A DNA stretch of 64,000 nt from a virus (Duplodnaviria > Heunggongvirae > Uroviricota > Caudoviricetes): the IMG/VR virus record IMGVR_UViG_3300032312_000788, positions 74,986 to 138,985 of that record. The stretch is one strand, 5' to 3'. The translations under genes were made by a program, and so were the position numbers. Under the pieces are notes generated by a model. The model saw only the letters and a list, made by a program, of their open reading frames with translations, was not told the DNA's origin and made no database searches. This document shows, piece by piece, positions 1 to 64,000 of the stretch. Position 1 is the first letter of the stretch. Each line of letters opens with the position of its first letter.

Positions 1-55
1 TGATAAGCCTGTAAACATATCATTATCCTATATTATTTCAGAATTACCTGAGAAT

Positions 56-547
56 TTGGGTAAAGAAATCGAAATAGTGAAGGATGATTTGAAAATAATT
101 CTTGACATTCCAAAAACCTTTGATACAATTGTACAAGAAGAAACAATACCAATATACTCATTAATACAACAGATTAATATATCTGGTATTTCTATTAATT
201 TAATAGATTTAAGTGTACAGGAGAAAAGATCTATTATAGACTCTTTACCAGCTAGAGTGTACAATACGATATTAAACGAAATATTGAATAATAAAGATAA
301 AATTGTGGGATTCAATAATCCAGTATTATCTTTATTAAAATTTAATTTTTTAACAAATGAACCATGTTTCTTTTTAAAGGGGTTATTTAATAACTTTAGT
401 GAAGACTATTTTAGAGATGTTATATTTCATTTATCAAAAAGAATTGATGGTAATATACTAATGGATAGTACACCCTTGGATATAGAATATTATATTCAAA
501 AATATTCAGAAGAGGTTAGAACTCAAAGTGATGGCTTGACAATCTGA
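56..547 (+). CDS. hypothetical protein (left structural/virion block)
   Basis: 163-aa ORF in the co-directional + strand array; no recognisable motif. Confidence 0.4.
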   Translation: MGKEIEIVKDDLKIILDIPKTFDTIVQEETIPIYSLIQQINISGISINLIDLSVQEKRSIIDSLPARVYNTILNEILNNKDKIVGFNNPVLSLLKFNFLTNEPCFFLKGLFNNFSEDYFRDVIFHLSKRIDGNILMDSTPLDIEYYIQKYSEEVRTQSDGLTI

Positions 548-570
548 GTTTGTGTGCTTAAATACAAGGT

Positions 571-1305
571 ATGGATGACAATGTTAAAAACTTTCTTGAC
601 AAAATTCAAGAGATCAAAGAGAAGAAAATCAAAGTCGAGGTTCTTTCTACAGGTAAGGAAATTGATAGCACACCTTTGAGTTTTAAACAACAAAAGGATC
701 TTATTTCCACAATCGCTGATGGAACTATTGGAACTTTAAGATTTCAAAAAATTATCAATCAAATTATTATTGATAATACTGGCGATAGTTTATTGAGAGT
801 TACTGATAAACTACCGATTATTCTAAAACTAAGATCAGAATCTATCGGAAAAGATGTTAAGATTGGGGATGAAAAAGTTGATTTAGATAAAATCATTGCA
901 AAAATTCTTAAGAGTAAAAAAATCAAACAATCTGAGACAATATCAGGTGATATTAAAGTTAATCTAGAAGTTCCTCTTCTCACACAAGAAAACGCAATCA
1001 TTCAAGCAACTATTGATGCTATCAAGAAAGATGGTGATGATATGGGTAAAAATATCGGATCTGCTTATACATATGAAATTGTAAAATATATTAGAGAAAT
1101 TGAATTTGATGGAGGATCAATAATTTTCATAGATATTCCTATTAAGGATAGAGTAAAGATTGTGGATAATTTACCAATTTCTATCAATCAAAAAGTTATT
1201 GATTTTATCCAAAATATCAATAAGATTGAGAAAGAATGGCTTACTGTAGATATCAATGGTGACAAAAAAACATTAGATATAGATGTAAGTTTATTTGATG
1301 GTTAA
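571..1305 (+). CDS. hypothetical protein
   Basis: 244-aa ORF; K/D/I-rich; tightly packed with neighbours. Confidence 0.45.
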   Translation: MDDNVKNFLDKIQEIKEKKIKVEVLSTGKEIDSTPLSFKQQKDLISTIADGTIGTLRFQKIINQIIIDNTGDSLLRVTDKLPIILKLRSESIGKDVKIGDEKVDLDKIIAKILKSKKIKQSETISGDIKVNLEVPLLTQENAIIQATIDAIKKDGDDMGKNIGSAYTYEIVKYIREIEFDGGSIIFIDIPIKDRVKIVDNLPISINQKVIDFIQNINKIEKEWLTVDINGDKKTLDIDVSLFDG

Positions 1306-1313
1306 ATATTATA

Positions 1314-3551
1314 ATGGACCCAGTTATCTTAAATTTGTTAGGTGTGCTTAAAGAAATGCACGAGCAGAAAGGTGTGCCTAAACAAGATAAGATTATTGAG
1401 AAGAATATTGTCAAATCAAAAAATTCTACATTTGATTCTGATAAAAGAGAGAAGCGTGGAGGATTATCATCTGAACAAAAACAAAATTTGGTTGAGACAT
1501 TTACACTCTTCAATCAAATGTTTTTTGAGTATCAAAAAAAGGTAAGGGTTGATGAGAAGGAAAAGACCAAGGTATCGCAAATAGCTAAAGCTAAGGTGAC
1601 TCCACCACCATTACCACCACCCCCAATGCAACAAAAATCTGAAGGTGGATTTGGTAGATTCTTATTAGGTGGGTTAGCTGTATTAGCTAGTATAATTACA
1701 TTTATTGTTGGATTAGCTACAGATGGACCCTTAAAGGGTATATTGAAAATATTGACCAAACTAAACATAGCTGCTGATATTAAATTACTGAAAGGTGTTC
1801 TGGGAAAAATAGCTGGTGTTATTAAATCGGTGAAAGGTATACTGGGTAAAGTTAGTAAAGTATTTGGTGGTTTGTTTGATAATGTAATAAAATACGCAAA
1901 ATCATTTGTAGATGATTTGGGTAAAGGTATTGCATCAATAGTCACAAAGGTCTTACCGAAAGGTGATAAAGGGTTATTTGGAAAATTAGGTGCTTCTATT
2001 ATCAAAGTTTTAAAACCAGCAGCTAAACTACTAAAAAGAATACCAATCATTGGATCTCTTATATCGGTTGGATTTGCCATATCCAGATTTAGATCTGGTG
2101 ATACTGTTGGTGGTGTTATTGATGTCATGAGTGGACTTGTTGGGTTACTAGATTTAGTAGTTCCCGGTCTAGGATTCGGTCTTTCGTTAGGTTTAGATGT
2201 TCTTAATGCATTTTTAGATATTAAAACTGGAGGATCTAATCCTCAAGCATCTAAGAAAAAGAGTGATATTCTATGGGATATGGGTAAAGGGTTAGGTTCT
2301 TGGATTTGGAGCAAAGCTGAGTATATTCCAGTTTTAGGAACAATTAAATGGTTCGGTAAAGCATATGATTCCTTCAAGGGTGGGAATTATATGGACATGT
2401 TGAAGAATTTTGGGTTGGGTATGTTTGCATTAACTCCCGGTGCTGGATTTATTATCAAGGGTGTTGAAATGCTCATGGGATTCTTTTCTGATAAGAAACC
2501 AGCAGATCCTAAACTAACTGAAAATACATCATGGTTTTATAAACTAAAAGATTGGGTAAAATCAAAATTACAAGATTTGCCGTGGTGGATCAAAAAACCT
2601 TTATCTTGGTTTGGTATCATGGAAGATGATAGTGGAATTAATTCTAATGCCTTCGGTGATATAGGGGCTGGGGTAAAAGCTGGATTTGAAAGTAGTAAAA
2701 AATTCTTCTCCGGTATATGGGATAGTATCAAAGGACCAATTGGTGATGCTGTTGGTTATATCGGAGAATTCGCTTCAGATACTTGGAAAAAAACTAAAGA
2801 TATAGTCGGAAAGGCTTGGAGTGGTATTAAAGATCTCACAGCCAATACATGGTCATCTATAAAAGAAAATGCACCAAAAGCTTGGGAAGCTGTAAAAGAT
2901 ATAAGTGGTAAAGCTTGGGAGAGAACTAAAGAATTCACTTCTGATGCTTGGAAGGTAGCTTCTGAAGAAGGAGGTAAATTATGGGAGAGTATCAAGGAGA
3001 CATCATCTAAAGCGTTTGAGAAGGCTAAGGAGGCTGGAACATGGGCATATGATGCTATTGAGAGTATGGCATCTGAAGCTAAAACATTAATCGATGCTTG
3101 GGTTCCCAAAATAGTTGATACTATAACTGGTATTACGGATTCAGCACTTGGTATCCTAAAAGGTATAGCTAGTAAAATAGGGTCATGGGTCATGGGGTTA
3201 GTATCTCCAGAAAATCCTGAAATCGCTAAAGTAGCACCTGTAAAAAAATCAGAAAATGTTGTTAATTCTACAGATACGACATATATGGAGAATGTTGCAA
3301 AAAATAACATAGTAAGTAACAAATGGTTACATATGCTGCACAACACATCTCTGGAACAGGTTAAGCTTTTGGGTATGATGGTGAATATCGGAAATTCATC
3401 CCTGAGCGAACTTAAAAGAATTTCTGGAAACCCTAATAAAGATGGAACAACAACTGTTATATCACCACCTCAACAACAATCCAAAACACCATCAATACCT
3501 ATATCGAACAATAGAACCGGATTTGCTTCTAGTCCCTATGCACTAGGTTAA
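1314..3551 (+). CDS. tape-measure-like / internal virion protein
   Basis: 745 aa; PPPLPPPP linker, Gly-rich hydrophobic segments, then about 15 tandem 11-residue amphipathic repeats with periodic Trp (..KAWxxxKD..), typical of tail tape-measure proteins. Confidence 0.4.
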   Translation: MDPVILNLLGVLKEMHEQKGVPKQDKIIEKNIVKSKNSTFDSDKREKRGGLSSEQKQNLVETFTLFNQMFFEYQKKVRVDEKEKTKVSQIAKAKVTPPPLPPPPMQQKSEGGFGRFLLGGLAVLASIITFIVGLATDGPLKGILKILTKLNIAADIKLLKGVLGKIAGVIKSVKGILGKVSKVFGGLFDNVIKYAKSFVDDLGKGIASIVTKVLPKGDKGLFGKLGASIIKVLKPAAKLLKRIPIIGSLISVGFAISRFRSGDTVGGVIDVMSGLVGLLDLVVPGLGFGLSLGLDVLNAFLDIKTGGSNPQASKKKSDILWDMGKGLGSWIWSKAEYIPVLGTIKWFGKAYDSFKGGNYMDMLKNFGLGMFALTPGAGFIIKGVEMLMGFFSDKKPADPKLTENTSWFYKLKDWVKSKLQDLPWWIKKPLSWFGIMEDDSGINSNAFGDIGAGVKAGFESSKKFFSGIWDSIKGPIGDAVGYIGEFASDTWKKTKDIVGKAWSGIKDLTANTWSSIKENAPKAWEAVKDISGKAWERTKEFTSDAWKVASEEGGKLWESIKETSSKAFEKAKEAGTWAYDAIESMASEAKTLIDAWVPKIVDTITGITDSALGILKGIASKIGSWVMGLVSPENPEIAKVAPVKKSENVVNSTDTTYMENVAKNNIVSNKWLHMLHNTSLEQVKLLGMMVNIGNSSLSELKRISGNPNKDGTTTVISPPQQQSKTPSIPISNNRTGFASSPYALG

Positions 3552-3559
3552 ATACTAAT

Positions 3560-4414
3560 ATGGCAAAATATGATGTTGTGAAAGACTATGATTGGACAAG
3601 TGCTCCAAGAGGGTCTTCTATCCGTAAACAGGCTCCTAGAGTCTGGGTGAAGTCATATAAATTGAAGTCAAATAATATAATGACATCAATTAAGAATTAT
3701 ATATCCATAGCTAAGGGTGCTGGTGAACAGAATGCAAAAGAGTTTTACGATAAAATGTATTCAGATTCTTCTACAGCGGAAGATGATTTTAATTTCCCAT
3801 TCTTTGGAGACAATGTTAGATCATTTTCCAATAACTTCGCTGATACGTTTCAAAACGGAGTCGGTGGGGGTGGTGGTATAGGAACAGCTATGGATGCGAT
3901 GGCAAAATCTTTTGTCGGTAATGTTGCTCAAGCTACTGGATTGATTGGTGTTGAAAATGTTGTGAAAGCTGCTGGTCAACTAGGGACAGGAGATATAACT
4001 GGAATGACGGATACTATATTAAATGGTTTGAAGGGTGGAGGTGATCCGGGATCTTATGTAGAAACTCCTATGTTCTATCAATTCGAAAAAAATGATGGTC
4101 CTTTAGAAGTATCATTTGTTCTATCCAACACCATCAATAGTGATTATGATAAAAATCATAAATTAGTTCAAAGATTGACATATATCAATAGACCTCTCAG
4201 AAAGAACAGTATTGCTGTTGACCCACCAAGAATTTATCAGGTTCGTGTTCCCGGTCATCGTCTTATCAGATGGGCATATTGTGATTCTTTCTCTGTTTCA
4301 TTCTTAGGAACTAGAAGAGTGATAAATGATGTCATTGTTCCAGAAGGATACCAAATTACCCTTAGCTTTAAGTCACTAACTCTAGAACACGCGGGCTTCG
4401 GTTCCGAGACATAA
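3560..4414 (+). CDS. hypothetical Gly-rich (structural?) protein
   Basis: 284 aa; GVGGGGGIG tract. Confidence 0.4.
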   Translation: MAKYDVVKDYDWTSAPRGSSIRKQAPRVWVKSYKLKSNNIMTSIKNYISIAKGAGEQNAKEFYDKMYSDSSTAEDDFNFPFFGDNVRSFSNNFADTFQNGVGGGGGIGTAMDAMAKSFVGNVAQATGLIGVENVVKAAGQLGTGDITGMTDTILNGLKGGGDPGSYVETPMFYQFEKNDGPLEVSFVLSNTINSDYDKNHKLVQRLTYINRPLRKNSIAVDPPRIYQVRVPGHRLIRWAYCDSFSVSFLGTRRVINDVIVPEGYQITLSFKSLTLEHAGFGSET

Positions 4415-4415
4415 T

Positions 4416-5186
4416 TTGTTAAATATAATAATGGAAACACTCTTCACATACCCCAGAGAAGCAGGAATTTATAAGTTGACATGTGTTCATAATGGTAAAA
4501 TTTATATAGGAAAAGCGATTAATATCAGAAAAAGGCTTAGTCATCATAAACGTTCGCCCAATTATTCAGAATGTAAAACTTATTTGAAGAATGCTATATT
4601 AAAGTATGGGTGGGAGTCATTCAACATCGAGATTTTGGAAATTTATCCCAATTTTGACAAATTAGTGAACAATTCACAACTTCTTAAAAAGGAATCTGAG
4701 TATATAAAACTATTTGAATCGAATAATCCCAATATTGGTTATAATATATGCACATATTCCAGTGATTGTACGGGACTAAAGTTGAGGCCAAGGGGTCCGA
4801 GATCTGAAGAAACAAAAGAAAAACTTAGACAAGCTAATTTAGGAAAATCTCCATCAAAAGAAACTAGAGAAAAATTAAGTAAAGCTGGAAAAGGAAGAAT
4901 CTTATCGGCAGAGCATAAAGAGAAGTTAAGAATTTCCGCCATAAAACGAGGGATATCCAAAGAAACCAGAGAAAAGATGAGAGCTACAAATACAGGAAAA
5001 CCATTATCAGAAGAACATAAAGCAGCTCTATCAAAAGCTCGTATGGGTAGAATATTTTCTGAAGAAACCAAGGAGAAAATACGGCAAAGCAATCTTGGCC
5101 AAATTCGATCTGAAGAAGCTAGAGAGAACATAAGATTGGGTAAAATCAAGAGCAACGCTCTGAAGAAGTTGAAACAGGATGCATAA
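4416..5186 (+). CDS. GIY-YIG homing endonuclease with NUMOD-like repeats
   Basis: GIYKLTCVHNGKIYIGKAINIRKR..H = GIY-YIG core; C-terminal repeated ETKEKLRQANLGK / ETREKLSKAGKGR NUMOD3-like DNA-binding motifs. Confidence 0.75.
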   Translation: MLNIIMETLFTYPREAGIYKLTCVHNGKIYIGKAINIRKRLSHHKRSPNYSECKTYLKNAILKYGWESFNIEILEIYPNFDKLVNNSQLLKKESEYIKLFESNNPNIGYNICTYSSDCTGLKLRPRGPRSEETKEKLRQANLGKSPSKETREKLSKAGKGRILSAEHKEKLRISAIKRGISKETREKMRATNTGKPLSEEHKAALSKARMGRIFSEETKEKIRQSNLGQIRSEEARENIRLGKIKSNALKKLKQDA

Positions 5187-5188
5187 TT

Positions 5189-5587
5189 ATGATCGATCTA
5201 GGTAAATATCAAAACGAAGTTCCATCCTTATCCGCTTTAAGTATTAGGGATTATGAGAGAATTTTTAAAATTTTCAAACAATCAGAGGAAGATAAAAATT
5301 TTTATATATATAATATTTTAAATAGAATCGATTTCCCTACAATCGACAGTCAATTTTTAGAGTTTTATGATGTTGAAAGTAGAATGCCTCTAACGATAGC
5401 ATCTTATAAAATATATGGAGACATCAAATCTTGGTGGATATTGTATTTACTTAATAAGGATAAATTTGAGGGAGCACCATTTTATGTTAATGGTGGGACA
5501 CAACTCAAATACATAACTGACTCATTAAGAACAGCTATTTATCAAGATATTACTATACAGACTATATACAGTGGAAGACATTATTGA
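5189..5587 (+). CDS. hypothetical protein
   Basis: 132-aa ORF. Confidence 0.4.
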   Translation: MIDLGKYQNEVPSLSALSIRDYERIFKIFKQSEEDKNFYIYNILNRIDFPTIDSQFLEFYDVESRMPLTIASYKIYGDIKSWWILYLLNKDKFEGAPFYVNGGTQLKYITDSLRTAIYQDITIQTIYSGRHY

Positions 5588-6906
5588 TGGATATTTTCAA
5601 AATTAATGATATTGAATATGAGTGTGAATTTAAGTTGTCTAATCCAGATGATCAAGAAATAAAATTCACAAAGTCTGCTATTCGTGGTATGACATTAGTG
5701 GATAATGTTTTTGATCCATTCGCATATGGAACTATATCTATAGCTAATCCTTATGACTTCATTGAAAATGAATATTTTCTTAGAGGTGATGGAAGAGATG
5801 AACTATATATTAAATTCAAACCCAAGGATTCCGAGAAGGATGAAGATACATACGAATACACATTTGCTGTAATCGATGAATCCAATACAGCCAACCCAGT
5901 TGTTAGATCCGAAAATATAAAAACTTTTGTTTTAGTTGCTAAAAATGCCATCCCATTCTCAGATACTATCCCGTATGGTAAAAAATATTCTGGTAAAGTT
6001 GGAGAAATTTTAAAAAATGTATTTAAAGAAGTTTTAGGCGATAATGCAGTGGATGAAGAAAATTGGGAAGATGGGGATTTTGTATTGGATTATTACCCAC
6101 CCGCAACCTATAGATACGTGGATCTGATTCATACTCTGATGCGGTTATATTATGCTAAGGATGGAGAAATTCATGTAAAGGGGTTTATATCTTGGGATAT
6201 GAAATCGTCTAAATTCAGATTGGATCTTTTGTCTAAAATTTTTACAGATAATGAAAAGCATACAATTGAAGCTTTTGGATTGGGCGACTTAACTTCAAAA
6301 ATTGAAACATCTAATCCTAATAATCCTATATCAAAAGCACCCGTTGGGGAATATATCGGTCAAATAAAAAATTTGGGATATTCTACACCTTTTTATGGGT
6401 GGAACACCGACTATTTCATTAATAGTTTAGTTTTTGGTTACGATAGAATTTTAGGTATCCACAAAATAATAAAATTATCAATTGATGATATAAAGGAGAA
6501 ATGGGTTAGGAAATTCGTTGATGTTTTTAAGTCAAACTCAGGTAAACCGAAACCATTCATAGTTTTCAATAAAACAACAGCGAAAAAATTTAAAAGATAT
6601 TCGTTTCCTTACCCTATTGAAGATAATGTGAAAATAGTAGAAGCTGATATTCATAATTCTTTAACCTTTTATAATTTACAGGCATCTTTCTCGAATATAG
6701 GAAAAACATCTAGACGATCTGGTAAATTTATTGATATATTTACGACCAGAAATGAAGATGAACTCAAGAGTGATCAGAAAATTCTTGGAAGATGGTATGT
6801 GACTGAAGTTCATCACATATTCTTTGCTGATTTATATACAAATCAATTATTCTGCACTAAAACTTATATTGGACCAAACTCTGAAATAAAAGAAGATACC
6901 GAATGA
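5584..6906 (+). CDS. hypothetical protein (possible structural)
   Basis: 440-aa ORF; start overlaps upstream stop (ATGA). Confidence 0.45.
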   Translation: MMDIFKINDIEYECEFKLSNPDDQEIKFTKSAIRGMTLVDNVFDPFAYGTISIANPYDFIENEYFLRGDGRDELYIKFKPKDSEKDEDTYEYTFAVIDESNTANPVVRSENIKTFVLVAKNAIPFSDTIPYGKKYSGKVGEILKNVFKEVLGDNAVDEENWEDGDFVLDYYPPATYRYVDLIHTLMRLYYAKDGEIHVKGFISWDMKSSKFRLDLLSKIFTDNEKHTIEAFGLGDLTSKIETSNPNNPISKAPVGEYIGQIKNLGYSTPFYGWNTDYFINSLVFGYDRILGIHKIIKLSIDDIKEKWVRKFVDVFKSNSGKPKPFIVFNKTTAKKFKRYSFPYPIEDNVKIVEADIHNSLTFYNLQASFSNIGKTSRRSGKFIDIFTTRNEDELKSDQKILGRWYVTEVHHIFFADLYTNQLFCTKTYIGPNSEIKEDTE

Positions 6907-7340
6907 TGAAATTTAAAACATTTTATGAGAGTGTTGGTGGGATAACCACTGAACAATATTATAATGAGTTGGATAACCATTTGAAACAATATGGTTATCA
7001 TCTTGGACCAAATTTATTCAACCCAGATATTGGGTATGCACACCCTTCATATCGTGGAATTTATGACGGAGATGATCAAATAGGACACATAGATCTTTGG
7101 ATTGATAATGGTATATTGATATTAGAAAAAATTAAAAGTTACTCTGCATACTATGGTAAAGATTTCGGGTTACTTAAAAAGATATATCCCTTTCATAAAA
7201 TGCAAGCCTTAAAATATAGTTTGATCGTTAAAAGCGAACTCGTTAGTCCGAAGACGGTTGGATATTTCGATAAAATCTTTTCAGATGAATTTGATATAAA
7301 GAAAGTTGGAAATATAACAACAGCGATACCAAAAATATGA
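6903..7340 (+). CDS. hypothetical protein
   Basis: 145 aa; ATGA overlap. Confidence 0.4.
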   Translation: MMKFKTFYESVGGITTEQYYNELDNHLKQYGYHLGPNLFNPDIGYAHPSYRGIYDGDDQIGHIDLWIDNGILILEKIKSYSAYYGKDFGLLKKIYPFHKMQALKYSLIVKSELVSPKTVGYFDKIFSDEFDIKKVGNITTAIPKI

Positions 7341-8242
7341 ACAATAAAGTTGAAATACTTCGAAGTCTGTGTTTTACAAAAGAGGACATGGAAGATATAA
7401 CAAATCTTGGAGATGCTTTCTCTGAGATTGATATAGATTTTATGGTTGAGTTTAAGAAAATTTATGAATTGGGGTTGCCTCAATTGTATAAATTTATAGA
7501 TAAATTAGACTCGGATGGATCTGAACTGGATGAGTATAGTATAATGTATTACACTAGTATTTTGAGAAATGGCCCCCTTGGTGTATACGTCTCAGAATAC
7601 TCAAAAGATAAAAAATATTTTTCATCATACCCAGACATATTAGGAAATAATGGAAATCTTAATATATCTATTAGTAATACTTCAATGTATATGGAGAAAC
7701 CAGTTTCATTGGGTTGTTCAGTTGATACCTTCAATAAACTCCCAAGTTTCATGCAGAAGACTTTAGCCTTTGTGAATACATCTGAGGAAATGTTCAAATC
7801 TAGTTTAATTAGTGGAATTGTTCATGACAATACTTTACCATTGGCTGATAAAAAACCTCAACTCAGATACGATAAAGAATCATCTTGGGATATTTACTCA
7901 CATGGTTCCTATATGACTAAAGATTTGAGATTTATTGATATTATTCAAAAAATATCCGGTGATTTATACGATAAAATTAAGGAAACAATAGGTTCAGAAA
8001 ATTTCAGAATATTTGAACAGAACAAGACTTATTCTCCATTCAATGTGGAAAAGAATCAATCAGTATCCACTAATACTAAGATTAAGAAGAAACTGAAATC
8101 TGGAGACATATCACAAGACGTTGAATTGGATATATTGGGTGATGTGCTTGACACTCCAGAAAAACGTGGTAATCTATTGAAGATTTCCAATGATGAAAAA
8201 TCTACAGACTACGAAAGAAATACACCAACTGGAGAAGTTTAA
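7337..8242 (+). CDS. hypothetical protein
   Basis: 301 aa; ATGA overlap. Confidence 0.45.
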   Translation: MNNKVEILRSLCFTKEDMEDITNLGDAFSEIDIDFMVEFKKIYELGLPQLYKFIDKLDSDGSELDEYSIMYYTSILRNGPLGVYVSEYSKDKKYFSSYPDILGNNGNLNISISNTSMYMEKPVSLGCSVDTFNKLPSFMQKTLAFVNTSEEMFKSSLISGIVHDNTLPLADKKPQLRYDKESSWDIYSHGSYMTKDLRFIDIIQKISGDLYDKIKETIGSENFRIFEQNKTYSPFNVEKNQSVSTNTKIKKKLKSGDISQDVELDILGDVLDTPEKRGNLLKISNDEKSTDYERNTPTGEV

Positions 8243-8721
8243 ACATCGATAGGATCTTCGGTTACTTCCTTAACATCTTCTTTTTTATATTCTAAAATAC
8301 CCTTGATCAATTCTTCTCTAGAAATGAAAACACCCTTAGAACTTTGTTCCTCATCATTAGAAAGAAGTTTCGCTGAAGCATTTAATTTAGCGATGTCTTT
8401 TTGTGCTCCAATCTTCTGTCTGTTTATTTCTAATTTCCCGAGAGCATCTAACGCTGATGTAAATGCGTTTATGAATGTGGCACCCGATTCGATTAATTTA
8501 GGATCAGGAGCACATTTGATTTCATCGTGAATAATTCCAATGACCTCGACACATCCATTCACAATCTCAGATGCTTTATCAATGATAAATTGCTCCATTT
8601 CCTCCTTTTGTAATTGGGGAGGTGGATTTCTTTTAACTTCTTTTAGGGATCGACTTTGGTTTTTCAATTGGTTTAAAATTGAATCAACATTTTTATCGAT
8701 ATCGTCATCGTATTCAGACAT
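8239..8721 (-). CDS. acidic coiled-coil hypothetical protein (only minus-strand gene in the left 60 kb)
   Basis: minus ORF; start trimmed to internal Met (MSEYDDDIDK..) to avoid overlap with + ORF 8752..8982; convergent with 7337..8242. Confidence 0.4.
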   Translation of the reverse strand: MSEYDDDIDKNVDSILNQLKNQSRSLKEVKRNPPPQLQKEEMEQFIIDKASEIVNGCVEVIGIIHDEIKCAPDPKLIESGATFINAFTSALDALGKLEINRQKIGAQKDIAKLNASAKLLSNDEEQSSKGVFISREELIKGILEYKKEDVKEVTEDPIDV

Positions 8722-8751
8722 GAATATATTTAACAAAGAATAAATACAATA

Positions 8752-8982
8752 GTGAGTAAAAACTTTAAAGTCTATGTCAGATACGACATAAAACGCCAAA
8801 GTGATGGATCGTATGCGATTCTTAAAAAGGATTTGGTGAAAAAGAAGGTTGACATCCATTCGACCTATGATACATATGAAGAGGCTAGAGCGACTTTAGA
8901 GGATCTGGAGAGCAAACCTTCCCAAGCCGATGCTCTGAAGATGATGAGTGATTTAAGATTGTCGATAGATTCAATAAAATAA
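8752..8982 (+). CDS. hypothetical small protein
   Basis: 76 aa; divergent from 8239..8721. Confidence 0.3.
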   Translation: MSKNFKVYVRYDIKRQSDGSYAILKKDLVKKKVDIHSTYDTYEEARATLEDLESKPSQADALKMMSDLRLSIDSIK

Positions 8983-8991
8983 AATAAAATT

Positions 8992-10065
8992 ATGCAAGTA
9001 AGAGATCAAGTAATACAAGCCCGACATAGTGGAAAAACTTATTCAGAAATATACAGAGAATTTGGAGTTGCTAAAAGCACTGCGATTGGGTGGTATAAAA
9101 GATGGATTGAAGATAATGAAGGTTATCAAACATTTGAAGAAACTAAGGTAGTTGGATATACGAATGATAATTTCCAAAGGGATCGTCCACAGAGATTTAA
9201 AAAAACTGAAGATGAGGTTTTAGAATTCTTATCGCAACTAGCCCCGATTAATATTGCTCCTAGATATGAGGAACCATCAAAGTTTGAATTAACAGATTAT
9301 GCTGTTGTGGGATCAGACTTCCACTTTGGTTGTCATGATCCGAAGGCTATTGATATTTTCTTAGAGGTTATTTTCCAATTGAAACCCAAGACCATTATTC
9401 TTAATGGTGATACGATGGACTTTTTGGCTATTTCGAAGTATCCAAAAGACATTAAGAAAAATTGGTCACTTCAAAAAGAACGTGAAGAATACCATGCGTT
9501 CTTACATGAACTTATTGGTATCTCTGGAGGTGCTAAGATCTATGAAACAACATCGAATCATAGTGGTCAAAGTATTGATGGAAGATGGAGACGATATTTA
9601 TCAGATAGACTTGGGGAACTTTCCTCATTAGATAACATTTCTGATATTCTTTCTTATGAAAAGGTTTTCATGGGGGATTATGCATCTAAGGTTGAGCATG
9701 TAGATTATGTTGATCTTAATGGATTGATTGTTACACATGGAACCACAGTTCGATCAAATGGTGGAGCATCTTGTTTAGGTGAAATCAATAAGTGGGGTTC
9801 AAGTATTCTACATGGTCATACTCATAGGATTGGAAGTTCAATGAAAAGAATTCCTGCCATTGGGCATAGACCAGAGCAACAATTGTTAGGTATCGAAGGT
9901 GGTTGCTTATGTAGTTTGGACGCAGTGTATGCATCCGCTCCAAATTGGAACCAAGGTTTCAATATTGTTTCTTTATCTAATAAAGATTCGTTTGGTGTGG
10001 AACAAATCTACATCAATAATGGAGTCGCAAATGTTTCTACATTGGGTAAGACCATTAGAGCTTGA
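8992..10065 (+). CDS. HTH domain fused to calcineurin-like metallophosphoesterase
   Basis: N-terminal HTH (GKTYSEIYREFGVAKSTAIGWYKRW); GSDFHFG, LNGDTMDF, HGHTHR metallophosphatase motifs. Confidence 0.6.
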   Translation: MQVRDQVIQARHSGKTYSEIYREFGVAKSTAIGWYKRWIEDNEGYQTFEETKVVGYTNDNFQRDRPQRFKKTEDEVLEFLSQLAPINIAPRYEEPSKFELTDYAVVGSDFHFGCHDPKAIDIFLEVIFQLKPKTIILNGDTMDFLAISKYPKDIKKNWSLQKEREEYHAFLHELIGISGGAKIYETTSNHSGQSIDGRWRRYLSDRLGELSSLDNISDILSYEKVFMGDYASKVEHVDYVDLNGLIVTHGTTVRSNGGASCLGEINKWGSSILHGHTHRIGSSMKRIPAIGHRPEQQLLGIEGGCLCSLDAVYASAPNWNQGFNIVSLSNKDSFGVEQIYINNGVANVSTLGKTIRA

Positions 10066-10090
10066 TTAAACACTAGCCTATGATGGCGAC

Positions 10091-10450
10091 ATGCACAAGA
10101 TCACAAAGCTGAAAGCTTCCGACGAAGCAAGGTTTCCAACAGCGGAAACACACGATGAATATCGTAAGTCTGTAGAAAATTCTGTATTCTCATACAGTGA
10201 TGATCATTTGTCCCCTAATGTGGATTACTGGACTATTGGGGATATTTTACGTGGACCGACTATTGGAGAATCTCTGATTATGGATCGGTGGATGCGAAAT
10301 GGTCAACTCATTCGAGGAACCTTTAAAACATCACGAGTCACAAAAATCACCGAAGACGGATTCGAAACACAGAATTCAGTGTATAAAATTGAAGAAGTGG
10401 ATGATGAAGAGATTTTGTCCTTGACTTCCCACAAAACTCTGGTATCATAA
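10091..10450 (+). CDS. hypothetical protein
   Basis: 119 aa; preceded by start motif near 10063-10080. Confidence 0.35.
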   Translation: MHKITKLKASDEARFPTAETHDEYRKSVENSVFSYSDDHLSPNVDYWTIGDILRGPTIGESLIMDRWMRNGQLIRGTFKTSRVTKITEDGFETQNSVYKIEEVDDEEILSLTSHKTLVS

Positions 10451-10454
10451 GCCC

Positions 10455-10955
10455 ATGAAAGAATTTGACCGAGCATCAATAAAACCAGAATGGTTGGATG
10501 TTGTAGAGGAATATCCAGAAATTTTTCTGGAACCATCTCCAGATGTATTAGATTGGTATCATGCTTATAATGGACAGGTTCAGGTTCCACAATTTGAGGA
10601 ATTGTGTAATTTGAGATATGGATTTGAGATGGATGTTGGGTGGAAAGAGATTATTCGAGAATTTTGTTCGAATATGAGAAAACTTATTCAAAAAGCTAAG
10701 GATAATGGACACGAAATTTATTTCAAAACCTTTATCCTGAAGGAGAAGTTTGGGGAGATTGCTAATCAGGGTAAATTCTATGGACAATATCGTGAGCTTT
10801 ATTGGGAAGATTATAAAGATTTACAACATAAATTAGTTCTCGATTCTCTAAAAACCTGTGAAATCACAGGAAAAGAAGGCAAAGCCAGACATAGAAATTA
10901 TTGGACTAAAACTTTGTGCGATGAAGAAGCTGAAAAATGGGAGAATTACAGATGA
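10455..10955 (+). CDS. hypothetical protein
   Basis: 166 aa. Confidence 0.4.
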   Translation: MKEFDRASIKPEWLDVVEEYPEIFLEPSPDVLDWYHAYNGQVQVPQFEELCNLRYGFEMDVGWKEIIREFCSNMRKLIQKAKDNGHEIYFKTFILKEKFGEIANQGKFYGQYRELYWEDYKDLQHKLVLDSLKTCEITGKEGKARHRNYWTKTLCDEEAEKWENYR

Positions 10956-11287
10956 ATAGATATGGAATAACACAACATGGTCGTCTCTTTTCATCTTTAG
11001 ATGGACCATTGGTATTCTTCTCTGATATTGGAGAATTACAAAAAGAGGTTGAACATCTCCGAGAATATACAGATCATTTAGTTAGCTTCAGTAAGCTACC
11101 ATGTTTACCCAAAGATTTGGAAAATTTAAGAGAAGCAAATACCAAATTTGCTCTAGAGAATGAGCAACTTAAAAACGAAATCGAAGGTTGGAAGAATAAA
11201 TGGGAATGTGCAATCGAATTGGCTGCACAAGCAGAACATAAACTTCAAGTTGTTAAAGATTACATAAATAATGTAGATGAATTTTGA
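10937..11287 (+). CDS. hypothetical coiled-coil protein
   Basis: 116 aa. Confidence 0.35.
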   Translation: MGELQMNRYGITQHGRLFSSLDGPLVFFSDIGELQKEVEHLREYTDHLVSFSKLPCLPKDLENLREANTKFALENEQLKNEIEGWKNKWECAIELAAQAEHKLQVVKDYINNVDEF

Positions 11288-12161
11288 TCAACTCACTGAG
11301 GGTATTAAAAATCCCCTAAGAAAAGCGCAACTACCACCCGCTCAAAAAATACCTCCGATCCAAGAATGGAAAAAGGATTGGAAAAAATATATTCTTAATG
11401 GTGAGATTGAGAATGAAGTCGATCAAAAAATTAAAGACGATTACCTAAAGTTAAAGGGGATATTTCCTAATAGAGCGGATAGTTGGTTAGATCAACAAGC
11501 TGATAAATTTGCTGTGTTGAGCAGGAGAGAAAAAACATCACAATATAAGAAAATATTTGAACATCAAGGGGTCCAAGTTTTTTTGGATGGGTTGGTTGAC
11601 CAGAGTTTCGAAAACAATGCGTATAATATGAAGATGTTGAGAAATTCTATAATCAATATGCTGAACGAAATCAAAGACATCTTACCTAACAGAAAACCAA
11701 GATTTGTTATTACCGATGAATCCAAAAATTTTAGATTTAAAAATACATATGCTGGAGATGCAGTAGGTATCTATCGAGATAGATTGATTTTTATTGATCA
11801 ATACGCTATCGATGAACCAAGCATATTTGTTCATGAGTATGCTCATTATGTCGCAGATTTGATACCAACACAAACCGAACCATTGTTGAAAAAATCCTAT
11901 GAAGAATTATTAGATTCTTATTGGAGAAAATCTAAAAGGAAGAAACGTATTCTGCAAGGTGATCCCACCAAAGCTGATGATATGAAAGAAACTTTAAAAT
12001 GGAGAAAAAGAATTTCAGAGAAATTAGGATTTCCCCAATATGGTTTGACAAATTTTGACGAATTCTTTGCTGTATTAATAGAAAATTGGAAAAAGATGCC
12101 TAATAATACAGCAACATACAGATTCAAAAGTCTTGTAAAAAACGTAATACAGAGGCTTTGA
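11277..12161 (+). CDS. putative HExxH zinc metallopeptidase-like protein
   Basis: FVHEYAHYV (HExxH) motif only. Confidence 0.35.
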   Translation: MNFDQLTEGIKNPLRKAQLPPAQKIPPIQEWKKDWKKYILNGEIENEVDQKIKDDYLKLKGIFPNRADSWLDQQADKFAVLSRREKTSQYKKIFEHQGVQVFLDGLVDQSFENNAYNMKMLRNSIINMLNEIKDILPNRKPRFVITDESKNFRFKNTYAGDAVGIYRDRLIFIDQYAIDEPSIFVHEYAHYVADLIPTQTEPLLKKSYEELLDSYWRKSKRKKRILQGDPTKADDMKETLKWRKRISEKLGFPQYGLTNFDEFFAVLIENWKKMPNNTATYRFKSLVKNVIQRL

Positions 12162-12609
12162 TAAATAAAACACTAAACTATAATGAATAGGTAAAGATGA
12201 GTGAGAAATATGAGGGTAATGTGGGAAACTATAGTTTCATCATGCAAGAAGATGATGTAATTGAGGTTTGGTCAGATTCTAATTTAGAACAAGCAGAGAC
12301 GTATATTTTTATTAAACCGGGATCGGTTAAAAATAAAAAAGATTTTGAGAAGGAAATTTCCTTTTGGTGGATGCAAAATATAGGATAAAAATATGAATAA
12401 AATGTTAAATGAAGTAGAAAAAGTAAAAGATTTTGTCAAGGCTCTTACAGAGACTCAAGACTTGAGATATTCTAGTCTTTTAGATGAATTGTGTATCTCT
12501 GAAGAAAATGAAAATTGGTTGTTCGATTACATTTTCAATTCTGGAGAAGATGACGAAACTTTTCAAAAATACTTATCTAGATACGATAAGAAAGTAGAGG
12601 ATATTATTC

Positions 12610-13116
12610 ATGAATGAAGTGACACTTCCAATAGAATTAGCTGAAACCAAACTCACATTAGATGAGATTGGTGCTATTTTTGTTTTATATTCCATGAATA
12701 AGATATCAGATGAATCTAAATCGAACTGGAGTAAAGACAAAGAACTTTCATTAATTGTGAAAAACTTGGTTAGTATGAGTATTGTATCTATCACAGAATC
12801 CGAGAATGGTCCAGTTTTAGATATTGATATTAGATCACTGAAACCCGAATTTTGGTCAGTTGAGGATTATGATTCATTTGGGAACACAATATATTCGAAG
12901 GAAAGTTATTGGGGTGATGAGGGTAGTAAATTTCGATATATTTTGACTCCTAGATTAGAATCAAATGAAATAGTTTATTCTTTGAGTCATTCGGAATTTG
13001 GTGTGATTACTAATTTTGTTCTTAATAAAGAAGAGGGTGAAAGAATGGTAAAGAATGAATTAGAGCAAGAGTTATTAGATATAAAACAACAAGATTTACT
13101 GAAAACAGATGAGTAA
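12610..13116 (+). CDS. hypothetical protein
   Basis: 168 aa. Confidence 0.35.
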   Translation: MNEVTLPIELAETKLTLDEIGAIFVLYSMNKISDESKSNWSKDKELSLIVKNLVSMSIVSITESENGPVLDIDIRSLKPEFWSVEDYDSFGNTIYSKESYWGDEGSKFRYILTPRLESNEIVYSLSHSEFGVITNFVLNKEEGERMVKNELEQELLDIKQQDLLKTDE

Positions 13117-13636
13117 AGGTGATAAAAATAGAGTAAGTGATCTAAATGCATACTGGTCCAGTCCTTTATGGGATAATTTGAAGAAAAAAACTATGGAAGA
13201 TCAATATAAGCCAAAGAGGTTTCTCCTATTGGACGACATTCGAGAACCTGAACATTGTTATATATTTGAAGAGGATAAGACTTTGCAGCAATACTCTGGT
13301 ATATCCAATTCAAAGTGGGATGTTGTTAGATCTTATGAAGAATTTGTGGAGTATGTTGAAAAGTTCGGAATTCCCCATGTCGTCTCATTTGATAATGATT
13401 TGGTTAATTGTTGTGATACAGATATACCTCAAGGAGATCTAGTAGAATTGTATTCTATGATGAATTGGAGAGGTTCTAAGTATAAGACTGGAGCGCATTG
13501 CGCTGATTGGTTGTGTGATCGCTGTAAGAGGCTACAGCACCCTCTACCAACTTATTATGTTCATAGTGCGAATAGTGCTGCCCGCCCTATAATCAAGTCT
13601 ATTTTTGATGCAGCAAGACCATATATAAAACACTAA
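13109..13636 (+). CDS. hypothetical Cys-rich protein
   Basis: 175 aa; ends ..YIKH* inside the start motif. Confidence 0.35.
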   Translation: MSKGDKNRVSDLNAYWSSPLWDNLKKKTMEDQYKPKRFLLLDDIREPEHCYIFEEDKTLQQYSGISNSKWDVVRSYEEFVEYVEKFGIPHVVSFDNDLVNCCDTDIPQGDLVELYSMMNWRGSKYKTGAHCADWLCDRCKRLQHPLPTYYVHSANSAARPIIKSIFDAARPYIKH

Positions 13637-13650
13637 GTTATCATAAGGTC

Positions 13651-14376
13651 ATGAAAAGAAAATTTAGATCAGATAAAATTATTCTGATTGGTGATACGCA
13701 TTCTAATACTGCATCGCATCATATCCTGAATGTGAGGATTCCAGATGGTTCCGATGTCATTCATATCGGAGATCATGGACTTGGTTTTGGTAATATCTCG
13801 TATGCTATCGAGAACGCTTTATCTTGGCTGGATAGAATCAATAAACTATGTCAAGCTATAGATGTGATGTATTACATTATAAGAGGAAATCATGATGCAA
13901 CTTATCCCAAAATTTGGGACAGTAAATGGTCAAATATTGTTCTCATCAAAGATCAAGAATATGTAGAATTCCCAAATGGGAAGAAAGCTATTCTAGTAGG
14001 TGGTGGAATAAGCGTTGATAGATGTAATCGAAAACAAGGTGTTGATTATTGGTATGATGAACCCACAATACCTATTGATAACGTGGAGAAATGTGATATC
14101 ATGTTCTCGCATGATGCACCAGATTACTTCAATCATCCAACGAATACTCTACATGTGAGATTTCAATGGTCTATTGATAAAGATCCAACACTATTATCAG
14201 ATTGTTATACTCAAAGAGAGTTAATGTCCTCTATTCTGGAAAAATCAGAGGCTAAAACACTCGTAAGTGGTCACTTCCACAATTCTAAGAAAGAGGAACG
14301 AAATGGTGTATACTATCAGTGTTTGGATATTAATGAGATTTTTGAATTTGATGCTAACAAAGAATATAAATTATGA
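13651..14376 (+). CDS. PPP-type metallophosphoesterase (Ser/Thr phosphatase-like)
   Basis: GDTHS, GDHGLG, RGNHD motifs in order. Confidence 0.65.
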   Translation: MKRKFRSDKIILIGDTHSNTASHHILNVRIPDGSDVIHIGDHGLGFGNISYAIENALSWLDRINKLCQAIDVMYYIIRGNHDATYPKIWDSKWSNIVLIKDQEYVEFPNGKKAILVGGGISVDRCNRKQGVDYWYDEPTIPIDNVEKCDIMFSHDAPDYFNHPTNTLHVRFQWSIDKDPTLLSDCYTQRELMSSILEKSEAKTLVSGHFHNSKKEERNGVYYQCLDINEIFEFDANKEYKL

Positions 14377-14927
14377 CTAAAGTATTAGTATTGGATTTTG
14401 ATGAGACATTGGCCTCATCTATGTATGCCAGTAATGAAAAACACGCTGATGAATTGTTGGAAACGTATGGCCAATATTGGCACGGTGTTAAATTTCAATT
14501 ACCGAACGATGGGTGGTATGTATCATTCATACGATCTTGGTCTAAGGAATTGATATCATACTTCCAGATGACTTTAGGATTGGATAATATTTGTATTCTT
14601 TCTTGGGGGACTAATGATTATGTTTTGAGGGCTGCTCATCTCTTGGATTTAGGCATCTCACCCCAAAATACATTTACACGAGAAGATATTGGATACACAG
14701 TTCCAAGATTTGAGAATAAGAATAATGTATTGGTGGACAATGAAAATTATTCATACCATCGAGGAGGTTATCATAACAAGGTAAATTTTTTGTATGGGTT
14801 AGAACCAGAGAAATTAGTCCAAGTTACTAATTTTGATGTAAGATATTTCCAAGAAGGTTTAGATATTACATTGGAAGAACTAATTAAAAAAATAGAAACA
14901 GCTTTTGATTATGAGGCCGAAGTTTAG
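14373..14927 (+). CDS. HAD-superfamily phosphatase (PNK 3'-phosphatase-like)
   Basis: N-terminal VLVLDFDETLAS (DxDxT) motif as in the T4 Pnk phosphatase domain. Confidence 0.55.
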   Translation: MTKVLVLDFDETLASSMYASNEKHADELLETYGQYWHGVKFQLPNDGWYVSFIRSWSKELISYFQMTLGLDNICILSWGTNDYVLRAAHLLDLGISPQNTFTREDIGYTVPRFENKNNVLVDNENYSYHRGGYHNKVNFLYGLEPEKLVQVTNFDVRYFQEGLDITLEELIKKIETAFDYEAEV

Positions 14928-15336
14928 AGTTTGGAATAAGAGAAATAAAAGATGGTTGTCTAAAGATGACCATAGTCTACATTGTTGGAGTCACTGGATG
15001 TTGGATATTTTCAGTGGAAAAATATATGATTTCGCTTTAGTTGGAGAGCATTACACACCAGATGTAGAGCCAGATTTTTATATGGATAAAACGACTCTTG
15101 TTTCGGAGAGTCCATATATCATCCAACAATGGACAGGAATGACTGATAAAGAGAGTGTAGATATATACGAAGGAGATATTGTAGAATACACATTAGCTAA
15201 TTCTAGATTCAAAGATAGGATTGAATGGCAAAACTATGGATGGGTTCTACAAGGTATAGATATAGACTCTGGATTTCCTCTTTGCGAAGCATATGACATG
15301 AAGATTGTTGGAAATATTTTCCAGAATGATCAATAA
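14905..15336 (+). CDS. YopX-family protein
   Basis: MRPKFRVWNK..DIYEGDIVEY pattern of YopX. Confidence 0.5.
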   Translation: MIMRPKFRVWNKRNKRWLSKDDHSLHCWSHWMLDIFSGKIYDFALVGEHYTPDVEPDFYMDKTTLVSESPYIIQQWTGMTDKESVDIYEGDIVEYTLANSRFKDRIEWQNYGWVLQGIDIDSGFPLCEAYDMKIVGNIFQNDQ

Positions 15337-15708
15337 AACACTAATGAATAATACGGACATGACAATTACAGATCTAGCATTACAAGAGCTACATGAAACT
15401 TGGGGGTATACTACCGAAGAGTTGAATGATATTCGAGATAAGATGGAAGAATTAGCCAATACTTGGTTTTGGGAAGGATACCAAGAAGCTTCAAATAAGG
15501 AAAAATCATTTACATCATATGGAAAATCAGAAGATTATGAATGAAGAGCAAACAGAAGCGGTATATGCCAATGATGAAACTTTATCAGCATTAAAAGAGA
15601 GATGGTTTAAATTAGCTAAGAACGAGGTTTTTGGAAAAACTAAAGAGATAACCAAAAAACTTGATGATCTAGAAAAAAGTATCAATAACCGAAAGAAAGA
15701 ATTAACAG

Positions 15709-16116
15709 ATGTTTGAAATTGAATTACCAAAGTATAAAGGAAGAATATTCAAACCTTATGATTGGTTTGGATGGTTAGCATCCTTAGTGGGAATTGGTCT
15801 AATGGCTATTATCGTTAGAGATGATAGCATTGAATGGTATCAAAAGTGTTGGGTTATGGGTGCTGTTGGATTCTGCACTCTCGAATATTTTTGGAGAGTT
15901 GCTCAAGGAAGGGTCTATAAATACATTTACTATGATACAATTATACACAATATGTATCAAATTAAAATAGGAGAAAATACTTATTACATTTGTGCGGAGA
16001 GTATTGAAGAGTTAGAGCTATATTTGGATGTTCATTATCCAAATGTATCAGAAAATTATGAAGTTATCTCAGAAAATGCTGTAGAGTCTTGGATTAAAAA
16101 GGAAAATTTTGTATGA
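15709..16116 (+). CDS. hypothetical membrane protein
   Basis: two hydrophobic segments. Confidence 0.35.
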   Translation: MFEIELPKYKGRIFKPYDWFGWLASLVGIGLMAIIVRDDSIEWYQKCWVMGAVGFCTLEYFWRVAQGRVYKYIYYDTIIHNMYQIKIGENTYYICAESIEELELYLDVHYPNVSENYEVISENAVESWIKKENFV

Positions 16117-16631
16117 AAGTTATATATGGTGATATGTTAGAGGGTGATTGGGATTTTGCTTGTCACATCGCAAATTGTTATACAACATTTGGTAGTGGAA
16201 TCGCTTATTTCATTAGACGAAAATTCCCAAAAGTTTATCAGGCTGATTTAGACTGTGACCTGAATGAAGTTGATAAGCTTGGAAATTATTCTTATGGTGA
16301 TATTGGAGATGGTCGTGGTATCTATAACATTTATGCTATGCGAGGATTGGGAAATGATGGATCTCACCTAGGTAGAAATTGTAGTTACGATGCCCTAGCT
16401 GATGCTCTCGATAAAATTTGTGAAGAGATTGAATACAACTGTTCTTTGTGGGAAGGTCGTATTAGGGTCGGAGTTCCGAGGCTTATGGGTTGTTGTAGAG
16501 CGGGAGGATCGTGGACCATTGTAGAATCCATTTTACAAACTATGGAAGAATTACATCCAAATATTGAGTTTGTGGTTTATGATTTTGAAGGTGAAGAAAA
16601 GGCTCAGAGCACTTTACCAATAAAACACTAA
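16113..16631 (+). CDS. macro-domain protein (ADP-ribose / Appr-1-p binding or hydrolysis)
   Basis: VIYGDMLEG..FACHIANC..FGSGIAYFI resembles macro GDIT..NAAN..GGGVAGAI signature. Confidence 0.55.
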   Translation: MKVIYGDMLEGDWDFACHIANCYTTFGSGIAYFIRRKFPKVYQADLDCDLNEVDKLGNYSYGDIGDGRGIYNIYAMRGLGNDGSHLGRNCSYDALADALDKICEEIEYNCSLWEGRIRVGVPRLMGCCRAGGSWTIVESILQTMEELHPNIEFVVYDFEGEEKAQSTLPIKH

Positions 16632-16645
16632 AGCATAATAACAGA
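16621..16645 (+). promoter_or_regulatory. conserved gene-start motif (promoter or initiation signal), example
   Basis: TAAAACACTAAAGCATAATAACAGA then ATG at 16646. Confidence 0.5.
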
Positions 16646-18037
16646 ATGAACATAAAAGTATCAGAAAACGCAGATCCAAATTACTTGGCTACTGTAATAA
16701 GATGTCCAGAAATTCGAGATCATCCGGGGGCTGACCGTTTATCGATTACAGAAATTTTTGGTAATACTGTGGTGTTGGGAAAAGGATCTTATGTGAAGGA
16801 TGACCTATGTGTTTACTTCCCTGTAGAATCTTGTCTATCGCCTAAGTTCTTGTCATGGGCTAATTTATACGATAAGGAAATTCTTAATGCTGATGGTAAG
16901 ACTAAGGGATTCTTCTCGCAGAAAGGTAATCGTGTAAAGGCTGTTAAATTACGTGGAATTCCATCTCAAGGATTTTTGTATAAGATCGAGGAATTGGCCA
17001 AATATTACAACATTTCTCCTAGAATTTTTGCCTTGGGTGAATCTTTTGATACTGTTGGTGAGGATTTACTTGTAACCAAATACATCAGACCAGAGGTTAA
17101 GTCAAACAATGAGAATAATACACCCAAGAATAAAATTCCTAAGTGGATTAATACAACTTTGGGTATTTTCCCTCGTCCTATCAGAAATACTATTTTCCCT
17201 GTAGTTAAGTGGTACTATGGTCTATCTAAGGACGATGGTATCAAGTCTCTTATTGTGGATGGACAATTCAAATTCCATGGCAAAACTGAACACTTGGGTA
17301 AGAACATTTGGTTGATCAATCCAGAGGATGAGATTACGATCACATCCAAGGCTCATGGAACCAGTGCAATCTTCGGTAATATTTTGAGTAAGCGTAAGCT
17401 TAGTTTAATTGAAAATATTAAACTGAAATTGGGTGTTGATGTAAAGACAACTGAATACACACTAGTTTATAGTAGTAGAAGTATTCTGAAGAATCGAAGA
17501 GATGGGAAATACACTGATGATGTGTGGGGTATTGAAGCATCTAAACTAGAGGGTATTATTCCAGAAGGTTATACTTTATTCGGAGAAATTGTTGGTCATA
17601 CACCCGGAGGTAAAACCATTCAAAAGAATTATGATTATGGAGTTCCTCTCACAGAATCGGATTTTTGGGTATATCGTATCACAGAAACTACTACTGATGG
17701 TGTAGTTAGGGAACTATCATTCCCAGAGATTTCGAAGTTGTGTGAAGAATTGTGCATCAAAACAGTCCCTCATTATTATACTGGAAAAGCCGAAGATCTA
17801 TTTCCCGATATCAAAGTGAATAAAGATTGGTCTACCAATTGGTTACACGCTTTGAAGGAGAAGTATCTCGATAAGAAATGTGAATTTTGTAAATCGGGTG
17901 TTGTAAATGAAGGAGTTGTTGTTAAGATCAATTCCAAGGATACAAAACCAGTCTTTAAATTCAAGTCTCCTTTATTTAACATAGCCGAGGGGAAACTTAG
18001 AGATAGTGAGTATGAAGATATAGAAGAATTAAATTGA
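16646..18037 (+). CDS. ATP-dependent RNA ligase, Rnl2/Rnl5 clade, with about 230-aa N-terminal extension
   Basis: motif I TSKAHGTSAIFGNI matches T4 Rnl2 KIHGTNFSLI (KxHGT); nucleotidyltransferase domain begins about residue 235. Confidence 0.6.
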   Translation: MNIKVSENADPNYLATVIRCPEIRDHPGADRLSITEIFGNTVVLGKGSYVKDDLCVYFPVESCLSPKFLSWANLYDKEILNADGKTKGFFSQKGNRVKAVKLRGIPSQGFLYKIEELAKYYNISPRIFALGESFDTVGEDLLVTKYIRPEVKSNNENNTPKNKIPKWINTTLGIFPRPIRNTIFPVVKWYYGLSKDDGIKSLIVDGQFKFHGKTEHLGKNIWLINPEDEITITSKAHGTSAIFGNILSKRKLSLIENIKLKLGVDVKTTEYTLVYSSRSILKNRRDGKYTDDVWGIEASKLEGIIPEGYTLFGEIVGHTPGGKTIQKNYDYGVPLTESDFWVYRITETTTDGVVRELSFPEISKLCEELCIKTVPHYYTGKAEDLFPDIKVNKDWSTNWLHALKEKYLDKKCEFCKSGVVNEGVVVKINSKDTKPVFKFKSPLFNIAEGKLRDSEYEDIEELN

Positions 18038-19098
18038 ATCAATCATCATATGAAAAAATGAGTCCAATTGGACTAAATATTCATATGGATAAAATACAAT
18101 ATATTAAAGATAATTATGGAATATTATCAAATTCTGAAATATCAGACTCACTAGGATTGAGTGTAAATCAAATTAGGTCGTTGGTATACAAACATATTCC
18201 TTTTGATGATAGATATAGGAGGGGTAAGTCTCCACATTCTAAACCAAAAAGAAAATTTAACGTAAACGATGAAAGTTTTTCTGAATATAACTTAAATTCT
18301 TGCTATTGGGCTGGATTAATGGCTGCTGATGGTCATATTACAAAAAAATGGGATTCGTTTTCGATTGGGTTGAAGGAGTCTGATAGATCACATATAGAGA
18401 AATTTAAGGTGTGGTTGAATTTCGATGGTCCAATATGCTATAACAAAAATAAATACTTATATAAAGGTGTAGAGCAAATGAAATATTCTTATTCTATAAA
18501 AGTCACTTCTAAAAAGATAGTGGAAGATTTAAATAATAATTTTGGTGTTATTAGAAAAAAGAGTTTGATAATCAAGCCTCCAACAAAGATAAAAGATGAT
18601 CAGCATATAGATTCTTTTATAAAAGGATATATTGATGGAGATGGTTCTTTATCTTTGGGTAAAGATAAAACATCGAGATTATCTATTTTGGGAACTTATG
18701 ACATGATTATTTGGATAAATGAAAGGTTTGAAAATATACTCGGTCGTCATTTACCGAAACCCATAAAAAATGGAAATGTGTGGAAGATTGATCTAGGTAA
18801 TAAAACATCTAGAAAACTTTTACAAACCTTTTTTAATATAAAAACACCAGAATTGGAAAGAAAATGGACTCCAGAACTGAGAGATATAGTCTTTAATTAT
18901 AAAAAGAGTAGAAATTTAGATAATTATAAAAATATTATAAGAATGCAAAGCGAAGGAATGAATCAAACAGAAATAAGCAAACATATTGGTGTTACCTCAG
19001 CAGCAATATGTTGGATTATGAAACAGGATTGTTTTAAAATCTTGAAGGAGAGTGCCGCTAGAGATAATGGAGAAGCTGATATGGAGGAAGAAAGTTAA
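18034..19098 (+). CDS. LAGLIDADG homing endonuclease with C-terminal HTH
   Basis: two LAGLIDADG motifs (YWAGLMAADGHI and KGYIDGDGSL); C-terminal HTH (TEISKHIGVTSAAICWIMK). Confidence 0.7.
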   Translation: MNQSSYEKMSPIGLNIHMDKIQYIKDNYGILSNSEISDSLGLSVNQIRSLVYKHIPFDDRYRRGKSPHSKPKRKFNVNDESFSEYNLNSCYWAGLMAADGHITKKWDSFSIGLKESDRSHIEKFKVWLNFDGPICYNKNKYLYKGVEQMKYSYSIKVTSKKIVEDLNNNFGVIRKKSLIIKPPTKIKDDQHIDSFIKGYIDGDGSLSLGKDKTSRLSILGTYDMIIWINERFENILGRHLPKPIKNGNVWKIDLGNKTSRKLLQTFFNIKTPELERKWTPELRDIVFNYKKSRNLDNYKNIIRMQSEGMNQTEISKHIGVTSAAICWIMKQDCFKILKESAARDNGEADMEEES

Positions 19099-19099
19099 T

Positions 19100-19261
19100 A
19101 TGAACGATAAATGGTATAATTCTGATTTTGCTGCATTGTTGGGTTTTGGTATTTTAGTGTTCTTATTATGTTTAGGTTTAGGGACGTGTACAAAAGTATC
19201 AGGTGGTCTACCACCGATCCAAGATAATAAAACACTAAATCATAATGTTGAACATGAATGA
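19100..19261 (+). CDS. small membrane protein
   Basis: start trimmed to internal Met; single TM segment. Confidence 0.3.
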   Translation: MNDKWYNSDFAALLGFGILVFLLCLGLGTCTKVSGGLPPIQDNKTLNHNVEHE

Positions 19262-20021
19262 ATCAATCAAAGAACATCCAGCCTTTGTGAATTGTGGGGG
19301 ACAATTGTTGGTTGAGCTTATCGGTGGATCGACTTTGTATGGACTGAATAATGAATCATCAGATATCGATTATCGTGGTTTGTTTATAGCTAGAGATAAA
19401 AAGTATATCAGTGGATTTGATACAATTGAGTCTATCGTTCAGGACAATGAAATCGATTCTACTTATTACGAACTCACTCGATATCTAAAGCTTTTGAGAA
19501 AATCTAATACTCAAGTATTAGAGATTCTATTCGCACCAGACGATGCCTTTACATATAAGTCTAATCTGTTTGACTATATTAGAGAAAACCGTTATGATCT
19601 AATCGAAACTAATATTTTGAAGTCTTCTCTGAAGGGTTATGTGTTCAGTGAGATTAGATTGGCTACGGGAGAAAGATCTGGTCAATTGGGTGGTAAACGA
19701 AAGGCTTCTGTCGTAAAGTATGGATACAGCCCGAAGAATTTTGTTCAAATTTTACGCTTATGTAAAGTGGGTCAAGTATTCTTCACCTCTGGAGATTACA
19801 TGGTTAAAGTGAAAGATTTCGATCCTAATTATCACGATTTTTTGATGGAAATCAAAACTAAACCAGAAAACTTCACAAAGGATGAATTATCCGGTTTGGT
19901 CGATGAAGAGTTTAAAAAACTAGAAAAAATCATGAATGAATCTACCATTAATTTCAAATTTGATGTTGATTTGGCTTCCGACATTGTTCTAGATGCGAGA
20001 TATGGCTACGAAGATTACTAA
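19245..20021 (+). CDS. Pol-beta-superfamily nucleotidyltransferase
   Basis: GGSTLYGLNNESSDIDYRG = hG[GS]x(9-13)DhD minimal NTase motif. Confidence 0.55.
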   Translation: MLNMNESIKEHPAFVNCGGQLLVELIGGSTLYGLNNESSDIDYRGLFIARDKKYISGFDTIESIVQDNEIDSTYYELTRYLKLLRKSNTQVLEILFAPDDAFTYKSNLFDYIRENRYDLIETNILKSSLKGYVFSEIRLATGERSGQLGGKRKASVVKYGYSPKNFVQILRLCKVGQVFFTSGDYMVKVKDFDPNYHDFLMEIKTKPENFTKDELSGLVDEEFKKLEKIMNESTINFKFDVDLASDIVLDARYGYEDY

Positions 20022-20211
20022 ATTTATAGATAATAAGGATAAGTCAGAAAATCTAACATATTATACAGACTACCCGACAGAACCTATAGGTGGAGGAAAT
20101 CCATACTATAGATGTAAATCGTGTGGTGTGAGTGATCCAGAAATAAATGGTAGATTAGATGGACATCGAAGCGATTGCGAATGGATCTTGAATAAGAAAA
20201 AGGAAGTATGA
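19993..20211 (+). CDS. small hypothetical (CxxC) protein
   Basis: 72 aa. Confidence 0.25.
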   Translation: MRDMATKITKFIDNKDKSENLTYYTDYPTEPIGGGNPYYRCKSCGVSDPEINGRLDGHRSDCEWILNKKKEV

Positions 20212-20624
20212 GCGAAAATACAAAACAAGTTATTATAATCAGGGCTGATCTCAATATGAGAAAGGGGAAAATTGCAGCACAAGCGAGTCATGGAAGTATG
20301 TCATTCTTAACTAAGAGTGGATCAACTGTCTTCTATGATCATCATTGGGCTTATTATCGAACTTCTAATTTCAATAAGGATTGGGTTTATGAACTTGCGC
20401 ACTGGCTTAATAATTCCTTCCGTAAAATTTGTGTATATGTAAACAGTCAAGAAGAACTTGAATCAGTTCATCGAAAAGCACTCGATACTGGGTTAATTTC
20501 TCATTTGATCATTGATAATGGAGCGACCGAATTTAACGGAGTTCCCACAATGACATGCTGTGCAATAGGACCACACTGGGACTATAAGTTTGAGGGTATA
20601 ACAAATCATCTACCATTATTATGA
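20208..20624 (+). CDS. peptidyl-tRNA hydrolase, PTH2 family
   Basis: VIIIRADLNMRKGKIAAQASHGS matches PTH2 LVVRxDLKMGKGKIAAQCSHAA. Confidence 0.75.
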   Translation: MSENTKQVIIIRADLNMRKGKIAAQASHGSMSFLTKSGSTVFYDHHWAYYRTSNFNKDWVYELAHWLNNSFRKICVYVNSQEELESVHRKALDTGLISHLIIDNGATEFNGVPTMTCCAIGPHWDYKFEGITNHLPLL

Positions 20625-20832
20625 GAAATAAATTCAACATGCAAGATTGGGTCAACGAAATAAATCGCTTAAATGAAGCGGATAGGATTCTTCGATTAAT
20701 TCTATCTTATTACGATATATACTCTGGACAATTTAAAAAGGTTCCAGACTACGATACAGATTTATGTAATCCGTATTCACTTAATAGTGCTATAAGAGGA
20801 TATATTAACTTTGACGATTCAGAATAAAAATT

Positions 20833-21099
20833 ATGAGGGATAGTATAAAGAAAATTATAGAATCCACAGGTTTAATGGTTTGTCCTGCTTGTGAAGGTGA
20901 AGGTGAATTGAATTATTTTTGTGGTCACGAATCTACCTCTGATTGTTATCATTGTTCTGGGAGAGGTGTTATCAGATCTTTAAATAAGGAGAAGCATAGT
21001 AAAGTTTGTATTATTTGTAATGGTCGAAGTGGTGGATGCGGTGGATGCAACTTCGACTCAGAGGGTTTTATTAGATGGGAAAGTTTTGAATTATTATGA
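20833..21099 (+). CDS. DnaJ-type cysteine-rich zinc-finger protein
   Basis: repeated CxxCxGxG units. Confidence 0.45.
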   Translation: MRDSIKKIIESTGLMVCPACEGEGELNYFCGHESTSDCYHCSGRGVIRSLNKEKHSKVCIICNGRSGGCGGCNFDSEGFIRWESFELL

Positions 21100-21180
21100 A
21101 ATATTCAAATCTTTTTTTATTTCTATTATTAATTCTTGAAAATTGTTCTTCTTTGGATTTTGGTTTGATTTTATCTGGAT

Positions 21181-21246
21181 TCTTTATTCTATATTCTTTA
21201 TTCTATATTCTATATTCTTTATTCTATATTCTTTATTCTATATTCT
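21181..21246. repeat. 14-bp tandem repeat (tctttattctatat) about 4.5 copies
   Basis: seen directly; generates spurious ORF 21096..21302. Confidence 0.8.
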
Positions 21247-21371
21247 TTTATCAAAACAGAATTACAATCTTTACAATAACTTCTAAGTCCATTTTTTCCT
21301 AATTTTTGTTTCGAAAAACATAAAAGAGGTTTAAATATTTTACAAACACTACAAACTTTACCTTCACTCAT
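21219..21371 (-). CDS. possible 50-aa zinc-ribbon mini-protein
   Basis: hand-translated minus-strand ORF MSEGKVCSVCKIFKPLLCFSKQKLGKNGLRSYCKDCNSV.. with two CxxC pairs; C-terminus derived from the tandem repeat; below the 60-aa ORF cut-off. Confidence 0.25.
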   Translation of the reverse strand: MSEGKVCSVCKIFKPLLCFSKQKLGKNGLRSYCKDCNSVLIKEYRIKNIE

Positions 21372-21400
21372 ACTATTATTTAATATATTCGGTTGAAGAT

Positions 21401-22090
21401 TTGAAGAAAAACTTTACATTTATGAAATTATATTTAGTGCGCCACGGTCAGTCATTAGGAAACGCGAATCCTTCGGTTTATTTTCAAAAACTTGATTGTG
21501 ACATAGAACTTACCGGACATGGACAAGCTCAAGCTGTAAAATCAGGTGACAGAATTATGGATTTAAACGATCATATCGTTCATAAAAACGATACAGATTA
21601 TCCTTATCCTAGTAAGAATCCACCTTATAGGTTCAATATGTGCTATAGTCCATATAAAAGGGCTAGACAAACAGCAGATATTATTCATGGACAAATCACC
21701 AATTTTGAAGGATATCATATCGAGAATTATCAAGAGATGCCTTTATTGATTGAAAGAAATTGGGGATCTTTGAGAGATATTGTAGAAGCCGGTAAAAAAA
21801 CCGAAGATCATTTTAATTTCTATTATAGACCAGATGGTGGTGAGAGTTTCTTGGATACATATCAGAGAGTAGTTCTATTCGATATGTGGCTCAAGAGTAA
21901 TACCAAGTATGAGAATAACATTGTAGTCGCTCATGGAGAATTCAATAAATTATATCTCATGTATCTTTTAGGTTGGTCTGTTAAAGAATTTCAAAAATAT
22001 AAGACTCCGAAAAACGGTGAAGTGTATTTGATCGAAGATGGTAAATTATCATCATTAACCCCTCTAACAGAAAAATATATTAAACACTAA
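21401..22090 (+). CDS. histidine phosphatase superfamily (PGAM-like)
   Basis: LYLVRHGQSLGN (RHG catalytic motif). Confidence 0.65.
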   Translation: MKKNFTFMKLYLVRHGQSLGNANPSVYFQKLDCDIELTGHGQAQAVKSGDRIMDLNDHIVHKNDTDYPYPSKNPPYRFNMCYSPYKRARQTADIIHGQITNFEGYHIENYQEMPLLIERNWGSLRDIVEAGKKTEDHFNFYYRPDGGESFLDTYQRVVLFDMWLKSNTKYENNIVVAHGEFNKLYLMYLLGWSVKEFQKYKTPKNGEVYLIEDGKLSSLTPLTEKYIKH

Positions 22091-22104
22091 GATATCATAA
22101 AACT
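22079..22104 (+). promoter_or_regulatory. conserved gene-start motif
   Basis: ATTAAACACTAAGATATCATAAAACT then ATG 22105. Confidence 0.5.
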
Positions 22105-22482
22105 ATGATATACGCAATTAATTTTAAAGAATCGGGTGAAGTCTTGACACCCGAATCATTCAAGAAATATTGGCCTAATTATGGGAGTAATTCACTACAA
22201 GGTTGGAGAGCACCCAAGAAGATTTATTATAAACTTGGACAAGCCAAAACTGGATTTTCACATATTCCAGAGCAACTAAAACCGTATCTAGAAATTTCAG
22301 AATTCGCCAAGGTTAAGTCTGTGATTGATGGGGCTGATCTAATGATTTCTCAAAAAGAAAACAGAGAAATTAAAGAAAAGAAGGTAAAAGAGCGTAGAGC
22401 CAAGTGGCAGTTAGAAAGGGCTAAGTCTGATTACGAAAAGGCTAAGAGTGCCTTAGAATCTATTGAGAAAAATATACCATGA
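22105..22482 (+). CDS. hypothetical protein
   Basis: 125 aa. Confidence 0.35.
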   Translation: MIYAINFKESGEVLTPESFKKYWPNYGSNSLQGWRAPKKIYYKLGQAKTGFSHIPEQLKPYLEISEFAKVKSVIDGADLMISQKENREIKEKKVKERRAKWQLERAKSDYEKAKSALESIEKNIP

Positions 22483-23027
22483 AACGAGCGACACTAACTA
22501 ATTCTTACTGGTGGAGAGAACAATTTTGGAAAATCCGAGATTGGTTCTATCCAAGACAAAAATGGTTGACTAAAAAAATACCAAATCACTGGACAGATAA
22601 GATTGAACTTATTCCGCTTGTTCTATTCGAAATTTTAATTAATTTCGTAGAGAAGGAGGATGGACTCGAATCGATTTGGGGTGAGAGATATACAGGAGAA
22701 TCTGAAGATTGGAGACTTATCAGAGAACCAATCAGAAAGGAACTAGAGGAGATTTATGACTACATTAAAAACATTAGACCGCAACTCCAAAAAGAATTGG
22801 ATGAGTCATATCCTAAACCTCTTGATGGTGGTAATTTCTTTGATCATATTGATGAAATTGATAAAGATGGGAAGAAAGTATATCAAATGAGAACATGTGA
22901 ACAAATTTATGGTAAATCGTATAAGGATGCGTATGCTGAAGTTCATCGTTTAGAGGGTTTGATTGAAGAGAAAGATACTTGGGCTATGATGGGTATCGTT
23001 AGGCTTAGACAATCACTTTGGACTTGA
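22479..23027 (+). CDS. hypothetical protein
   Basis: 182 aa. Confidence 0.4.
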   Translation: MKRATLTNSYWWREQFWKIRDWFYPRQKWLTKKIPNHWTDKIELIPLVLFEILINFVEKEDGLESIWGERYTGESEDWRLIREPIRKELEEIYDYIKNIRPQLQKELDESYPKPLDGGNFFDHIDEIDKDGKKVYQMRTCEQIYGKSYKDAYAEVHRLEGLIEEKDTWAMMGIVRLRQSLWT

Positions 23028-23052
23028 TTAAACACTAAACTACAATTCAGAC

Positions 23053-23505
23053 ATGTTAAAGGCGTCTGGAGTTATAAATGTTCAACCACACAAAGGTCGT
23101 ATGGTTCTTGATGTTTCTCAAGATCTTGTTGAGCTTTATTATTGGTTTATATCCAAAAATTATTGGATCAGAATGAACAGACCAATGCATGGTGCTCACA
23201 TAACCCTTTATAGCTCGAAACATAACAAGAAAATCAATTGGGAGAAAGCTATGTATTATCACGGTAAAACCATTGAGTTTGATTATGATGAGAATATAGT
23301 TGAAGGTGGTTATACTAAGGGATTCTTGATGTATTACCTTAGAGTGTATTCAGAAGAACTAGATAAGATTAAGAAGAAGATCGGAGTTGTCGATGGTGAA
23401 AGATTTAAAGGAATTCATTTGACCATATGTAACGGAAAATTTAATTCAGCTTACCCTAGTTGGCCAAAAACCATCGAAATTAGAGAAAAAATGCTACCGC
23501 AATGA
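23053..23505 (+). CDS. 2H phosphoesterase (LigT/CPDase-like)
   Basis: two HxTx motifs (GAHITL and GIHLTI) about 85 residues apart. Confidence 0.6.
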   Translation: MLKASGVINVQPHKGRMVLDVSQDLVELYYWFISKNYWIRMNRPMHGAHITLYSSKHNKKINWEKAMYYHGKTIEFDYDENIVEGGYTKGFLMYYLRVYSEELDKIKKKIGVVDGERFKGIHLTICNGKFNSAYPSWPKTIEIREKMLPQ

Positions 23506-23517
23506 CTAAATAGTATT

Positions 23518-24495
23518 GTGGTATACACATTACAAGATAGGAAAAGTTGGCCAGTTACTACAGGCGTATATAAATTAACATTTATTAATTCAACATCTAA
23601 TAAAGTTTATATAGGAAGTTCTGCGAGTATTCGGAAAGGTAGTTATTACGGAATTAGAACTAGATGGGGTAAACACGCTGATTTACTTAAATTGGGAATA
23701 CATTATTCGAAAAAATTACAGTATGCATATAATAAGTATGGCGGAGAAAATCTTACATTCGAAATCATAGATTCTTGCGATGGTGGGAATATAATAGAGA
23801 TGGAGACGTTTTATATTACCAAATACGATAGTTGTAATAATGGTTACAATTCTAGACCAACCGCAGAAAGTAATGTCGGTTATAAAGTCCCCAAGTCTAT
23901 CATAGAAAAGACAAATATAACAAAAAGAAAGAAAAGGGAACCTTACGAAATCGATGTCCTTAAGCTTTATAAAGAAACCAAAAATGCTTTAGGTGTTTCG
24001 AGGGAATTGGGATTGAGTCATAGTGTAGTTTTAAAAATTTTAAAAGACTACAATATAATTCCAAAAAATGGAGATTATAAGCGGAAAAATGTCTACGCAT
24101 ACATGTTGGATGGGTGTTTTGTGGGAATATGGAAAGATGCTAGGAGTTGTGCTGATGCACTAAATCTTAAAAGTATTTGTAGTATATCTCATGTTGCTAT
24201 GGGTAAGAATATTTCATATAAAGGATATTTCTTTTCATATGAAAAGAAAACCAAAAGAGAGATAGTTGATTATATAAAAACTAGAATATGTGAAAGCAGA
24301 CAAAAAATGAGCAATCCAGATAAGTTGATACTTCGCAACATTGGTCAATATGATATGTCAGGGAACTTGATAAAGGTTTGGGAAACCTCAACAGAAATTA
24401 AAAAATATTTTGATATGTTCAATTTTTCCCCAATATCAGCGGTTTTTGCTGGAACAAAAAAACATTACAAAGGTTTCTTTTGGAAAAAAGAATAA
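23518..24495 (+). CDS. GIY-YIG homing endonuclease
   Basis: GVYKLTFINSTSNKVYIGSSASIRKG..RWGKH; long C-terminal DNA-binding region. Confidence 0.7.
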   Translation: MVYTLQDRKSWPVTTGVYKLTFINSTSNKVYIGSSASIRKGSYYGIRTRWGKHADLLKLGIHYSKKLQYAYNKYGGENLTFEIIDSCDGGNIIEMETFYITKYDSCNNGYNSRPTAESNVGYKVPKSIIEKTNITKRKKREPYEIDVLKLYKETKNALGVSRELGLSHSVVLKILKDYNIIPKNGDYKRKNVYAYMLDGCFVGIWKDARSCADALNLKSICSISHVAMGKNISYKGYFFSYEKKTKREIVDYIKTRICESRQKMSNPDKLILRNIGQYDMSGNLIKVWETSTEIKKYFDMFNFSPISAVFAGTKKHYKGFFWKKE

Positions 24496-24712
24496 TGGAT
24501 CAGTCTTTGCTGATTGGCCTAAACTTATAGAATTACGATAATATGACAGATAAAAAGACTTTACCAGATTTTTCTGAAATAGCGAAAGATATCAGATATT
24601 TAGAAGCCGAATCCTTTTGGATAGCGTATTATCAACCTTTAGGTATATCTGTTATAGGTAAAACCAAAGAAGACTCAACGAACGGTTTAGAAAAGGCATA
24701 TAATTCACATAA

Positions 24713-24967
24713 ATGAAAATAATCAAGACTAAGGTAACTACAATTGAATTCGACCCCGAAGAGGAGAGAAATAGAATTCGTAGAATTTTTAAGAAAAAGA
24801 AATATCGGGATGCGTTGATTAAAGTCATCAATGTCTTTGAAAAGGATGGATTAGATGCCGCATACGAAGCTTATGATGAGCTTCCATACAATGAAGAAGA
24901 CGAATACCCTCTTCAAGAATCTATGGGTATCTGGTGGTTCAATATACACGGTGATTTTGTTGTATAA
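24713..24967 (+). CDS. hypothetical protein
   Basis: 84 aa. Confidence 0.3.
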   Translation: MKIIKTKVTTIEFDPEEERNRIRRIFKKKKYRDALIKVINVFEKDGLDAAYEAYDELPYNEEDEYPLQESMGIWWFNIHGDFVV

Positions 24968-25007
24968 TAAAAAGGTTAAAGTGACCGAGGAAACTAAAAT
25001 AGAAATC

Positions 25008-25033
25008 ATTAAACACTAAGATATAATAATAGT
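25008..25033 (+). promoter_or_regulatory. conserved gene-start motif
   Basis: ATTAAACACTAAGATATAATAATAGT then ATG 25034. Confidence 0.5.
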
Positions 25034-25438
25034 ATGAAACAAAGAAATTTATTGGTGCTTAGGTCAGTTTCGGGTGCTGGTAAGACTACATTTTGTAATC
25101 TTTTTCCCGATGCTGTAGTATGCTGTGCAGATGATTACTTCACTGACAAGGATGGGAATTATAACTGGTATCTTGAAGGTCTTGGGAAAGCTCATGGATA
25201 TTGTTGGAACAAATTTGTCGATGCTGTTACTTCAACAACTAAGGATATCATCATTGCCAATGTTAACGCAAAACCTTCCGATTGGAACAAGTATGTGAAA
25301 GAAGCTGAAGATCTTGGGTTCATCGTAACTTTCATTGTGCTTGAAAATAGGCACGGTGGTAAGGATGTTCATAATGTTCCAGAAGAGACTCTACAACGCC
25401 AAGAGAAAACCATTAGAGAAAATCTTAAACTACGTTAA
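25034..25438 (+). CDS. P-loop kinase, polynucleotide 5'-kinase-like
   Basis: Walker A SVSGAGKTTF followed by CADDYFT, similar to T4 Pnk kinase GSGKST..NRDDYR. Confidence 0.5.
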   Translation: MKQRNLLVLRSVSGAGKTTFCNLFPDAVVCCADDYFTDKDGNYNWYLEGLGKAHGYCWNKFVDAVTSTTKDIIIANVNAKPSDWNKYVKEAEDLGFIVTFIVLENRHGGKDVHNVPEETLQRQEKTIRENLKLR

Positions 25439-25440
25439 TC

Positions 25441-25884
25441 ATGGCTAAATCTAAATATCCAAAGGGGTTTCGTGCTACTTGGCCACCTAAATTATACACA
25501 CAAAAACCGAATAAAACTATCCCAGCATATAGTGAATTATCTAAGGTTAGAGTGAGTGATGGAGACGAATTAATCTTTGAAGAAGGTAGACGATATAAAC
25601 TGTCTTTAGATCACGATTATGGGTGTTGTTATTATCCATCAGATATTCCATCAGATATTCCATCTATTGAAGCATATTTGATCGAATTTTCAGACGAGGG
25701 TATCGAGAATCCAAACTATAAATCTGAATTAAGAAAATATAATAGAGATAAGAAAAAACATTCCGAAGAGTTGAAAGAGTGGAAGAAGTGGAAAGCTATC
25801 TGGGATAAAGAAGAAGCGGCTGCGCAAGAAGCAGCAGAACGTAAAAAGTTGGAGGAATTGAAGGCTAAGTATGAAAAGCAATAA
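25441..25884 (+). CDS. hypothetical protein with charged C-terminal helix
   Basis: SDIPSDIPS duplication. Confidence 0.35.
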   Translation: MAKSKYPKGFRATWPPKLYTQKPNKTIPAYSELSKVRVSDGDELIFEEGRRYKLSLDHDYGCCYYPSDIPSDIPSIEAYLIEFSDEGIENPNYKSELRKYNRDKKKHSEELKEWKKWKAIWDKEEAAAQEAAERKKLEELKAKYEKQ

Positions 25885-26590
25885 ATCTGGAAATTACATT
25901 CAATTGACGAATTACCCTTTAGAATATTTCCAACCACTCTTCTCTGAAGAAAGGTGGAACGAAATCTTAGGAGTTGTTAATAACTGGATTAATCCTAAAT
26001 TGGATAGTGGTAGGACATTCAAATCTCTTATTATGAATCCCGAAACAGAATTATGTTTCAATGTGGGCGATAAGGATAATGTAGCCCAACATATGATGGA
26101 ATATATCCAAAAACAAGTTCTTGAGAAATATCTATCTCAAGAAGAAGTTCAGATGTGTAATTTCAAGGCCATGAATGCCCATTCTGAGGCTAGAGAAAAG
26201 AGAATCTATGATAGTGCTATAAAGGTAGATGAAGCCGATTATTGTCAACCTGTCTTTGAGGGTGACACTTTCTATTATGGTGGTGTAGATGATCTTAGAG
26301 ATATGTGGGATTATGATTATCCTCTTCCAGAGTATGTTTACGGTACAACCAAACTTTATACATTGAATAGTTGTGATTTGGATCAAGCTATCAATATTAT
26401 TCTAGAGCGTGTTGATGTAGAAGAAGATGATTTCATCAATATTTCAAAAATCCCAGAATATCTACAAGAAGCGTGGGATAAGTTTGTTGATGAAAATACT
26501 CAAGTATATTATGAAATCGATAATAAGACAGTAGTTTTACTCGATAAAACACTAAACCATAATGCTGAGTATGAAGCTACCAACGACTGA
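25871..26590 (+). CDS. hypothetical protein
   Basis: 239 aa. Confidence 0.4.
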   Translation: MKSNKSGNYIQLTNYPLEYFQPLFSEERWNEILGVVNNWINPKLDSGRTFKSLIMNPETELCFNVGDKDNVAQHMMEYIQKQVLEKYLSQEEVQMCNFKAMNAHSEAREKRIYDSAIKVDEADYCQPVFEGDTFYYGGVDDLRDMWDYDYPLPEYVYGTTKLYTLNSCDLDQAINIILERVDVEEDDFINISKIPEYLQEAWDKFVDENTQVYYEIDNKTVVLLDKTLNHNAEYEATND

Positions 26591-27134
26591 AGAATTCACT
26601 TACAAAGACTGTGTTATCGCAGGAGATGATTGCTGGCTTATCACTCCAAATCATATCGGTTGTAAGTGGAATGATGAAAATGCTCGTTTTCGTTCATGTA
26701 TTGTTCGTAAGTCGGATAATTTTGTAGTATCACAAGGGTTTGGGAAATTTACCAACTTTTCTGAACAACCAGATTTTCAACCATGGGATAAATCATGGAA
26801 GTTTGAAGCTCGTCATAAGTTGGATGGATGCTGTGACGAAAATACTATACTCTTTACAGAGGATGGTAATAAAACTATAAAGGAAATTTGTGATACTTTG
26901 TACATTGGAAAGGTGTTGGGATACAATCATAAAACTTCTCAAGAAGAGATGATTGATATATTGGCGCATTCTGTGAAATCCAATAACAACGATTGGTATG
27001 AATTGGAATTAGAAGACGGTAAGATTATTACCCTTACAGGAAACCATAAGGTGTATCTTCCTGAGTTGGATTGTTATCGAAGGGTTGAAGATTTGATAGG
27101 TGATGAAGTATTTTTATTGTCAAAAGGTGGATAA
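26562..27134 (+). CDS. Rnl1-type RNA ligase N-extein (about 89 aa) fused to split-intein N-terminal half
   Basis: GFGKFTNFSE..RHKLDG resembles T4 Rnl1 RPMEKFFNLNE..TKEDG (motif I KxDG); immediately followed by CCDENTILFTEDGNKTIKEI (intein block A) and LTGNHKVY (block B), then stop. Confidence 0.7.
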   Translation: MLSMKLPTTEEFTYKDCVIAGDDCWLITPNHIGCKWNDENARFRSCIVRKSDNFVVSQGFGKFTNFSEQPDFQPWDKSWKFEARHKLDGCCDENTILFTEDGNKTIKEICDTLYIGKVLGYNHKTSQEEMIDILAHSVKSNNNDWYELELEDGKIITLTGNHKVYLPELDCYRRVEDLIGDEVFLLSKGG

Positions 27135-28178
27135 TATCAACTTTATGACTAAATAAGTATATGACATGTCCATTTGAAAATATCCAGATAGAGTATAATG
27201 CAGCGTATACTAAAAGAATTTCTAAAAAATATCAACTTTCAGTAGACGAAGTTAAACATAAATTACTAACCGCCAATTTTCCTGAGATAGCGACAGAATC
27301 TAAATTCAGATTTTTTTATATAGACAGAGAATACTCTATACCCAAATTGGCTAGGGAATTCGGATTAAAATACTCCCAAATTGAATTTTTAATAAAATTT
27401 TATAATATTGCGAATAGGAATCATTCACAAGCAGCATCCACAAAATCTACAAGAAATCAGTATAAAAATACCTGCAATAAAAAGTATGGTGTTGATAATG
27501 TGAGTCAAATAGAAGAAGTCAAGAATAAAAAAGCGAACACATTCATATTAAACTATGGTGTAGATAATATTTGGAAATCTAAATCGTATTACGAATGGTT
27601 GGATACTTTCATGGTTGATAAGTATGGTAAAAGACGAATAACTGGAGACAATCAATCTGAAATTAGAAAAGAATATTGGAAAAATCTCCCATCTGATAAA
27701 AGAGAAGAAAGAATCAAAAAAATATTAGAAAATCTTCACACTGGATGTTATTCAAAACTCGAATCAAAAATATCAGTTATATTAGATGAATTTGAAATAC
27801 CTTATGAACGTTCATTTTGGCTGAACAAAAAACAATTCGACTTTAAAATTAAGGACAGTAATATCTTAATTGAAGTTCATGGAGATTTTTGGCACGCTAA
27901 TCCTTTAAAATACAAAGCTAATGACATATTAAACCATCCAAACAATCCAGTATCGGCTAAAGACTTATGGGAGAAAGATAGTAAAAAATTAAAGATGGCT
28001 AATTCTTACGGATATGATATAGTATATATTTGGGAGTCAGATATCAAAAACGATAAACACATAGAAATTTTATTCAATGAGATTAAAAAGTATAAAAAAG
28101 ATTGAGAATGGTTCAAAGAGATATGATATACAAACATCGTCTCAAAATTTTTATGCCAATAACATCTTGGTTCACAAC
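26829..28178 (+). mobile_element. split intein (IntN 26829..27134, IntC 28077..28178) with intervening free-standing homing endonuclease gene
   Basis: IntN and IntC lie in the same frame but are separated by stop codons; the endonuclease ORF sits between them in another frame. Confidence 0.65.
27161..28105 (+). CDS. free-standing homing endonuclease, Vsr-like / EDxHD-type catalytic domain
   Basis: C-terminal ILIEVHGDFWHANP..DIVYIWESD resembles Vsr FVDGCFWHGH core; sits between intein halves in a different frame. Confidence 0.55.
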   Translation: MTCPFENIQIEYNAAYTKRISKKYQLSVDEVKHKLLTANFPEIATESKFRFFYIDREYSIPKLAREFGLKYSQIEFLIKFYNIANRNHSQAASTKSTRNQYKNTCNKKYGVDNVSQIEEVKNKKANTFILNYGVDNIWKSKSYYEWLDTFMVDKYGKRRITGDNQSEIRKEYWKNLPSDKREERIKKILENLHTGCYSKLESKISVILDEFEIPYERSFWLNKKQFDFKIKDSNILIEVHGDFWHANPLKYKANDILNHPNNPVSAKDLWEKDSKKLKMANSYGYDIVYIWESDIKNDKHIEILFNEIKKYKKD

Positions 28179-29006
28179 TCTCTTCTCATCGTATCCAAGT
28201 ATAAGGGTGAACTCATTTGTAGAACCCGTGGAACCGTTGATGCTCGTCAGATGGCTAATGGGCATGAGATTGATGAACTCATTAAGAAGCATTACTTTTT
28301 CGAAACTCTAAAAAGAGGACCGGAAACTTATGGTGTGTCTTATCTCTTCGAATGGACGACCCCAAACAATATAATTGTATTAAGGGAACATAATGAACCA
28401 ACTTTAACTTTAGTTGGATCAGTTGCTAATGATTATGATGGGTGTGAGTATGCAACGCAATCTTATTTAGATTGCCTAGCTGAAATATATGGCTTTGATC
28501 GTCCACAAAAATACGAATACGACTCTATCGAAGAATGTCTCAAGGATGTTGCTGCTTGGAAAGGTAAAGAAGGTGTTGTATTGTATTCACCAGATGGGCA
28601 AACCTTAAAGAAGATCAAGGCTGATGAGTATTGTGAGCTTCATAAGATTTGCACTGGTATCAAGAATATCAATCAGGTATTAGATTTATTCATGACTACT
28701 GATAGATTTACTAAGTATGAGGATTTCTATAAGTATATCGAAATGACTATCGACTACGAAGTAGCTGAACGTCTCAAGGATGATTTATTAAAAATCGTTA
28801 CTGCTTATAACAAAGTCTTGGAAAAGATGAAGAAGGTTGATCATGTCATTGATGGTATCAGAGGTGATTCTTTCACTCGAAAGGATCAAGCTATGTGTAT
28901 CACACAACATTGGTCTGATTGGAGAAAATCCTACGGGTTCGTTACCCTAGACAATAAGGTAGTTGAAGACAAGCTTATCAAAGCTGCAATAGAATCAGAA
29001 TTATGA
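28077..29006 (+). CDS. split-intein C-terminal half (34 aa) fused to Rnl1-type RNA ligase C-extein
   Basis: NFYANNILVHN|S = intein block G with +1 Ser; extein SLLIVSKYKGEL..GTVDARQMANG..LFEWTTPNNIIVL parallels T4 Rnl1 SLVSTYLDGDEIL..GSIKSEQALMANG..FEFVAPTNRIVL. Confidence 0.7.
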   Translation: MRLKSIKKIENGSKRYDIQTSSQNFYANNILVHNSLLIVSKYKGELICRTRGTVDARQMANGHEIDELIKKHYFFETLKRGPETYGVSYLFEWTTPNNIIVLREHNEPTLTLVGSVANDYDGCEYATQSYLDCLAEIYGFDRPQKYEYDSIEECLKDVAAWKGKEGVVLYSPDGQTLKKIKADEYCELHKICTGIKNINQVLDLFMTTDRFTKYEDFYKYIEMTIDYEVAERLKDDLLKIVTAYNKVLEKMKKVDHVIDGIRGDSFTRKDQAMCITQHWSDWRKSYGFVTLDNKVVEDKLIKAAIESEL

Positions 29007-29587
29007 TAGATTATTTACAAGATTTAAAGAATAAATGTAAGGAGTTTTATCCTTATGTTGAGACTGTTCTAGAAGACCCTAGATTTTCTACATGTTCAGG
29101 TTCAGGTTCAGATATTCACCACCATTACGGTGATGGTGGACTGCTTCTACATACATATGAAGTGTATTCATATGGTGAGTTGATCGTTAATAAACATAAT
29201 TCAACATGTAGAGGTTGGGGAAATAGAGTGAATCCATTAGAAGTATTTATAAGTATTATCTGGCATGATTATGGTAAGATTTGGGATTACCAAAAAATTG
29301 ATGGAGTATGGGGAAAACACAATAACCACGCTCGTAAAATACATCATATTTCCAGATCAGCTATAGAGTGGGAAAGACATTATCCAGATATTGTAAGATC
29401 TGGTGTAATAACACCATGCCCAGTGAACGGAAATAGAATCACACACAATATTTTATCTCATCATGGACGAAGAGAATGGGGTAGTCCTGTTGCACCAGCT
29501 ACGAAAGAAGCATGGATTTTGCATCTTGCAGATAATTTGTCTGCTAGGTTGAATGATTGTGATAAACATGATATTATAAAACACTAA
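29003..29587 (+). CDS. HD-domain phosphohydrolase
   Basis: H..H, IIWHDYGK (HD), SHHG, LHLAD motifs. Confidence 0.55.
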   Translation: MIDYLQDLKNKCKEFYPYVETVLEDPRFSTCSGSGSDIHHHYGDGGLLLHTYEVYSYGELIVNKHNSTCRGWGNRVNPLEVFISIIWHDYGKIWDYQKIDGVWGKHNNHARKIHHISRSAIEWERHYPDIVRSGVITPCPVNGNRITHNILSHHGRREWGSPVAPATKEAWILHLADNLSARLNDCDKHDIIKH

Positions 29588-29601
29588 GATACAATACGAG
29601 T
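29575..29601 (+). promoter_or_regulatory. conserved gene-start motif
   Basis: TTATAAAACACTAAGATACAATACGAGT then ATG 29602. Confidence 0.5.
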
Positions 29602-29830
29602 ATGTTCATACAAGATTTAGAAGATTTGAGAGATGTTGTTGATAGTATATCCAATAATTACAATTATATTGAAACATCTGGTATGTGGGATTTAACACAT
29701 ACTTGTATATTTTGTCGAAATCGTAGTATGAATTCTATTAGTGATATTAAACATGATGAGAATTGTGTAAGCAAAAGACTTATTCATTTATATGATAGTT
29801 TGTCGAAATTAAAAAATAAATCAAAACAGT

Positions 29831-30070
29831 ATGAGTAAAAAAAATACCTTATGTATATCTCCCTCATGTGGACCGTGCTCGATGCTTAAATCTAAGCTAT
29901 CCAAACTGGGTCTAGAGGTAGAGGTAAAGGATTATAGCTTGGCTGGGGACAGAGAGTTTTTCATTAAACATGAAATTAGATCTGTCCCTCGCTTAGTTGT
30001 TGAGGATGGAGAAAACGTTACAATCATTCAAGGGATTGACGAAATCATTAAAGAAATAGAGAATGTATAA
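29831..30070 (+). CDS. thioredoxin/glutaredoxin-like protein
   Basis: SCGPCS active-site motif; 79 aa. Confidence 0.5.
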   Translation: MSKKNTLCISPSCGPCSMLKSKLSKLGLEVEVKDYSLAGDREFFIKHEIRSVPRLVVEDGENVTIIQGIDEIIKEIENV

Positions 30071-30722
30071 GATACTAAAATACAAATACGAAAATCGTAA
30101 CGATCATTTTTGGTCTACGGATTTTCATAATTATCATGATCCAAGTTGGCCAGTTCCTATTTGGAAAATGAGGGGTTACAACTCACCCGAAGAATCTTAT
30201 AATGATGTTAGAGAGAAGATCAATGCTAAGGTTGGAGAGAATCAAATCTTATGGATTCTTGGAGATAGCTTTCTGTCGGCTACCGATGGAGAAGTGATTG
30301 GTTGGTTGAATAGCATCAAGTGTCAAAATATCATGATGCTTTTCGGTAATCACGAATCACAGATGTATCGTCTCTATAAACAGGAAATGTTCAAACAATT
30401 CGGAACGGATGATATTGAAATCTATCCTCTTCGAATGGGTAATGTGGTATTTCTCGGTAATCATCAAGAAATCTGGATTGGTAAACAGCAGATTATCATG
30501 AATCATTTTCCTTTAAGGATCTGGCATGGGGATGCTAGAAGCTCATGGATGTTGTCTGGTCACTCTCATTTGCAAGATAAAGGACGTAGACCAGAATCAG
30601 CAGATCAAAAAGGATTAGATCTTGGTTGGGATTATAAAAATGATGTGTGGACTTACTCAGAGATTGAGGATGTGATGTCTACAAAATCGATACGCATTTT
30701 GGATCATAATAGGACACACTAA
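30063..30722 (+). CDS. calcineurin-like metallophosphoesterase
   Basis: ILGDSF, LFGNHE, SGHSH motifs. Confidence 0.55.
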   Translation: MYKILKYKYENRNDHFWSTDFHNYHDPSWPVPIWKMRGYNSPEESYNDVREKINAKVGENQILWILGDSFLSATDGEVIGWLNSIKCQNIMMLFGNHESQMYRLYKQEMFKQFGTDDIEIYPLRMGNVVFLGNHQEIWIGKQQIIMNHFPLRIWHGDARSSWMLSGHSHLQDKGRRPESADQKGLDLGWDYKNDVWTYSEIEDVMSTKSIRILDHNRTH

Positions 30723-31467
30723 TGCTTCAAGAAGATTACGATCAGAGATATAAAGAACTACTGAAGAAGAAGATTAATATCGAAAAAGATATTGACTCCT
30801 TTGAGTTAGTTTACCCCCCGAGAGATTATACAAAAGAAATAAAAGATCTAATTGAAGAAATTGAAGATCTACAGGATGAGATAGCTATTGATGAATTTTT
30901 AGAATCCCCACTAAAATCATTTTGGGTTATTGACTCCACCGGAAGGCGTGTTAAAATCAGGTCTTCTGAGAATTTATGAAAGAAGTAGCGGAAAAAGCGG
31001 AAATGTTGTTCAATAAAATTGATAAACATGTGGATGAAGTGAATAAAGCAAAAGACCAAAACCCGGATCAGTTGGTCTTAGATAAGCTATTGAAAGAAAA
31101 TCATAAACTGAAACGAAAATTATCTGATTTAGATGATATAGTTGCTGTTGAAGATTTTCTTGAAAATGGTCCGGGAAGAACAAGAGACGTAGAATTATGA
31201 AAAGACAAACAATAAAGACAAACAATACAATGAAAAGAAGCAACCGTAAGGATAAGGTTTGGATGCGAAATCCAGATCAACTCAAGACACGTAAACTGTA
31301 TAATATTACAGTGGAACGAAACCCAGACTCAAGTTTTCGATTGGTTGGTGGTATGAATAGAGTTCTAATCCGCAAAAATCAACATTTGGCTGAGTGGGTT
31401 AATGTAGATACTCGTGATCTATGCACTGAACTTAGGAATTCTAAGTTTCATAGTTTCTAAATTTGGT

Positions 31468-31507
31468 AGGGATGGGTTTATAATGAATAAACCCATCCCT
31501 CTTTTCC
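31468..31507 (+). terminator. rho-independent terminator
   Basis: perfect 13-bp stem (agggatgggttta / taaacccatccct), 7-nt loop, then CTTTTCC. Confidence 0.7.
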
Positions 31508-31511
31508 ATCC

Positions 31512-31841
31512 ATGAAAAACTTTGATATTTTAAATGTTAAGAAATCTCATTTTGTTGATGGGTGGGCTAACTTTGATGCTGTTGATTATTATCATTTAAG
31601 TGAATCGTGTGGAGAAGGATGTAACCTTCAACTAGAACCAAATACCAGTAAAATAACAGTGATGTTGTATGAACATCCTGAATTAATGTGCTTCGGTAAA
31701 GTATCAGAAAACGGTGAGATTGTTCTTCAAGGTATAACAGGATTTCCTAATGATAATGTGTGTGTGAAGTATTTAAGAGATATATCCGAAACAGCGAAGA
31801 AGAGAAAAATAACAAGTAATTACGCTTACATAGAATTTTAA
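31512..31841 (+). CDS. hypothetical protein
   Basis: 109 aa. Confidence 0.35.
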   Translation: MKNFDILNVKKSHFVDGWANFDAVDYYHLSESCGEGCNLQLEPNTSKITVMLYEHPELMCFGKVSENGEIVLQGITGFPNDNVCVKYLRDISETAKKRKITSNYAYIEF

Positions 31842-31866
31842 TAAAACACTAGCATACACTACAAAT

Positions 31867-32781
31867 ATGAAACAACACATCAACTGGCAACCCGTTACAA
31901 ATACACCATACATTCTTAACTTGGATCAAGGATTTAAGCCACACAATTCGGTTGCTGAATTGGTGTATAAAACATTTGAATTTAAAGGTGGAGAACCACA
32001 CTTTCAAATCACTACCGATATCGAATACTTTGGTGATCTGATTATCACTCAACGATATAACAAGATCGATGATCTATTTAAAATCATTCTAGCTAATGAT
32101 GCCGCTCGACGTATGGGCTTTAAGAATATTAGCTTGGTTCTACCATATTTTCCTGCTGCTCGTCAAGATCGAGTTTGTAATGTGGGTGAACCCTTGACGA
32201 TTAAGGTATTCGCTGATATGATTAATGGGTGTGGTTTCGATAATGTTACCATTCTATGTCCTCATAGTGAAGTGACACCAGCACTCATCAATAATGTTGT
32301 GGTTCTTGACGAACTAAAATATGTTGATCGGGTCGTTAAGTCTACCCTAGATGGTCATCAATACAATATTGTATGTCCTGACGCTGGCGCGGGTAAGAGA
32401 GTTCAGAAGATTGTTCAGTATCTTTCAAATAACAATGGATACGTTCATTTTAATCTCATTCGTTGTGAGAAGGTTCGTGATGTTAAAAATGGAAGTATTA
32501 AAGAATTTTTTGTCGATGCTGATGATTTAAAGGGATACTCTACTCTAATTGTGGATGACATTAATTCGATGGGTGGGACGTTTTTGGGTCTTGGTGAAAA
32601 GCTTAGAGAGAAGAATTGTGGTAAGCTTATGTTGTTCACCACACACTCGGATTGTGTGGAGGGTATTCAGAGAATTGTTGAATATTTTGATCACTTTTAC
32701 ACAACAAATTCTAAGAGAAATTATGACGATTACACCTATACAATCAGTAATCGTTTCACCTGCTTAAAGATTGAATTATGA
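31867..32781 (+). CDS. ribose-phosphate pyrophosphokinase (PRPP synthetase)-like
   Basis: LVLPYFPAARQDRV (Prs PYFGYARQDR) and LIVDDINSMGGT (PRPP-binding loop). Confidence 0.7.
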   Translation: MKQHINWQPVTNTPYILNLDQGFKPHNSVAELVYKTFEFKGGEPHFQITTDIEYFGDLIITQRYNKIDDLFKIILANDAARRMGFKNISLVLPYFPAARQDRVCNVGEPLTIKVFADMINGCGFDNVTILCPHSEVTPALINNVVVLDELKYVDRVVKSTLDGHQYNIVCPDAGAGKRVQKIVQYLSNNNGYVHFNLIRCEKVRDVKNGSIKEFFVDADDLKGYSTLIVDDINSMGGTFLGLGEKLREKNCGKLMLFTTHSDCVEGIQRIVEYFDHFYTTNSKRNYDDYTYTISNRFTCLKIEL

Positions 32782-33092
32782 AATGGGAAATGGGTAGACA
32801 AGATGCGACTTCTTCTTTATTGAAGAAGAAGATTTGGAGTAAGTGGAATACTGATTGTTATTTGTTGAAATTTCGAGCGGGATCAGAAATAGGAGAACAC
32901 CTAGACCCAGTAGAAGGTAAACGTCATTACAGATTCAATTTAACCTTATGGGGAAAATGGAACCTTTTTAAAGGTATCTATGGTAATATACAAGAGGCTG
33001 GAGATTTTCATTTTTTCAGACCAGATAAAGAAAGACATAGTGCTAATATCATTGAAGACACGATGGTATTGAGTATCGGAATAGCTATTTAG
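32778..33092 (+). CDS. small cupin / 2OG-Fe(II)-oxygenase-like protein
   Basis: HLDPVEGKRH (HxD..H) triad only; 104 aa. Confidence 0.3.
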   Translation: MKWEMGRQDATSSLLKKKIWSKWNTDCYLLKFRAGSEIGEHLDPVEGKRHYRFNLTLWGKWNLFKGIYGNIQEAGDFHFFRPDKERHSANIIEDTMVLSIGIAI

Positions 33093-33095
33093 ATT

Positions 33096-33629
33096 ATGAA
33101 ATTATATAAATCACACATTTTAGGTGCAACAATGGATCTAACCCAAAAACGTATTTATTTTTGGGGTGGAATTTTTAGTCAATGGGCCAAAGCTGATTTT
33201 GTTTGGATTTCTCCAGAGAATTACAACTATGTTTTCAATTGCGCAGAGCAAGCAATGATGTATAGAAAGGCTTTACTCTTTAAAGATTACGAAGCTGCTG
33301 AACGTGTCCTCTTATGTAAAAATCCAAGAGCTCAGAAAGCAATTGGTAGAACTATCAAGGGTTATAATGATGAGGAGTGGAATAAGGTTAAATTTGATAT
33401 TGTTGTCGAAAATAATATTCTAAAATTCTCACAAAATCCAGCTTGGAAAGAACTCCTAATCTATACTGATGGATATGAACTCGTAGAAGCTTCACCTTAC
33501 GATAAAATTTGGGGAATCGGTCTTGGAGAAGATAATCCAGATACCTTAGATAAGAGTAAATGGCAAGGTGAGAATCTATTGGGTAAAGCTATTGTCGAAG
33601 CTAGAGAAGAAATTATTAAGAATCTGTAA
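33096..33629 (+). CDS. NADAR (YbiA-like) domain protein
   Basis: size and DKIWGIGLG motif typical of NADAR/YbiA family. Confidence 0.5.
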   Translation: MKLYKSHILGATMDLTQKRIYFWGGIFSQWAKADFVWISPENYNYVFNCAEQAMMYRKALLFKDYEAAERVLLCKNPRAQKAIGRTIKGYNDEEWNKVKFDIVVENNILKFSQNPAWKELLIYTDGYELVEASPYDKIWGIGLGEDNPDTLDKSKWQGENLLGKAIVEAREEIIKNL

Positions 33630-33655
33630 TAAAACACTAAGATACAATCAAATAT

Positions 33656-34900
33656 ATGAAAAAAACAATAATGAAACTAATCGGAGTAATGACACTATTC
33701 GGTGCTGGTTATTTTATGATCGATGCTTGGCAGGGATCAGGGCTATCAACTGTTGTAGCTAATCAAATGGCTATCGATAATGTGAATGGTGGAAATACTG
33801 AATTCGTGACAATACATACCAATCTATTCCTTCTGCAATATGCGTCATTCATTTGGACACTAATTATGCTGGCTGTGGGAAGCGTTGTTCTACGTAAAGA
33901 TGTGAAGTCAATCTTTACACCCAAGGTTATGCCTTTGCTTATGGTTTGTTTGATTCCTTTTATGGGATCATGTAAACCGTATCAAAAACCTGTTTATAAG
34001 GAAATCAAAAACAATGAAACAGCGTTCGTGATTCCTCTAGAGGGTGATACAGGAAACCAAGCTAAGTTTGATTCTAAAGAAGCTCTAGAAAAGCATAAGG
34101 TGGCAATTAAACGTATTGAAATTCCTACTCGATGGGATCAACAAGGACGAGGAACTGGTAATGGTGTATATATTCCTACTGTAACAGTTATTGTGGTGGA
34201 TCGTTCTCCTGTCACTCGAAACTGGGAAGCGGGTGATAAAGGAAAGGATCAAGCGATCTGGGTAGAATCATCTGATAGTGTAGGATTTTCTATGGGATTC
34301 AACTGCACAGCATTCATTAAAGAAGAAGATACGGCAAATTTCCTATATTGGTATAGTTCTGGAAGTCTAGCAAGTCTTATGGATACAGAAGTCCGTGGTC
34401 GAGTTCAACAAATCGCTGCCGAGGAGAGTGCGAAATATCCACTAGATGAATTACGCGACAAGAAGAATGAGATTGCTGCATCAGTTCGTGCTGATATTAT
34501 TCCGTTCTTTGCTCAGAGAGGTATTACAATCACAACTGTAGGTATGTTTGGAGGTATGACATACGAAAACCCTAGCATTCAAGCTGCTATTGATAATGTG
34601 TTTGTGGCACAACAAGAGAAAAATGTTGCTCTAGCAAAGTATGATGCTCAAAAGAAGGAAAATGAACGTATTATTCTTGCATCACAAGGAACTGCTGAAC
34701 AACGTAAGATTGAATCAGAAGCAGAAGCTAAGGCTATCACTGCATTGACCCAAGCTGTTGCTCAAGGTGGTGAGAATTATCTACAACTTAAGTCTCTAGA
34801 AGTTCAACTGAAACAAACAGAAAAATGGAATGGTCAACTTCCTACTGTATCAAGTGGTGTAACACCATTGATCGATGCTGGAAGATTCCTAAGTAAATAA
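33656..34900 (+). CDS. SPFH (band-7/stomatin/HflKC-like) membrane protein
   Basis: N-terminal TM segments; C-terminal Ala/Glu-rich coiled coil (QQEKNVALAKYDAQKKENERI..ESEAEAKAITALT). Confidence 0.5.
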   Translation: MKKTIMKLIGVMTLFGAGYFMIDAWQGSGLSTVVANQMAIDNVNGGNTEFVTIHTNLFLLQYASFIWTLIMLAVGSVVLRKDVKSIFTPKVMPLLMVCLIPFMGSCKPYQKPVYKEIKNNETAFVIPLEGDTGNQAKFDSKEALEKHKVAIKRIEIPTRWDQQGRGTGNGVYIPTVTVIVVDRSPVTRNWEAGDKGKDQAIWVESSDSVGFSMGFNCTAFIKEEDTANFLYWYSSGSLASLMDTEVRGRVQQIAAEESAKYPLDELRDKKNEIAASVRADIIPFFAQRGITITTVGMFGGMTYENPSIQAAIDNVFVAQQEKNVALAKYDAQKKENERIILASQGTAEQRKIESEAEAKAITALTQAVAQGGENYLQLKSLEVQLKQTEKWNGQLPTVSSGVTPLIDAGRFLSK

Positions 34901-35184
34901 CCCGGATTGGGTGATATGAAATATTGTCACCCAATTCTCATTGATTAAACACTAAAATATTATATTGTCATGGAAACGATGAGAACTCCCGATGGGGAAT
35001 ATAAACCTATATTCCAAGCATTAAATGAGTGGTATGCTTTATTTGAGCCTATGGAATCTTTGGGGTTTGTTGTCCACGCTTATGATCCCGGTGTATCATT
35101 TCATTCGAAAGAATGCAAAGGTAATCTCTCAACATTTTGTATTTCAGTATCAGATTTGAAAATTATCAACGAAGCCATAAAACG

Positions 35185-35583
35185 ATGAGAGAAATTAAGT
35201 TCAGAGTTTGGGATCTGGAAATGAAGAGTTTCTATTCGCCAAATGTTCACTATCTATCTAAACATGATAGTATAGTGGAAATTATTTTGGATAGTAGTGT
35301 TAAGAAAATATCCGGTGAAAATAGATTTATAATTCGACAATACACTGGACTAAAAGATAAAAAAGGTAAAGATATCTATGAAGGCGACATATGTGATGCA
35401 GGAATGGTAATCGGGCCTGTTGAATTCATTATTGGGGGTTTTTCTCTAGCATCGAATCCTCTTATAGAATTTTTGCCTAAAAATATTTGTGTCTTTAGCC
35501 CTGATTTCGATCCATCATGGATTGATGTTACGGTTATAGGTAATATTTACGAAAACCCTGAACTATTAAACACTACCGAATAA
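35185..35583 (+). CDS. YopX-family protein
   Basis: MREIKFRVWD..GKDIYEGDI; start trimmed to internal Met of ORF 35137..35583. Confidence 0.5.
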   Translation: MREIKFRVWDLEMKSFYSPNVHYLSKHDSIVEIILDSSVKKISGENRFIIRQYTGLKDKKGKDIYEGDICDAGMVIGPVEFIIGGFSLASNPLIEFLPKNICVFSPDFDPSWIDVTVIGNIYENPELLNTTE

Positions 35584-35590
35584 TACTGAC

Positions 35591-36058
35591 ATGAATTTAT
35601 TCTATCTCGACAACGATCCCGACACCAATGCACGATACCACGTTGACAAACATTGTTCAAAGATGATCCTCGAAGGTATGCAGCTAATTTGCACAACCTT
35701 CAATCTTCAAAATATTGCATCACCTTACAAGACTACTCATATCAATCATCCGACTTGTATCTTCACCAGAACATCCAAGAATAATTTTGATTTAGTTGTT
35801 GACTATGTATATGCTTTGTCTAAAGAATTTACATATCGATATGACAATGTTCATAAGAGTTCATTGCTTCTTAAGTGGGTTTGGGAGAATGAGAGTAGAC
35901 TCAGTTTCCCTAAACAAGAATCTACAAGTATCGCTCTAGCTATGCCTGACGAATACAAAACATCTGACCCCGTTCAATCGTATCGTAATTATTACAATGG
36001 TGCAAAAACTCACATTTTTAAATGGACAAACCGAGAAAAACCAGACTGGATTTTATAA
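35591..36058 (+). CDS. hypothetical protein
   Basis: 155 aa. Confidence 0.4.
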   Translation: MNLFYLDNDPDTNARYHVDKHCSKMILEGMQLICTTFNLQNIASPYKTTHINHPTCIFTRTSKNNFDLVVDYVYALSKEFTYRYDNVHKSSLLLKWVWENESRLSFPKQESTSIALAMPDEYKTSDPVQSYRNYYNGAKTHIFKWTNREKPDWIL

Positions 36059-36066
36059 ATAACAAT

Positions 36067-36315
36067 ATGAAGATACTATTAGCACTAATGATGATTAGCT
36101 TGGCTCAAGCTCAATCTTATATCACCTCAACAGTCGGATTTGACGGTTCAAAATACCATTACGAATATATCGTAGATGCATCGATTGATAAGAGGGACAT
36201 TGACACAAATACAAATGGAGACTTTAATCCCTTAGATAAGGCTATAGAGATGCCTATTTGGATACCGTTTTACCCAATAGTTAGTCCACCTTTAGTAACA
36301 GATGCCAATCCGTGA
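36067..36315 (+). CDS. small secreted protein
   Basis: signal peptide MKILLALMMISLAQAQ. Confidence 0.35.
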   Translation: MKILLALMMISLAQAQSYITSTVGFDGSKYHYEYIVDASIDKRDIDTNTNGDFNPLDKAIEMPIWIPFYPIVSPPLVTDANP

Positions 36316-36341
36316 TACTTAGTTATTAAACACTAGCGTAT

Positions 36342-36363
36342 ACTACTTTCATATGAAAGTAGT
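36342..36363. repeat. 22-bp perfect palindrome ACTACTTTCATATGAAAGTAGT
   Basis: seen directly; abuts the start motif and contains an ATG. Confidence 0.8.
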
Positions 36364-36435
36364 AAGAAAAATTAAATATGCCGTTTATGGTGTATGGTAT
36401 GTCTTTAAGGAATCAATTTTATTCTTCTTTAGAAA

Positions 36436-36738
36436 ATGAGTGATTACTGGACTGAAAATGGTCTAATTAAACCTGATCCTTGGATTGTTTGTGCTGCAAA
36501 CAAAAACAAAAAAACTGGTAGAATTATATGTGGACCTAGACATTGGGATGATGTAATGCGTTCTCAGAGATTGGAATCAGAAAGATTTCGAGATTTTGAT
36601 CAGGGTTTTATAACTCAACTAAGAGAATGGGTTTCTCGTGAAGAAGCTTATATCATCGCAGAGAAAAATGGACAGATAAGATTTCCTGATCATGGGTCTT
36701 ATGATAAGAAAACTTTATTCAGTGAGATGTTGTATTGA
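36436..36738 (+). CDS. hypothetical protein
   Basis: 100 aa. Confidence 0.35.
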   Translation: MSDYWTENGLIKPDPWIVCAANKNKKTGRIICGPRHWDDVMRSQRLESERFRDFDQGFITQLREWVSREEAYIIAEKNGQIRFPDHGSYDKKTLFSEMLY

Positions 36739-36935
36739 GTCATGAATATCAAAAATATCAGAAAAGAGGTAATCTATCACCTTACGATAGATGATATGGA
36801 AGTCCATAGATATGATGAAGATCATTGGACATATACAATATTTTACGATATACATTCTGAGGAAATGAGTATCGATGATCCCCTAAGAAGCGAATTAGAG
36901 AAATTATTTCAAGAACATAAAGACTTAATCGACTA

Positions 36936-36966
36936 ATAAAACACTAAGATATAATTACATCACAAT
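36936..36966 (+). promoter_or_regulatory. conserved gene-start motif
   Basis: ATAAAACACTAAGATATAATTACATCACAAT then ATG 36967. Confidence 0.5.
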
Positions 36967-38832
36967 ATGAAACTTCAATTCAAAAATTCACCAACTATTG
37001 CATCTGGAGATATGTCAGTATCTAAGATGGGAGTAGCTGAAGGTAATGCCGATATGCTCGCATATTTCTTGCGTGACAGAACATATACTAACAAGGTTCT
37101 TGCTTGTATTCGTGAAACTATCACCAATGCTCAAGATGAACACAATGAACATCACATTGATAAAGCTGTCGAAATTAAGTTGGGGATGATCAATAATCAA
37201 TATGTGTGGAGTGTGAGAGACTTTGCTAAAGGTTTGAGTGAAGAATCCATCAGAACAGTTTATGGTATGTATGGTGGAAGTGATAAGCGTGAGAACAATA
37301 AACAAGTCGGTGGATTTGGTATCGGTGCTCTTAGTCCTTTCGCTGTATCTGATACCTTTTACGTAACCTCTTATCATGAAGGATTAAAAACTCAATACGC
37401 TTGTATTCTCGGTGCTGGTGACAATGGTGTATCTGTGGGAGAAATCTATCGTGTATCAGATCCAGAACCGACAACAGAATCGGGTTTGGAGGTATCACTA
37501 GATGTAAACAAAAACTACTACAATTTCTCTACAGAATCAGCATTTTTTGTGGAACGCTTTCTACCGAATGCAAATATTAAATTTACAGATCAATATGATA
37601 ATGAACATACTCCTATTCAACCTCTCCTAACTAAGGATATCGGGGACTATACCATCAACTTATACCAAAGCACATTTTGGACACATCCTGATTATGTAGC
37701 CATTCGTATGGGTGGGATTGTTTACAATATGCGATCCGATATCAAGGTCGTGAACCCTCTGGGTAAGATCGTGGTGGATGTTCCAATTGGTAAGTTGACT
37801 GTCCCAATTTCTCGTGAAAGTATTGAAGATACTCCAAACAATAAAAAAGTTCTGGAGGAAATTACTGCTGCTATAATCCAACTTAGTGATGAAGATCGAT
37901 CCAAGATTGTTACCCCAAAATTTGGGGAAGCGATTTTAGAAAATAAGCATAATTCATACTATGAAGGTGAGTGGTTCAGATACTCATTCTCTAATACTTT
38001 CCCAGATACTTATAAAATTCAAAAATGTCTAAACTATATCCACACTGGATATGGTCATAATAAAACGACAGGTAAGTATGTGGTATATCAGATTCCAGAT
38101 ATCAAGTCATACAAAGGTTGGGTGAAGCGTCTTGATCAATATATTGCTGGGTTGTTTCCAAATACACAAATTGTTTGGATGCTTAATAAAGGTGATATTG
38201 TATCAACTGATACCTTGGATGTTTCTGATGTAACATTTGTAGACGTTAAGAAACTTGGTTTACCTAAACTAGCCAAAGATCCTAATGAGGTTAGGTATGT
38301 TGTGTATTTCAATGGTTACAAGAGAAATTTCACTGCTGAAGAATTGGATGAACATGTAACTGATAAGTCTTTCAACGGTGTTGAAATCGTAGATGGATGG
38401 GAAAAATCTATTGATAGTATCTCATACCTTAGACAACGCGTTATTGGATTGACTTCTGAGTGTGGTGTTAATAATCCTTATTGGGTTTGTAACTCTAAGA
38501 AGATGAAAGAACAACTTCTTGAATTGGGTTGGTTTGAACTAAATTCTCCAGAATATACAAAACGCTGCGCTGAGATCAATGTCATTGAGCAAGCCAAAAG
38601 AGATATGGAGAATGCCGAATATCGTGTTAAAAGTGCGATGTTTAGAATCCATCCATCTCAAAGACTGATCAAGGTCATTGGTAAAAATCCATCGAAGTTG
38701 ACTAGATTGGATGTAGTCAAGAGTAAGATTTTGAAGGAAAATTCTTTCCGAGGTAGGGTTTTGTCTAGTATTGAAACATACAACACAAAAATTACACGAG
38801 AAGATCTGCGTAAAATCCTTACAACAAAATAA
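36967..38832 (+). CDS. GHKL-family ATPase (Hsp90/MutL/MORC-like)
   Basis: ETITNAQDE (N box), VRDFAKG (G1), GGFGIGALS (G2). Confidence 0.5.
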   Translation: MKLQFKNSPTIASGDMSVSKMGVAEGNADMLAYFLRDRTYTNKVLACIRETITNAQDEHNEHHIDKAVEIKLGMINNQYVWSVRDFAKGLSEESIRTVYGMYGGSDKRENNKQVGGFGIGALSPFAVSDTFYVTSYHEGLKTQYACILGAGDNGVSVGEIYRVSDPEPTTESGLEVSLDVNKNYYNFSTESAFFVERFLPNANIKFTDQYDNEHTPIQPLLTKDIGDYTINLYQSTFWTHPDYVAIRMGGIVYNMRSDIKVVNPLGKIVVDVPIGKLTVPISRESIEDTPNNKKVLEEITAAIIQLSDEDRSKIVTPKFGEAILENKHNSYYEGEWFRYSFSNTFPDTYKIQKCLNYIHTGYGHNKTTGKYVVYQIPDIKSYKGWVKRLDQYIAGLFPNTQIVWMLNKGDIVSTDTLDVSDVTFVDVKKLGLPKLAKDPNEVRYVVYFNGYKRNFTAEELDEHVTDKSFNGVEIVDGWEKSIDSISYLRQRVIGLTSECGVNNPYWVCNSKKMKEQLLELGWFELNSPEYTKRCAEINVIEQAKRDMENAEYRVKSAMFRIHPSQRLIKVIGKNPSKLTRLDVVKSKILKENSFRGRVLSSIETYNTKITREDLRKILTTK

Positions 38833-38934
38833 TTTTGGGAATGATGAGAAGCATGGTGACTTCCAAGCCTGATCGGGTTAGCAATTGGTTTGAATCCAAT
38901 ATCATTATGGGAGGACGCTCCCACCCAATTCAAT

Positions 38935-38962
38935 TTATAAAACACTAGAATATAATAACAAT
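38935..38962 (+). promoter_or_regulatory. conserved gene-start motif
   Basis: TTATAAAACACTAGAATATAATAACAAT then ATG 38963. Confidence 0.5.
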
Positions 38963-39205
38963 ATGAAGCAAGTCAAATCATACGAAACTAAGGACGGTAA
39001 ACTATTTATGGATCGTCTACAAGCTGAACAACATGAACTGATGCTTAATATCAGAGGATTTCTACAATCATCTGGTAAAGGTCAAGGTTCTCTATCCGCT
39101 ACTGATGTAGCGACATTCCTTATGATGAACCAAGATCCACTTTATGATATTCTTGGTAAGTATCGTAGGACTGTTGGTGGAATTAAATCAAATATGAACC
39201 GTTGA
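38963..39205 (+). CDS. hypothetical protein
   Basis: 80 aa. Confidence 0.3.
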   Translation: MKQVKSYETKDGKLFMDRLQAEQHELMLNIRGFLQSSGKGQGSLSATDVATFLMMNQDPLYDILGKYRRTVGGIKSNMNR

Positions 39206-39240
39206 CATTATAAAACACTAAGATATTCTAAACATAGATT

Positions 39241-40239
39241 ATGAAATACGCAATTAACACAGAAGCAATTATTCTTTTTATTAACGGAAAGAATATCCGC
39301 GTTGAGAAGACTGATCAACGATATCCAAAAATTATCAAAGTCTTTCAACTACCAAAAGATGAGCAAGAAGCAGAAGTTGAAGCTATCCTTAATAAGGTCG
39401 TCAAGGCTGATAAGGTTATCGAAGAAACTGAAGGATTTGATATCCAAGGTGAAGAAATCTTCTATAAGGGCGAGAAGCTTCCTAAAGCTTTCTCAGATAA
39501 GGTTTTGTCTATCATCGCTGATGGACTCCCATTGGAACACTTTGAGAAGTTCTGGGCTAACCTAGAGCAAAATCCAAGTGCTCAGAGTGTGAAGGAATTG
39601 ACAGAATTCCTAGACTATAAGGAACTACCTCTCACAGAAGATGGTTGCTTCCTTGCCTATAAGGGTGTCAATTATAACTATTTTTCGTCACATGGAAATT
39701 TGAATACTAAGGTCATTCAGGGTGAAGTTAATTCTGATGGACAAATTTATAATGGAGTAGGATCTGTTATTGAAGTTCGTCGTCGTGATGTTGATGATAA
39801 TCGTGAAAAACATTGTTCATTCGGTCTTCATGCTGGATCATTGGACTACGCAAGGGGATTTGCGTCTCGTATGGTAGTTGTTAAGATCAACCCCGCTGAT
39901 GTTGTATCAGTTCCATCTGATTGTAATTGTCAAAAGGTCCGTGTGTGTAAATATGAAGTTATGTCAGACTTTGTAGAAGAAATTACAGCACCCGTTGTTG
40001 ATGAGGATGGAGAAAATACAATTGTTCCCGATCTTGTTAAGGAATTGGATGCCTTTGTAGCGAAGGTTGATAATTATCTCACTAAGAAGAGGGATGAAGG
40101 TTACACAGAAGTAACTATTCGACAAATCCAAAATATTTTCTCTCCTAATTGGGCGACCAAGGAACAAGTATTGAATGCTCTTCAACAACTTGGAGAATAT
40201 TGGACGACTACTGATGGACTTACAACTGTTCATCTGTGA
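39241..40239 (+). CDS. hypothetical protein
   Basis: 332 aa. Confidence 0.4.
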   Translation: MKYAINTEAIILFINGKNIRVEKTDQRYPKIIKVFQLPKDEQEAEVEAILNKVVKADKVIEETEGFDIQGEEIFYKGEKLPKAFSDKVLSIIADGLPLEHFEKFWANLEQNPSAQSVKELTEFLDYKELPLTEDGCFLAYKGVNYNYFSSHGNLNTKVIQGEVNSDGQIYNGVGSVIEVRRRDVDDNREKHCSFGLHAGSLDYARGFASRMVVVKINPADVVSVPSDCNCQKVRVCKYEVMSDFVEEITAPVVDEDGENTIVPDLVKELDAFVAKVDNYLTKKRDEGYTEVTIRQIQNIFSPNWATKEQVLNALQQLGEYWTTTDGLTTVHL

Positions 40240-40260
40240 ACACCAAGTTAAAATAACGAT

Positions 40261-40593
40261 ATGCAAGACATTATCAAAACATACATTCGCAACACTGAAA
40301 CCAACCAACCGAAAGGAATTGCTGTTGCTATCAAACATGAAGGAAAAATCAATTATGGTTTTTCTCTATGTAATACTCGACTCGATAAGTGGGATAAGAA
40401 GCATGGTGAAAAAATTGCGATTGCTCGCGCTCTAGCTCCAGCTTATAAGCTTCCTGCTGTAAAAGATCGTGAAGCATCTGTTCTTGAAGCTTTTGAGAAC
40501 CTTGAAAAGCGTTGTATCAAATACTTCAAAGATCTTCCATATGAAGATGTTGCCCTCAAGGGTCATCTTGGTTGGGAAGATGTTAATGTATAA
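40261..40593 (+). CDS. hypothetical protein
   Basis: 110 aa. Confidence 0.35.
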   Translation: MQDIIKTYIRNTETNQPKGIAVAIKHEGKINYGFSLCNTRLDKWDKKHGEKIAIARALAPAYKLPAVKDREASVLEAFENLEKRCIKYFKDLPYEDVALKGHLGWEDVNV

Positions 40594-40600
40594 AACAATT

Positions 40601-40747
40601 TGAGTGTAATCCTCTGTGGCTACGAGGTTGGAGTAATTCGAAAACTCTGAGAGGGAATAATATATAAGGTATTCGGGAACGTTGAGAATGCCTTATATAC
40701 CCAAAATGGTCTATAGCTGTTAATCGTGGATTCGATTTCCACACACT
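40601..40747 (+). ncRNA. tRNA-like structured element (147 nt)
   Basis: 5' TGAGTGT pairs with 3' ACACTCA; D-arm-like cctc-tgtggctac-gagg; canonical T-arm gtgga-TTCGATT-tccac; no canonical anticodon arm. Confidence 0.25.
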
Positions 40748-41327
40748 CAATCATTTAAGTATGCTCTTTGGAGTGTTTATCATCGACATCAATACCGAAG
40801 TATCTATGGCCATAGCTTACTAGGAGAGTCTCCTATTTATATGAGGGAGGAATTTGATATACTTAAAAATTTTTAATGGGCGGCCCATTAGATTACATGT
40901 AAAAGGTGTTATATGTTGGCAAATATATAATCCATGTTTGACTTGGGAGTTAACCCGCTCACCTCTTTATGAATAAAAAAGATTGGTCAAATTATCAGGT
41001 AGATAATCCCAAATATGGTGTTAAGTTAGTTTCAGAACTAACAGAAGCACAAGCAAAGACAGAATTGTGTATAGCTATTGAACTAATAGAAAAACTATTG
41101 GGTTGTAGTTATCAGGCAATTGAGATAGCACAAAAGAAGAATTACATTGTATGAAAAAACCGACATTACCATCTAAGCAACACCCAGATCAAAAAATTCA
41201 AGAAGAATGGATGAAGTGGTTGAAAAGAGAGAAGTATACATACGTAAAATATCTTGAGTTTATGTTGTGGCGAGATGCTTATCTAAAACTGAATCCTCTC
41301 GATTAAACACTAGACTACACTACTTAT

Positions 41328-42104
41328 ATGAAAGACAATTTGGGCGACCGCTGTAAGAATTACGAAAGTATTTATGAACATTACTTTCTACCAAAGACAC
41401 CTATTATCGTAAGAGTTGATCAAAAGGCTGGACACACATGGACTAAGGGGTTGGAAAAACCATTCGATCCAGATTATGTAACTTGCATGTTTGAATCCGC
41501 TAAAGAAGTAGCCAAACAAATACAAGGATGTAAAGCTTTATATACTCAAAGCGATGAAGTAACATTTGTATTAACTGATGATGCTACTATTGATACTCAA
41601 CAATGGTTTGGTGGTAGGCAGAATAAGATTGAGAGTATTACTGCTGCAATGATGACAGCATATTTTAATCGTAATTGGGATATAAAAACATATAAATATG
41701 ATCTCTTTAGACCCCCAGCGGTTTTTGATGCCCGTGCATTTCAATGTCCTAAAGATGATGTCGCTAATGTCTTCCTATGGAGAGTAAAGGATTGGGAACG
41801 TAATAGTCTTAATATGTTCTGTGAGCAGTTCTTCTCTCATAAGGACCTAAAAGGTAAATGTCGTGTGGAAAGACATGAAATGCTTTATAGAATTGATCAC
41901 AATTGGGCTACAGAATGCACTGAGCAACAAAAGAATGGTTCGTGGTGGGCTTGGGATAAGATTGATAACTTCAATCTAACTAACTATAATGATATTGATA
42001 ACTACATCTTCCAAGATGGAATTGCTTATGTGATTTCAAAGAAACTACAAGCAGGAGAAGATCTGTTTCCCGGACATAATAACGATCCTTGCCAAGATTA
42101 TTGA
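41328..42104 (+). CDS. Thg1-like 3'-5' polymerase (tRNA-His guanylyltransferase family)
   Basis: IIVRVDQKAGHTWTKGLEKPFDPDYV..YTQSDEVTFVL parallels Thg1 [35 protein letters not shown]. Confidence 0.75.
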   Translation: MKDNLGDRCKNYESIYEHYFLPKTPIIVRVDQKAGHTWTKGLEKPFDPDYVTCMFESAKEVAKQIQGCKALYTQSDEVTFVLTDDATIDTQQWFGGRQNKIESITAAMMTAYFNRNWDIKTYKYDLFRPPAVFDARAFQCPKDDVANVFLWRVKDWERNSLNMFCEQFFSHKDLKGKCRVERHEMLYRIDHNWATECTEQQKNGSWWAWDKIDNFNLTNYNDIDNYIFQDGIAYVISKKLQAGEDLFPGHNNDPCQDY

Positions 42105-42129
42105 TAAAACACTAAGATATAATACCGAT
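42103..42129 (+). promoter_or_regulatory. conserved gene-start motif
   Basis: TGATAAAACACTAAGATATAATACCGAT then ATG 42130. Confidence 0.5.
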
Positions 42130-42431
42130 ATGAAACAATACACCGTGATTTGGGAAGATCGTTGGATTTCTGGGAGTCATCATCATTGCTTAACTAAGAA
42201 AACTTGGATCGAATGCTCAAATATTGAAGAAATTGTGGAATCCTTTTACGGAGACGTTGCTGTATATATCTTCGAAGGATTCCAATGCACTATCGGAGAA
42301 GAGTTTGATCCATCTAGGGTTGTTAATCAACTGACGAAAACTTTTTCAATTATAAATTAACTTGACTTCATAAAACACTAAGCTAAACTAACAACATGTT
42401 CGAATCATCCTACCTCCACATATATAAAAAC

Positions 42432-42458
42432 GGAGGTATAGCTCAGGTGGAAGAGCAG
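42432..42458 (+). other. tRNA 5'-half-like fragment (acceptor strand plus D-arm)
   Basis: GGAGGTA-TA-GCTC-AGGTGGAA-GAGC with no downstream anticodon or T arm; inside a 26-codon mini-ORF. Confidence 0.25.
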
Positions 42459-42493
42459 AGTATAAAAGTTTTCTGATAATAATTTTTGATAAT

Positions 42494-43177
42494 ATGGATA
42501 ATAAGAATAAGGTAGAGCTACTCGGATTTTACGGTAGTGATAAAATCATCGCATGTTCAGCGTGGACCAGCACAAGCAGAAATTTATCACCTGATAAAGA
42601 AGAACGTATTCCCAAGTTGATTAAAGATCTATGGGATAATGGACACGAAACACCATTTGAAAAAGGTATGGTTCATTTCTTAGTCGATACAGATATCGCT
42701 TCACATATCCATTTACTCAAGCATCGTATTTCCAGTATGAATGCTGAATCCGCAAGATATAAAGAACTTAAAGAAGACAAGTATTATCTTCCTGAAGATT
42801 GGATTGGTATTGAATGCTCTAGTTCAATCTGGGAAGAAGGTGATTGTGAGTATTGGATTGATGTATTGGAGCAATACACCAAACAAGGTAATAATTTATA
42901 TCACCGATGTCTTAAAGATCTTGAACCAGTCCTTGGTCGCAAAAGAGCAAAGGAATCTGCTAGATTCTTTAAAACATATAATTCACAAATCCAAGGCGAT
43001 GTTTCTTTCAATATGAGAAGCTTTGCAAATTTGTTGAAACTAAGATACTCGGATCATGCACAAAAGGAAATCAATGATATTGCCAAGGAAATGCTTGATC
43101 TTGTTATGGGTATTAAAGGTAAACCATTTAAACATACGCTAGAAGCGTGGGATATTAATTATAAAACACTAGAATAA
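42494..43177 (+). CDS. thyX: flavin-dependent thymidylate synthase
   Basis: HETPFEKGMVHFLV..LKHRISSMNAESARY = ThyX RHRxxSxNxxSxRY signature. Confidence 0.7.
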   Translation: MDNKNKVELLGFYGSDKIIACSAWTSTSRNLSPDKEERIPKLIKDLWDNGHETPFEKGMVHFLVDTDIASHIHLLKHRISSMNAESARYKELKEDKYYLPEDWIGIECSSSIWEEGDCEYWIDVLEQYTKQGNNLYHRCLKDLEPVLGRKRAKESARFFKTYNSQIQGDVSFNMRSFANLLKLRYSDHAQKEINDIAKEMLDLVMGIKGKPFKHTLEAWDINYKTLE

Positions 43178-43186
43178 AATAACACT
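43161..43186 (+). promoter_or_regulatory. conserved gene-start motif (identical 29-nt copy also at 43927..43952)
   Basis: ATAAAACACTAGAATAAAATAACACT then ATG 43187. Confidence 0.5.
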
Positions 43187-43648
43187 ATGAGCATGACGAT
43201 CAACAAGGCACTTAAAGAAAAAAATCGAATCGCAGGACGTATTTCCAAACTACAAACACAAGTAGTCAAATACAACCGCTACAAGAAGGATTCTACTGTA
43301 GAGTTTTCTACGAAAGAACTATTCAAAAGTCTCCAAGAGGAGTGGGCATATCTTATTGATATCAAGTCTAAGATTGCCAAGGCTAATGTTGGTATTTCCG
43401 ATAAGTTGGTTCAATTAACTGAAGCAAAAGCAGAACTATCATTCTGGAATAGTTTCGGTAATGTTGGACCAGCGAAAGAAACTATTCAAGAAAGCAAATT
43501 TATCGATGGTAAGTATGTATTTATTGATACTGTGAATGTTTCGGAGATTACCACAAAGGATGTTCAAACAAACATCAATCGTGTTCAAAAACTAATCGAG
43601 AATCTGCAAGATGAGATCGATGAGTATAACGCGACTACAAAGATTTAA
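43187..43648 (+). CDS. hypothetical coiled-coil protein
   Basis: 153 aa. Confidence 0.35.
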   Translation: MSMTINKALKEKNRIAGRISKLQTQVVKYNRYKKDSTVEFSTKELFKSLQEEWAYLIDIKSKIAKANVGISDKLVQLTEAKAELSFWNSFGNVGPAKETIQESKFIDGKYVFIDTVNVSEITTKDVQTNINRVQKLIENLQDEIDEYNATTKI

Positions 43649-43926
43649 ACAACTATAGCAACTTGTCCAGAAGGTTAGCTACGATTGACGAATCGTATGA
43701 ATCCTTGCTCCAATGTTGCACTTTTTCCGGGAGTAGATAACAATATTACAACAACACATCGTAGCCTTAAGAAGCTGCAACCAATATACTGTTAATGTTA
43801 ATGATAACGCTGGATTTTCGGATCGGGTTAAAACTCAAATCTTAAAACTTAGTTGATCAATCATTAAAATTTAATCGTTAAACCTTAGCTTTGTTGTTAT
43901 GGAGTTATCGAAACCGGAATCATTTT

Positions 43927-43952
43927 ATAAAACACTAGAATAAAATAACACT
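43927..43952 (+). promoter_or_regulatory. conserved gene-start motif (identical to 43161..43186)
   Basis: ATAAAACACTAGAATAAAATAACACT then ATG 43953. Confidence 0.5.
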
Positions 43953-44498
43953 ATGAAAACAGATTTCAATTGGGGTGACGATATCATCGATTCCCGCGAC
44001 ATCATTACTCGCCATGAAGAATTACAAGACGAGTATAATTCTTTAGTGGAAGCACTGGAAGAAGCTAAGGGAGATCTTGATGATTTTCTTCGAGAAAATG
44101 ATACTGATCCAGACAGTAAGGATGAGGATGATGATTCGGTTGCGTTTATTAGACGTAGACTTAATGAACTTCATGAAGTTGTCGAAGAAGCACAAGAAGC
44201 TCTAGATCAATTCAATCAGTCCTTTGATAAGGATGAACTTGATCTACTCACTGAAGTAATCTCTCAAGGTGAGGATTCACCTGATTGGTCTTATGGAGAA
44301 GGGTTGATCCACGAATCATACTTTACAGAATATGCAGAACAATTAGCCAATGATGTATGTGAATTTCCTAAAGAATTCCAATCAGGTCAATGGCCATTCA
44401 ATCATATGAAAATTGATTGGGAGTCTGCTGCTCAAGAACTTCAGTCAGATTACTTTGATATTTCTGCGGGTGGAGAAACCTATTATATCAGAGCATGA
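43953..44498 (+). CDS. highly acidic protein (possible DNA mimic)
   Basis: 181 aa, very D/E-rich. Confidence 0.4.
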   Translation: MKTDFNWGDDIIDSRDIITRHEELQDEYNSLVEALEEAKGDLDDFLRENDTDPDSKDEDDDSVAFIRRRLNELHEVVEEAQEALDQFNQSFDKDELDLLTEVISQGEDSPDWSYGEGLIHESYFTEYAEQLANDVCEFPKEFQSGQWPFNHMKIDWESAAQELQSDYFDISAGGETYYIRA

Positions 44499-44813
44499 CA
44501 TACAAAGAACTATCAATCGAAGACCTTAAGAGTCTGTATTCTGATCGTCCCGGATTTATATTCGCTATTCAACAACCATCTTCTAAAGATGGATGTGAGA
44601 AGCTATATAAACAAATAAAAGACGCTAAGATCTGTGAATATGAACCAGATTTTATTAACATATCTCATGAGGGTCGTTTATATGCTTTTGTATACCCTGC
44701 GGATGTAGCATTCAAGTCTGCTGATTTTTACGCTTTTTCTAAGCAAGCGGAAGGTATGTTCTTTGGTATGTTTCAAGTTGATATTTTAAGCGCATTTTTG
44801 AAAGAAAACTAAT

Positions 44814-45194
44814 ATGGATGAAGATAGAATGAGTTATGTTGTAGGGTCTATATATGACATGGTGGAAGCATGCAATCTTTCTGATGATATGGAAGAATAC
44901 GTAGACAAGTATAAGGTGGCTGAAATCTTTTACAAAAGCGGATTATTGAGGGATGATGAATACGATTCAATTTGTGATTACTTCAAAGAAAACGATAGAG
45001 TCTTTGAAAGCATCGTAAACAAAACAGCAGACTTGGATAAAATGTATCAGGATAGACTTGATGCAATCGAATCTTTTTTATTTGGTGGAACTAGTAATGA
45101 AGCCATAAGCGGTATCATACAATGGATTGAATCACCAGACTGTGATAAAGGAGATCTAATTCGTTTAAAAGAAGCTATCGGAAAATATGTGTAA
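44814..45194 (+). CDS. hypothetical protein
   Basis: 126 aa. Confidence 0.35.
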   Translation: MDEDRMSYVVGSIYDMVEACNLSDDMEEYVDKYKVAEIFYKSGLLRDDEYDSICDYFKENDRVFESIVNKTADLDKMYQDRLDAIESFLFGGTSNEAISGIIQWIESPDCDKGDLIRLKEAIGKYV

Positions 45195-45262
45195 CATAAA
45201 TGATTAAACACTAAGATATAATAACTTCATCGATTTAATAAATTAACAAATCTGATAAACTT

Positions 45263-45703
45263 ATGGAATCACCAAAATTCATTTACAATCTCATCGCCTT
45301 CTCAGACTCTCATATTAAGGCATGGGAAGCTCGTAGAGAGAAAGAAAAGGAGTATACAAATCTGATCAATGGTATGACTCAAGATGAAAGAAGGGAATTT
45401 GGTAAACGTTGGTGGATTGAAAATAAATCTGATCCAAGTGATACATACTTCGGTAAGGCTTACCGTGGTTCTTTCAGCGATCTCAATCAACTGATTAAAA
45501 TTATCGAAGATCAAAATGATTGTTATGGTATCTGTGAATGTTACTATACATATCTTCTGATTGAGAAACACTATCTTAATTGTATTGATAGTGTATGTTG
45601 GTGGGGTGATAGTGATGAGATTTGGTATAAGATGGATGAAAACTATCAATACAAAAGAATTCCTAAGCCTGATTGTTTCAAACAAGTGGTTAGTTTTACA
45701 TGA
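45263..45703 (+). CDS. hypothetical Cys-rich protein
   Basis: 146 aa. Confidence 0.35.
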   Translation: MESPKFIYNLIAFSDSHIKAWEARREKEKEYTNLINGMTQDERREFGKRWWIENKSDPSDTYFGKAYRGSFSDLNQLIKIIEDQNDCYGICECYYTYLLIEKHYLNCIDSVCWWGDSDEIWYKMDENYQYKRIPKPDCFKQVVSFT

Positions 45704-46105
45704 TAAAAATTCCTAAACCACCATTTAAAGGTAAGTATAAATCATTTGGTGATGTGATTAAGTTATGTGATGTTGTGTATTACTTGGGTAGAAATAAGAT
45801 TTCTTATAGGTGCAACAATTTAGACACCATTAATCTATCAGACATTATCATTTACGATTTAGATATCGATTTCAGATCAAATAAACAATTTTTAGCCTTT
45901 AAGAAAAGGTTTGGTTAAATGGAACACGATGAATTTATAAGAGAATTGGACATTGCTCTATGGAATAAAGGAACATTCTTTAAAAGTGGATCAGCTTTAA
46001 AGGAATCACTCTTTACCGTAATTAAGAATTATCTTCTCAAGAAAAATCTTATCATAGTTTCCAAAGTGGAATGGGATAGATTAAACACTAAGACATACTT
46101 GGGAC

Positions 46106-46798
46106 ATGCCGTTGCTCACCACAAATACAAAATTAAAAAAGTCTCTGGATCTTGGATATCTCACATTTGGTATCCATCTTGCTCCTGAAAAATTATCGGG
46201 TTTTAATGTCTGTAAGAACTCTAGTGCTGGTTGTCGTGCCGCTTGCTTGAATACGGCTGGAATGGGTGCTTATTCATCTGTTCAATTGGCTCGTATCAAT
46301 AAAACGAAATTCTTCTTTACTAATAAGAATGGGTTCATGGAACAACTCATTAAGGAAATTTCTTCAGCTATCAAGAAGTCTGTGAAGAAAGGTCTTACTC
46401 CTTGTTTTAGATTGAATCTCACGAGTGATCTACCTTGGCATAAGATTAAGCATAATGGTATGACTCTTATGGAGATGTTTGATGATGTTCAATTCTATGA
46501 TTACACTCCTGATTTTGATCGTATGGTAGAATTCTTGGAGAAGAAGCTTCCTAAAAATTATCATCTAACCTTTTCTAGAAAGGAAGATAATGACCTCAAG
46601 TGTCAAGCTATTCTTGGAAGTAAGGGAAATGTCGCTATCGTTTTTAATGGTGAACAACCTAAGAAATTTAATGGTAAGCGCATTGTAAGTGGTGATGATC
46701 ATGATCTTAGGTTTCTTGATCCGAAAGGTTGCATCGTTGCCTTGAAAGGTAAGCGTCACGCTAAGATTGATAAGACTGGGTTTGCTTTGACTGTGTAA
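46106..46798 (+). CDS. phage Gp37/Gp68 (DUF5131)-like protein
   Basis: CKNSSAGCRAAC resembles the CxxxSxGCxxCY motif of that family. Confidence 0.3.
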   Translation: MPLLTTNTKLKKSLDLGYLTFGIHLAPEKLSGFNVCKNSSAGCRAACLNTAGMGAYSSVQLARINKTKFFFTNKNGFMEQLIKEISSAIKKSVKKGLTPCFRLNLTSDLPWHKIKHNGMTLMEMFDDVQFYDYTPDFDRMVEFLEKKLPKNYHLTFSRKEDNDLKCQAILGSKGNVAIVFNGEQPKKFNGKRIVSGDDHDLRFLDPKGCIVALKGKRHAKIDKTGFALTV

Positions 46799-46818
46799 CA
46801 CTAAATCAAGATAAACCC

Positions 46819-47223
46819 ATGGCAATCAACTTCTCCCGTTTAGAAGATATTACAAGGGCAATGAAGCCTTTGTATCAGACAGGGAAATCTTTTCATACTT
46901 GTTTTGTATATCATGGAAACAAGCTTCTATGTATCACAAACAATGATTACACCAGACTTCATCCTTATCATAAGTGGACTGTATACAAACCAACTAAAGA
47001 AGGATCTAACTATACATCTGGACTCCATGCTGAATCAAGAGCATTGATTAAACTTGGGTTGGAAGACTGTTCTCATCTAACTTTTGTCAATATCCGTGTG
47101 GATAATAACAATAAAGCTGCTATCAGTAAGCCTTGTAAAAACTGTGAGAGATTACTTCGACAAATTAGTATCAAGGCTGTTTGGTATTATGATGGAGAAA
47201 AATACATAAAGGAAAAATACTAA
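46819..47223 (+). CDS. CMP/dCMP-type zinc deaminase
   Basis: SGLHAESRAL (HAE) and KPCKNCERLL (PCxxC) zinc motifs. Confidence 0.6.
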   Translation: MAINFSRLEDITRAMKPLYQTGKSFHTCFVYHGNKLLCITNNDYTRLHPYHKWTVYKPTKEGSNYTSGLHAESRALIKLGLEDCSHLTFVNIRVDNNNKAAISKPCKNCERLLRQISIKAVWYYDGEKYIKEKY

Positions 47224-48037
47224 CATGAAAATTCATAGATACTTTGAGATGTATGATACTGTAGGTTTTCTACATGATGTTTTCTATGAGGTAGAATCAG
47301 GTAAGATCATACCCAAAGATTTGGCTACATATAGTGTGATCGATGGTAAAGTTATAGATCCTATCATCAAGCCTAGTGATCCTCTTAATGAAATAACCTT
47401 TACCGCTATCGTTAGTATTATGATAGCAGATGATGTGATGGATCTGGAATCTAATTATCTATTGAACACTAACGAATAATGAGAGTATGAAACCACCCGA
47501 TTGGTATATCAAATTAGTTGATAAAACAAGACCAGCTTTACAAGCATTTAGATTAGATGGAGATCATGTTTATGATATGCCATCATGTTTTTTATATATG
47601 AGCGATGGGGATGATTGGTACGATTGGGATGATGGTGTGTGTAATATCCCAGTCTATAATGTATCATGGACCTGTCATGTCTTGGTTGCACAAGACGAAG
47701 ATTGTAAACTATTTCCAATCTGGAAAGGTGAAATGACACCCAAAAGAGAAAGCATGTTGAGAGAATTCCAACTACGGTTTTCTGAAAGTGGAGATTTTTA
47801 ATATGAAAAAACTAATCAATCTATTCTATAAACTAACCACAAAGGATTTCGATCAGAAGATTCAATCTGCTCGTAAGACTACTAATATGATCATCTCTTC
47901 AACTAATGGATCTATCTCTCATTTCTATAATGAGCAAGGTCAAAAGATTCGTGGTTGGGAAGGTAAGACATATAAGTTCACTAATCAGCATCCACTAATT
48001 ACAAAGTATCAATAAAACACTAAACTAAACTAACGAC

Positions 48038-48571
48038 ATGACAACGACAACTAACCCGCTAAGTGCTGAAGCTATTCGCAACAAAATCCTTTCTTGTAAG
48101 GGTCAATTTGTAAAAGCATCATGGAAAAGCAATCCTACTCCTGCTGCTTCTTTTAAAAAGGATGGAGTTATTCTTGAAAAACATACCGTAGCTGTTGTGC
48201 AAGCTGGTGTAAATTATGCTAATCTTTCTGCTGTAAAGGAAGGTATTGCATCTGGTGAACGTGGTGAAGTTGGTGAACTTCCATGGGGTTCGTGGTATGT
48301 GGACAAATTGACAAAGAAATCATGGTTTCCTCATGTCATTGAACATAAGGATAATCTTTATCTTCGTCTTTATCCATCACAAGCTAATAATCACATTCCT
48401 AAGTCAATCTACTATGTAAATGGTGAAGTTGTTGACAAGGCTAAGTTCGCTGAGTATCTTACTCCATCAGAAGCTAAGAAACTTCTTAGTCCTACTGATG
48501 AAGATCGTCCTCTATGCTTCACGATCAAGGCTGATAACATTCTTGATATTCCTGAAGACGTTGAAGGTTGA
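48038..48571 (+). CDS. hypothetical protein
   Basis: 177 aa. Confidence 0.4.
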   Translation: MTTTTNPLSAEAIRNKILSCKGQFVKASWKSNPTPAASFKKDGVILEKHTVAVVQAGVNYANLSAVKEGIASGERGEVGELPWGSWYVDKLTKKSWFPHVIEHKDNLYLRLYPSQANNHIPKSIYYVNGEVVDKAKFAEYLTPSEAKKLLSPTDEDRPLCFTIKADNILDIPEDVEG

Positions 48572-48593
48572 AACACTAGCCTAAACTCATACC

Positions 48594-49130
48594 ATGATCG
48601 AGTTCAAAGTTGAAACTATCCTAGAAGATGATTGTAGTTGGGAAACCCTTCTAGTAAAAACACCTGATAAAGATTGGCATGATGCTGAACTTACTTATGG
48701 TGTGGGGACTGAATCAGAAGTTCGAAACATTCTTCGTAATATCTCATATTGTGAAAGTATTCGTAAATCATTCAATGAATTTCTCAAATCTATCAATGAG
48801 AACTTTGGTCAATTTGATAGAGTTGAGGATTCTTTCGGATCTTATGATACTCCGTATGCTCTATCCTTAGATGGTGTGATTGTAATCACATCTGAAGACT
48901 TCTCGAAGTTTGAAGTTGGTTATGAAGCTTATGATTCGGGTTCTTATTGGGAACCACCATCTTCTGATTTTATAGAACATTCCAAACATAATGGATTTAT
49001 CCCTGCTCTTAGGAATGCTCTGGGTCTTTATATGATGGATTGGTTTACTAAGAAACAAGAGTCTGAGATGCCCCAAGATTATCATTACAAGCTTGTAAAG
49101 CTGGTCTTGTTTTATCCTGAAGAATATTGA
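48594..49130 (+). CDS. hypothetical protein
   Basis: 178 aa. Confidence 0.4.
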   Translation: MIEFKVETILEDDCSWETLLVKTPDKDWHDAELTYGVGTESEVRNILRNISYCESIRKSFNEFLKSINENFGQFDRVEDSFGSYDTPYALSLDGVIVITSEDFSKFEVGYEAYDSGSYWEPPSSDFIEHSKHNGFIPALRNALGLYMMDWFTKKQESEMPQDYHYKLVKLVLFYPEEY

Positions 49131-49155
49131 TTAAACACTAGAATATAATAACAAC
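49128..49155 (+). promoter_or_regulatory. conserved gene-start motif
   Basis: TTGATTAAACACTAGAATATAATAACAAC then ATG 49156 (dcm). Confidence 0.5.
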
Positions 49156-49980
49156 ATGAAGGAAACATTCAATGTTTTGAGTTTATTTGATGGTGTGTCT
49201 ATTGGACAGTTAGCATTGAAAAAAGCTGGTATTTCTGTAAGTAATTACTTCGCTAGTGAAATCGATAGACACGCAATTAAGGTGACACAGCATCATTTTC
49301 CGAATACGAAACAATTGGGATGTGTTACCACTGTTCATCAATCAAATTTACCCAAAATTGATCTATTACTCGGAGGTTCACCGTGTCAAGGATTTTCCTC
49401 TGCTGGTAAAAAATTAGCGTTTGATGATGATAGATCAAAACTCTTTTTTGAATATGTTAGAATTTTGAATGAATGTCGATCTAATAATCCAAAGTTGCTT
49501 TTTCTATTAGAAAATGTAAAAATGGATAAACATTCAGAGGATGAAATCACTAAACTATTAGGTGTATCTCCAATAATGATCGACTCAGCATTAGTCAGTG
49601 GTCAAAGCCGCAAAAGATTGTATTGGACTAATATACCTAACGTTTCTCAACCAAAGGATTTGGGTATAAAAATGATTGATATTTTAGATCTATCATTAAT
49701 CGGTGACAAAGAATGGTATGATCGAAGAATTTCCTTAAAAAGGTGGAACAAGATTCAATCAATTCATGAAAAAAAATCGAGGTGTATCTTGACTCAAGAT
49801 GTATTTGATACAATTTTAGTGGAATTATACAGATATTTGACACCCGAAGAATGCGAAAAATTACAGACCTTTCCGGTAGGATATACTGATATATTGACAA
49901 AAACTCAGAGATATAAAGAGATTGGTAATAGTTGGACAGTGGATGTAATAACACATATATTTAAAAATATAAAACAATAA
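49156..49980 (+). CDS. dcm: DNA (cytosine-5)-methyltransferase
   Basis: motif I LFDGVSIG, motif IV GSPCQGFSSAGK, motif VI FLLENVK. Confidence 0.85.
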   Translation: MKETFNVLSLFDGVSIGQLALKKAGISVSNYFASEIDRHAIKVTQHHFPNTKQLGCVTTVHQSNLPKIDLLLGGSPCQGFSSAGKKLAFDDDRSKLFFEYVRILNECRSNNPKLLFLLENVKMDKHSEDEITKLLGVSPIMIDSALVSGQSRKRLYWTNIPNVSQPKDLGIKMIDILDLSLIGDKEWYDRRISLKRWNKIQSIHEKKSRCILTQDVFDTILVELYRYLTPEECEKLQTFPVGYTDILTKTQRYKEIGNSWTVDVITHIFKNIKQ

Positions 49981-50213
49981 CAACATGAGTAATAATACTA
50001 CAACATCATCTGGAGGTATTGGATTTGCTGGTCTTTTGACTGTGCTTTTCATTGGCCTAAAACTTACGGGATATATTGCATGGTCATGGTGGTGGGTTCT
50101 ATCCCCCATTTGGATTAGCTTTGCTTTGGTCTTATTGATCATTCTCATTGCTGTGATCTTCGCCTTTTCTAATTTCAAATAAACGATTAAACACTAAACT
50201 AAAATAAACGAGT

Positions 50214-50633
50214 ATGGAAACTGAAACAAAAACAGAAAAGGTCACTACTAAACAAATCGTAGTGAATGTTAGCGAAGAACAAAAGGCAACACTTCAAAAG
50301 TTGAAGGAAGATTATAACCTTACTGATAAAGGTGTGATCACTCTTCTCCTAGAAGTAGCATTTAATAACCAAGTAGGGCTTATGCCTGATGATAATGGTG
50401 ATCCTCAAGAAGTGGATACCTTTGCCATTGTGGTAAATGGTCTTAATCTTGCTAAGAAGGTTAAGGTAGAAAAGGTGGTTCTTACTGATGAAGAAAAAGC
50501 TGCTGCTAAGGAAGCTAAGAAGCAAGAGCGTCTTCGTAAGAAGTTGGCTGAACTTACTGCACAACTTAAGGCAGAAGTATCAGGAAATTCTGATGATTCT
50601 GATGTCGAGACTGTGGTGGAAATCGGCGTCTAA
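50214..50633 (+). CDS. hypothetical protein
   Basis: 139 aa. Confidence 0.4.
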   Translation: METETKTEKVTTKQIVVNVSEEQKATLQKLKEDYNLTDKGVITLLLEVAFNNQVGLMPDDNGDPQEVDTFAIVVNGLNLAKKVKVEKVVLTDEEKAAAKEAKKQERLRKKLAELTAQLKAEVSGNSDDSDVETVVEIGV

Positions 50634-50694
50634 ATGTGGGATGGAAGGGTTTAGTAGGTTCTATCCCTACTAAACCTTTCGGGGTTGTATAATT

Positions 50695-51036
50695 ATGAAT
50701 TCAATAGTAAATATTTTAGGTGGATTTCGAATCATTATTGGATTACTATTTTTGGCTTTTGGGTGTTTCTTGGATTTTAGTCTGGGAGGCTTTGGTACAT
50801 GCCTAAGATTCATTAGTGGTCTTGGTGGTGCTTACTTAATACTTGGATATACTAGAAATGGTCTAGGATATGTCTTAGGTATGATTGTGGGGCTTATTGG
50901 ATACTCATGGGCTATCAGGTCTGGTAGTTTATCTGTATTTGATATGTTTTACGTGGAAGGATTTGCTAAATTCGCCACTCGAATTGTGTGCGCTTTTATG
51001 TTTATTCTTGGATTGAAGGATGTGAAAGAAAACTGA
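50695..51036 (+). CDS. hypothetical membrane protein
   Basis: Gly-rich TM segments. Confidence 0.35.
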   Translation: MNSIVNILGGFRIIIGLLFLAFGCFLDFSLGGFGTCLRFISGLGGAYLILGYTRNGLGYVLGMIVGLIGYSWAIRSGSLSVFDMFYVEGFAKFATRIVCAFMFILGLKDVKEN

Positions 51037-52155
51037 TGAAACACTAACATATAATCCTAATATGGCCGCTCAATATTGCACTATCACAGAATTGGAAATG
51101 GATGCTCTTCTAAAGCATGATAAAGGCTGGAGCAAAACCATTAAGGGTAATGAATATGTATATGCTTATCAAACTAAAAAGAATCCAAATATCAGTCTAT
51201 TTGTTTACTCTTCAATTTCTCTTAATGGTGTATCGAAGAAGTGCGGCACTGATGCTGTCAGGATATGTGCGGTTAATACAATAACAAACAAGGGTATCCT
51301 TAAAACAAAAAGAATCAATAGAGTTCCCGGTTGGGATGTTAGGCTCAAGGAAAGAGTTATGGATATGTTGAACCAAATCTTTTGATATGAACTTCAGAAC
51401 AATATCTGATTTCCCTCAATGGGTTCATGATTACAATCATTGGGGTTCACGTAAAGGTTGGCCCAAAGAATATCAACCCATTGCTGATGAGATCTATAAG
51501 AAAGCCGATGAAATAGCTGAGAAGATTAAGCAACCCAAATCTTGGATAAATATTTCACCATATACCCAAGGAGAAATCGATAATACAATGGGAGCTAGAT
51601 CAGATTTTTATGAGTCTTATCCAGTATTTGCCTGCTGTAAAGGTTATAGACCATCCGATTGGGATTGTGTATATGATTCCGAAATTGAATACGAATTTTC
51701 TAGGGGTGGATTGAGAGAAGCTAAGATCGGAAATTGGTATTTTTTTCTTGGATTTGATTTTGATTAATAATATGAAACGAGAAATAACTACAACAATTGA
51801 ATTGGATGGTGAGATTTATATCTTTCGAATTCAAAGAGAACCTAATGGAGAATTAACTATTACAACAACACCGGGAACTAATAAAAAGATTCAAGAAATC
51901 ATTGATACCCTTTTAGATAAAGCGTCTTATATTTTATGAAACCATCTACAGTAAAAGAAATCATTGAGAAGCTTCAACAACTTCCAGAAGATTTACCTTG
52001 CTTTGTTCGTCCTAAGTATTGGGGAACACTTAAATCTTATTGCGAGGCACCCATCCATATAAATGGTATAAGTGAAATGGAACCTATTAAAGATAGCGAA
52101 ATTCAAGAACATGTGACATTTTTGGTTTAATAAAACACTGCAACACAATACTGAC

Positions 52156-52518
52156 ATGAACCTGATCGATATGAAAATCATGACAATTAAGTTGCCAAAG
52201 ATTGAAGATATTGAATTTTCAATTGAATGTTTGGAAGAATATGAACATCCAAACAACTCATTTGCTTTGGATGATGAAACACAAGAAGAAGTTGTCAATT
52301 CCATCTTAAAAGATCTTAATAATGGAAACGAATGGGCTTGGTGTAGTATCCGTGTGAATGGATCATATAAAAATATCCTCAAGGCTAGTGATTATCTTGG
52401 ATGTTGCTCCTATGAATCGGAAGAAGATTTCATCAAAAATTCTGAATACTATGAAGATATGAAAGAAGTTATCTATCAGGATATTATCAAGCAACTCGAA
52501 TCACTTTCTATTGATTGA
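52156..52518 (+). CDS. hypothetical acidic protein
   Basis: 120 aa. Confidence 0.35.
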   Translation: MNLIDMKIMTIKLPKIEDIEFSIECLEEYEHPNNSFALDDETQEEVVNSILKDLNNGNEWAWCSIRVNGSYKNILKASDYLGCCSYESEEDFIKNSEYYEDMKEVIYQDIIKQLESLSID

Positions 52519-52717
52519 ACACTAAAGTAAACTACTTACATGAAGCAATACATAGTAACAATGAAATTTAATGTCTTTATCAATGCTGAAGATGAAGATG
52601 ATCTCAATGATAAGATCTTGGATATGGAATCCACATTCAAAGAAGAAGATGGTTCATTGTATGATACTGAATTGATTGGTATTGACACTGAAGAATATGT
52701 AGGATAAATAGATCAAT

Positions 52718-52836
52718 GGCCGTATGATGAAAAGGTAAACATCGCAGACTTTCTAATAGGGTATAAGTGAAATATATTATACCTTGTCGAAAATCTGCCG
52801 CCGAAAGGCTTCCCGGTTCGAGTCCGGGTGCGGCTA
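52718..52836 (+). ncRNA. tRNA-like element (119 nt)
   Basis: acceptor GGCCGTA/TGCGGCT (2 G-U); D-arm gatg-aaaaggtaaa-catc; T-arm cccgg-TTCGAGT-ccggg; a 10-bp hairpin (52757..52786) replaces the expected anticodon arm. Confidence 0.35.
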
Positions 52837-52848
52837 TCTCATACAATA

Positions 52849-53460
52849 ATGATTCATATCAATAGAAAAATCATTCCTGAGCAATTTTCGGTTGCTATCT
52901 CTGGTGGAGTTGATAGTTTAGCATGCTCTCATCTTCTTTTAACATTAGGTTATAATTTCAAAGCTATCCACTTCAATCATAATCAAAGAGAACAGAATCT
53001 AAAGATGGTTGATGTTTGTCGAAAGTTTTGTGATGACTACAAAATTCATTTGACAATTGGTGAATGTCGCGTAAAATACACTAAGAACATTGAAGATAAT
53101 TTGAGACAAGAGAGATTAAGTTTCTTCGATGAGATTGGTGAATCAATTATAGTCTGTCATCATCTAGGTGATTGTGTTGAACAGTATATTATGAATTGTC
53201 TAAAAGGTTGTCCAGAATATAAACCGATTCAACAAATTAGTGAGTTTGATAATTTTACTTTGCTGCGACCTTTTATTAAAAACAGTAAATCTAATTTAGA
53301 GGATTGGGTTGATAAAAGAGGATTATCTGGATATGTAGTAGTTGATGAAACCAATTCAGATAGTAAATATGAAAGAAACTGGATTAGAAATGAAATCCTT
53401 CCTAAAATCGAAGAACGAAGAGGGTTGGAGAAAGTCGTATTAAAGAAATTTTATTTGTAA
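52849..53460 (+). CDS. PP-loop ATPase, tRNA(Ile)-lysidine synthetase (TilS)-like
   Basis: FSVAISGGVDSLACSHLL (SGGxDS PP-loop); start trimmed to Met after the tRNA-like element; immediately upstream of tRNA(CAU). Confidence 0.6.
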   Translation: MIHINRKIIPEQFSVAISGGVDSLACSHLLLTLGYNFKAIHFNHNQREQNLKMVDVCRKFCDDYKIHLTIGECRVKYTKNIEDNLRQERLSFFDEIGESIIVCHHLGDCVEQYIMNCLKGCPEYKPIQQISEFDNFTLLRPFIKNSKSNLEDWVDKRGLSGYVVVDETNSDSKYERNWIRNEILPKIEERRGLEKVVLKKFYL

Positions 53461-53465
53461 TATAT

Positions 53466-53541
53466 CCTCCTATAACTCAACGGTCAGAGTAGCGGTTTCA
53501 TAAACCGTTAGTTACCAGTTCGAATCTGGTTAGGAGGACCA
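53466..53541 (+). tRNA. tRNA anticodon CAU (Met, or Ile2 if lysidinylated), CCA encoded
   Basis: hand-folded: acceptor CCTCCTA/TAGGAGG; D-arm ACTC-AACGGTCA-GAGT; anticodon arm GCGGT-TTCATAA-ACCGT; T-arm ACCAG-TTCGAAT-CTGGT; discriminator A; CCA. Confidence 0.85.
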
Positions 53542-53727
53542 TTTTATTGTGAGTGTTGTCATCAAAGGTTTAGTATTCCATGAATCCTTTGTCAATTCAT
53601 ACAAAGGTTTGGATACAATTCAAACTAGACGAAAACTGAAAAGATATTACACAAAGTCAGACCAAGATGCTATCATTAGATATCTGAAAGAGAATGGTCA
53701 CATAAAACACTAAAGTATAATAAGACT

Positions 53728-53958
53728 ATGTTGAAACAACAAAACATGACCCAACAAGAGATTGTTGAATGGATCTTATCCGGGAGAGATAATGATATTG
53801 ATAAGAGTGTATCTGAGGGATGTCGATATTCCCGAGAACAACTAGAAGCAGTTAATCGGTATATTGATTATATCGTTGGAGAACTGACAGATCCAGATTT
53901 AGCATATAATACTGAAACTGGATTTTTTGATTATGTTGGTCCTGAGTTGCCAGCATAA
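53728..53958 (+). CDS. hypothetical protein
   Basis: 76 aa. Confidence 0.3.
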   Translation: MLKQQNMTQQEIVEWILSGRDNDIDKSVSEGCRYSREQLEAVNRYIDYIVGELTDPDLAYNTETGFFDYVGPELPA

Positions 53959-53975
53959 ATAGTAATAGATTTAAT

Positions 53976-54050
53976 GGGAGTGTATCGGAACGGAATTCTA
54001 CTCCGTAGTACCGTAATGGATCGATGCAGGTTCGAATCCTGTCTCTCTCA
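53976..54050 (+). ncRNA. tRNA-like element (75 nt), possibly degenerate tRNA
   Basis: T-arm gcagg-TTCGAAT-cctgt; acceptor gggagtg/ctctctc (6 of 7); stem-loop acgga-attctac-tccgt gives anticodon TCT (Arg) but leaves no room for a D-arm. Confidence 0.3.
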
Positions 54051-54222
54051 CATTTTAAACATCCATGTTATCTAATCAATAACTAGTAGGGGTTGATATT
54101 AATCCTATGATGAAGTCGGGTGATTCCGATAAAGCAATGTGGGTAAATCCTCGTGATAATGATAGCGTTATCTGATGAGTCATGGAGCTAATAAGCATTG
54201 AAGTGATTCAACGAATTTCGAT

Positions 54223-54531
54223 TTGGTCAGACCATTCCTTTCCTATCCTATCCTATATACTATGAATCAAAAACTATACGCATTCTGGTCTTATGATCAA
54301 TTCCCATATTGCTTATGGGGTGAAGTTGAGAAGTTTAACGGTGATCTTGTTTATATCAAATCTTATATGGGTTGGTTTAAACCCTTTAAGATTGTGGAGG
54401 GAGAAGTTGGAGAGAAGATGATTAAATCCTTGATGAATATCGAATATGATAAAACTGTAGAACTTAAGGTATTGAATTCAAAATACGATAATCAATTGAA
54501 AGCTATTCTGCCTGAAATCTTTAAACACTAA
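54223..54531 (+). CDS. hypothetical protein
   Basis: 102 aa. Confidence 0.35.
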   Translation: MVRPFLSYPILYTMNQKLYAFWSYDQFPYCLWGEVEKFNGDLVYIKSYMGWFKPFKIVEGEVGEKMIKSLMNIEYDKTVELKVLNSKYDNQLKAILPEIFKH

Positions 54532-54545
54532 GTCATAATACTGAT

Positions 54546-54791
54546 ATGAGCAAGATGATCAAACTTCCCGATGGTGATTATGTGAGAGCATCTGATATTC
54601 TTAAAGTATCTAAACCTTATTATGATACAACAAAGGAACAGTGGATGTCTTCCATTGCTTATATCAATAAGATATATCCTGATACTGTATCATTCCACGT
54701 TTACGAAATGTCTAAAACCTTTGTGAGGACATCTGAAAAGGCAAATGTTTTCTTGGATAGATTTATCTCTAAAATCAACGAACTAGTATAA
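54546..54791 (+). CDS. hypothetical protein
   Basis: 81 aa. Confidence 0.3.
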   Translation: MSKMIKLPDGDYVRASDILKVSKPYYDTTKEQWMSSIAYINKIYPDTVSFHVYEMSKTFVRTSEKANVFLDRFISKINELV

Positions 54792-54920
54792 TTATGGAAT
54801 ACATTAAATTAGTAGATGATATTCTACGAAAAGCTTATGAAGTCATTGATTTTAATCATCTACCAGATGATCAGATCGATAAGTTTAAGGATTATCTGAA
54901 GAAGAGAATAGATAATCTAA

Positions 54921-55208
54921 TTGCTGAAATGGAAGAAAATGACGAGTAAAGATTTATCTCCGGGAGACTGGATCTCAGTTGATTGGATACCATATAAACT
55001 TTATGTTGTGGAAAACAACGAGACAACATTGAAGGTTAAATCTCCTGCTTGGTCTAATGGAGACTATATGATATTTCAACACTGGAGATTTAATTATAGA
55101 AATGGTAAATGTTGGAGTCTATTAGGAAAGTCGAAAGAGAATCCTTTCTATAATAATATAACTAAACTTACAGGATTTGTTCATCCTGTTGTAATGATCA
55201 AACACTAG
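54921..55208 (+). CDS. hypothetical protein
   Basis: 95 aa. Confidence 0.3.
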   Translation: MLKWKKMTSKDLSPGDWISVDWIPYKLYVVENNETTLKVKSPAWSNGDYMIFQHWRFNYRNGKCWSLLGKSKENPFYNNITKLTGFVHPVVMIKH

Positions 55209-55222
55209 AATAAACTAAGGAC

Positions 55223-55516
55223 ATGAGAAAGATCACTGAACAAGCAATCGAAGCATTCACGAGTAATTCAAACTTCAAGGGTAAAAACACTGAAGTTTCC
55301 AGTGATAGCTTTTTGAATCGTATGTGGCTTCATGGTAATCTTATTGCTGTGAAAGATCATATTAATGGAGTTACTAAAGTTAGTTTATGTGGATGGAATA
55401 CTCCAACAACTCGTGAAAGACTTAATGGAATTCCCGGTGTAAGTATTTCTACAAGTAAGGGACAGGCTTATCTTAATGGTAATCCTATTGATGATAATAA
55501 ATTTTACATCATTTGA
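55223..55516 (+). CDS. hypothetical protein
   Basis: 97 aa. Confidence 0.3.
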   Translation: MRKITEQAIEAFTSNSNFKGKNTEVSSDSFLNRMWLHGNLIAVKDHINGVTKVSLCGWNTPTTRERLNGIPGVSISTSKGQAYLNGNPIDDNKFYII

Positions 55517-55629
55517 TATATTAGAAACTTCGAATAATCCCAATCAATCGGGAAAAGTATTGAAATCGAAGGAATCGGGATAATACTACACCGAACCATT
55601 CTTATAGAACACTAAAATAAACTAAGGAC

Positions 55630-55947
55630 ATGCAAAACAACTGGACACCTGTTATTGAAGATATCATTAAGTGCCTACTTAATAAAGGTCTAACTCTACA
55701 TTCTGTAGATAATGGTGATGGTGAAGTATTGGTAGATAATGCTGATCAAGCTGTGGGTGAAATTGAAGCTACAGATGAATCCGATCTTTATGTTAAGAAT
55801 CCCGATGGTAAAAAACGCTGGGTCTATATTGTTCTCGGAAATCAACCAGAAGAAACTATCTGTGATTATACAGTAGATCCTCTTATTGATGAAGCTTTTG
55901 GAGACTTTACTAAGATCTGGGAAGATCGTGATGTTCCTAAAAAATAA
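55630..55947 (+). CDS. hypothetical protein
   Basis: 105 aa. Confidence 0.35.
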   Translation: MQNNWTPVIEDIIKCLLNKGLTLHSVDNGDGEVLVDNADQAVGEIEATDESDLYVKNPDGKKRWVYIVLGNQPEETICDYTVDPLIDEAFGDFTKIWEDRDVPKK

Positions 55948-56616
55948 GTTATATGACACCTCGATATCTAAATCAACTAAAGATTCATATGCTTTATGTA
56001 AATGAATCTCCAGAATTGGCTGATCAAAAAACTCAAGAGTATATTGATAAGTTCGATAAATTGGACAAGTATGATCGTATGACTGTTGATTATGCTTGGG
56101 AAATTGATGGATTTGAAAAATCGCTGGAACTGATAGATAAGTATGCAAACATTAGCTGATAGATTCAATAAGAGTTATCAAGATTTCGATCTTAGTGATG
56201 ACACCTTTAAGTATTCTCGTTTGATGGATTGGAGATATTATGTTCCTGATGAAATCATTGACAATTGGAAAATCCTACAAATAGATGAGAGATATTTGAT
56301 TGCGTTGACAGCTAATCATGCTGCTAGTTTAGATGATTGAACACTATAATAGTATAAGGACATGCAAACGGTCAATCAATACACTCCAATGAAGTCTGGT
56401 GATCAATTTCTTTATGAGAAAGATACACCACAATGCATTCCACTGAGAATGGTATTATGACTCTTGATAATCCTAAAGATTATCCTGATTACAAATACTT
56501 TGTAAGAGTTGGTGGAGGATGGAGAGGATTTAATAAGAAAGTTAATGCTAGGAGGTATTATAAACAAGATTGATTTAAATTCTATCAATGAAACACTACC
56601 CTAAAATGAAGACGTT

Positions 56617-56886
56617 ATGAAGAACATCACACTAAACGAAGCACTTAAACTTATTCAAGATTGTTCCGCCTGCATTATCGATGATAATGTTCTGGTCTAT
56701 CCATCATGGGATGCTCCTGATGATGAAGATTGGTGGTTGGAATTTCTATGGGAAGATGATCATAACTCTTTCGGTCTAGTCTTTATGAAGGATTGTGGAG
56801 ACATCCAATTCGATGGAACCAATCTCTTCATTAAAGATGAAGATGGAGATGAACAAATGATCACTCTGCTTGTTCCTATGAAGTAA
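56617..56886 (+). CDS. hypothetical acidic protein
   Basis: 89 aa. Confidence 0.3.
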   Translation: MKNITLNEALKLIQDCSACIIDDNVLVYPSWDAPDDEDWWLEFLWEDDHNSFGLVFMKDCGDIQFDGTNLFIKDEDGDEQMITLLVPMK

Positions 56887-56922
56887 ATGATCTAAGAATC
56901 TGGGTGTATCCACCCCGCAAAA

Positions 56923-56955
56923 TGATAGTGATAGCGTTACTATCAAATTTTCTGA
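56923..56955 (+). terminator. terminator-like hairpin
   Basis: 7-bp stem tgatagt/actatca, 9-nt loop, then AAATTTTCTGATAATTTT. Confidence 0.4.
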
Positions 56956-56960
56956 TAATT

Positions 56961-57083
56961 TTGAGTGTGGCGAAATTGGTAAACGCACTGGAGAAGAAGT
57001 AATAGGATAAGCGTAAAATAGCACTGTCCCGCATAAAAGCGTCTAACCCGGCATTATTATAGGTTCGAGCCCTATCACTCGAT
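56961..57083 (+). ncRNA. tRNA-like element (123 nt) with type-II-like D-arm
   Basis: acceptor TTGAGTG/CACTCGA (7 bp); D-arm GCG-AAATTGGTAAA-CGC (Leu/Ser-like); T-arm ATAGG-TTCGAGC-CCTAT; about 70 nt between D and T arms with no canonical anticodon arm. Confidence 0.35.
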
Positions 57084-57111
57084 TCATCAAACACTAGATT
57101 AAGATAAGGAC

Positions 57112-57306
57112 ATGACACCGCAAATTGTATTCAATATCTTCAAGAATCTTGGTAAGTATATTCCTGCGACTGGATACTATAAACTTTCTATCAATGGAAT
57201 GTTCTGGGAAGCTAGAGATCTTCAGATGGATGGAGGTATCATGTTCTATGATTACAATGGCAACTTCAATCATTATGATGAAGTATGGGCCAAGATTGTT
57301 GGATGA
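57112..57306 (+). CDS. hypothetical protein
   Basis: 64 aa. Confidence 0.3.
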   Translation: MTPQIVFNIFKNLGKYIPATGYYKLSINGMFWEARDLQMDGGIMFYDYNGNFNHYDEVWAKIVG

Positions 57307-57352
57307 AACACTAGCCTAGAATAGGAACGTAACGAGAAACCACAACTTACTT

Positions 57353-58897
57353 ATGGAATTTAGTAAATATCAACAAGACGTTTTCGATTGGGTTATCAAT
57401 CCACAAAAGTTTCACGAATCCGCAAGGAATCTTATTGTGAAAGCTGTGGCTGGATCTGGTAAGAGTACAACTGCTCTCCAATCCGCAGTTTATATGAAAG
57501 GAGATATCATCTTTTTTTCTTTCAATAAGAAAATTCAAGCTCATCTTGAAAAGAAACTTGCATCCATGGGTTTGCCTAATGCTCGTGCTGCTACTTTTCA
57601 TAGTGAAGGCATGAAGAATCTTATCAAGTCGAAGGGTAAGGTTAAACTAGAAAACTCTAAGATTTATTATATTGTTGAGAAGTATTGTCAAACTCAAGAG
57701 TTGAATGCTGCTCGTCCTTTCATTCAAAAGCTTGTAGGGTTTGCTAAAGAGTATGCCTTTGGAGTTAAAGGTCAACGTTCTATCGATGATACTCAAGCAT
57801 GGATGGAAATCATTCAAACTCAAGATATTAGTTTGGATGCTGATTGTGACTTCGATGAAGTTATCGAAATTGCCAAGCAAGTTCTGAAGGAATCTAATCG
57901 TGACTTCCGTAATATCGATTTTGCGGATATGATTTATCTCCCTCTCATCTATGATATCGAGTGCATCAAATATGATTGGATCATTGTCGATGAGGCTCAA
58001 GATACTAATGTATCTCGCAAGCTTTTCATTGCTAAGGTTCTCAAGCCTAATGGTCGTTTGATCGCTATCGGTGATGAAAATCAGGCAATCTATGGATTCA
58101 CCGGAGCGGAAAACGATTCAATGAATCTTATCAAGGATATGTTTCAATGCTACGAACTTCCCCTTTCTGTCTGCTATCGTTGCGGAAAGAAGATTGTTGC
58201 AGAAGCTCAAAAGTATCAACCTCATATCGAAGCTTATGAGGGAAATGAGGATGGTGAAATCCTCTCCATCAAATATGATGATTTCCTTGATCAAGTTGAA
58301 ACGATGAAACTTTCCTCTAAGGATGGTATTATCTGCCGAAACAATGCACCTAATGTTGCACTTGCCTTTGCTCTTATTCGTAAAGGTATCGGATGCCGCA
58401 TCGAAGGTCGTGATATTGGACAAAATCTTATCACTCTTTGTAATAAGTGGAAGCGTGTCTCTGATCTTAATGAGTTCATCGAAAAGCTTAATGCTTTCTT
58501 TGAGAAAGAATTTGAGAAAGCTTCTAAAGCTAAGATGCAAATGCTTGAAGATAAACTTCAAACCATGATCATTCTTATTGAGCGTTGTCAATCTCTTGGT
58601 AAGAATGATGTTCAATCTCTCAAGAATCTCATCGAGGCGATGTTCACTGATGATGGTGATCCTAAGAACGCTGATCTCGTGACTCTCTCTTCTATTCATA
58701 AGTCTAAGGGTCTGGAGTTTGACAATACTTATCTTATCGGGAATGCACAACTCGTTCCAAGTAAGTATGCTGTGACTGAGGCGCAACAAATTCAGGAGCA
58801 AAATCTCCTATATGTATCAGTAACCCGCGCTCTTAAAAAGATGGTGAATGTTACCGATATTCCTACCCGTGGTGGTCGTAAGATCGAAGAAGAATAA
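57353..58897 (+). CDS. UvrD/PcrA-like SF1 helicase
   Basis: Walker A AVAGSGKSTTAL; motif II IIVDEAQDTN; motif VI-like SIHKSKGLEFDNTYLIG. Confidence 0.7.
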   Translation: MEFSKYQQDVFDWVINPQKFHESARNLIVKAVAGSGKSTTALQSAVYMKGDIIFFSFNKKIQAHLEKKLASMGLPNARAATFHSEGMKNLIKSKGKVKLENSKIYYIVEKYCQTQELNAARPFIQKLVGFAKEYAFGVKGQRSIDDTQAWMEIIQTQDISLDADCDFDEVIEIAKQVLKESNRDFRNIDFADMIYLPLIYDIECIKYDWIIVDEAQDTNVSRKLFIAKVLKPNGRLIAIGDENQAIYGFTGAENDSMNLIKDMFQCYELPLSVCYRCGKKIVAEAQKYQPHIEAYEGNEDGEILSIKYDDFLDQVETMKLSSKDGIICRNNAPNVALAFALIRKGIGCRIEGRDIGQNLITLCNKWKRVSDLNEFIEKLNAFFEKEFEKASKAKMQMLEDKLQTMIILIERCQSLGKNDVQSLKNLIEAMFTDDGDPKNADLVTLSSIHKSKGLEFDNTYLIGNAQLVPSKYAVTEAQQIQEQNLLYVSVTRALKKMVNVTDIPTRGGRKIEEE

Positions 58898-58973
58898 TCA
58901 AAAAAATGAGCTAGGGCATCTCATTAAACTGCCCTGAGTCGGGATAGATGAAACACTAAAGCAGAATACTGAC

Positions 58974-59300
58974 ATGAAGTTCATCAATCTTACACCTCAC
59001 ACGATCAATATCATCTCAAAAGATTTCAAGATGTCGATTGATCCTGATAAGTCTTATCCGGTTCCAAGAGTTAATATGCAAAGACACGAACTTTGCAGTA
59101 TCATGAATATTCCTATCTATAAGAATACAGTGGGAGATGTCATGGATCTACCGGATCAAGTCGATGATACTTATTATATCGTATCAACCTTGGTAAAGAT
59201 GGCAGCACCAGCAAGAAAAGATCTATTGTCTCCCGGTAATCTTATCAGAGATGATAAGGGTAATGTTATCGGATGCGATGGATTCGATGCAAATCTTTAA
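58974..59300 (+). CDS. hypothetical protein
   Basis: 108 aa. Confidence 0.35.
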   Translation: MKFINLTPHTINIISKDFKMSIDPDKSYPVPRVNMQRHELCSIMNIPIYKNTVGDVMDLPDQVDDTYYIVSTLVKMAAPARKDLLSPGNLIRDDKGNVIGCDGFDANL

Positions 59301-59527
59301 TAATCAAACACTAACCTAGAATCAGAGCATGTCCAGCAACAATAACAAATCAGACTTCCGCGCCCCACAAAAGATGCTTCGTACATCATGGGTTCAAATG
59401 GTATATTCTAAGCCTAAGAAAGGTGCCATTTCTATCAAGCGTTCCCTTAGCTCAAGATCAACTCCTATCTTTAAGACTAATGGAGTGACTACTTCCCTCT
59501 CACAAAACTTCTCATACTAATCAACAT

Positions 59528-60055
59528 ATGAAAAATATAAAGAAAGGTGATAAGATTCGTTGTATCAACCCCAACTTCGCATTGGTTGCTGATAAAATTT
59601 ATACATTTGATCGTTATGATGATGAAGACGATGAACTTCTTTTTGTAGAAGGAACCGATGAATCATTCTTCACTGATAGATTTGAAGTTGTTGATAAGCC
59701 CGAAACTATGAAAGAATTAGTAAAGAAGGCTTATGACATTCTTCAATCTGATAAGATTGTTACTATGTTTATTGATACATACACTCCAGAAAGTATCGAA
59801 ATCTTTACCAAACCTACTAATAGATCATCCGATTTAGTCACTGATGATATTAAAAGGAATGGCTTTTCTGTAGCCCTCAGAATGATCAATGATTTAGTCA
59901 TCCCAGTAAACCAACTAACTATTGTATCAAACATTGTTAAGGATGTGGGAGATTATGAAGCTATTGTGGAGAAAGATTTCATTAAAGTAGGATGCCAATT
60001 CATCCCTTGGTCCAAGGTAGAAGAAATTGTAGAATTACATAAGAAATTGTCATAA
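59528..60055 (+). CDS. hypothetical protein
   Basis: 175 aa. Confidence 0.4.
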   Translation: MKNIKKGDKIRCINPNFALVADKIYTFDRYDDEDDELLFVEGTDESFFTDRFEVVDKPETMKELVKKAYDILQSDKIVTMFIDTYTPESIEIFTKPTNRSSDLVTDDIKRNGFSVALRMINDLVIPVNQLTIVSNIVKDVGDYEAIVEKDFIKVGCQFIPWSKVEEIVELHKKLS

Positions 60056-60122
60056 AACTATGAATATCATCACAATGTATCAAGTAATATAACTACATAG
60101 CTATATAAGAATACAAGAATAT

Positions 60123-60416
60123 ATGAAGAAAGTAATCAATACAGATCGGGATACAGTAAATGTATCGGAAGTTGATTCGGATAAATTTTATGGGTTTGTT
60201 CAGAATCATACAAATTTAAAAGGATTTATTTCAAGAATAAGTTATTGTTCTGGAGATTATCAAGCCAAAGCTATTACAGACTTGACTGAAGGAAATTCGT
60301 GGCCTATTCATACAAGAAGTAATCTCAAAGATGCAATCGATAATCTTTTGAATAAAAACTTCACAGTATATCAATTCGATACTTCTAAAGAATTGTTTAC
60401 TTGGTTGGCTGAATAA
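60123..60416 (+). CDS. hypothetical protein
   Basis: 97 aa. Confidence 0.3.
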   Translation: MKKVINTDRDTVNVSEVDSDKFYGFVQNHTNLKGFISRISYCSGDYQAKAITDLTEGNSWPIHTRSNLKDAIDNLLNKNFTVYQFDTSKELFTWLAE

Positions 60417-60493
60417 ATTTTACATCATGGTGGTGTAAAAACCCTCTCTGAGTTGATGAAAAACAAAGATACTCAGAGAGGGTTTCTTTTTCT

Positions 60494-60520
60494 TATAAAA
60501 CACTACAATAGAATAACACT
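60494..60520 (+). promoter_or_regulatory. conserved gene-start motif
   Basis: TTATAAAACACTACAATAGAATAACACT then ATG 60521. Confidence 0.5.
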
Positions 60521-60748
60521 ATGAAGATTACTAATATCACTCCTCCAACTGAGCGTATTTTTACCCTTGAACTTACTGAGAATGAGCTAAAGTATCTCGG
60601 TTTGATTGTAGGTAATACTAGTTCTGTTACTATAGAAAATCTTATCGAGGAAAAATCATGGAAGATATGTAATCTTCCGGGTATCAAATCTGATGAGGAA
60701 TTCGCCTGTAAGTTCTACAATATGATCGTAGATACCTTTGAATCATAA
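60521..60748 (+). CDS. hypothetical protein
   Basis: 75 aa. Confidence 0.3.
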   Translation: MKITNITPPTERIFTLELTENELKYLGLIVGNTSSVTIENLIEEKSWKICNLPGIKSDEEFACKFYNMIVDTFES

Positions 60749-61748
60749 CTATTATTACTTTGATATGACAATTAAATCAATCTAATAAAAAAGTTGATTT
60801 GACAGATTGATCAAAGTGTGGTAAAAAACTTGCACTGGAATATATCAATAGAACACTAGCGTAGACTAAGGACATGCACACAGGAAGAGTTATGTATAAC
60901 TTAATTGTAGGATCAATCATCTTGGTTGGTGCTGCAATCGTCAATTTTATCTATAACATATTCTGGTGAATATAACTTTATCGATCTACTAACTTTATTG
61001 ATCTGACAAACTTGCCATGATCTAATAAAACATTTACTGTGGTGGTAAACAGTCCCCCTCCCGATGAATATGTGGTGATGGGACCGGGAGGGGGACACAC
61101 TTTCTTATATATATGCATGTATATTATTGGACTGAAAGTTTGTAATATCCCTAGGACAAACGATAAAAGCATGGATATTTTTGGATTAAACACTAGGATA
61201 GACTAGGGATACGATGAAACCCATTCATTATACTGATAAGATCACCGGTAGGTATTATGATACTTTAACTCCAAGGGTAAATACCCCTGTGAAAGTATTA
61301 AGCAAAAGCCGTATCACCAAGATTAAGAAGTGGATTCACTTTTGGGCTTTAATGATAGGATTCCGGGAATTTAAACGATAAGATTACAGGGGGTTTAAAC
61401 CATAAAACACTATAGACAAATTGAAGTATGATTCGCATCTCATTATTGTTTGTTCTTATCGTTCTTGTAGTATATATAGACAATAATCCATCCCTCATCC
61501 TATTAAATGGAATGGATTTGATTAGTAAAACACTATTGGATACTGTGGAAATGTTCATTGAAATTTCCACCGATTCTACCCCAGAAAATGACGCTTTACT
61601 GGATGCTTATTTAGAGAGCGTCAAACAATCATAAAACACTATAGTCTAATGGGGACATCACCACGACGGTTCTTCCGACCAGAACGGAAGCGGGAAGCTC
61701 TCGAAAGAAGCCAGTTCGAATCACAAAACACTATAAGAAACTACGTTC

Positions 61749-62207
61749 ATGACTGACACCACCACCGCCACCGCCGCCACCACCACCACCACCGCCGCTG
61801 CCGCCAAGCAATTTACTTGTGGAATCACGGAAGACCTGAAAAACACTCTTAAAGAGACACGCTTGGAGTTCACCCGTCCTGCGAAAGTTAAAGGGGCTCC
61901 CCCGGTCCCTATGTCCGAAAAAGAATGTCTCGAGGTCTTGCATAAGGTTGCCAGCGACCGCCGCTTTAAAGTGGTCGAGGAAACCAGCGAAACGGGGGAA
62001 ACGTCCCTTGTAACATTCGATCTCTTCGAGGTCGAATGGAAGGGAATTGTTGAAAGGGATTATCCAGAAAACACCAAGACACCCACAATCGACGGGCTTG
62101 TGGCTCAGATTCGCAAGTATGGCGCAGCCCTTAAAATGGGCGAGGATGCAATCCAAGCCATGATCACCGCCGCTACGGGCTCCACAGGCTCCACAGCGTC
62201 AGAATAA
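61749..62207 (+). CDS. GC-rich hypothetical protein with poly-Thr/Ala N-terminus
   Basis: 152 aa; local GC far above the window average (runs of ccaccgcc); still preceded by the start motif. Confidence 0.45.
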   Translation: MTDTTTATAATTTTTAAAAKQFTCGITEDLKNTLKETRLEFTRPAKVKGAPPVPMSEKECLEVLHKVASDRRFKVVEETSETGETSLVTFDLFEVEWKGIVERDYPENTKTPTIDGLVAQIRKYGAALKMGEDAIQAMITAATGSTGSTASE

Positions 62208-62219
62208 CCCTAAACGCTC

Positions 62220-62258
62220 GCCTCCCCTTGTCCTTAGTCTGGACAAGGGGAGGCTTTC
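62220..62258 (+). terminator. strong rho-independent terminator
   Basis: perfect 14-bp GC-rich stem (gcctccccttgtcc/ggacaaggggaggc), 7-nt loop, then TTTCAAAAG. Confidence 0.75.
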
Positions 62259-62265
62259 AAAAGAA

Positions 62266-62330
62266 TCATAAAACACTATGGTTAGCCTCCCGTTAGGAAT
62301 TGGGTAGAGTGGTAGTGTTTTATGATCCGG
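62266..62330. repeat. inverted repeat formed by the start motif and its reverse complement
   Basis: atcataaaacacta ..37 nt.. tagtgttttatgat, followed by a G8 run. Confidence 0.7.
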
Positions 62331-62340
62331 TGGGGGGGCC

Positions 62341-62440
62341 ATAGAAAAAAATATTTTTTAATAAATTTTCTCAATTTTCCTGTATAGAAAAAAATATTTT
62401 TTAATAAATTTTCTCAATTTTCCTGTATAGCTTAAAAAAT
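62341..62440. repeat. 43-bp direct tandem repeat, about 2.3 copies
   Basis: atagaaaaaaatattttttaataaattttctcaattttcctgt repeated exactly twice, then a partial third. Confidence 0.85.
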
Positions 62441-62514
62441 TTTTTTGTATTTTTTTTCCATTTTATATAGGATTTTTTTATTCTCCACGATATCGCCACA
62501 GCAACGCATTACAT

Positions 62515-63165
62515 TTATTCCAATTCAGTGTTTTTTGAAGGTGGGGTGTTTTTAAATTCGGTCATATAGCTATCATCTGTGAATTGATGTCGTTTGTTTT
62601 CTACGCTATATACGGTTAGATCAATTTTGTAATTGGGATTTTTATCGAGTGGAGTATCGACCCATGCATCATCATGCCATATAATTCTATTATTTGGGTA
62701 GATATAAAAATTACCATTATCCATTTTAAATAAGTGTCCACACTTATGTTCTGGAGTTTCGCTAAAATTCGTATCAATCATTGCTTTGTTTTCCCACCCC
62801 CAATCAAGAGTCATCATATATTCTCCCCATTTTTTCTCATTACTTGGAGTGATAAGTTTTGCTCTCAAGTTTTTCATTCTTGCTCTCACGTTTACATCTA
62901 TATATGGGCTGAAACAATCCCAATACATTGCTTCCTCTAAGGCGACAGGTTCACATTCTTTCCAACAAAAAGCAGTAATTGGTCTTCTAGTCCAGTTCAC
63001 ACCATTTGTTAAAAATGCTTCGAATAAAGGAACTCTTTTTTCCATAGAGGCAACACTATGCACATCACACAGCGAGTATTCGCCATGGCCGCTTTCATGA
63101 TTAAAAAGATATTGATTGCGAATTAGACAAGTGATTGTTGGAACATTATGATTTAAATAAGGCAT
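62515..63165 (-). CDS. hypothetical protein (minus strand)
   Basis: 216-aa ORF with its own codon pattern; strand switch after the repeat region. Confidence 0.45.
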   Translation of the reverse strand: MPYLNHNVPTITCLIRNQYLFNHESGHGEYSLCDVHSVASMEKRVPLFEAFLTNGVNWTRRPITAFCWKECEPVALEEAMYWDCFSPYIDVNVRARMKNLRAKLITPSNEKKWGEYMMTLDWGWENKAMIDTNFSETPEHKCGHLFKMDNGNFYIYPNNRIIWHDDAWVDTPLDKNPNYKIDLTVYSVENKRHQFTDDSYMTEFKNTPPSKNTELE

Positions 63166-63195
63166 GAGTCTATTATAGCATCAATTTTACTTGAG

Positions 63196-63221
63196 TCAAG
63201 CATAATAGTTTTTATGCTTGA
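63196..63221. repeat. 8-bp-stem palindrome between divergent genes
   Basis: tcaagcat-aatagttttt-atgcttga. Confidence 0.6.
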
Positions 63222-63293
63222 TTTTGAAAGGTGTCAATCACCTGTAGAAGTGTTGAGAAAATATAAGGATGATCTTAAAGTTTAAATATTAAT

Positions 63294-63491
63294 ATGAATA
63301 ATTTTGTAGATTTCTTTTATAAGACAATCGAATTATTACCTAATTCTAAATTTCAGGACATGCAAAACACCAAAACTATAAAAGTTTATAGGTCATCTGC
63401 TAGGCCAAATAAGAATGATTACGTCTCCGGGTCACATGCTGGAACAAAGCAGCAGGCTTTGATTAGAGCGGATTATATGATTAACGATTAA
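63294..63491 (+). CDS. hypothetical protein
   Basis: 65 aa. Confidence 0.25.
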   Translation: MNNFVDFFYKTIELLPNSKFQDMQNTKTIKVYRSSARPNKNDYVSGSHAGTKQQALIRADYMIND

Positions 63492-63528
63492 CGATGAACA
63501 AAAATACGATATTTATTATCTGTATGAA

Positions 63529-63777
63529 TTGATTATTGATCTTGGAAAAATTTATCCTAAACTTTTACAGGATGATGGTTCAGATCACGGACATGATTAT
63601 GTTAATGATTTTGGAGGTTATGACATTGCCTTTTATAAAAATACTGATGAAAGTGATGTGAGAAACGAAAACCTTTCCATCATTATAATAAATCCCGATA
63701 GTGTGTTTAAATCCGAAATGATAAAAGAGATTGATAGCGAATATTTGACCTCTATTCAAATTGATTTGTATAACTAA
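63529..63777 (+). CDS. hypothetical protein
   Basis: 82 aa. Confidence 0.3.
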   Translation: MIIDLGKIYPKLLQDDGSDHGHDYVNDFGGYDIAFYKNTDESDVRNENLSIIIINPDSVFKSEMIKEIDSEYLTSIQIDLYN

Positions 63778-64000
63778 TTAATTAAATACATATATGAGTG
63801 ATTTTGATAAGTTATTTAGACAATTAATGGAGAGTGTTATTGTATCCGAGGCGTTTGATAGCGAAATGGGTAGTAGTCGAAAAATAGATTCTCAAGAATT
63901 AATCGATTATATTAATCGTGTAATTAGTAGAAAAAATAATTCCAAATCAAAAGTAAAAGATAATAAGATGAAGATAAAAGATTATCTTCATATGCCGCAT

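What the first reader, a model, noticed from the sequence alone, without database searches (positions are those of the whole stretch)
41328..42480. Thg1-like 3'-5' polymerase next to a tRNA 5'-half-like fragment
ORF 41328..42104 aligns by eye with the Thg1 catalytic core (RVDxK..H, QSDEVTFVL). Thg1-like proteins repair tRNA 5' ends or add G-1 to tRNA-His. Thg1 homologues in phages are rare as far as I know. About 330 bp downstream (42432..42458) is a sequence matching a tRNA acceptor 5' strand plus D-arm (GGAGGTATAGCTCAGGTGGAAGAGC), with no anticodon or T arm following. It is embedded in a 26-codon mini-ORF that has its own start motif. Co-location of a 5'-end repair polymerase and a 5' tRNA fragment may be coincidental, or a relic of a tRNA gene.
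Basis: partly seen in the sequence, partly recalled or inferred. Interest (0 to 1): 0.6.

Follow-up and report, generated by a model that had tools for sequence, protein, structure and literature searches.

The report
Thg1-like gene beside decayed tRNA-mimic RNA
The phage gene is a real Thg1-like tRNA-repair enzyme, but the "tRNA half" next to it is the truncated leftover of a tRNA-shaped small RNA that, in related phages, belongs to a Ro60-like protein and RNA array this phage has deleted.

Summary
ORF 41328..42104 is a bacterial-type Thg1-like protein (Pfam PF04446, 99 bits; closest solved structure is the B. thuringiensis TLP). This enzyme is uncommon in phages but already annotated there (160 GenBank phage records, PHROG 4717).

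The 25-nt tRNA-like string is real, but it is not a free 5' half. A T loop and the complementary acceptor strand (TACCTCC) lie directly upstream, giving the order T loop, closed 7-bp acceptor hairpin, D arm. That is a circularly permuted tRNA mimic of the YrlA/Y-RNA type.

Relatives that are 94% identical in DNA carry 141 bp more and a complete unit. More distant relatives have, between the Thg1-like gene and this unit, a 550-aa DUF2828/DUF7788 protein with a Ro60-like fold. This gene is followed by a 0.8-1.4 kb array of small stem RNAs with an invariant CAGCAA motif.

The window keeps only that gene's promoter, its first three codons (MFE) and the 3' two-thirds of the last RNA unit. The 26-codon mini-ORF is a deletion artefact. 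So the window holds a working enzyme gene next to a scar.

The interesting biology is in the relatives. There, an apparently undescribed family of RNAs is linked to the Ro-like protein, and these RNAs resemble Dictyostelium Class I RNAs.

The parts
41305..41327 (+). Promoter-like start motif of the Thg1-like gene (AAACACTA, then a -10-like hexamer, then ATG)
   Evidence: AAACACTA occurs 48 times on the + strand and once on the - strand, each about 23 nt before an ATG.
41328..42104 (+). Thg1-like protein (bacterial-type TLP, 3'-5' nucleotidyltransferase), 258 aa
   Evidence: Pfam PF04446 99.4 bits. PHROG 4717 E 1.5e-69. PDB 4KGK (B. thuringiensis TLP) E 1.7e-40, against E 2.5e-9 for Candida Thg1. 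D31, D76 and E77 are present.
42130..42360 (+). 76-aa ORF of unknown function, specific to this lineage
   Evidence: No Pfam or PHROG hit. It is found only in L001/L002/L008, at 89% identity.
42362..42389 (+). Orphaned promoter of the deleted Ro60-like (DUF7788) gene: TTGACT, 16-nt spacer, TAAACT, with AAACACTA at 42373..42380
   Evidence: Promoter scan. It aligns with the promoter of the DUF7788 gene in L187 (5039..5071). thyX has no AAACACTA motif of its own.
42396..42404 (+). ATGTTCGAA: the first three codons (MFE) of the deleted DUF7788 gene. The same 9 bases are the repeat at which the 141-bp deletion occurred, and they now supply the T loop.
   Evidence: L187 DUF7788 starts MFENKLKPEIV and the L001 remnant starts MFETKLKATPV. 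L001 has the repeat twice, 5099..5107 and 5252..5260, with 141 extra bp between them.
42396..42476 (+). 26-codon mini-ORF, a fusion artefact and not a gene
   Evidence: It starts with the DUF7788 start codon and then reads through the RNA relic. L001 has a different 27-codon remnant at the same place.
42399..42410 (+). T loop TTCGAAT plus the 3' strand of the T stem (CATCC). Two of the five bases of the 5' strand were lost.
   Evidence: L001 has the full stem GGATG/CATCC. The window has ACATG/CATCC, leaving 3 bp.
42411..42438 (+). Closed acceptor-like hairpin: TACCTCC, 14-nt loop, GGAGGTA (7 bp)
   Evidence: MFE fold. Related units keep 7 bp with different sequences: TGCCTCC/GGAGGTA, TCTCCCA/TGGGAGG, TACCATC/GATGGTA. 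In IMG/VR hits the acceptor complementarity is bimodal.
42439..42456 (+). U8-A9 and the D arm (GCTC AGGTGGAA GAGC).
   Evidence: It aligns to the D arm of the YrlA model and of model R1.
42460..42480 (+). Orphaned 3' strand of the outer closing helix (GTAT aaaa GTTTTCT) followed by the unit-end motif GATAAT
   Evidence: In L001/L187 it pairs with AGAAAACATAC, which is deleted here. The CTGATAA end motif is shared by 28 units.
42494..43177 (+). ThyX (flavin-dependent thymidylate synthase). The relic is now its leader.
   Evidence: Pfam Thy1 E 1.1e-29.

Best explanation
Two things sit side by side.

(1) An intact gene for a bacterial-type Thg1-like protein (TLP). By homology, this enzyme adds nucleotides in the 3'-5' direction to the 5' end of tRNAs. 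It either rebuilds a truncated 5' acceptor strand using the 3' strand as template, or adds G-1 to tRNA-His.

(2) A genomic scar. In related phages the Thg1-like gene is followed by a gene for a Ro60-like protein (DUF2828/DUF7788: an alpha-solenoid plus a vWA domain). After that comes a tandem array of small RNA genes. Each unit has a 7-10 bp terminal stem, an invariant CAGCAA motif next to the 5' strand, a variable middle and a CUGAUAA end. In some units the middle is a permuted tRNA mimic (variable hairpin, T arm, closed acceptor hairpin, D arm), as in YrlA-type Y RNAs.

In the lineage of this window a deletion of about 3.4 kb removed the Ro-like gene and most of the array, leaving its promoter, its first codons and the last tRNA-like unit. 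That is the state seen in L001. A second 141-bp deletion between two ATGTTCGAA repeats then removed the 5' third of that unit, which is the state in the window. What remains is probably transcribed from the orphaned promoter as the leader of thyX. It is most likely non-functional as a tRNA mimic.

Shown by computation: the enzyme family, the two deletions, the RNA architecture and its covariation, and the Ro60-like fold. Inferred: the enzyme's activity and substrates, binding of the RNAs by the Ro-like protein, and transcription of the relic.
For: TLP identity.

Cis-closed permuted tRNA shape.

First deletion state (L001):
- Window and L001/L002 are about 94% identical over 5.1 kb, except for 141 extra bp in L001 bounded by ATGTTCGAA repeats.
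- The complete L001 unit folds without constraints into outer helix + V hairpin + T arm + 7-bp acceptor hairpin + D arm (-31.3 kcal/mol, z -2.2).
- It scores 34.6 bits on Rfam YrlA (E 1.4e-5).
- It scores 57.9 bits on model R1, which was built only from elements flanking TROVE genes. The window copy scores 36.0.

Ancestral state:
- L186, L187, L188 and L191 have Thg1, small ORF(s), a 549-552 aa DUF7788 gene, then a noncoding array.
- The L187 tRNA-like unit is nearly identical to the L001 unit, although their Thg1 proteins have diverged (74% identity to the window protein for L187, 84% for L001).
- The L001 and window mini-ORFs start with the DUF7788 start (MFE[NT]KLK) behind the same promoter.

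RNA array:
- 28 units have invariant C6, G8, C9, A10 and A11.
- The stem is 92% paired, 8 of 8 pairs show double changes, and 0 of 500 shuffles reach that.
- Four loci not used for training all have 3-5 R2 hits right after the DUF7788 gene.
- 436 kb of control loci give 1 hit.

Ro-like protein:
- hhalign against phage Ro60 gives 97.4% probability, E 1.4e-11.
- The AF2 model (pLDDT 80.5) has as its three best PDB matches Thermus phage Ro60 9KOP (E 3e-7), Xenopus Ro 1YVR and human Ro60 9NEN.
- GenBank annotators call homologues 'Ro-like RNA binding protein'.

Absence from the window: no DUF7788 or TROVE homologue by tblastn, and no R2 hit.
Against: - The window is only 64 kb of a genome that is probably about 200 kb, so a Ro-like gene could sit elsewhere. 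The IMG/VR scans that failed to return the relatives' contigs used only a few peptide patterns.
- No expression data exist. Binding of the RNAs by DUF7788 is inferred only from adjacency and from the Ro60 analogy.
- The retained part of the relic is well conserved against L001. Its acceptor hairpin pairs even better (A-U where L001 has G-U), so a residual function is not excluded.
- All YrlA scores are below Rfam's gathering score. E-values from my own models are rough.
- About 70 nt of L001 (5122..5190) between the gene remnant and the RNA unit match nothing in L187, so the exact deletion path is not fully reconstructed.
Confidence: 0.8

Rival explanations
1. The truncated element still works in cis. 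It could be a tRNA-like leader of the thyX mRNA, for example an RNase P cleavage site at 42431/42432 that trims the transcript made from the orphaned promoter. Or it could be a minimal acceptor/D-arm mimic.
For: thyX has no AAACACTA promoter of its own, and the nearest one is at 42373. The 7-bp acceptor hairpin is perfect, with A-U where L001 has G-U. The retained segment is about 95% identical to L001. M. smegmatis YrlA, which has a 7-bp acceptor stem, is cut by RNase P (PMC4201824).
Against: It has lost the 5' strand of the outer helix, the V hairpin and 2 of 5 T-stem pairs. Its fold is no better than shuffles (z -1.33, 22 of 200). L190 and L192 show that related phages can lack any such element downstream of Thg1.
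Confidence: 0.13
2. It is a relic of an ordinary tRNA gene, or of two tandem tRNA genes (the 3' end of one followed by the 5' end of the next).
For: The T loop, acceptor strands and D arm are all canonical tRNA sequence. Dimeric tRNAs are a known false positive for YrlA searches (PMC4201824).
Against: The two acceptor strands are complementary to each other (7 of 7), whereas tandem-tRNA matches peak at 3 of 7. The complete unit in L001/L187 has an outer closing helix and the CAGCAA motif in place of an anticodon arm. Equivalent units with different, covarying stems recur next to DUF7788 genes. ARAGORN finds no tRNA in any of them.
Confidence: 0.04
3. It is a split-tRNA 5' half or a dedicated substrate or guide for the neighbouring Thg1-like enzyme. 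The fragment would pair in trans with a 3' half, or be extended by the enzyme.
For: Physical proximity only. TLPs act on tRNA acceptor stems (established knowledge of the family).
Against: The partner strand is in cis, 14 nt upstream, so no trans partner is needed. The string is unique in the window. Phages with Thg1 homologues such as Rhodococcus phage Weasels2 and loci L190 and L192 have no such element nearby. The RNA units track the Ro-like gene rather than Thg1: Leptolyngbya phage Lbo-JY46 has the array without Thg1.
Confidence: 0.03

Closest known systems
Bacterial Thg1-like proteins (TLPs), e.g. Bacillus thuringiensis TLP (PDB 4KGK/4KGM)
   Same: Same Pfam family. 191 residues align at E 1.7e-40. 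The catalytic carboxylates are conserved, and the eukaryotic HINNLYN-type motif is absent (WERNSL here, SKNSIS in BtTLP).
   Different: It is phage-encoded and has a C-terminal tail of about 45 aa beyond the PHROG profile. Activity and substrates are untested. I found no experimental paper on a phage TLP in the library.
YrlA-type bacterial and phage Y RNAs bound by Ro60/Rsr (Rfam RF02553; Chen et al. 2014, PMC4201824)
   Same: A permuted tRNA mimic with V hairpin, T arm, closed acceptor-like stem and D arm, held by a helix formed from the RNA's two ends. It is encoded next to a Ro60-type protein, often in several copies.
   Different: The partner protein in the relatives is DUF2828/DUF7788 rather than a Pfam TROVE protein. 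The 5' motif is CAGCAA(AUA), not GNCGAAN0-1G or the GUUACUUCG of TROVE-linked phage elements. Scores are below Rfam's gathering score. In the window itself the unit is truncated and the protein gene is gone.
Thermus phage phiLo Ro60 with Yrl1/Yrl2 (PDB 9KOP; PMC12135203)
   Same: A phage-encoded Ro60-fold protein with adjacent small stem-bulge RNAs. It is the best structural match of the DUF7788 model.
   Different: 14% sequence identity. phiLo has two RNAs with a CGAA motif, whereas here there are arrays of 4-8 units with a CAGCAA motif. phiLo has no Thg1 neighbour as far as that paper reports.
Dictyostelium Class I RNAs (Rfam RF01414; Kjellin et al. 2021, PMC7919456)
   Same: A short terminal stem with covariation. 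An 11-nt motif (CCUUACAGCAA) adjacent to the 5' strand, with C6, C9, A10 and A11 invariant. An AAG start and a CUG end. A variable middle. Many gene copies. Phage units score up to 39.3 bits against a gathering score of 41.5.
   Different: Class I RNAs are reported only from dictyostelid amoebae, where they are dispersed genes. Their known binder is the RRM protein Rnp1A. The phage units are tandem, lie next to a Ro-like gene, and some carry tRNA-like inserts. Whether the resemblance is homology or convergence is not resolved here.

Membership tests
Thg1 / Thg1-like protein (PF04446) | Profile match above the curated cut-off over the catalytic domain | tested here: met
   99.4 bits against a cut-off of 29.2, residues 7-141 covering profile positions 2-130 of 130. 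PHROG 4717 E 1.5e-69.
Thg1 / Thg1-like protein (PF04446) | Catalytic carboxylates (human Thg1 D29, D76, E77) | tested here: met
   D31 in RVDQ, and D76 and E77 in QSDE, aligned to the same columns of 4KGK and 3WBZ.
Bacterial-type TLP subgroup (as opposed to eukaryotic Thg1) | Closer to TLPs than to eukaryotic Thg1, and no HINNLYN-type motif | tested here: met
   4KGK E 1.7e-40, Candida Thg1 2.5e-9, human 4.2e-5. The query has WERNSL where Candida has CHINNL.
Thg1 / Thg1-like protein (PF04446) | 3'-5' nucleotide addition to tRNA 5' ends | not testable with these tools
   Needs an enzyme assay.
tRNA gene | Cloverleaf with an anticodon arm, detected by tRNA finders | tested here: not met
   ARAGORN finds only tRNA-Met at 53466. 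Rfam gives no tRNA hit in 40500..44000 at E up to 10.
YrlA Y RNA (RF02553) | Score at or above the gathering score (69 bits) | tested here: not met
   Window 17.6 bits (E 4), L001 34.6 bits (E 1.4e-5). However, elements flanking a real TROVE gene in L003/L004 also reach only 36-39 bits.
YrlA Y RNA (RF02553) | T arm, closed acceptor-like stem and D arm in that order, enclosed by a helix of the 5' and 3' ends | tested here: inconclusive
   Fully met in L001/L187. In the window only the T loop, the acceptor hairpin, the D arm and the 3' strand of the outer helix survive.
YrlA Y RNA (RF02553) | Ro60-binding 5' motif (GNCGAAN0-1G; GUUACUUCG in TROVE-linked phage elements) | tested here: not met
   L001 has ACAGCAAAUAC at that place. 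The region is deleted in the window.
YrlA Y RNA (RF02553) | Encoded next to a Ro60 (TROVE) gene | tested here: not met
   No TROVE or DUF7788 homologue in the window or in L001/L007. Relatives have a Ro60-fold DUF7788 gene there instead.
Dictyostelium Class I RNA (RF01414), considered for the related units | Score at or above the gathering score (41.5 bits) | tested here: not met
   Best 39.3 bits (L189 6734..6791). Others score 26-33 bits. No hit in the window.
Dictyostelium Class I RNA (RF01414), considered for the related units | Terminal stem with compensatory changes plus an 11-nt motif with invariant C6, C9, A10 and A11, an AAG start and a CUG end | tested here: met
   Met for the units in relatives. 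T3 is present in only 13 of 28 units. Not met in the window, where the 5' half is deleted.
Ro60 (for the DUF7788 protein of relatives) | Pfam TROVE domain hit | tested here: not met
   These proteins hit DUF2828/DUF7788, not TROVE.
Ro60 (for the DUF7788 protein of relatives) | Alpha-solenoid plus vWA fold with a MIDAS DxSxS motif | tested here: met
   The Foldseek top 3 are Ro60 structures aligned over the full length. hhalign 97.4%. D348, S350, G351, S352 and M353 are conserved in the alignments.

The most novel reading that the evidence does not exclude
The stem RNAs with the CAGCAA motif would be the cognate Y-RNA-like partners of the Ro60-fold DUF2828/DUF7788 proteins. That protein family is found in at least 374 GenBank phage records, and its Pfam family is also reported from eukaryotes. 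Under this reading the RNAs are homologous to Dictyostelium Class I RNAs, whose function and origin have been open since 2004 and which are described as unique to dictyostelids. The units with a tRNA-like middle, of which this window holds a truncated copy, could tether tRNA enzymes such as the neighbouring Thg1-like protein to the RNP, as Y RNA tethers PNPase to Ro60.
Probability: 0.25. Interest if true: 0.85.

Novelty: new variant of a known kind. Interest (0 to 1): 0.55.

Why it matters
In the window itself, the result removes a tempting but wrong reading (a split tRNA serving a repair polymerase). It also documents stepwise decay of an RNA-protein module: intact, then protein lost, then RNA truncated.

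The larger value is the lead it gives. Phage DUF2828/DUF7788 genes are currently annotated vaguely as "RNA-binding" or "Ro-like". They are flanked by unannotated arrays of small structured RNAs with strong covariation, including in cultured phages (Leptolyngbya Lbo-JY46, Enterococcus EFDG1, Listeria LP-048, Citrobacter Moogle, Mycobacterium Moostard). This makes a Ro-like RNP directly testable in tractable systems.

The module also sits next to tRNA-repair genes (Thg1-like here, RtcB in LP-048). This fits the view that Ro-type RNPs are platforms for RNA repair during phage-host conflict.

If the resemblance to Dictyostelium Class I RNAs reflects homology, it would give those RNAs a candidate protein partner and an evolutionary origin.

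Tried and rejected
- blastn of the region against GenBank phages found no match, so the phage has no close cultured relative.
- A specific DNA pattern for the element found nothing in metagenome contigs.
- I first expected a classical Ro60 (TROVE) partner. None was found in the window among ORFs of 400 aa or more or by tblastn. An IMG/VR Ro60 scan (57 loci) did not return the relatives' contigs. These loci did serve as seeds and controls.
- Leptolyngbya phage Lbo-JY46: the 260-aa ORF upstream of its DUF7788 gene is not Thg1, so the Thg1 linkage is specific to this clade.
- The permuted or two-piece tmRNA reading is rejected. ARAGORN and Rfam find no tmRNA, and there is a full D stem and no tag reading frame.
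- The permuted true-tRNA reading is rejected, because an outer helix with the CAGCAA motif replaces the anticodon loop.
It was solved by first retrieving the same protein through the search for homologous proteins.
- The 76-aa ORF between Thg1 and the relic has no homologue outside L001/L002/L008.
- I could not test whether Dictyostelium encodes a DUF2828 protein. The 2011 paper on Class I RNA-binding proteins is not in the library.
Full report
**1. Observation**

ORF 41328..42104 (258 aa) is present. It matches Pfam Thg1 (PF04446) at 99.4 bits, E 1.9e-28, over the whole 130-position profile. It matches PHROG 4717, 'tRNA-His guanylyltransferase', at E 1.5e-69.

Among solved structures, the best match is the Bacillus thuringiensis Thg1-like protein 4KGK (E 1.7e-40, 191 aligned residues). 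Eukaryotic Thg1 enzymes match far more weakly (Candida 2.5e-9, human 4.2e-5). The catalytic carboxylates are present as D31, D76 and E77. The eukaryotic CHINNL segment reads WERNSL here. It is therefore a bacterial-type TLP.

tblastn finds homologues in 160 of 50,697 GenBank phage records, many already annotated. A survey of jumbo phages lists Thg1 as sporadically present (PMC7824862). I found no experimental study of a phage TLP.

The string GGAGGTATAGCTCAGGTGGAAGAGC lies at 42432..42456 and is unique in the window. No tRNA is called there. The 26-codon mini-ORF 42396..42476 exists.

**2.

Directly upstream lie a T loop (TTCGAAT, 42399..42405), the 3' strand of a T stem (CATCC) and TACCTCC (42411..42417), which is the exact complement of GGAGGTA.

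The order is therefore T loop, a 7-bp acceptor hairpin closed by a 14-nt loop, then the D arm. This is a circularly permuted tRNA shape. Rfam's only relevant hit is a weak one to YrlA, the tRNA-mimicking Y RNA (17.6 bits, E 4).

**3. Close relatives show the window copy is truncated**

Two IMG/VR contigs (L001, L002) encode a Thg1 protein that is 84% identical. They are about 94% identical to the window in DNA over 5.1 kb.

At the element they carry 141 extra bp, bounded by a direct repeat ATGTTCGAA that occurs once in the window.

With those bases the T stem is complete (GGATG/CATCC). The unconstrained MFE fold gives an outer helix (AGAAAACAUAC / GUAU-aaac-GUUUUCU), a small V hairpin, the T arm, the 7-bp acceptor hairpin and the D arm (-31.3 kcal/mol, z -2.2).

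This complete unit scores 34.6 bits on YrlA (E 1.4e-5).

The window version folds no better than shuffles (z -1.33).

**4. The shape is a recurrent class, not a chance pair of tRNA pieces**

I scanned IMG/VR for a T loop followed 24-50 nt later by a D arm. The complementarity between the two acceptor strands in the hits is bimodal. One peak is at 3 of 7, which corresponds to ordinary tandem tRNAs. A second peak is at 7 of 7 (18 hits) with many different stem sequences.

In L003 and L004 two such elements flank a 542-aa protein with TROVE and Ro60-vWA domains. Yet these elements score only 36-39 bits on Rfam YrlA. Rfam's gathering score is therefore too strict for phage variants.

A covariance model built only from these TROVE-flanking elements (R1) scores L001 at 57.9 bits and the window at 36.0 bits.

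TROVE-linked elements carry a conserved 5' GUUACUUCG. L001 has ACAGCAAAUAC at that position instead.

**5. More distant relatives reveal the missing partner**

Thg1 homologues of 61-86% identity are numerous in metagenomes.

In L186, L187, L188 and L191 the Thg1-like gene is followed, after one to three small ORFs, by a 549-552 aa protein that hits Pfam DUF7788/DUF2828. After that protein comes 0.8-1.4 kb without ORFs.

R1 finds the tRNA-like unit at the end of that stretch. The L187 copy is almost identical to L001's, even though the Thg1 proteins have diverged: 74% identity to the window protein for L187 and 84% for L001.

The DUF7788 gene of L187 starts MFENKLKPEIV behind a TTGAC...TAAACT promoter. 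The L001 'mini-ORF' starts MFETKLKATPV behind the same promoter, and the window's starts MFE.

The series is therefore:
- Intact module (L187-like).
- A deletion of about 3.4 kb that removed the Ro-like gene, a homing-endonuclease ORF, another ORF and most of the noncoding stretch (L001).
- A further 141-bp deletion into the last RNA unit (window).

The window has no DUF7788 or TROVE homologue. Scans of IMG/VR did not return the relatives' contigs, although those scans are pattern-limited.

Loci L190 and L192 have Thg1 but no Ro-like gene, and no element at all. L193 has a TROVE protein with a GUUACUUCA-type element near its Thg1 gene.

**6. The protein is Ro60-like**

Profile-profile comparison of DUF7788 proteins with phage Ro60 proteins gives 97.4% probability, E 1.4e-11, over the end of TROVE plus the vWA domain.

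An AlphaFold2 model (pLDDT 80.5, pTM 0.78) has three best PDB matches, all aligned over the full length: Thermus phage phiLo Ro60 (9KOP, E 3e-7), Xenopus Ro (1YVR) and human Ro60 (9NEN).

Homologues occur in 374 GenBank phage records. They are annotated DUF2828, 'RNA-binding protein' or 'Ro-like RNA binding protein'.

**7. The noncoding stretch is an array of small RNA genes**

Each unit reads AAG, a 7-10 bp stem strand, (A)CAGCAA(AUA), a variable middle of 30-160 nt, the complementary strand, then CUGAUAA.

In 28 units, C6, G8, C9, A10 and A11 of the motif are invariant.

On 13 short units the stem is 92% paired, all 8 pairs show changes on both sides, and 0 of 500 shuffles reach the observed values. 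Sliding the partner columns drops pairing to 21-36%.

A model of the short units (R2) shows the following:
- It finds 14 further units right after the DUF7788 gene in four loci not used for training.
- It finds units in the cultured Leptolyngbya phage Lbo-JY46, whose protein is 45.6% identical to the L187 DUF7788 protein and which has no Thg1 nearby.
- It gives weaker hits beside DUF2828 genes of Citrobacter phage Moogle, Listeria phage LP-048 and Enterococcus phage EFDG1.
- It gives one hit in 436 kb of control loci, including 57 TROVE loci, and none in the window.

R1 finds tRNA-like units beside the DUF2828 genes of EFDG1, Mycobacterium phage Moostard and Moogle.

The tRNA-like units of this clade keep their T and acceptor stems with different sequences.

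**8. An unexpected resemblance**

Rfam's Dictyostelium Class I RNA model (RF01414) hits the short units at up to 39.3 bits against a gathering score of 41.5. The E-value is 4e-6 in the local search and 2.7e-4 in 29 kb. An earlier hit lay next to the DUF2828 gene of L005.

The model consensus, GaUcuCCUUACAGCAA...GagAuCUG, has the same terminal stem, the same motif in the same place and the same 3' end.

Kjellin et al. describe Class I RNAs as starting with AAG and ending with CUGU, with T3, C6, C9, A10 and A11 nearly invariant. They also describe them as unique to dictyostelids (PMC7919456).

I could not test whether this is homology or convergence, nor whether dictyostelids have a DUF2828 protein.

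**9. How it most likely works**

Shown by computation: the window encodes an intact TLP, and next to it the scar of a Ro-like RNP module.

Inferred from the family: the TLP repairs 5'-truncated tRNAs by templated 3'-5' addition, or supplies G-1 to a phage tRNA-His. In relative L193 a tRNA-His(GUG) with C at -1 lies 2.5 kb from the Thg1 gene.

Inferred by analogy with Ro60/Y RNA (PMC4201824, PMC12135203, PMC7824862): in relatives the DUF7788 ring protein binds the stem-plus-CAGCAA module of each small RNA, and the variable middles, some of them tRNA-like, recruit other factors. The recurrent placement beside Thg1 here and beside RtcB in LP-048 fits an RNA-repair context.

In the window the relic has lost the presumed protein-binding half. 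It is probably just the leader of thyX, which has no promoter motif of its own. A residual cis role is the main rival, and I give it about 0.13.

**10. Verdict**

The window's own content is a known kind of enzyme plus a pseudogene-like remnant. The family it points to, Ro-fold DUF7788 proteins with arrays of CAGCAA-motif RNAs, appears to be an undescribed variant of Ro60/Y-RNA systems.

Interest is 0.55. That is modest for the window itself and higher for the lead.

Noticed in passing
window, whole + strand (e.g. 41305, 42107, 42373, 43164): AAACACTA occurs 48 times on the + strand and once on the - strand. It is nearly always about 23 nt before an ATG, with a -10-like TAnAAT in between and only 5-8 nt from that hexamer to the ATG. 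This looks like a gene-by-gene promoter producing nearly leaderless mRNAs.
   Followed up: partly
window 21344, 45206, 57306, 61634, 62271: Copies of the AAACACTA motif with no ATG at the usual distance. They may be promoters of noncoding RNAs.
   Followed up: no
window 38837..38910 (L001 1474..1545): A tRNA-like sequence between the 621-aa ORF and the next gene. ARAGORN calls it tRNA-Ile(GAT) in L001 but not in the window, where the T loop reads TTTGAAT instead of TTCGAAT. Its D region is odd.
   Followed up: partly
L001/L002 5359..6134 (corresponds to window 42504/42539 inside thyX): The relatives' thyX is interrupted after about 9 codons by an insert of about 775 bp that the window lacks. 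It is probably an intron or a homing-endonuclease element.
   Followed up: no
window 16646..19098, 23518..24495: An RNA ligase (PF09414 plus the PHA02142 OB domain) is followed directly by a LAGLIDADG-type ORF. A further I-HmuI-like endonuclease ORF lies at 23518..24495. So the phage has other RNA-repair and mobile-element genes.
   Followed up: no
window 33656..34900, 36967..40239, 57353..58897: An SPFH/Band-7 protein. A 621-aa ORF with no Pfam hit, followed by an RIIB-like protein (39241..40239). A UvrD-like helicase.
   Followed up: no
L193 266..388, 462..1772, 2423..2498, 5001..5690: A relative with Thg1 (61% identity) has a TROVE protein with a YrlA-like RNA just upstream. It also has a tRNA-His(GUG) whose -1 base is C with A73, so G-1 is not genome-encoded. 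This is relevant to what the Thg1-like enzyme might do.
   Followed up: partly
L005 6232..6558 (-), 3454..4926 (-), 5016..5132 (-): A 9.7-kb viral contig carries a permuted alpha-type tmRNA (142 bits) next to a DUF2828/DUF7788 gene, a tRNA-like element and a Class I-like hit.
   Followed up: no
L194-L198 (Bacillus phage Skywalker, Enterococcus EFDG1, Citrobacter Moogle, Listeria LP-048, Mycobacterium Moostard): In cultured phages the DUF2828 gene sits beside tRNA arrays, with unannotated gaps of 400-700 nt. In EFDG1, Moogle, LP-048 and Moostard these neighbourhoods contain hits to my tRNA-like (R1) and stem-motif (R2) models; in Skywalker the only (weak) R1 hits lie inside the tRNA array. LP-048 also has an RtcB ligase 1.3 kb away.
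   Followed up: partly
L001 5122..5190: About 70 nt between the remnant of the DUF7788 start and the last RNA unit match nothing in L187. The origin of this segment is unknown.
   Followed up: no

Follow-up and report, generated by a model that had tools for sequence, protein, structure and literature searches.

A catalytic-domain-only TilS gene next to a tRNA(CAU) gene in an AT-rich, jumbo-phage-like genome: a putative enzyme-substrate pair for AUA decoding

The window considered here, i.e., the whole analysed stretch of 64,000 nucleotides, originates from an AT-rich, jumbo-phage-like genome. On its plus strand are found a homologue of tRNA-Leu(UAA) (52718..52836), a gene encoding the catalytic domain of tRNA(Ile)-lysidine synthetase (TilS, 52849..53460), a tRNA(CAU) gene (53466..53541) and a non-canonical tRNA-Arg(UCU)-like gene (53976..54050). 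The end of the tRNA-Leu homologue is separated from the TilS ATG by 12 nt and the TilS stop codon from tRNA(CAU) by 5 nt; a scan for promoters and terminators gave no signal above chance. The tRNA inventory is that of the window, and a contig search with the ORF at the window end found nothing. No close cultured relative was found (the helicase is at most 38.6% identical), which is why the host cannot be inferred.

The TilS reading frame extends from ATG 52849 to a TAA stop codon at 53458-53460; this ATG is preferred over GTG 52828 because an N-terminal "MI" is kept in 33 homologues. An earlier, sequence-only reading of this DNA had assigned the same coordinates, which stand, and a length of 204 aa, which does not, as the protein counts 203 aa. 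It had also described an SGGVDS PP-loop in a TilS reduced to its catalytic domain and had proposed PF01171 as a check. This description is borne out: the PP-loop is present as ISGGVDS (S18-G-G-V-D-S23, the SGGxDS motif), and the ORF matches Pfam PF01171 with E = 1e-34 and TIGR02432 (lysidine_TilS_N) with 123 bits at a cutoff of 93.6. TilS chains were the sole matches in a sequence search of the PDB, and the residues shared with 1ni5, 1wy5 and 3a2k comprise SGGxDS, HHLxDxxE (HHxxDxxE), RP, DxxN and RNxxR. These motifs are invariant or nearly so across 33 family members, in all of which N43, E82, R86, R89, D108, E111, P141, D166, N169, R176 and R180 are conserved. The AF2 model (pLDDT 94.5) has E. 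coli TilS (1ni5, TM 0.83) as its top Foldseek match, followed at lower rank by TtuA, NcsA and the QueC-like Cap9. Profiles of QueC and PAPS reductase, the families named as alternatives in the sequence-only reading, matched weakly and within the PP-loop stretch, where QueC narrowly exceeded its Pfam threshold (26.8 vs 22 bits); both identities were rejected because the TIGR02432, PDB and fold matches are those of TilS. The protein has no Cys cluster of the TtcA/TtuA Fe-S type. By sequence and predicted fold, the ORF is confirmed as a TilS catalytic domain.

The protein stops at residue 203, i.e., at the end of the N-domain, so that both CTD1 and CTD2 are absent, and the full-length equivalog model NF007942 yields 83 bits at a cutoff of 606. 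Neither eight ORFs that surround the gene in the window nor the endonuclease ORF of a sister contig described below gave a Pfam match to a TilS C-domain. CTD1 is found in all described cellular TilS, type I enzymes add CTD2, and a Burkholderia TilS that lacks only CTD2 displays sharply reduced activity (PMC11947777). Because cellular TilS carry CTD1 and loss of CTD2 is harmful, an enzyme composed of the NTD only may be weak, may require a partner or may have a different specificity.

The tRNA(CAU) gene, which the sequence-only reading had placed 5 bp downstream of TilS as a cloverleaf with encoded CCA, is present as described; ARAGORN finds a full cloverleaf, and the Rfam tRNA model scores 67.2 bits (gathering score 29). 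ARAGORN labels it Met, by anticodon. Our assignment as an elongator-type, Ile2-like tRNA rests on rule-based features. These features are U3-A70, C4-G69, C5-G68, G27.U43, C11-G24, U12-A23, A37, A38 and A73, with an anticodon stem composed of G.U, C-G, G-C, G-C and U-A, i.e., without a run of three G-C pairs at 29-31/39-41. A11-U24 and G12-C23 are initiator discriminators, C3-G70 is usual in Met and fMet tRNAs, and C4-G69 and C5-G68 are frequent in tRNA-Ile(CAU) (PMC1635315). Here, C1-G72 is paired and C11-G24/U12-A23 are found instead of A11-U24/G12-C23, which leaves no initiator marks, while in the acceptor stem the Met-type C3-G70 is absent and C4-G69 and C5-G68 are both present. Of the two Met identities that the sequence-only reading had held against a pairing with TilS, the initiator type is, by these rules, not what is seen, and the acceptor stem leans away from elongator Met. 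The pair U3-A70 is neither the Met-type C-G nor one of the listed Ile-specific states (G3, A3, C70, T70). Identity amounts to 49 of 76 positions with E. coli tRNA-Ile2 and 45 of 76 with tRNA-Met, and the T-stem ACCAG/CUGGU recurs unchanged in T4 tRNA-Ile(CAU). BLAST of the tRNA gave no match in E. coli genomes and weak, uninformative matches only in phages.

The short TilS belongs to a large family found chiefly on viral contigs, of which more than 555 encode relatives; about 140 of the best 150 representatives at 50% identity are 190-260 aa long. Linkage to tRNA genes was assessed in dereplicated clusters (70% identity) with any tRNA within 3 kb, using tRNAs located further away as background. 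In 15 of 25 such clusters a CAU tRNA is the one closest to TilS, at a background of 15% (p = 3e-7); the count is 18 of 28 when three CAU tRNAs interrupted by group I introns are included (p = 4e-9). This background-frequency test replaced a within-locus permutation of "nearest tRNA is CAU" (p = 0.26), which is powerless because the CAU tRNA is often the sole tRNA of its locus. Ten clusters have a CAU tRNA less than 100 nt from TilS on the same strand. The linkage of the short TilS to tRNA(CAU) is conserved across diverged phages. No tRNA lies within 3 kb in about one-third of the family clusters, one of 18 loci among them, and none is annotated within this distance of the 203-aa homologue of phage PA5oct. 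At two loci (L050 and L062), CAU tRNAs more than 1.9 kb from TilS look like initiators. The TilS-linked CAU tRNAs comprise 24 distinct ones, among them class-II-like tRNAs of 91-94 nt (L005-L007, L021 and L025). Conservation of their anticodon arm within the family is not uniform, and its sequence does not strictly follow the TilS clades. At one locus (L046) the TilS-adjacent CAU tRNA holds an Rfam-confirmed group I intron (59 bits); the tRNA-Ile(CAU) of Azoarcus is likewise interrupted by a group I intron.

The tRNA-like element upstream of TilS in the sequence-only reading is real. That it is an interrupted tRNA-Leu(UAA) had gone unrecognised. Default ARAGORN and Rfam miss 52718-52836; with introns allowed (-i), ARAGORN calls tRNA-Leu(taa) with a 38-nt insert. 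The gene is of class II, with a long variable arm, A73 and no encoded CCA. Its insert (52752..52789) is located between U34 (52751) and A35 (52790) and appears as one clean insertion when the gene is aligned to the uninterrupted tRNA-Leu(UAA) genes at related loci (L007, L008, L013, L021 and L025). At minimum free energy (MFE), the element folds into a cloverleaf whose anticodon arm is extended (-46.5 kcal/mol, z = -5.6, none of 200 shuffles as good), and the predicted spliced junction joins GCAGACUU to AAAAUCUGC. The 11-bp insert stem includes two G.U pairs, which restrict this structure to the RNA sense strand; since G.U pairs make the hairpins strand-specific, a palindrome acting at the level of DNA is unlikely. 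Other phage contigs carry inserts of differing sequence at the identical tRNA-Leu(UAA) site. The inserts are simple hairpins of 32-51 nt that occupy position 34/35 in tRNA-Leu(UAA) and, in one case, in a CAU tRNA. They were found in eight independent tRNA-Leu genes, and in the tRNA arrays of two contigs (L086 and L087) the interrupted gene is the sole Leu(UAA) gene. The upstream tRNA-Leu(UAA) is not a TilS substrate.

Known intron classes do not account for the insert. A group I intron would be recognised by a P3-P8 catalytic core of about 200 nt or more, by RF00028, and by a 5' exon that ends in U and an intron that ends in G. The boundary rule fits the window insert and does not fit three others (L085, L090 and L205), while RF00028 has no match at E <= 1 in 52000-54500; a group I intron or remnant was rejected because the insert is too small and matches nothing in Rfam. 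An archaeal/eukaryal bulge-helix-bulge intron, defined by two 3-nt bulges separated by a 4-bp helix and by the presence of a splicing endonuclease, was rejected for lack of bulges: in the MFE folds both junctions lie within a continuous helix, in a register that varies between examples. No EndA-like gene was found among the scanned window proteins, which represent part of the proteome. A substrate of RNase III was rejected as well, as the cut sites are staggered in the direction opposite to RNase III cleavage and the stagger is not consistent from one example to the next. A search for the anticodon-arm insert pattern in 185,579 species genomes gave 76 matches, none of them a tRNA, and none of 17 metagenome matches with a 38-nt gap is a tRNA gene (16 are copies of one unrelated repeated sequence).

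Downstream, the tRNA-Arg(UCU)-like gene scores 33 bits against the Rfam tRNA threshold of 29. A normal D-arm is absent, and a 19-nt region precedes the T-arm. Unannotated homologues are found in Agrobacterium phage Atu_ph04, Limnohabitans phage DC31 and Stenotrophomonas phage SOVA965, and their acceptor and anticodon stems covary. The window gene departs from these homologues by a U6.U67 mismatch and by the lack of an encoded CCA. Elsewhere, the window encodes an RNA ligase (16646-18037), an RlaP-family nucleotidyltransferase (19245-20021), a metallophosphoesterase (13651-14376) and a histidine phosphatase (21401-22090).

The codons AUA, UUA and AGA are exactly those read by the three clustered tRNA or tRNA-like genes, and their use is unevenly distributed. 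In TilS-like genes AUA makes up 31 of 562 Ile codons (5.5%), compared to 403 of 1539 (26%) in neighbouring ORFs with a length of 150 aa or more. At the 25 of these loci whose neighbouring ORFs contain 20 or more Ile codons, 18 AUA codons were observed in TilS-like genes where 94.9 are expected (z = -10.4); with the 80-aa ORF set, AUA is lower in TilS at 31 of 33 loci. Neither UUA (28% vs 29% in neighbours) nor AGA (48% vs 38%) is avoided in TilS-like genes. In the window, AUA accounts for 21% of Ile codons (16.9 per 1000) and for 1 of 19 in the TilS gene; within this genome such avoidance is common to other genes and not unique to TilS. Usage of AUA is strongly heterogeneous among the window genes (chi-square 224.5, 58 df, p = 2e-21) and covaries with that of UUA and AGA (rho 0.43-0.50). 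All three codons are avoided by rIIA, rIIB, the helicase and other genes: the helicase has AUA 0/48, UUA 0/42 and AGA 0/18 and rIIB 0/22, 0/24 and 0/11, respectively, at a GC3 of only 0.30-0.34. The tail genes at 1.3-8.2 kb are heavy users, with AUA at 39-62% of Ile, UUA at 22-55% of Leu and AGA at 60-83% of Arg codons, the last with the exception of one small ORF.

From these data we consider it probable that the phage combines a minimal TilS with its own tRNA-Ile2 precursor, the tRNA(CAU), in a small tRNA cluster that includes genes of the tRNA-Leu(UAA) and tRNA-Arg(UCU) types, and that the pair supplies AUA decoding. The sequence-only reading had raised a possible enzyme-substrate pair, and the putative pairing is now supported because the CAU linkage is conserved, TilS genes specifically avoid AUA and gene classes of the window are split in their use of AUA, UUA and AGA. 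In the proposed scheme, the tRNA-Leu homologue, TilS and tRNA(CAU), given the short spacers, would be transcribed as one unit, from which cleavage by RNase P and 3'-end maturation of the adjoining tRNAs would free the TilS mRNA. The short TilS would then adenylate C2 of C34 in the phage tRNA(CAU) using ATP, and AMP would be replaced by lysine to yield lysidine (k2C). As CTD1 and CTD2 are absent, the enzyme presumably recognises the tRNA via its anticodon stem-loop alone. The lysidine-bearing tRNA would be charged by the host IleRS and read AUA, not AUG. Together with UUA and AGA decoding by the neighbouring tRNAs, this capacity would serve the codon-rich gene subset, i.e., the tail genes and other presumably late genes, provided that the capacity of the host to decode AUA, UUA and AGA is limiting or destroyed during infection. 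The TilS gene itself would avoid AUA because it has to be translated before capacity to decode AUA exists. That the protein is catalytically active, takes lysine as the amine and selects this substrate is a prediction of the scheme, as are co-transcription and timing.

A different possibility is that the three packed units represent a recently transferred mobile cassette, in which at least the two tRNA-like genes of non-canonical form are passengers in decay or scars of a homing endonuclease, so that the cluster as seen is not a working decoding unit. Alignment of the window with its 202-kb sister contig L001 displays zero mismatches across 52712-53750, with flanks that are 88-91% identical, and in L001 a homing endonuclease gene, flanked by a 17-nt repeat, is found exactly at the 3' end of the tRNA-Leu homologue. 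This complete identity of the tRNA-Leu homologue, TilS and tRNA(CAU) does not speak for purifying selection, because synonymous changes in TilS are also zero and the island surrounds the homing endonuclease site. The mismatch and missing CCA of the Arg-like gene would fit decay. However, all eight (8/8) independent insert-bearing tRNA-Leu genes keep an intact cloverleaf apart from the insert, in two arrays the interrupted gene is the only Leu(UAA) gene, the window tail genes use UUA and AGA heavily, and TilS and tRNA(CAU) are canonical and intact. We regard the cassette as unlikely.

To a similar extent doubtful is a more elaborate proposal, in which a mini-TilS that recognises only the anticodon arm of its co-encoded tRNA and the mini-intron of tRNA-Leu(UAA) form a module for decoding AT-rich codons that needs phage-specific maturation and thereby times late-gene translation. 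The 32-51-nt inserts would then constitute a recurrent, phage-restricted class, neither group I nor bulge-helix-bulge, and would be removed by protein-dependent cutting and rejoining, possibly via the phage RNA ligase and repair genes. The insert DNA could shield the tRNA gene from the adjacent homing endonuclease, as in collaborative homing, and tRNA maturation combined with the early/late split in AUA, UUA and AGA would act as a timer of late translation.

Somewhat less probable still is that the TilS/tRNA(CAU) pair mainly replaces translation capacity lost in infection, through degradation of host tRNAs or defence tRNases that cut anticodon arms, rather than correcting a codon mismatch. A new tRNA(CAU) would need lysidine quickly and the host TilS would be too slow or scarce; the biochemistry would be unchanged and the selective reason would differ. 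Such a role would agree with the RNA-repair set of the window (the ligase, nucleotidyltransferase, metallophosphoesterase and phosphatase given above), with a bacterial Schlafen defence nuclease that cuts tRNA-Met(CAU) and tRNA-Ile(CAU), among others (PMC13056530), and with the about 1000-fold variation in catalytic efficiency among bacterial TilS enzymes (PMC11947777). Total avoidance of AUA, UUA and AGA at low GC3, on the other hand, points to a decoding limit of the host from the start of infection. Such total avoidance in some genes is a signature of codon compensation; the two selective reasons are not mutually exclusive.

That the tRNA(CAU) is an ordinary elongator tRNA-Met, with the PP-loop protein acting on host tRNA-Ile2 or on another target (another tRNA position, amine donor or non-tRNA nucleic acid), we hold to be very improbable: the ARAGORN label, the small Ile2/Met identity margin, the lack of prior characterisation of NTD-only proteins, the other chemistries of the related folds TtuA, NcsA and Cap9 and the PA5oct enzyme with no annotated tRNA nearby would fit, but the CAU-specific linkage (p = 3e-7) and AUA-specific self-avoidance are hard to explain without a role in AUA decoding, there is no TtcA/TtuA-type Cys cluster, the family-invariant residues are those of TilS, and AUG is not rare, so that an extra tRNA-Met is not called for.

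TilS has been described as dependent on domains distant from the active site for telling apart tRNA-Ile2 and the almost identical tRNA-Met, and the way in which type II TilS manages with fewer domains has been called an open question (PMC11947777). A large natural family that lacks any accessory domain and is found beside candidate substrates offers enzyme/tRNA pairs for specificity tests, by which the share of discrimination carried by the catalytic domain and the anticodon arm may be addressed. The short TilS may also serve as a compact tool for reassignment between AUA and AUG. AUA-free TilS genes combined with the gene-class split in three codons provide unusually direct sequence-level evidence of translation gating, i.e., of control over a gene subset by phage tRNAs, here together with a tRNA-modifying enzyme. 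Moreover, the interrupted tRNA-Leu and the rewired tRNA-Arg show that some of the tRNA genes of phages escape standard tRNA finders.

The PP-loop N-domain, the SGGxDS motif, the conserved residues specific to TilS and the fold are common to the phage protein and to bacterial TilS, both of type I, as in E. coli and Geobacillus, and of type II, as in Aquifex, and the chemistry, an ATP- and lysine-dependent modification of C34 in tRNA(CAU), is presumably shared. In contrast to its cellular counterparts, the phage protein (~203 aa) lacks CTD1, which contacts the anticodon stem and elbow, and CTD2, which reads out the acceptor stem, and it is encoded by a viral gene that adjoins its presumed substrate. 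A putative TilS of the same short architecture is found in the Pseudomonas jumbo phages MIJ3 and PA5oct (203 aa in the latter, ~30% identical to the window protein) and in the uncultured huge phages LR756502 and LR745206, all of which are AT-rich jumbo phages with tRNA sets. The function of the MIJ3 and PA5oct proteins was reported as unknown, and domain truncation, tRNA linkage and a codon signature were not reported there (PMC6892783). A chlorovirus TilS has been proposed to overcome the host bias against AUA; like the window phage, this virus combines TilS with viral tRNA clusters. It is AT-rich relative to its host, a eukaryotic alga; conversion of tRNA-Met was proposed, and neither gene linkage nor AUA self-avoidance was reported (PMC7589089). 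Furthermore, k2C34 has been found on a vibriophage tRNA(CAU) (PMC13191261). Thus, viral TilS and lysidine-bearing phage tRNA-Ile2 are already published; the minimal TilS form, the tight tRNA linkage and AUA self-avoidance were not found in the literature searched.

The T4 tRNA cluster shares the trio of Leu(UAA), Ile(CAU) and Arg(UCU) with the window cluster and also harbors a homing endonuclease gene (segB) among its tRNA genes, as well as the stable, tRNA-like RNAs rnaC and rnaD, whose function is unknown. Unlike in the window, the T4 tRNA-Leu and tRNA-Arg are canonical and no TilS is annotated in the cluster. T4 is not known to encode a TilS and relies on the host enzyme. The closest parallel to the insert is found in the Lak megaphages, where "enigmatic" anticodon-loop inserts likewise belong to no Rfam intron class and have no known mechanism (PMC6784885). 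One Lak insert, in tRNA-Tyr, is ~93 nt, with others in Phe, Gly and Thr genes, while those of the window type are 32-51-nt hairpins at position 34/35 of tRNA-Leu(UAA).

The ORF at 52849–53460 (+ strand) encodes a catalytic-domain-only relative of tRNA(Ile)-lysidine synthetase (TilS), the enzyme that converts C34 of tRNA-Ile2(CAU) to lysidine (k2C34), such that the resulting LAU anticodon reads AUA. The sequence-only reading described a PP-loop ORF of 204 residues with the N-terminal layout of TilS; the motif (ISGGVDS) and the assignment, to the TilS N-domain only, hold, and the length is 203 aa. Residues 13–182 match PF01171 (E = 1e-34), as proposed, and TIGR02432 (lysidine_TilS_N, NCBIfam) reaches 123 bits, above its curated cutoff of 93.6, while the full-length TilS model gives 83 bits against a cutoff of 606. 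The alternative of another PP-loop family such as QueC or PAPS reductase did not survive, i.e., the Pfam matches to QueC (26.8 bits, threshold 22), ThiI, MnmA and PAPS reductase are weak and confined to the PP-loop region. A PDB sequence search returned three TilS structures only, aligned over their N-domains alone, and the residues kept are SGGxDS, HHLxDxxE, RP, DxxN and RNxxR. The best PDB fold match of an AlphaFold model based on 33 homologues (pLDDT 94.5) is E. coli TilS (TM 0.83), followed by the Aquifex and Geobacillus enzymes and then by TtuA-type thiolases.

The C-terminus of this short TilS coincides with the end of the N-domain, and no match to a TilS C-terminal domain was found in the neighboring ORFs. 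It is not an isolated truncation; relatives are encoded by more than 555 viral contigs and, in a search of 1.8 billion proteins, about 140 of the best 150 50%-identity representatives are 190–260 aa long. PHROGs contains no family matching it. Described cellular TilS all possess the C-terminal domain CTD1, and type I enzymes have CTD2 as well (PMC11947777); the protein thus represents a third, minimal TilS architecture.

The sequence-only reading placed a tRNA with anticodon CAU and encoded CCA 5 nt past the stop codon of the TilS ORF. Both ARAGORN and Rfam (67.2 bits) find this canonical tRNA at 53466–53541 (+). It has a paired C1-G72, U3-A70, C4-G69, C5-G68, C11-G24, U12-A23 and G27.U43, the loop UUCAUAA and A73-CCA. 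The marks of initiator tRNAs are A11-U24 and G12-C23; Met and fMet tRNAs usually have C3-G70, and tRNA-Ile(CAU) often has C4-G69 and C5-G68 (Silva et al., PMC1635315). Neither initiator mark is found in the window tRNA; C3-G70 is absent and both C4-G69 and C5-G68 are present, but its U3-A70 is not among the states listed as Ile-specific either. The tRNA is concluded to be an Ile2-like elongator rather than an initiator, and an elongator Met identity appears unlikely. It has the same T-stem (ACCAG/CUGGU) as the tRNA-Ile of phage T4, with which it shares 50 of 74 positions; the T4 gene also reads CAT, and ARAGORN labels both tRNAs Met. Overall identity, also to the E. coli tRNAs, discriminates poorly (Ile2 49/76, Met 45/76, fMet 33/76).

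The association of the two genes recurs in the family. Among 81 related viral loci, in which the TilS-like genes form 37 clusters at 70% identity, the nearest tRNA is CAU in 15 of the 25 clusters having any tRNA within 3 kb; in 10 of these 15 it lies on the same strand less than 100 nt up- or downstream of the TilS-like gene. Three further clusters harbor a CAU tRNA overlooked by plain ARAGORN because a group I intron (~190–200 nt) splits each, at 33/34 in L036 (~3668–3953) and at 36/37 in L037 (~4304–4568; cluster L037/L038) and L046 (3671–3935). These introns are homologous, and only that of L046 attains the Rfam gathering score. Against a background of 15%, i.e., the share of CAU among those tRNAs of the same loci that lie over 1 kb away from the TilS-like gene, the enrichment has p = 3e-7 (15/25), or 4e-9 (18/28) with the intron-split tRNAs. 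The TilS-distant CAU tRNAs of L050 and L062 are initiator-like.

A second line of evidence comes from codon use. In dereplicated loci, AUA makes up 31 of 562 Ile codons (5.5%) in TilS-like genes and 403 of 1539 (26%) in neighboring ORFs of at least 150 aa. At the 25 loci with at least 20 neighbor-ORF Ile codons, 18 AUA codons were observed against 94.9 expected (z = −10.4), and with the 80-aa ORF set the AUA share is lower in TilS than in the neighbors at 31 of 33 loci. Neither UUA (28% vs 29% in neighbors) nor AGA (48% vs 38%) is avoided. Such AUA-only avoidance is as expected if the gene is translated before AUA-decoding capacity exists.

In the window (G+C 34.5%, genes almost all on the + strand), AUA accounts for 21% of Ile codons, distributed unevenly among genes (chi-square 224.5, 58 df, p = 2e-21), and its use covaries with that of UUA and AGA (Spearman 0.43–0.50). 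These three codons match exactly the decoding by the TilS-clustered tRNA(-like) genes, i.e., CAU (as LAU), Leu(UAA) and Arg(UCU), a trio also carried by phage T4. They are nearly or wholly missing, despite a GC3 of just 0.23–0.35, from the helicase (0/48 AUA, 0/42 UUA, 0/18 AGA), rIIB (0/22, 0/24, 0/11), rIIA (1/46, 4/42, 10/28) and several other genes; this codon-poor class includes 39241–40593, 48038–48571 and 57353–58897. In the codon-rich class (1314–8242), the tape-measure and tail-region genes (1.3–8.2 kb) use AUA for 39–62% of Ile, UUA for 22–55% of Leu and, one small ORF excepted, AGA for 60–83% of Arg codons. By analogy with T4 gene classes we infer that codon-poor genes would be early and codon-rich genes late. 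The window TilS gene itself (1/19 AUA, 7/19 UUA, 8/12 AGA) has a profile that fits translation after the phage tRNAs are available and before lysidine is.

The linkage to CAU tRNAs and the AUA-specific avoidance support the enzyme–substrate pair proposed from sequence alone. On the other side, some family members have no nearby tRNA, and the anticodon arm of the linked tRNA is not uniformly conserved: GCGGU-UUCAUAA-ACCGU recurs in five tRNAs, class-II-like ones among them, whose bodies otherwise differ (two are almost the same), but the arm of L003, the closest relative, departs from it. In addition, deletion of the C-terminal domain CTD2 from a type I TilS sharply reduces activity (PMC11947777), which counts against an N-domain-only protein acting on tRNA(CAU). 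On balance, the putative minimal phage TilS probably acts on the adjacent phage tRNA-Ile2 precursor and would thereby permit translation of AUA-rich phage genes.

The upstream tRNA-like element of the sequence-only reading (52718–52836, +) proved to be real. Undetected by default ARAGORN and Rfam, it is identified by ARAGORN with introns allowed as a tRNA-Leu(UAA) with a 38-nt insert, and its predicted fold (z = −5.6) is a cloverleaf in which the variable arm is long and the anticodon arm extended. When it is aligned with uninterrupted tRNA-Leu(UAA) genes of related loci, one clean insertion is seen, 52752–52789, between U34 and A35, the site also occupied by the group I intron of cyanobacterial and plastid tRNA-Leu. 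A pattern scan (same anticodon stem, 25–55-nt gap) of viral and metagenomic contigs revealed seven more distinct insert-bearing tRNA-Leu(UAA) genes, with inserts of 33 (L085), 32 (L086), 34 (L087), 38 (L090), 32 (L205) and 51 nt (L199 and L211, each with a T-arm-like hairpin inside); none was found in 185,579 species genomes. The interrupted gene of L090 adjoins a tRNA(CAU) (c[8055,8162]) that is itself split at 34/35, by 35 nt. The inserts vary in sequence, and every one is a 9–11-bp hairpin with G.U pairs; those of L086, L087 and L205 have common ends, UUUCAAG...CUUCU(G/U), around 7-bp inner stems that are wholly different, still complementary. Because of these hairpins and divergent complementary stems, and because the L086 and L087 arrays contain no Leu(UAA) gene besides the interrupted one, we argue for an RNA-level, functionally tolerated element.

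Three readings of the insert carry similar weight: it may be a real mini-intron, which is slightly the likeliest, or, with equal probability for each, an endonuclease-immunity scar in a dispensable gene or part of a non-decoding tRNA-like RNA. Homing endonuclease genes directly adjoin the interrupted tRNA in L001, the sister contig, and L087. The L001 gene (2283–2942, −; 219 aa, phrog_559/phrog_3339), located between the tRNA-Leu homologue and TilS, is bordered by a 17-nt repeat of the 3′ end of that tRNA (window 52817–52833) and is absent from the window. The L001 contig and the window have zero mismatches over aligned 52712–53750, with flanks 88–91% identical; this island fits a co-conversion tract around the endonuclease insertion and is therefore uninformative on selection acting on the insert. 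The insert is much too short for a group I intron and has no Rfam match. In the MFE folds both junctions are embedded in an unbroken helix whose register varies between examples, a geometry that suits neither a bulge-helix-bulge intron nor RNase III.

A phosphoesterase gene adjoins the L085 interrupted tRNA, and a remnant of an L001-type endonuclease gene adjoins those of L090. In L205, the insert-bearing tRNA is 1.7 kb away from the gene of an HNH-fused RNA ligase (7892–8923, +), a 343-aa protein with an HNH motif at its N-terminus and a ligase domain matching phrog_24030 (E = 2e-140). The window encodes a tape-measure protein, rIIA, rIIB, a helicase, several homing endonucleases and an RNA-repair-type gene set (13651–22090) composed of a metallophosphoesterase (13651–14376), an RNA ligase (16646–18037), an RlaP-family nucleotidyltransferase (19245–20021) and a histidine phosphatase (21401–22090). 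A LAGLIDADG homing endonuclease gene (18034–19098) directly follows the ligase, and another endonuclease gene is found at 23518–24495. TAG is rare as a stop codon (3/111 ORFs). L001, part of a 202-kb IMG/VR contig, is 85–95% identical to the window over alignable stretches; no close cultured relative was found, and no protein of a cultured phage exceeds 38.6% identity to the helicase.

Other tRNA-like genes are also non-canonical. The tRNA-Arg(UCU)-like gene (53976–54050, +) has no normal D-arm; UA-UCGGA leads straight to the anticodon arm, and a D-loop-like 19-nt segment, AGUACCGUAAUGGAUCGAU, lies 5′ of the T-arm. Unannotated homologues, 83–88% identical, whose acceptor and anticodon stems show compensatory changes, are found in the cultured phages Atu_ph04 (Agrobacterium), DC31 (Limnohabitans) and SOVA965 (Stenotrophomonas) (L093 ~1497–1575, L094 ~1500–1580, L095 ~1497–1573); in the window copy, U6.U67 is mismatched and CCA is not encoded. 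A fourth gene (56961–57083, +) combines an acceptor stem and a T-arm with a D-arm that is Leu-like (GCG-AAAUUGGUAAA-CGC) and a long, irregular middle; with introns allowed, ARAGORN calls a CUA anticodon here, with a weak stem and 49 inserted nt. The motif TAATAGG(N0-2)ATAAG...AAATA is common to this insert and that of the tRNA-Leu gene (p ~0.005 for the local alignment, shuffling) and is not found elsewhere in the window. The TilS-linked tRNA(CAU) of L005, L006, L007, L021 and L025 are class-II-like (91–94 nt, long variable arm, Leu-like D-arm), with Ile, Met or Leu as candidate identities, and several share the 17-nt anticodon arm of the window class I tRNA(CAU). Part of T4 stable RNA species 1 (rnaC; L096 2409–2547, −) is read as tRNA-Leu(UAA)-like by ARAGORN with introns allowed; the T4 cluster therefore also keeps tRNA-like RNAs.

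The general idea of a viral TilS for AUA decoding is already known. A TilS is carried by giant viruses (PMC13191261) and by the Pseudomonas jumbo phages MIJ3 and PA5oct, where its function was called unknown (PMC6892783); this "putative TilS" is also 203 aa, of the same kind and ~30% identical to the short TilS. The chlorovirus TilS was interpreted likewise (PMC7589089), and k2C34 was demonstrated on a vibriophage tRNA(CAU), presumably introduced by the host enzyme (PMC13191261). Compared with the literature found, four points appear to be new: the catalytic-domain-only TilS as a large viral family, the conserved physical link between its genes and tRNA(CAU), the avoidance of AUA alone within these genes, and a genome partitioned by the use of three codons. 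The interest lies chiefly in a minimal TilS family with built-in substrates and codon-level evidence. The non-canonical tRNA genes around it add further questions, and the nearest parallel to the tRNA-Leu insert is found in Lak megaphages, with their "enigmatic" tRNA introns (PMC6784885).
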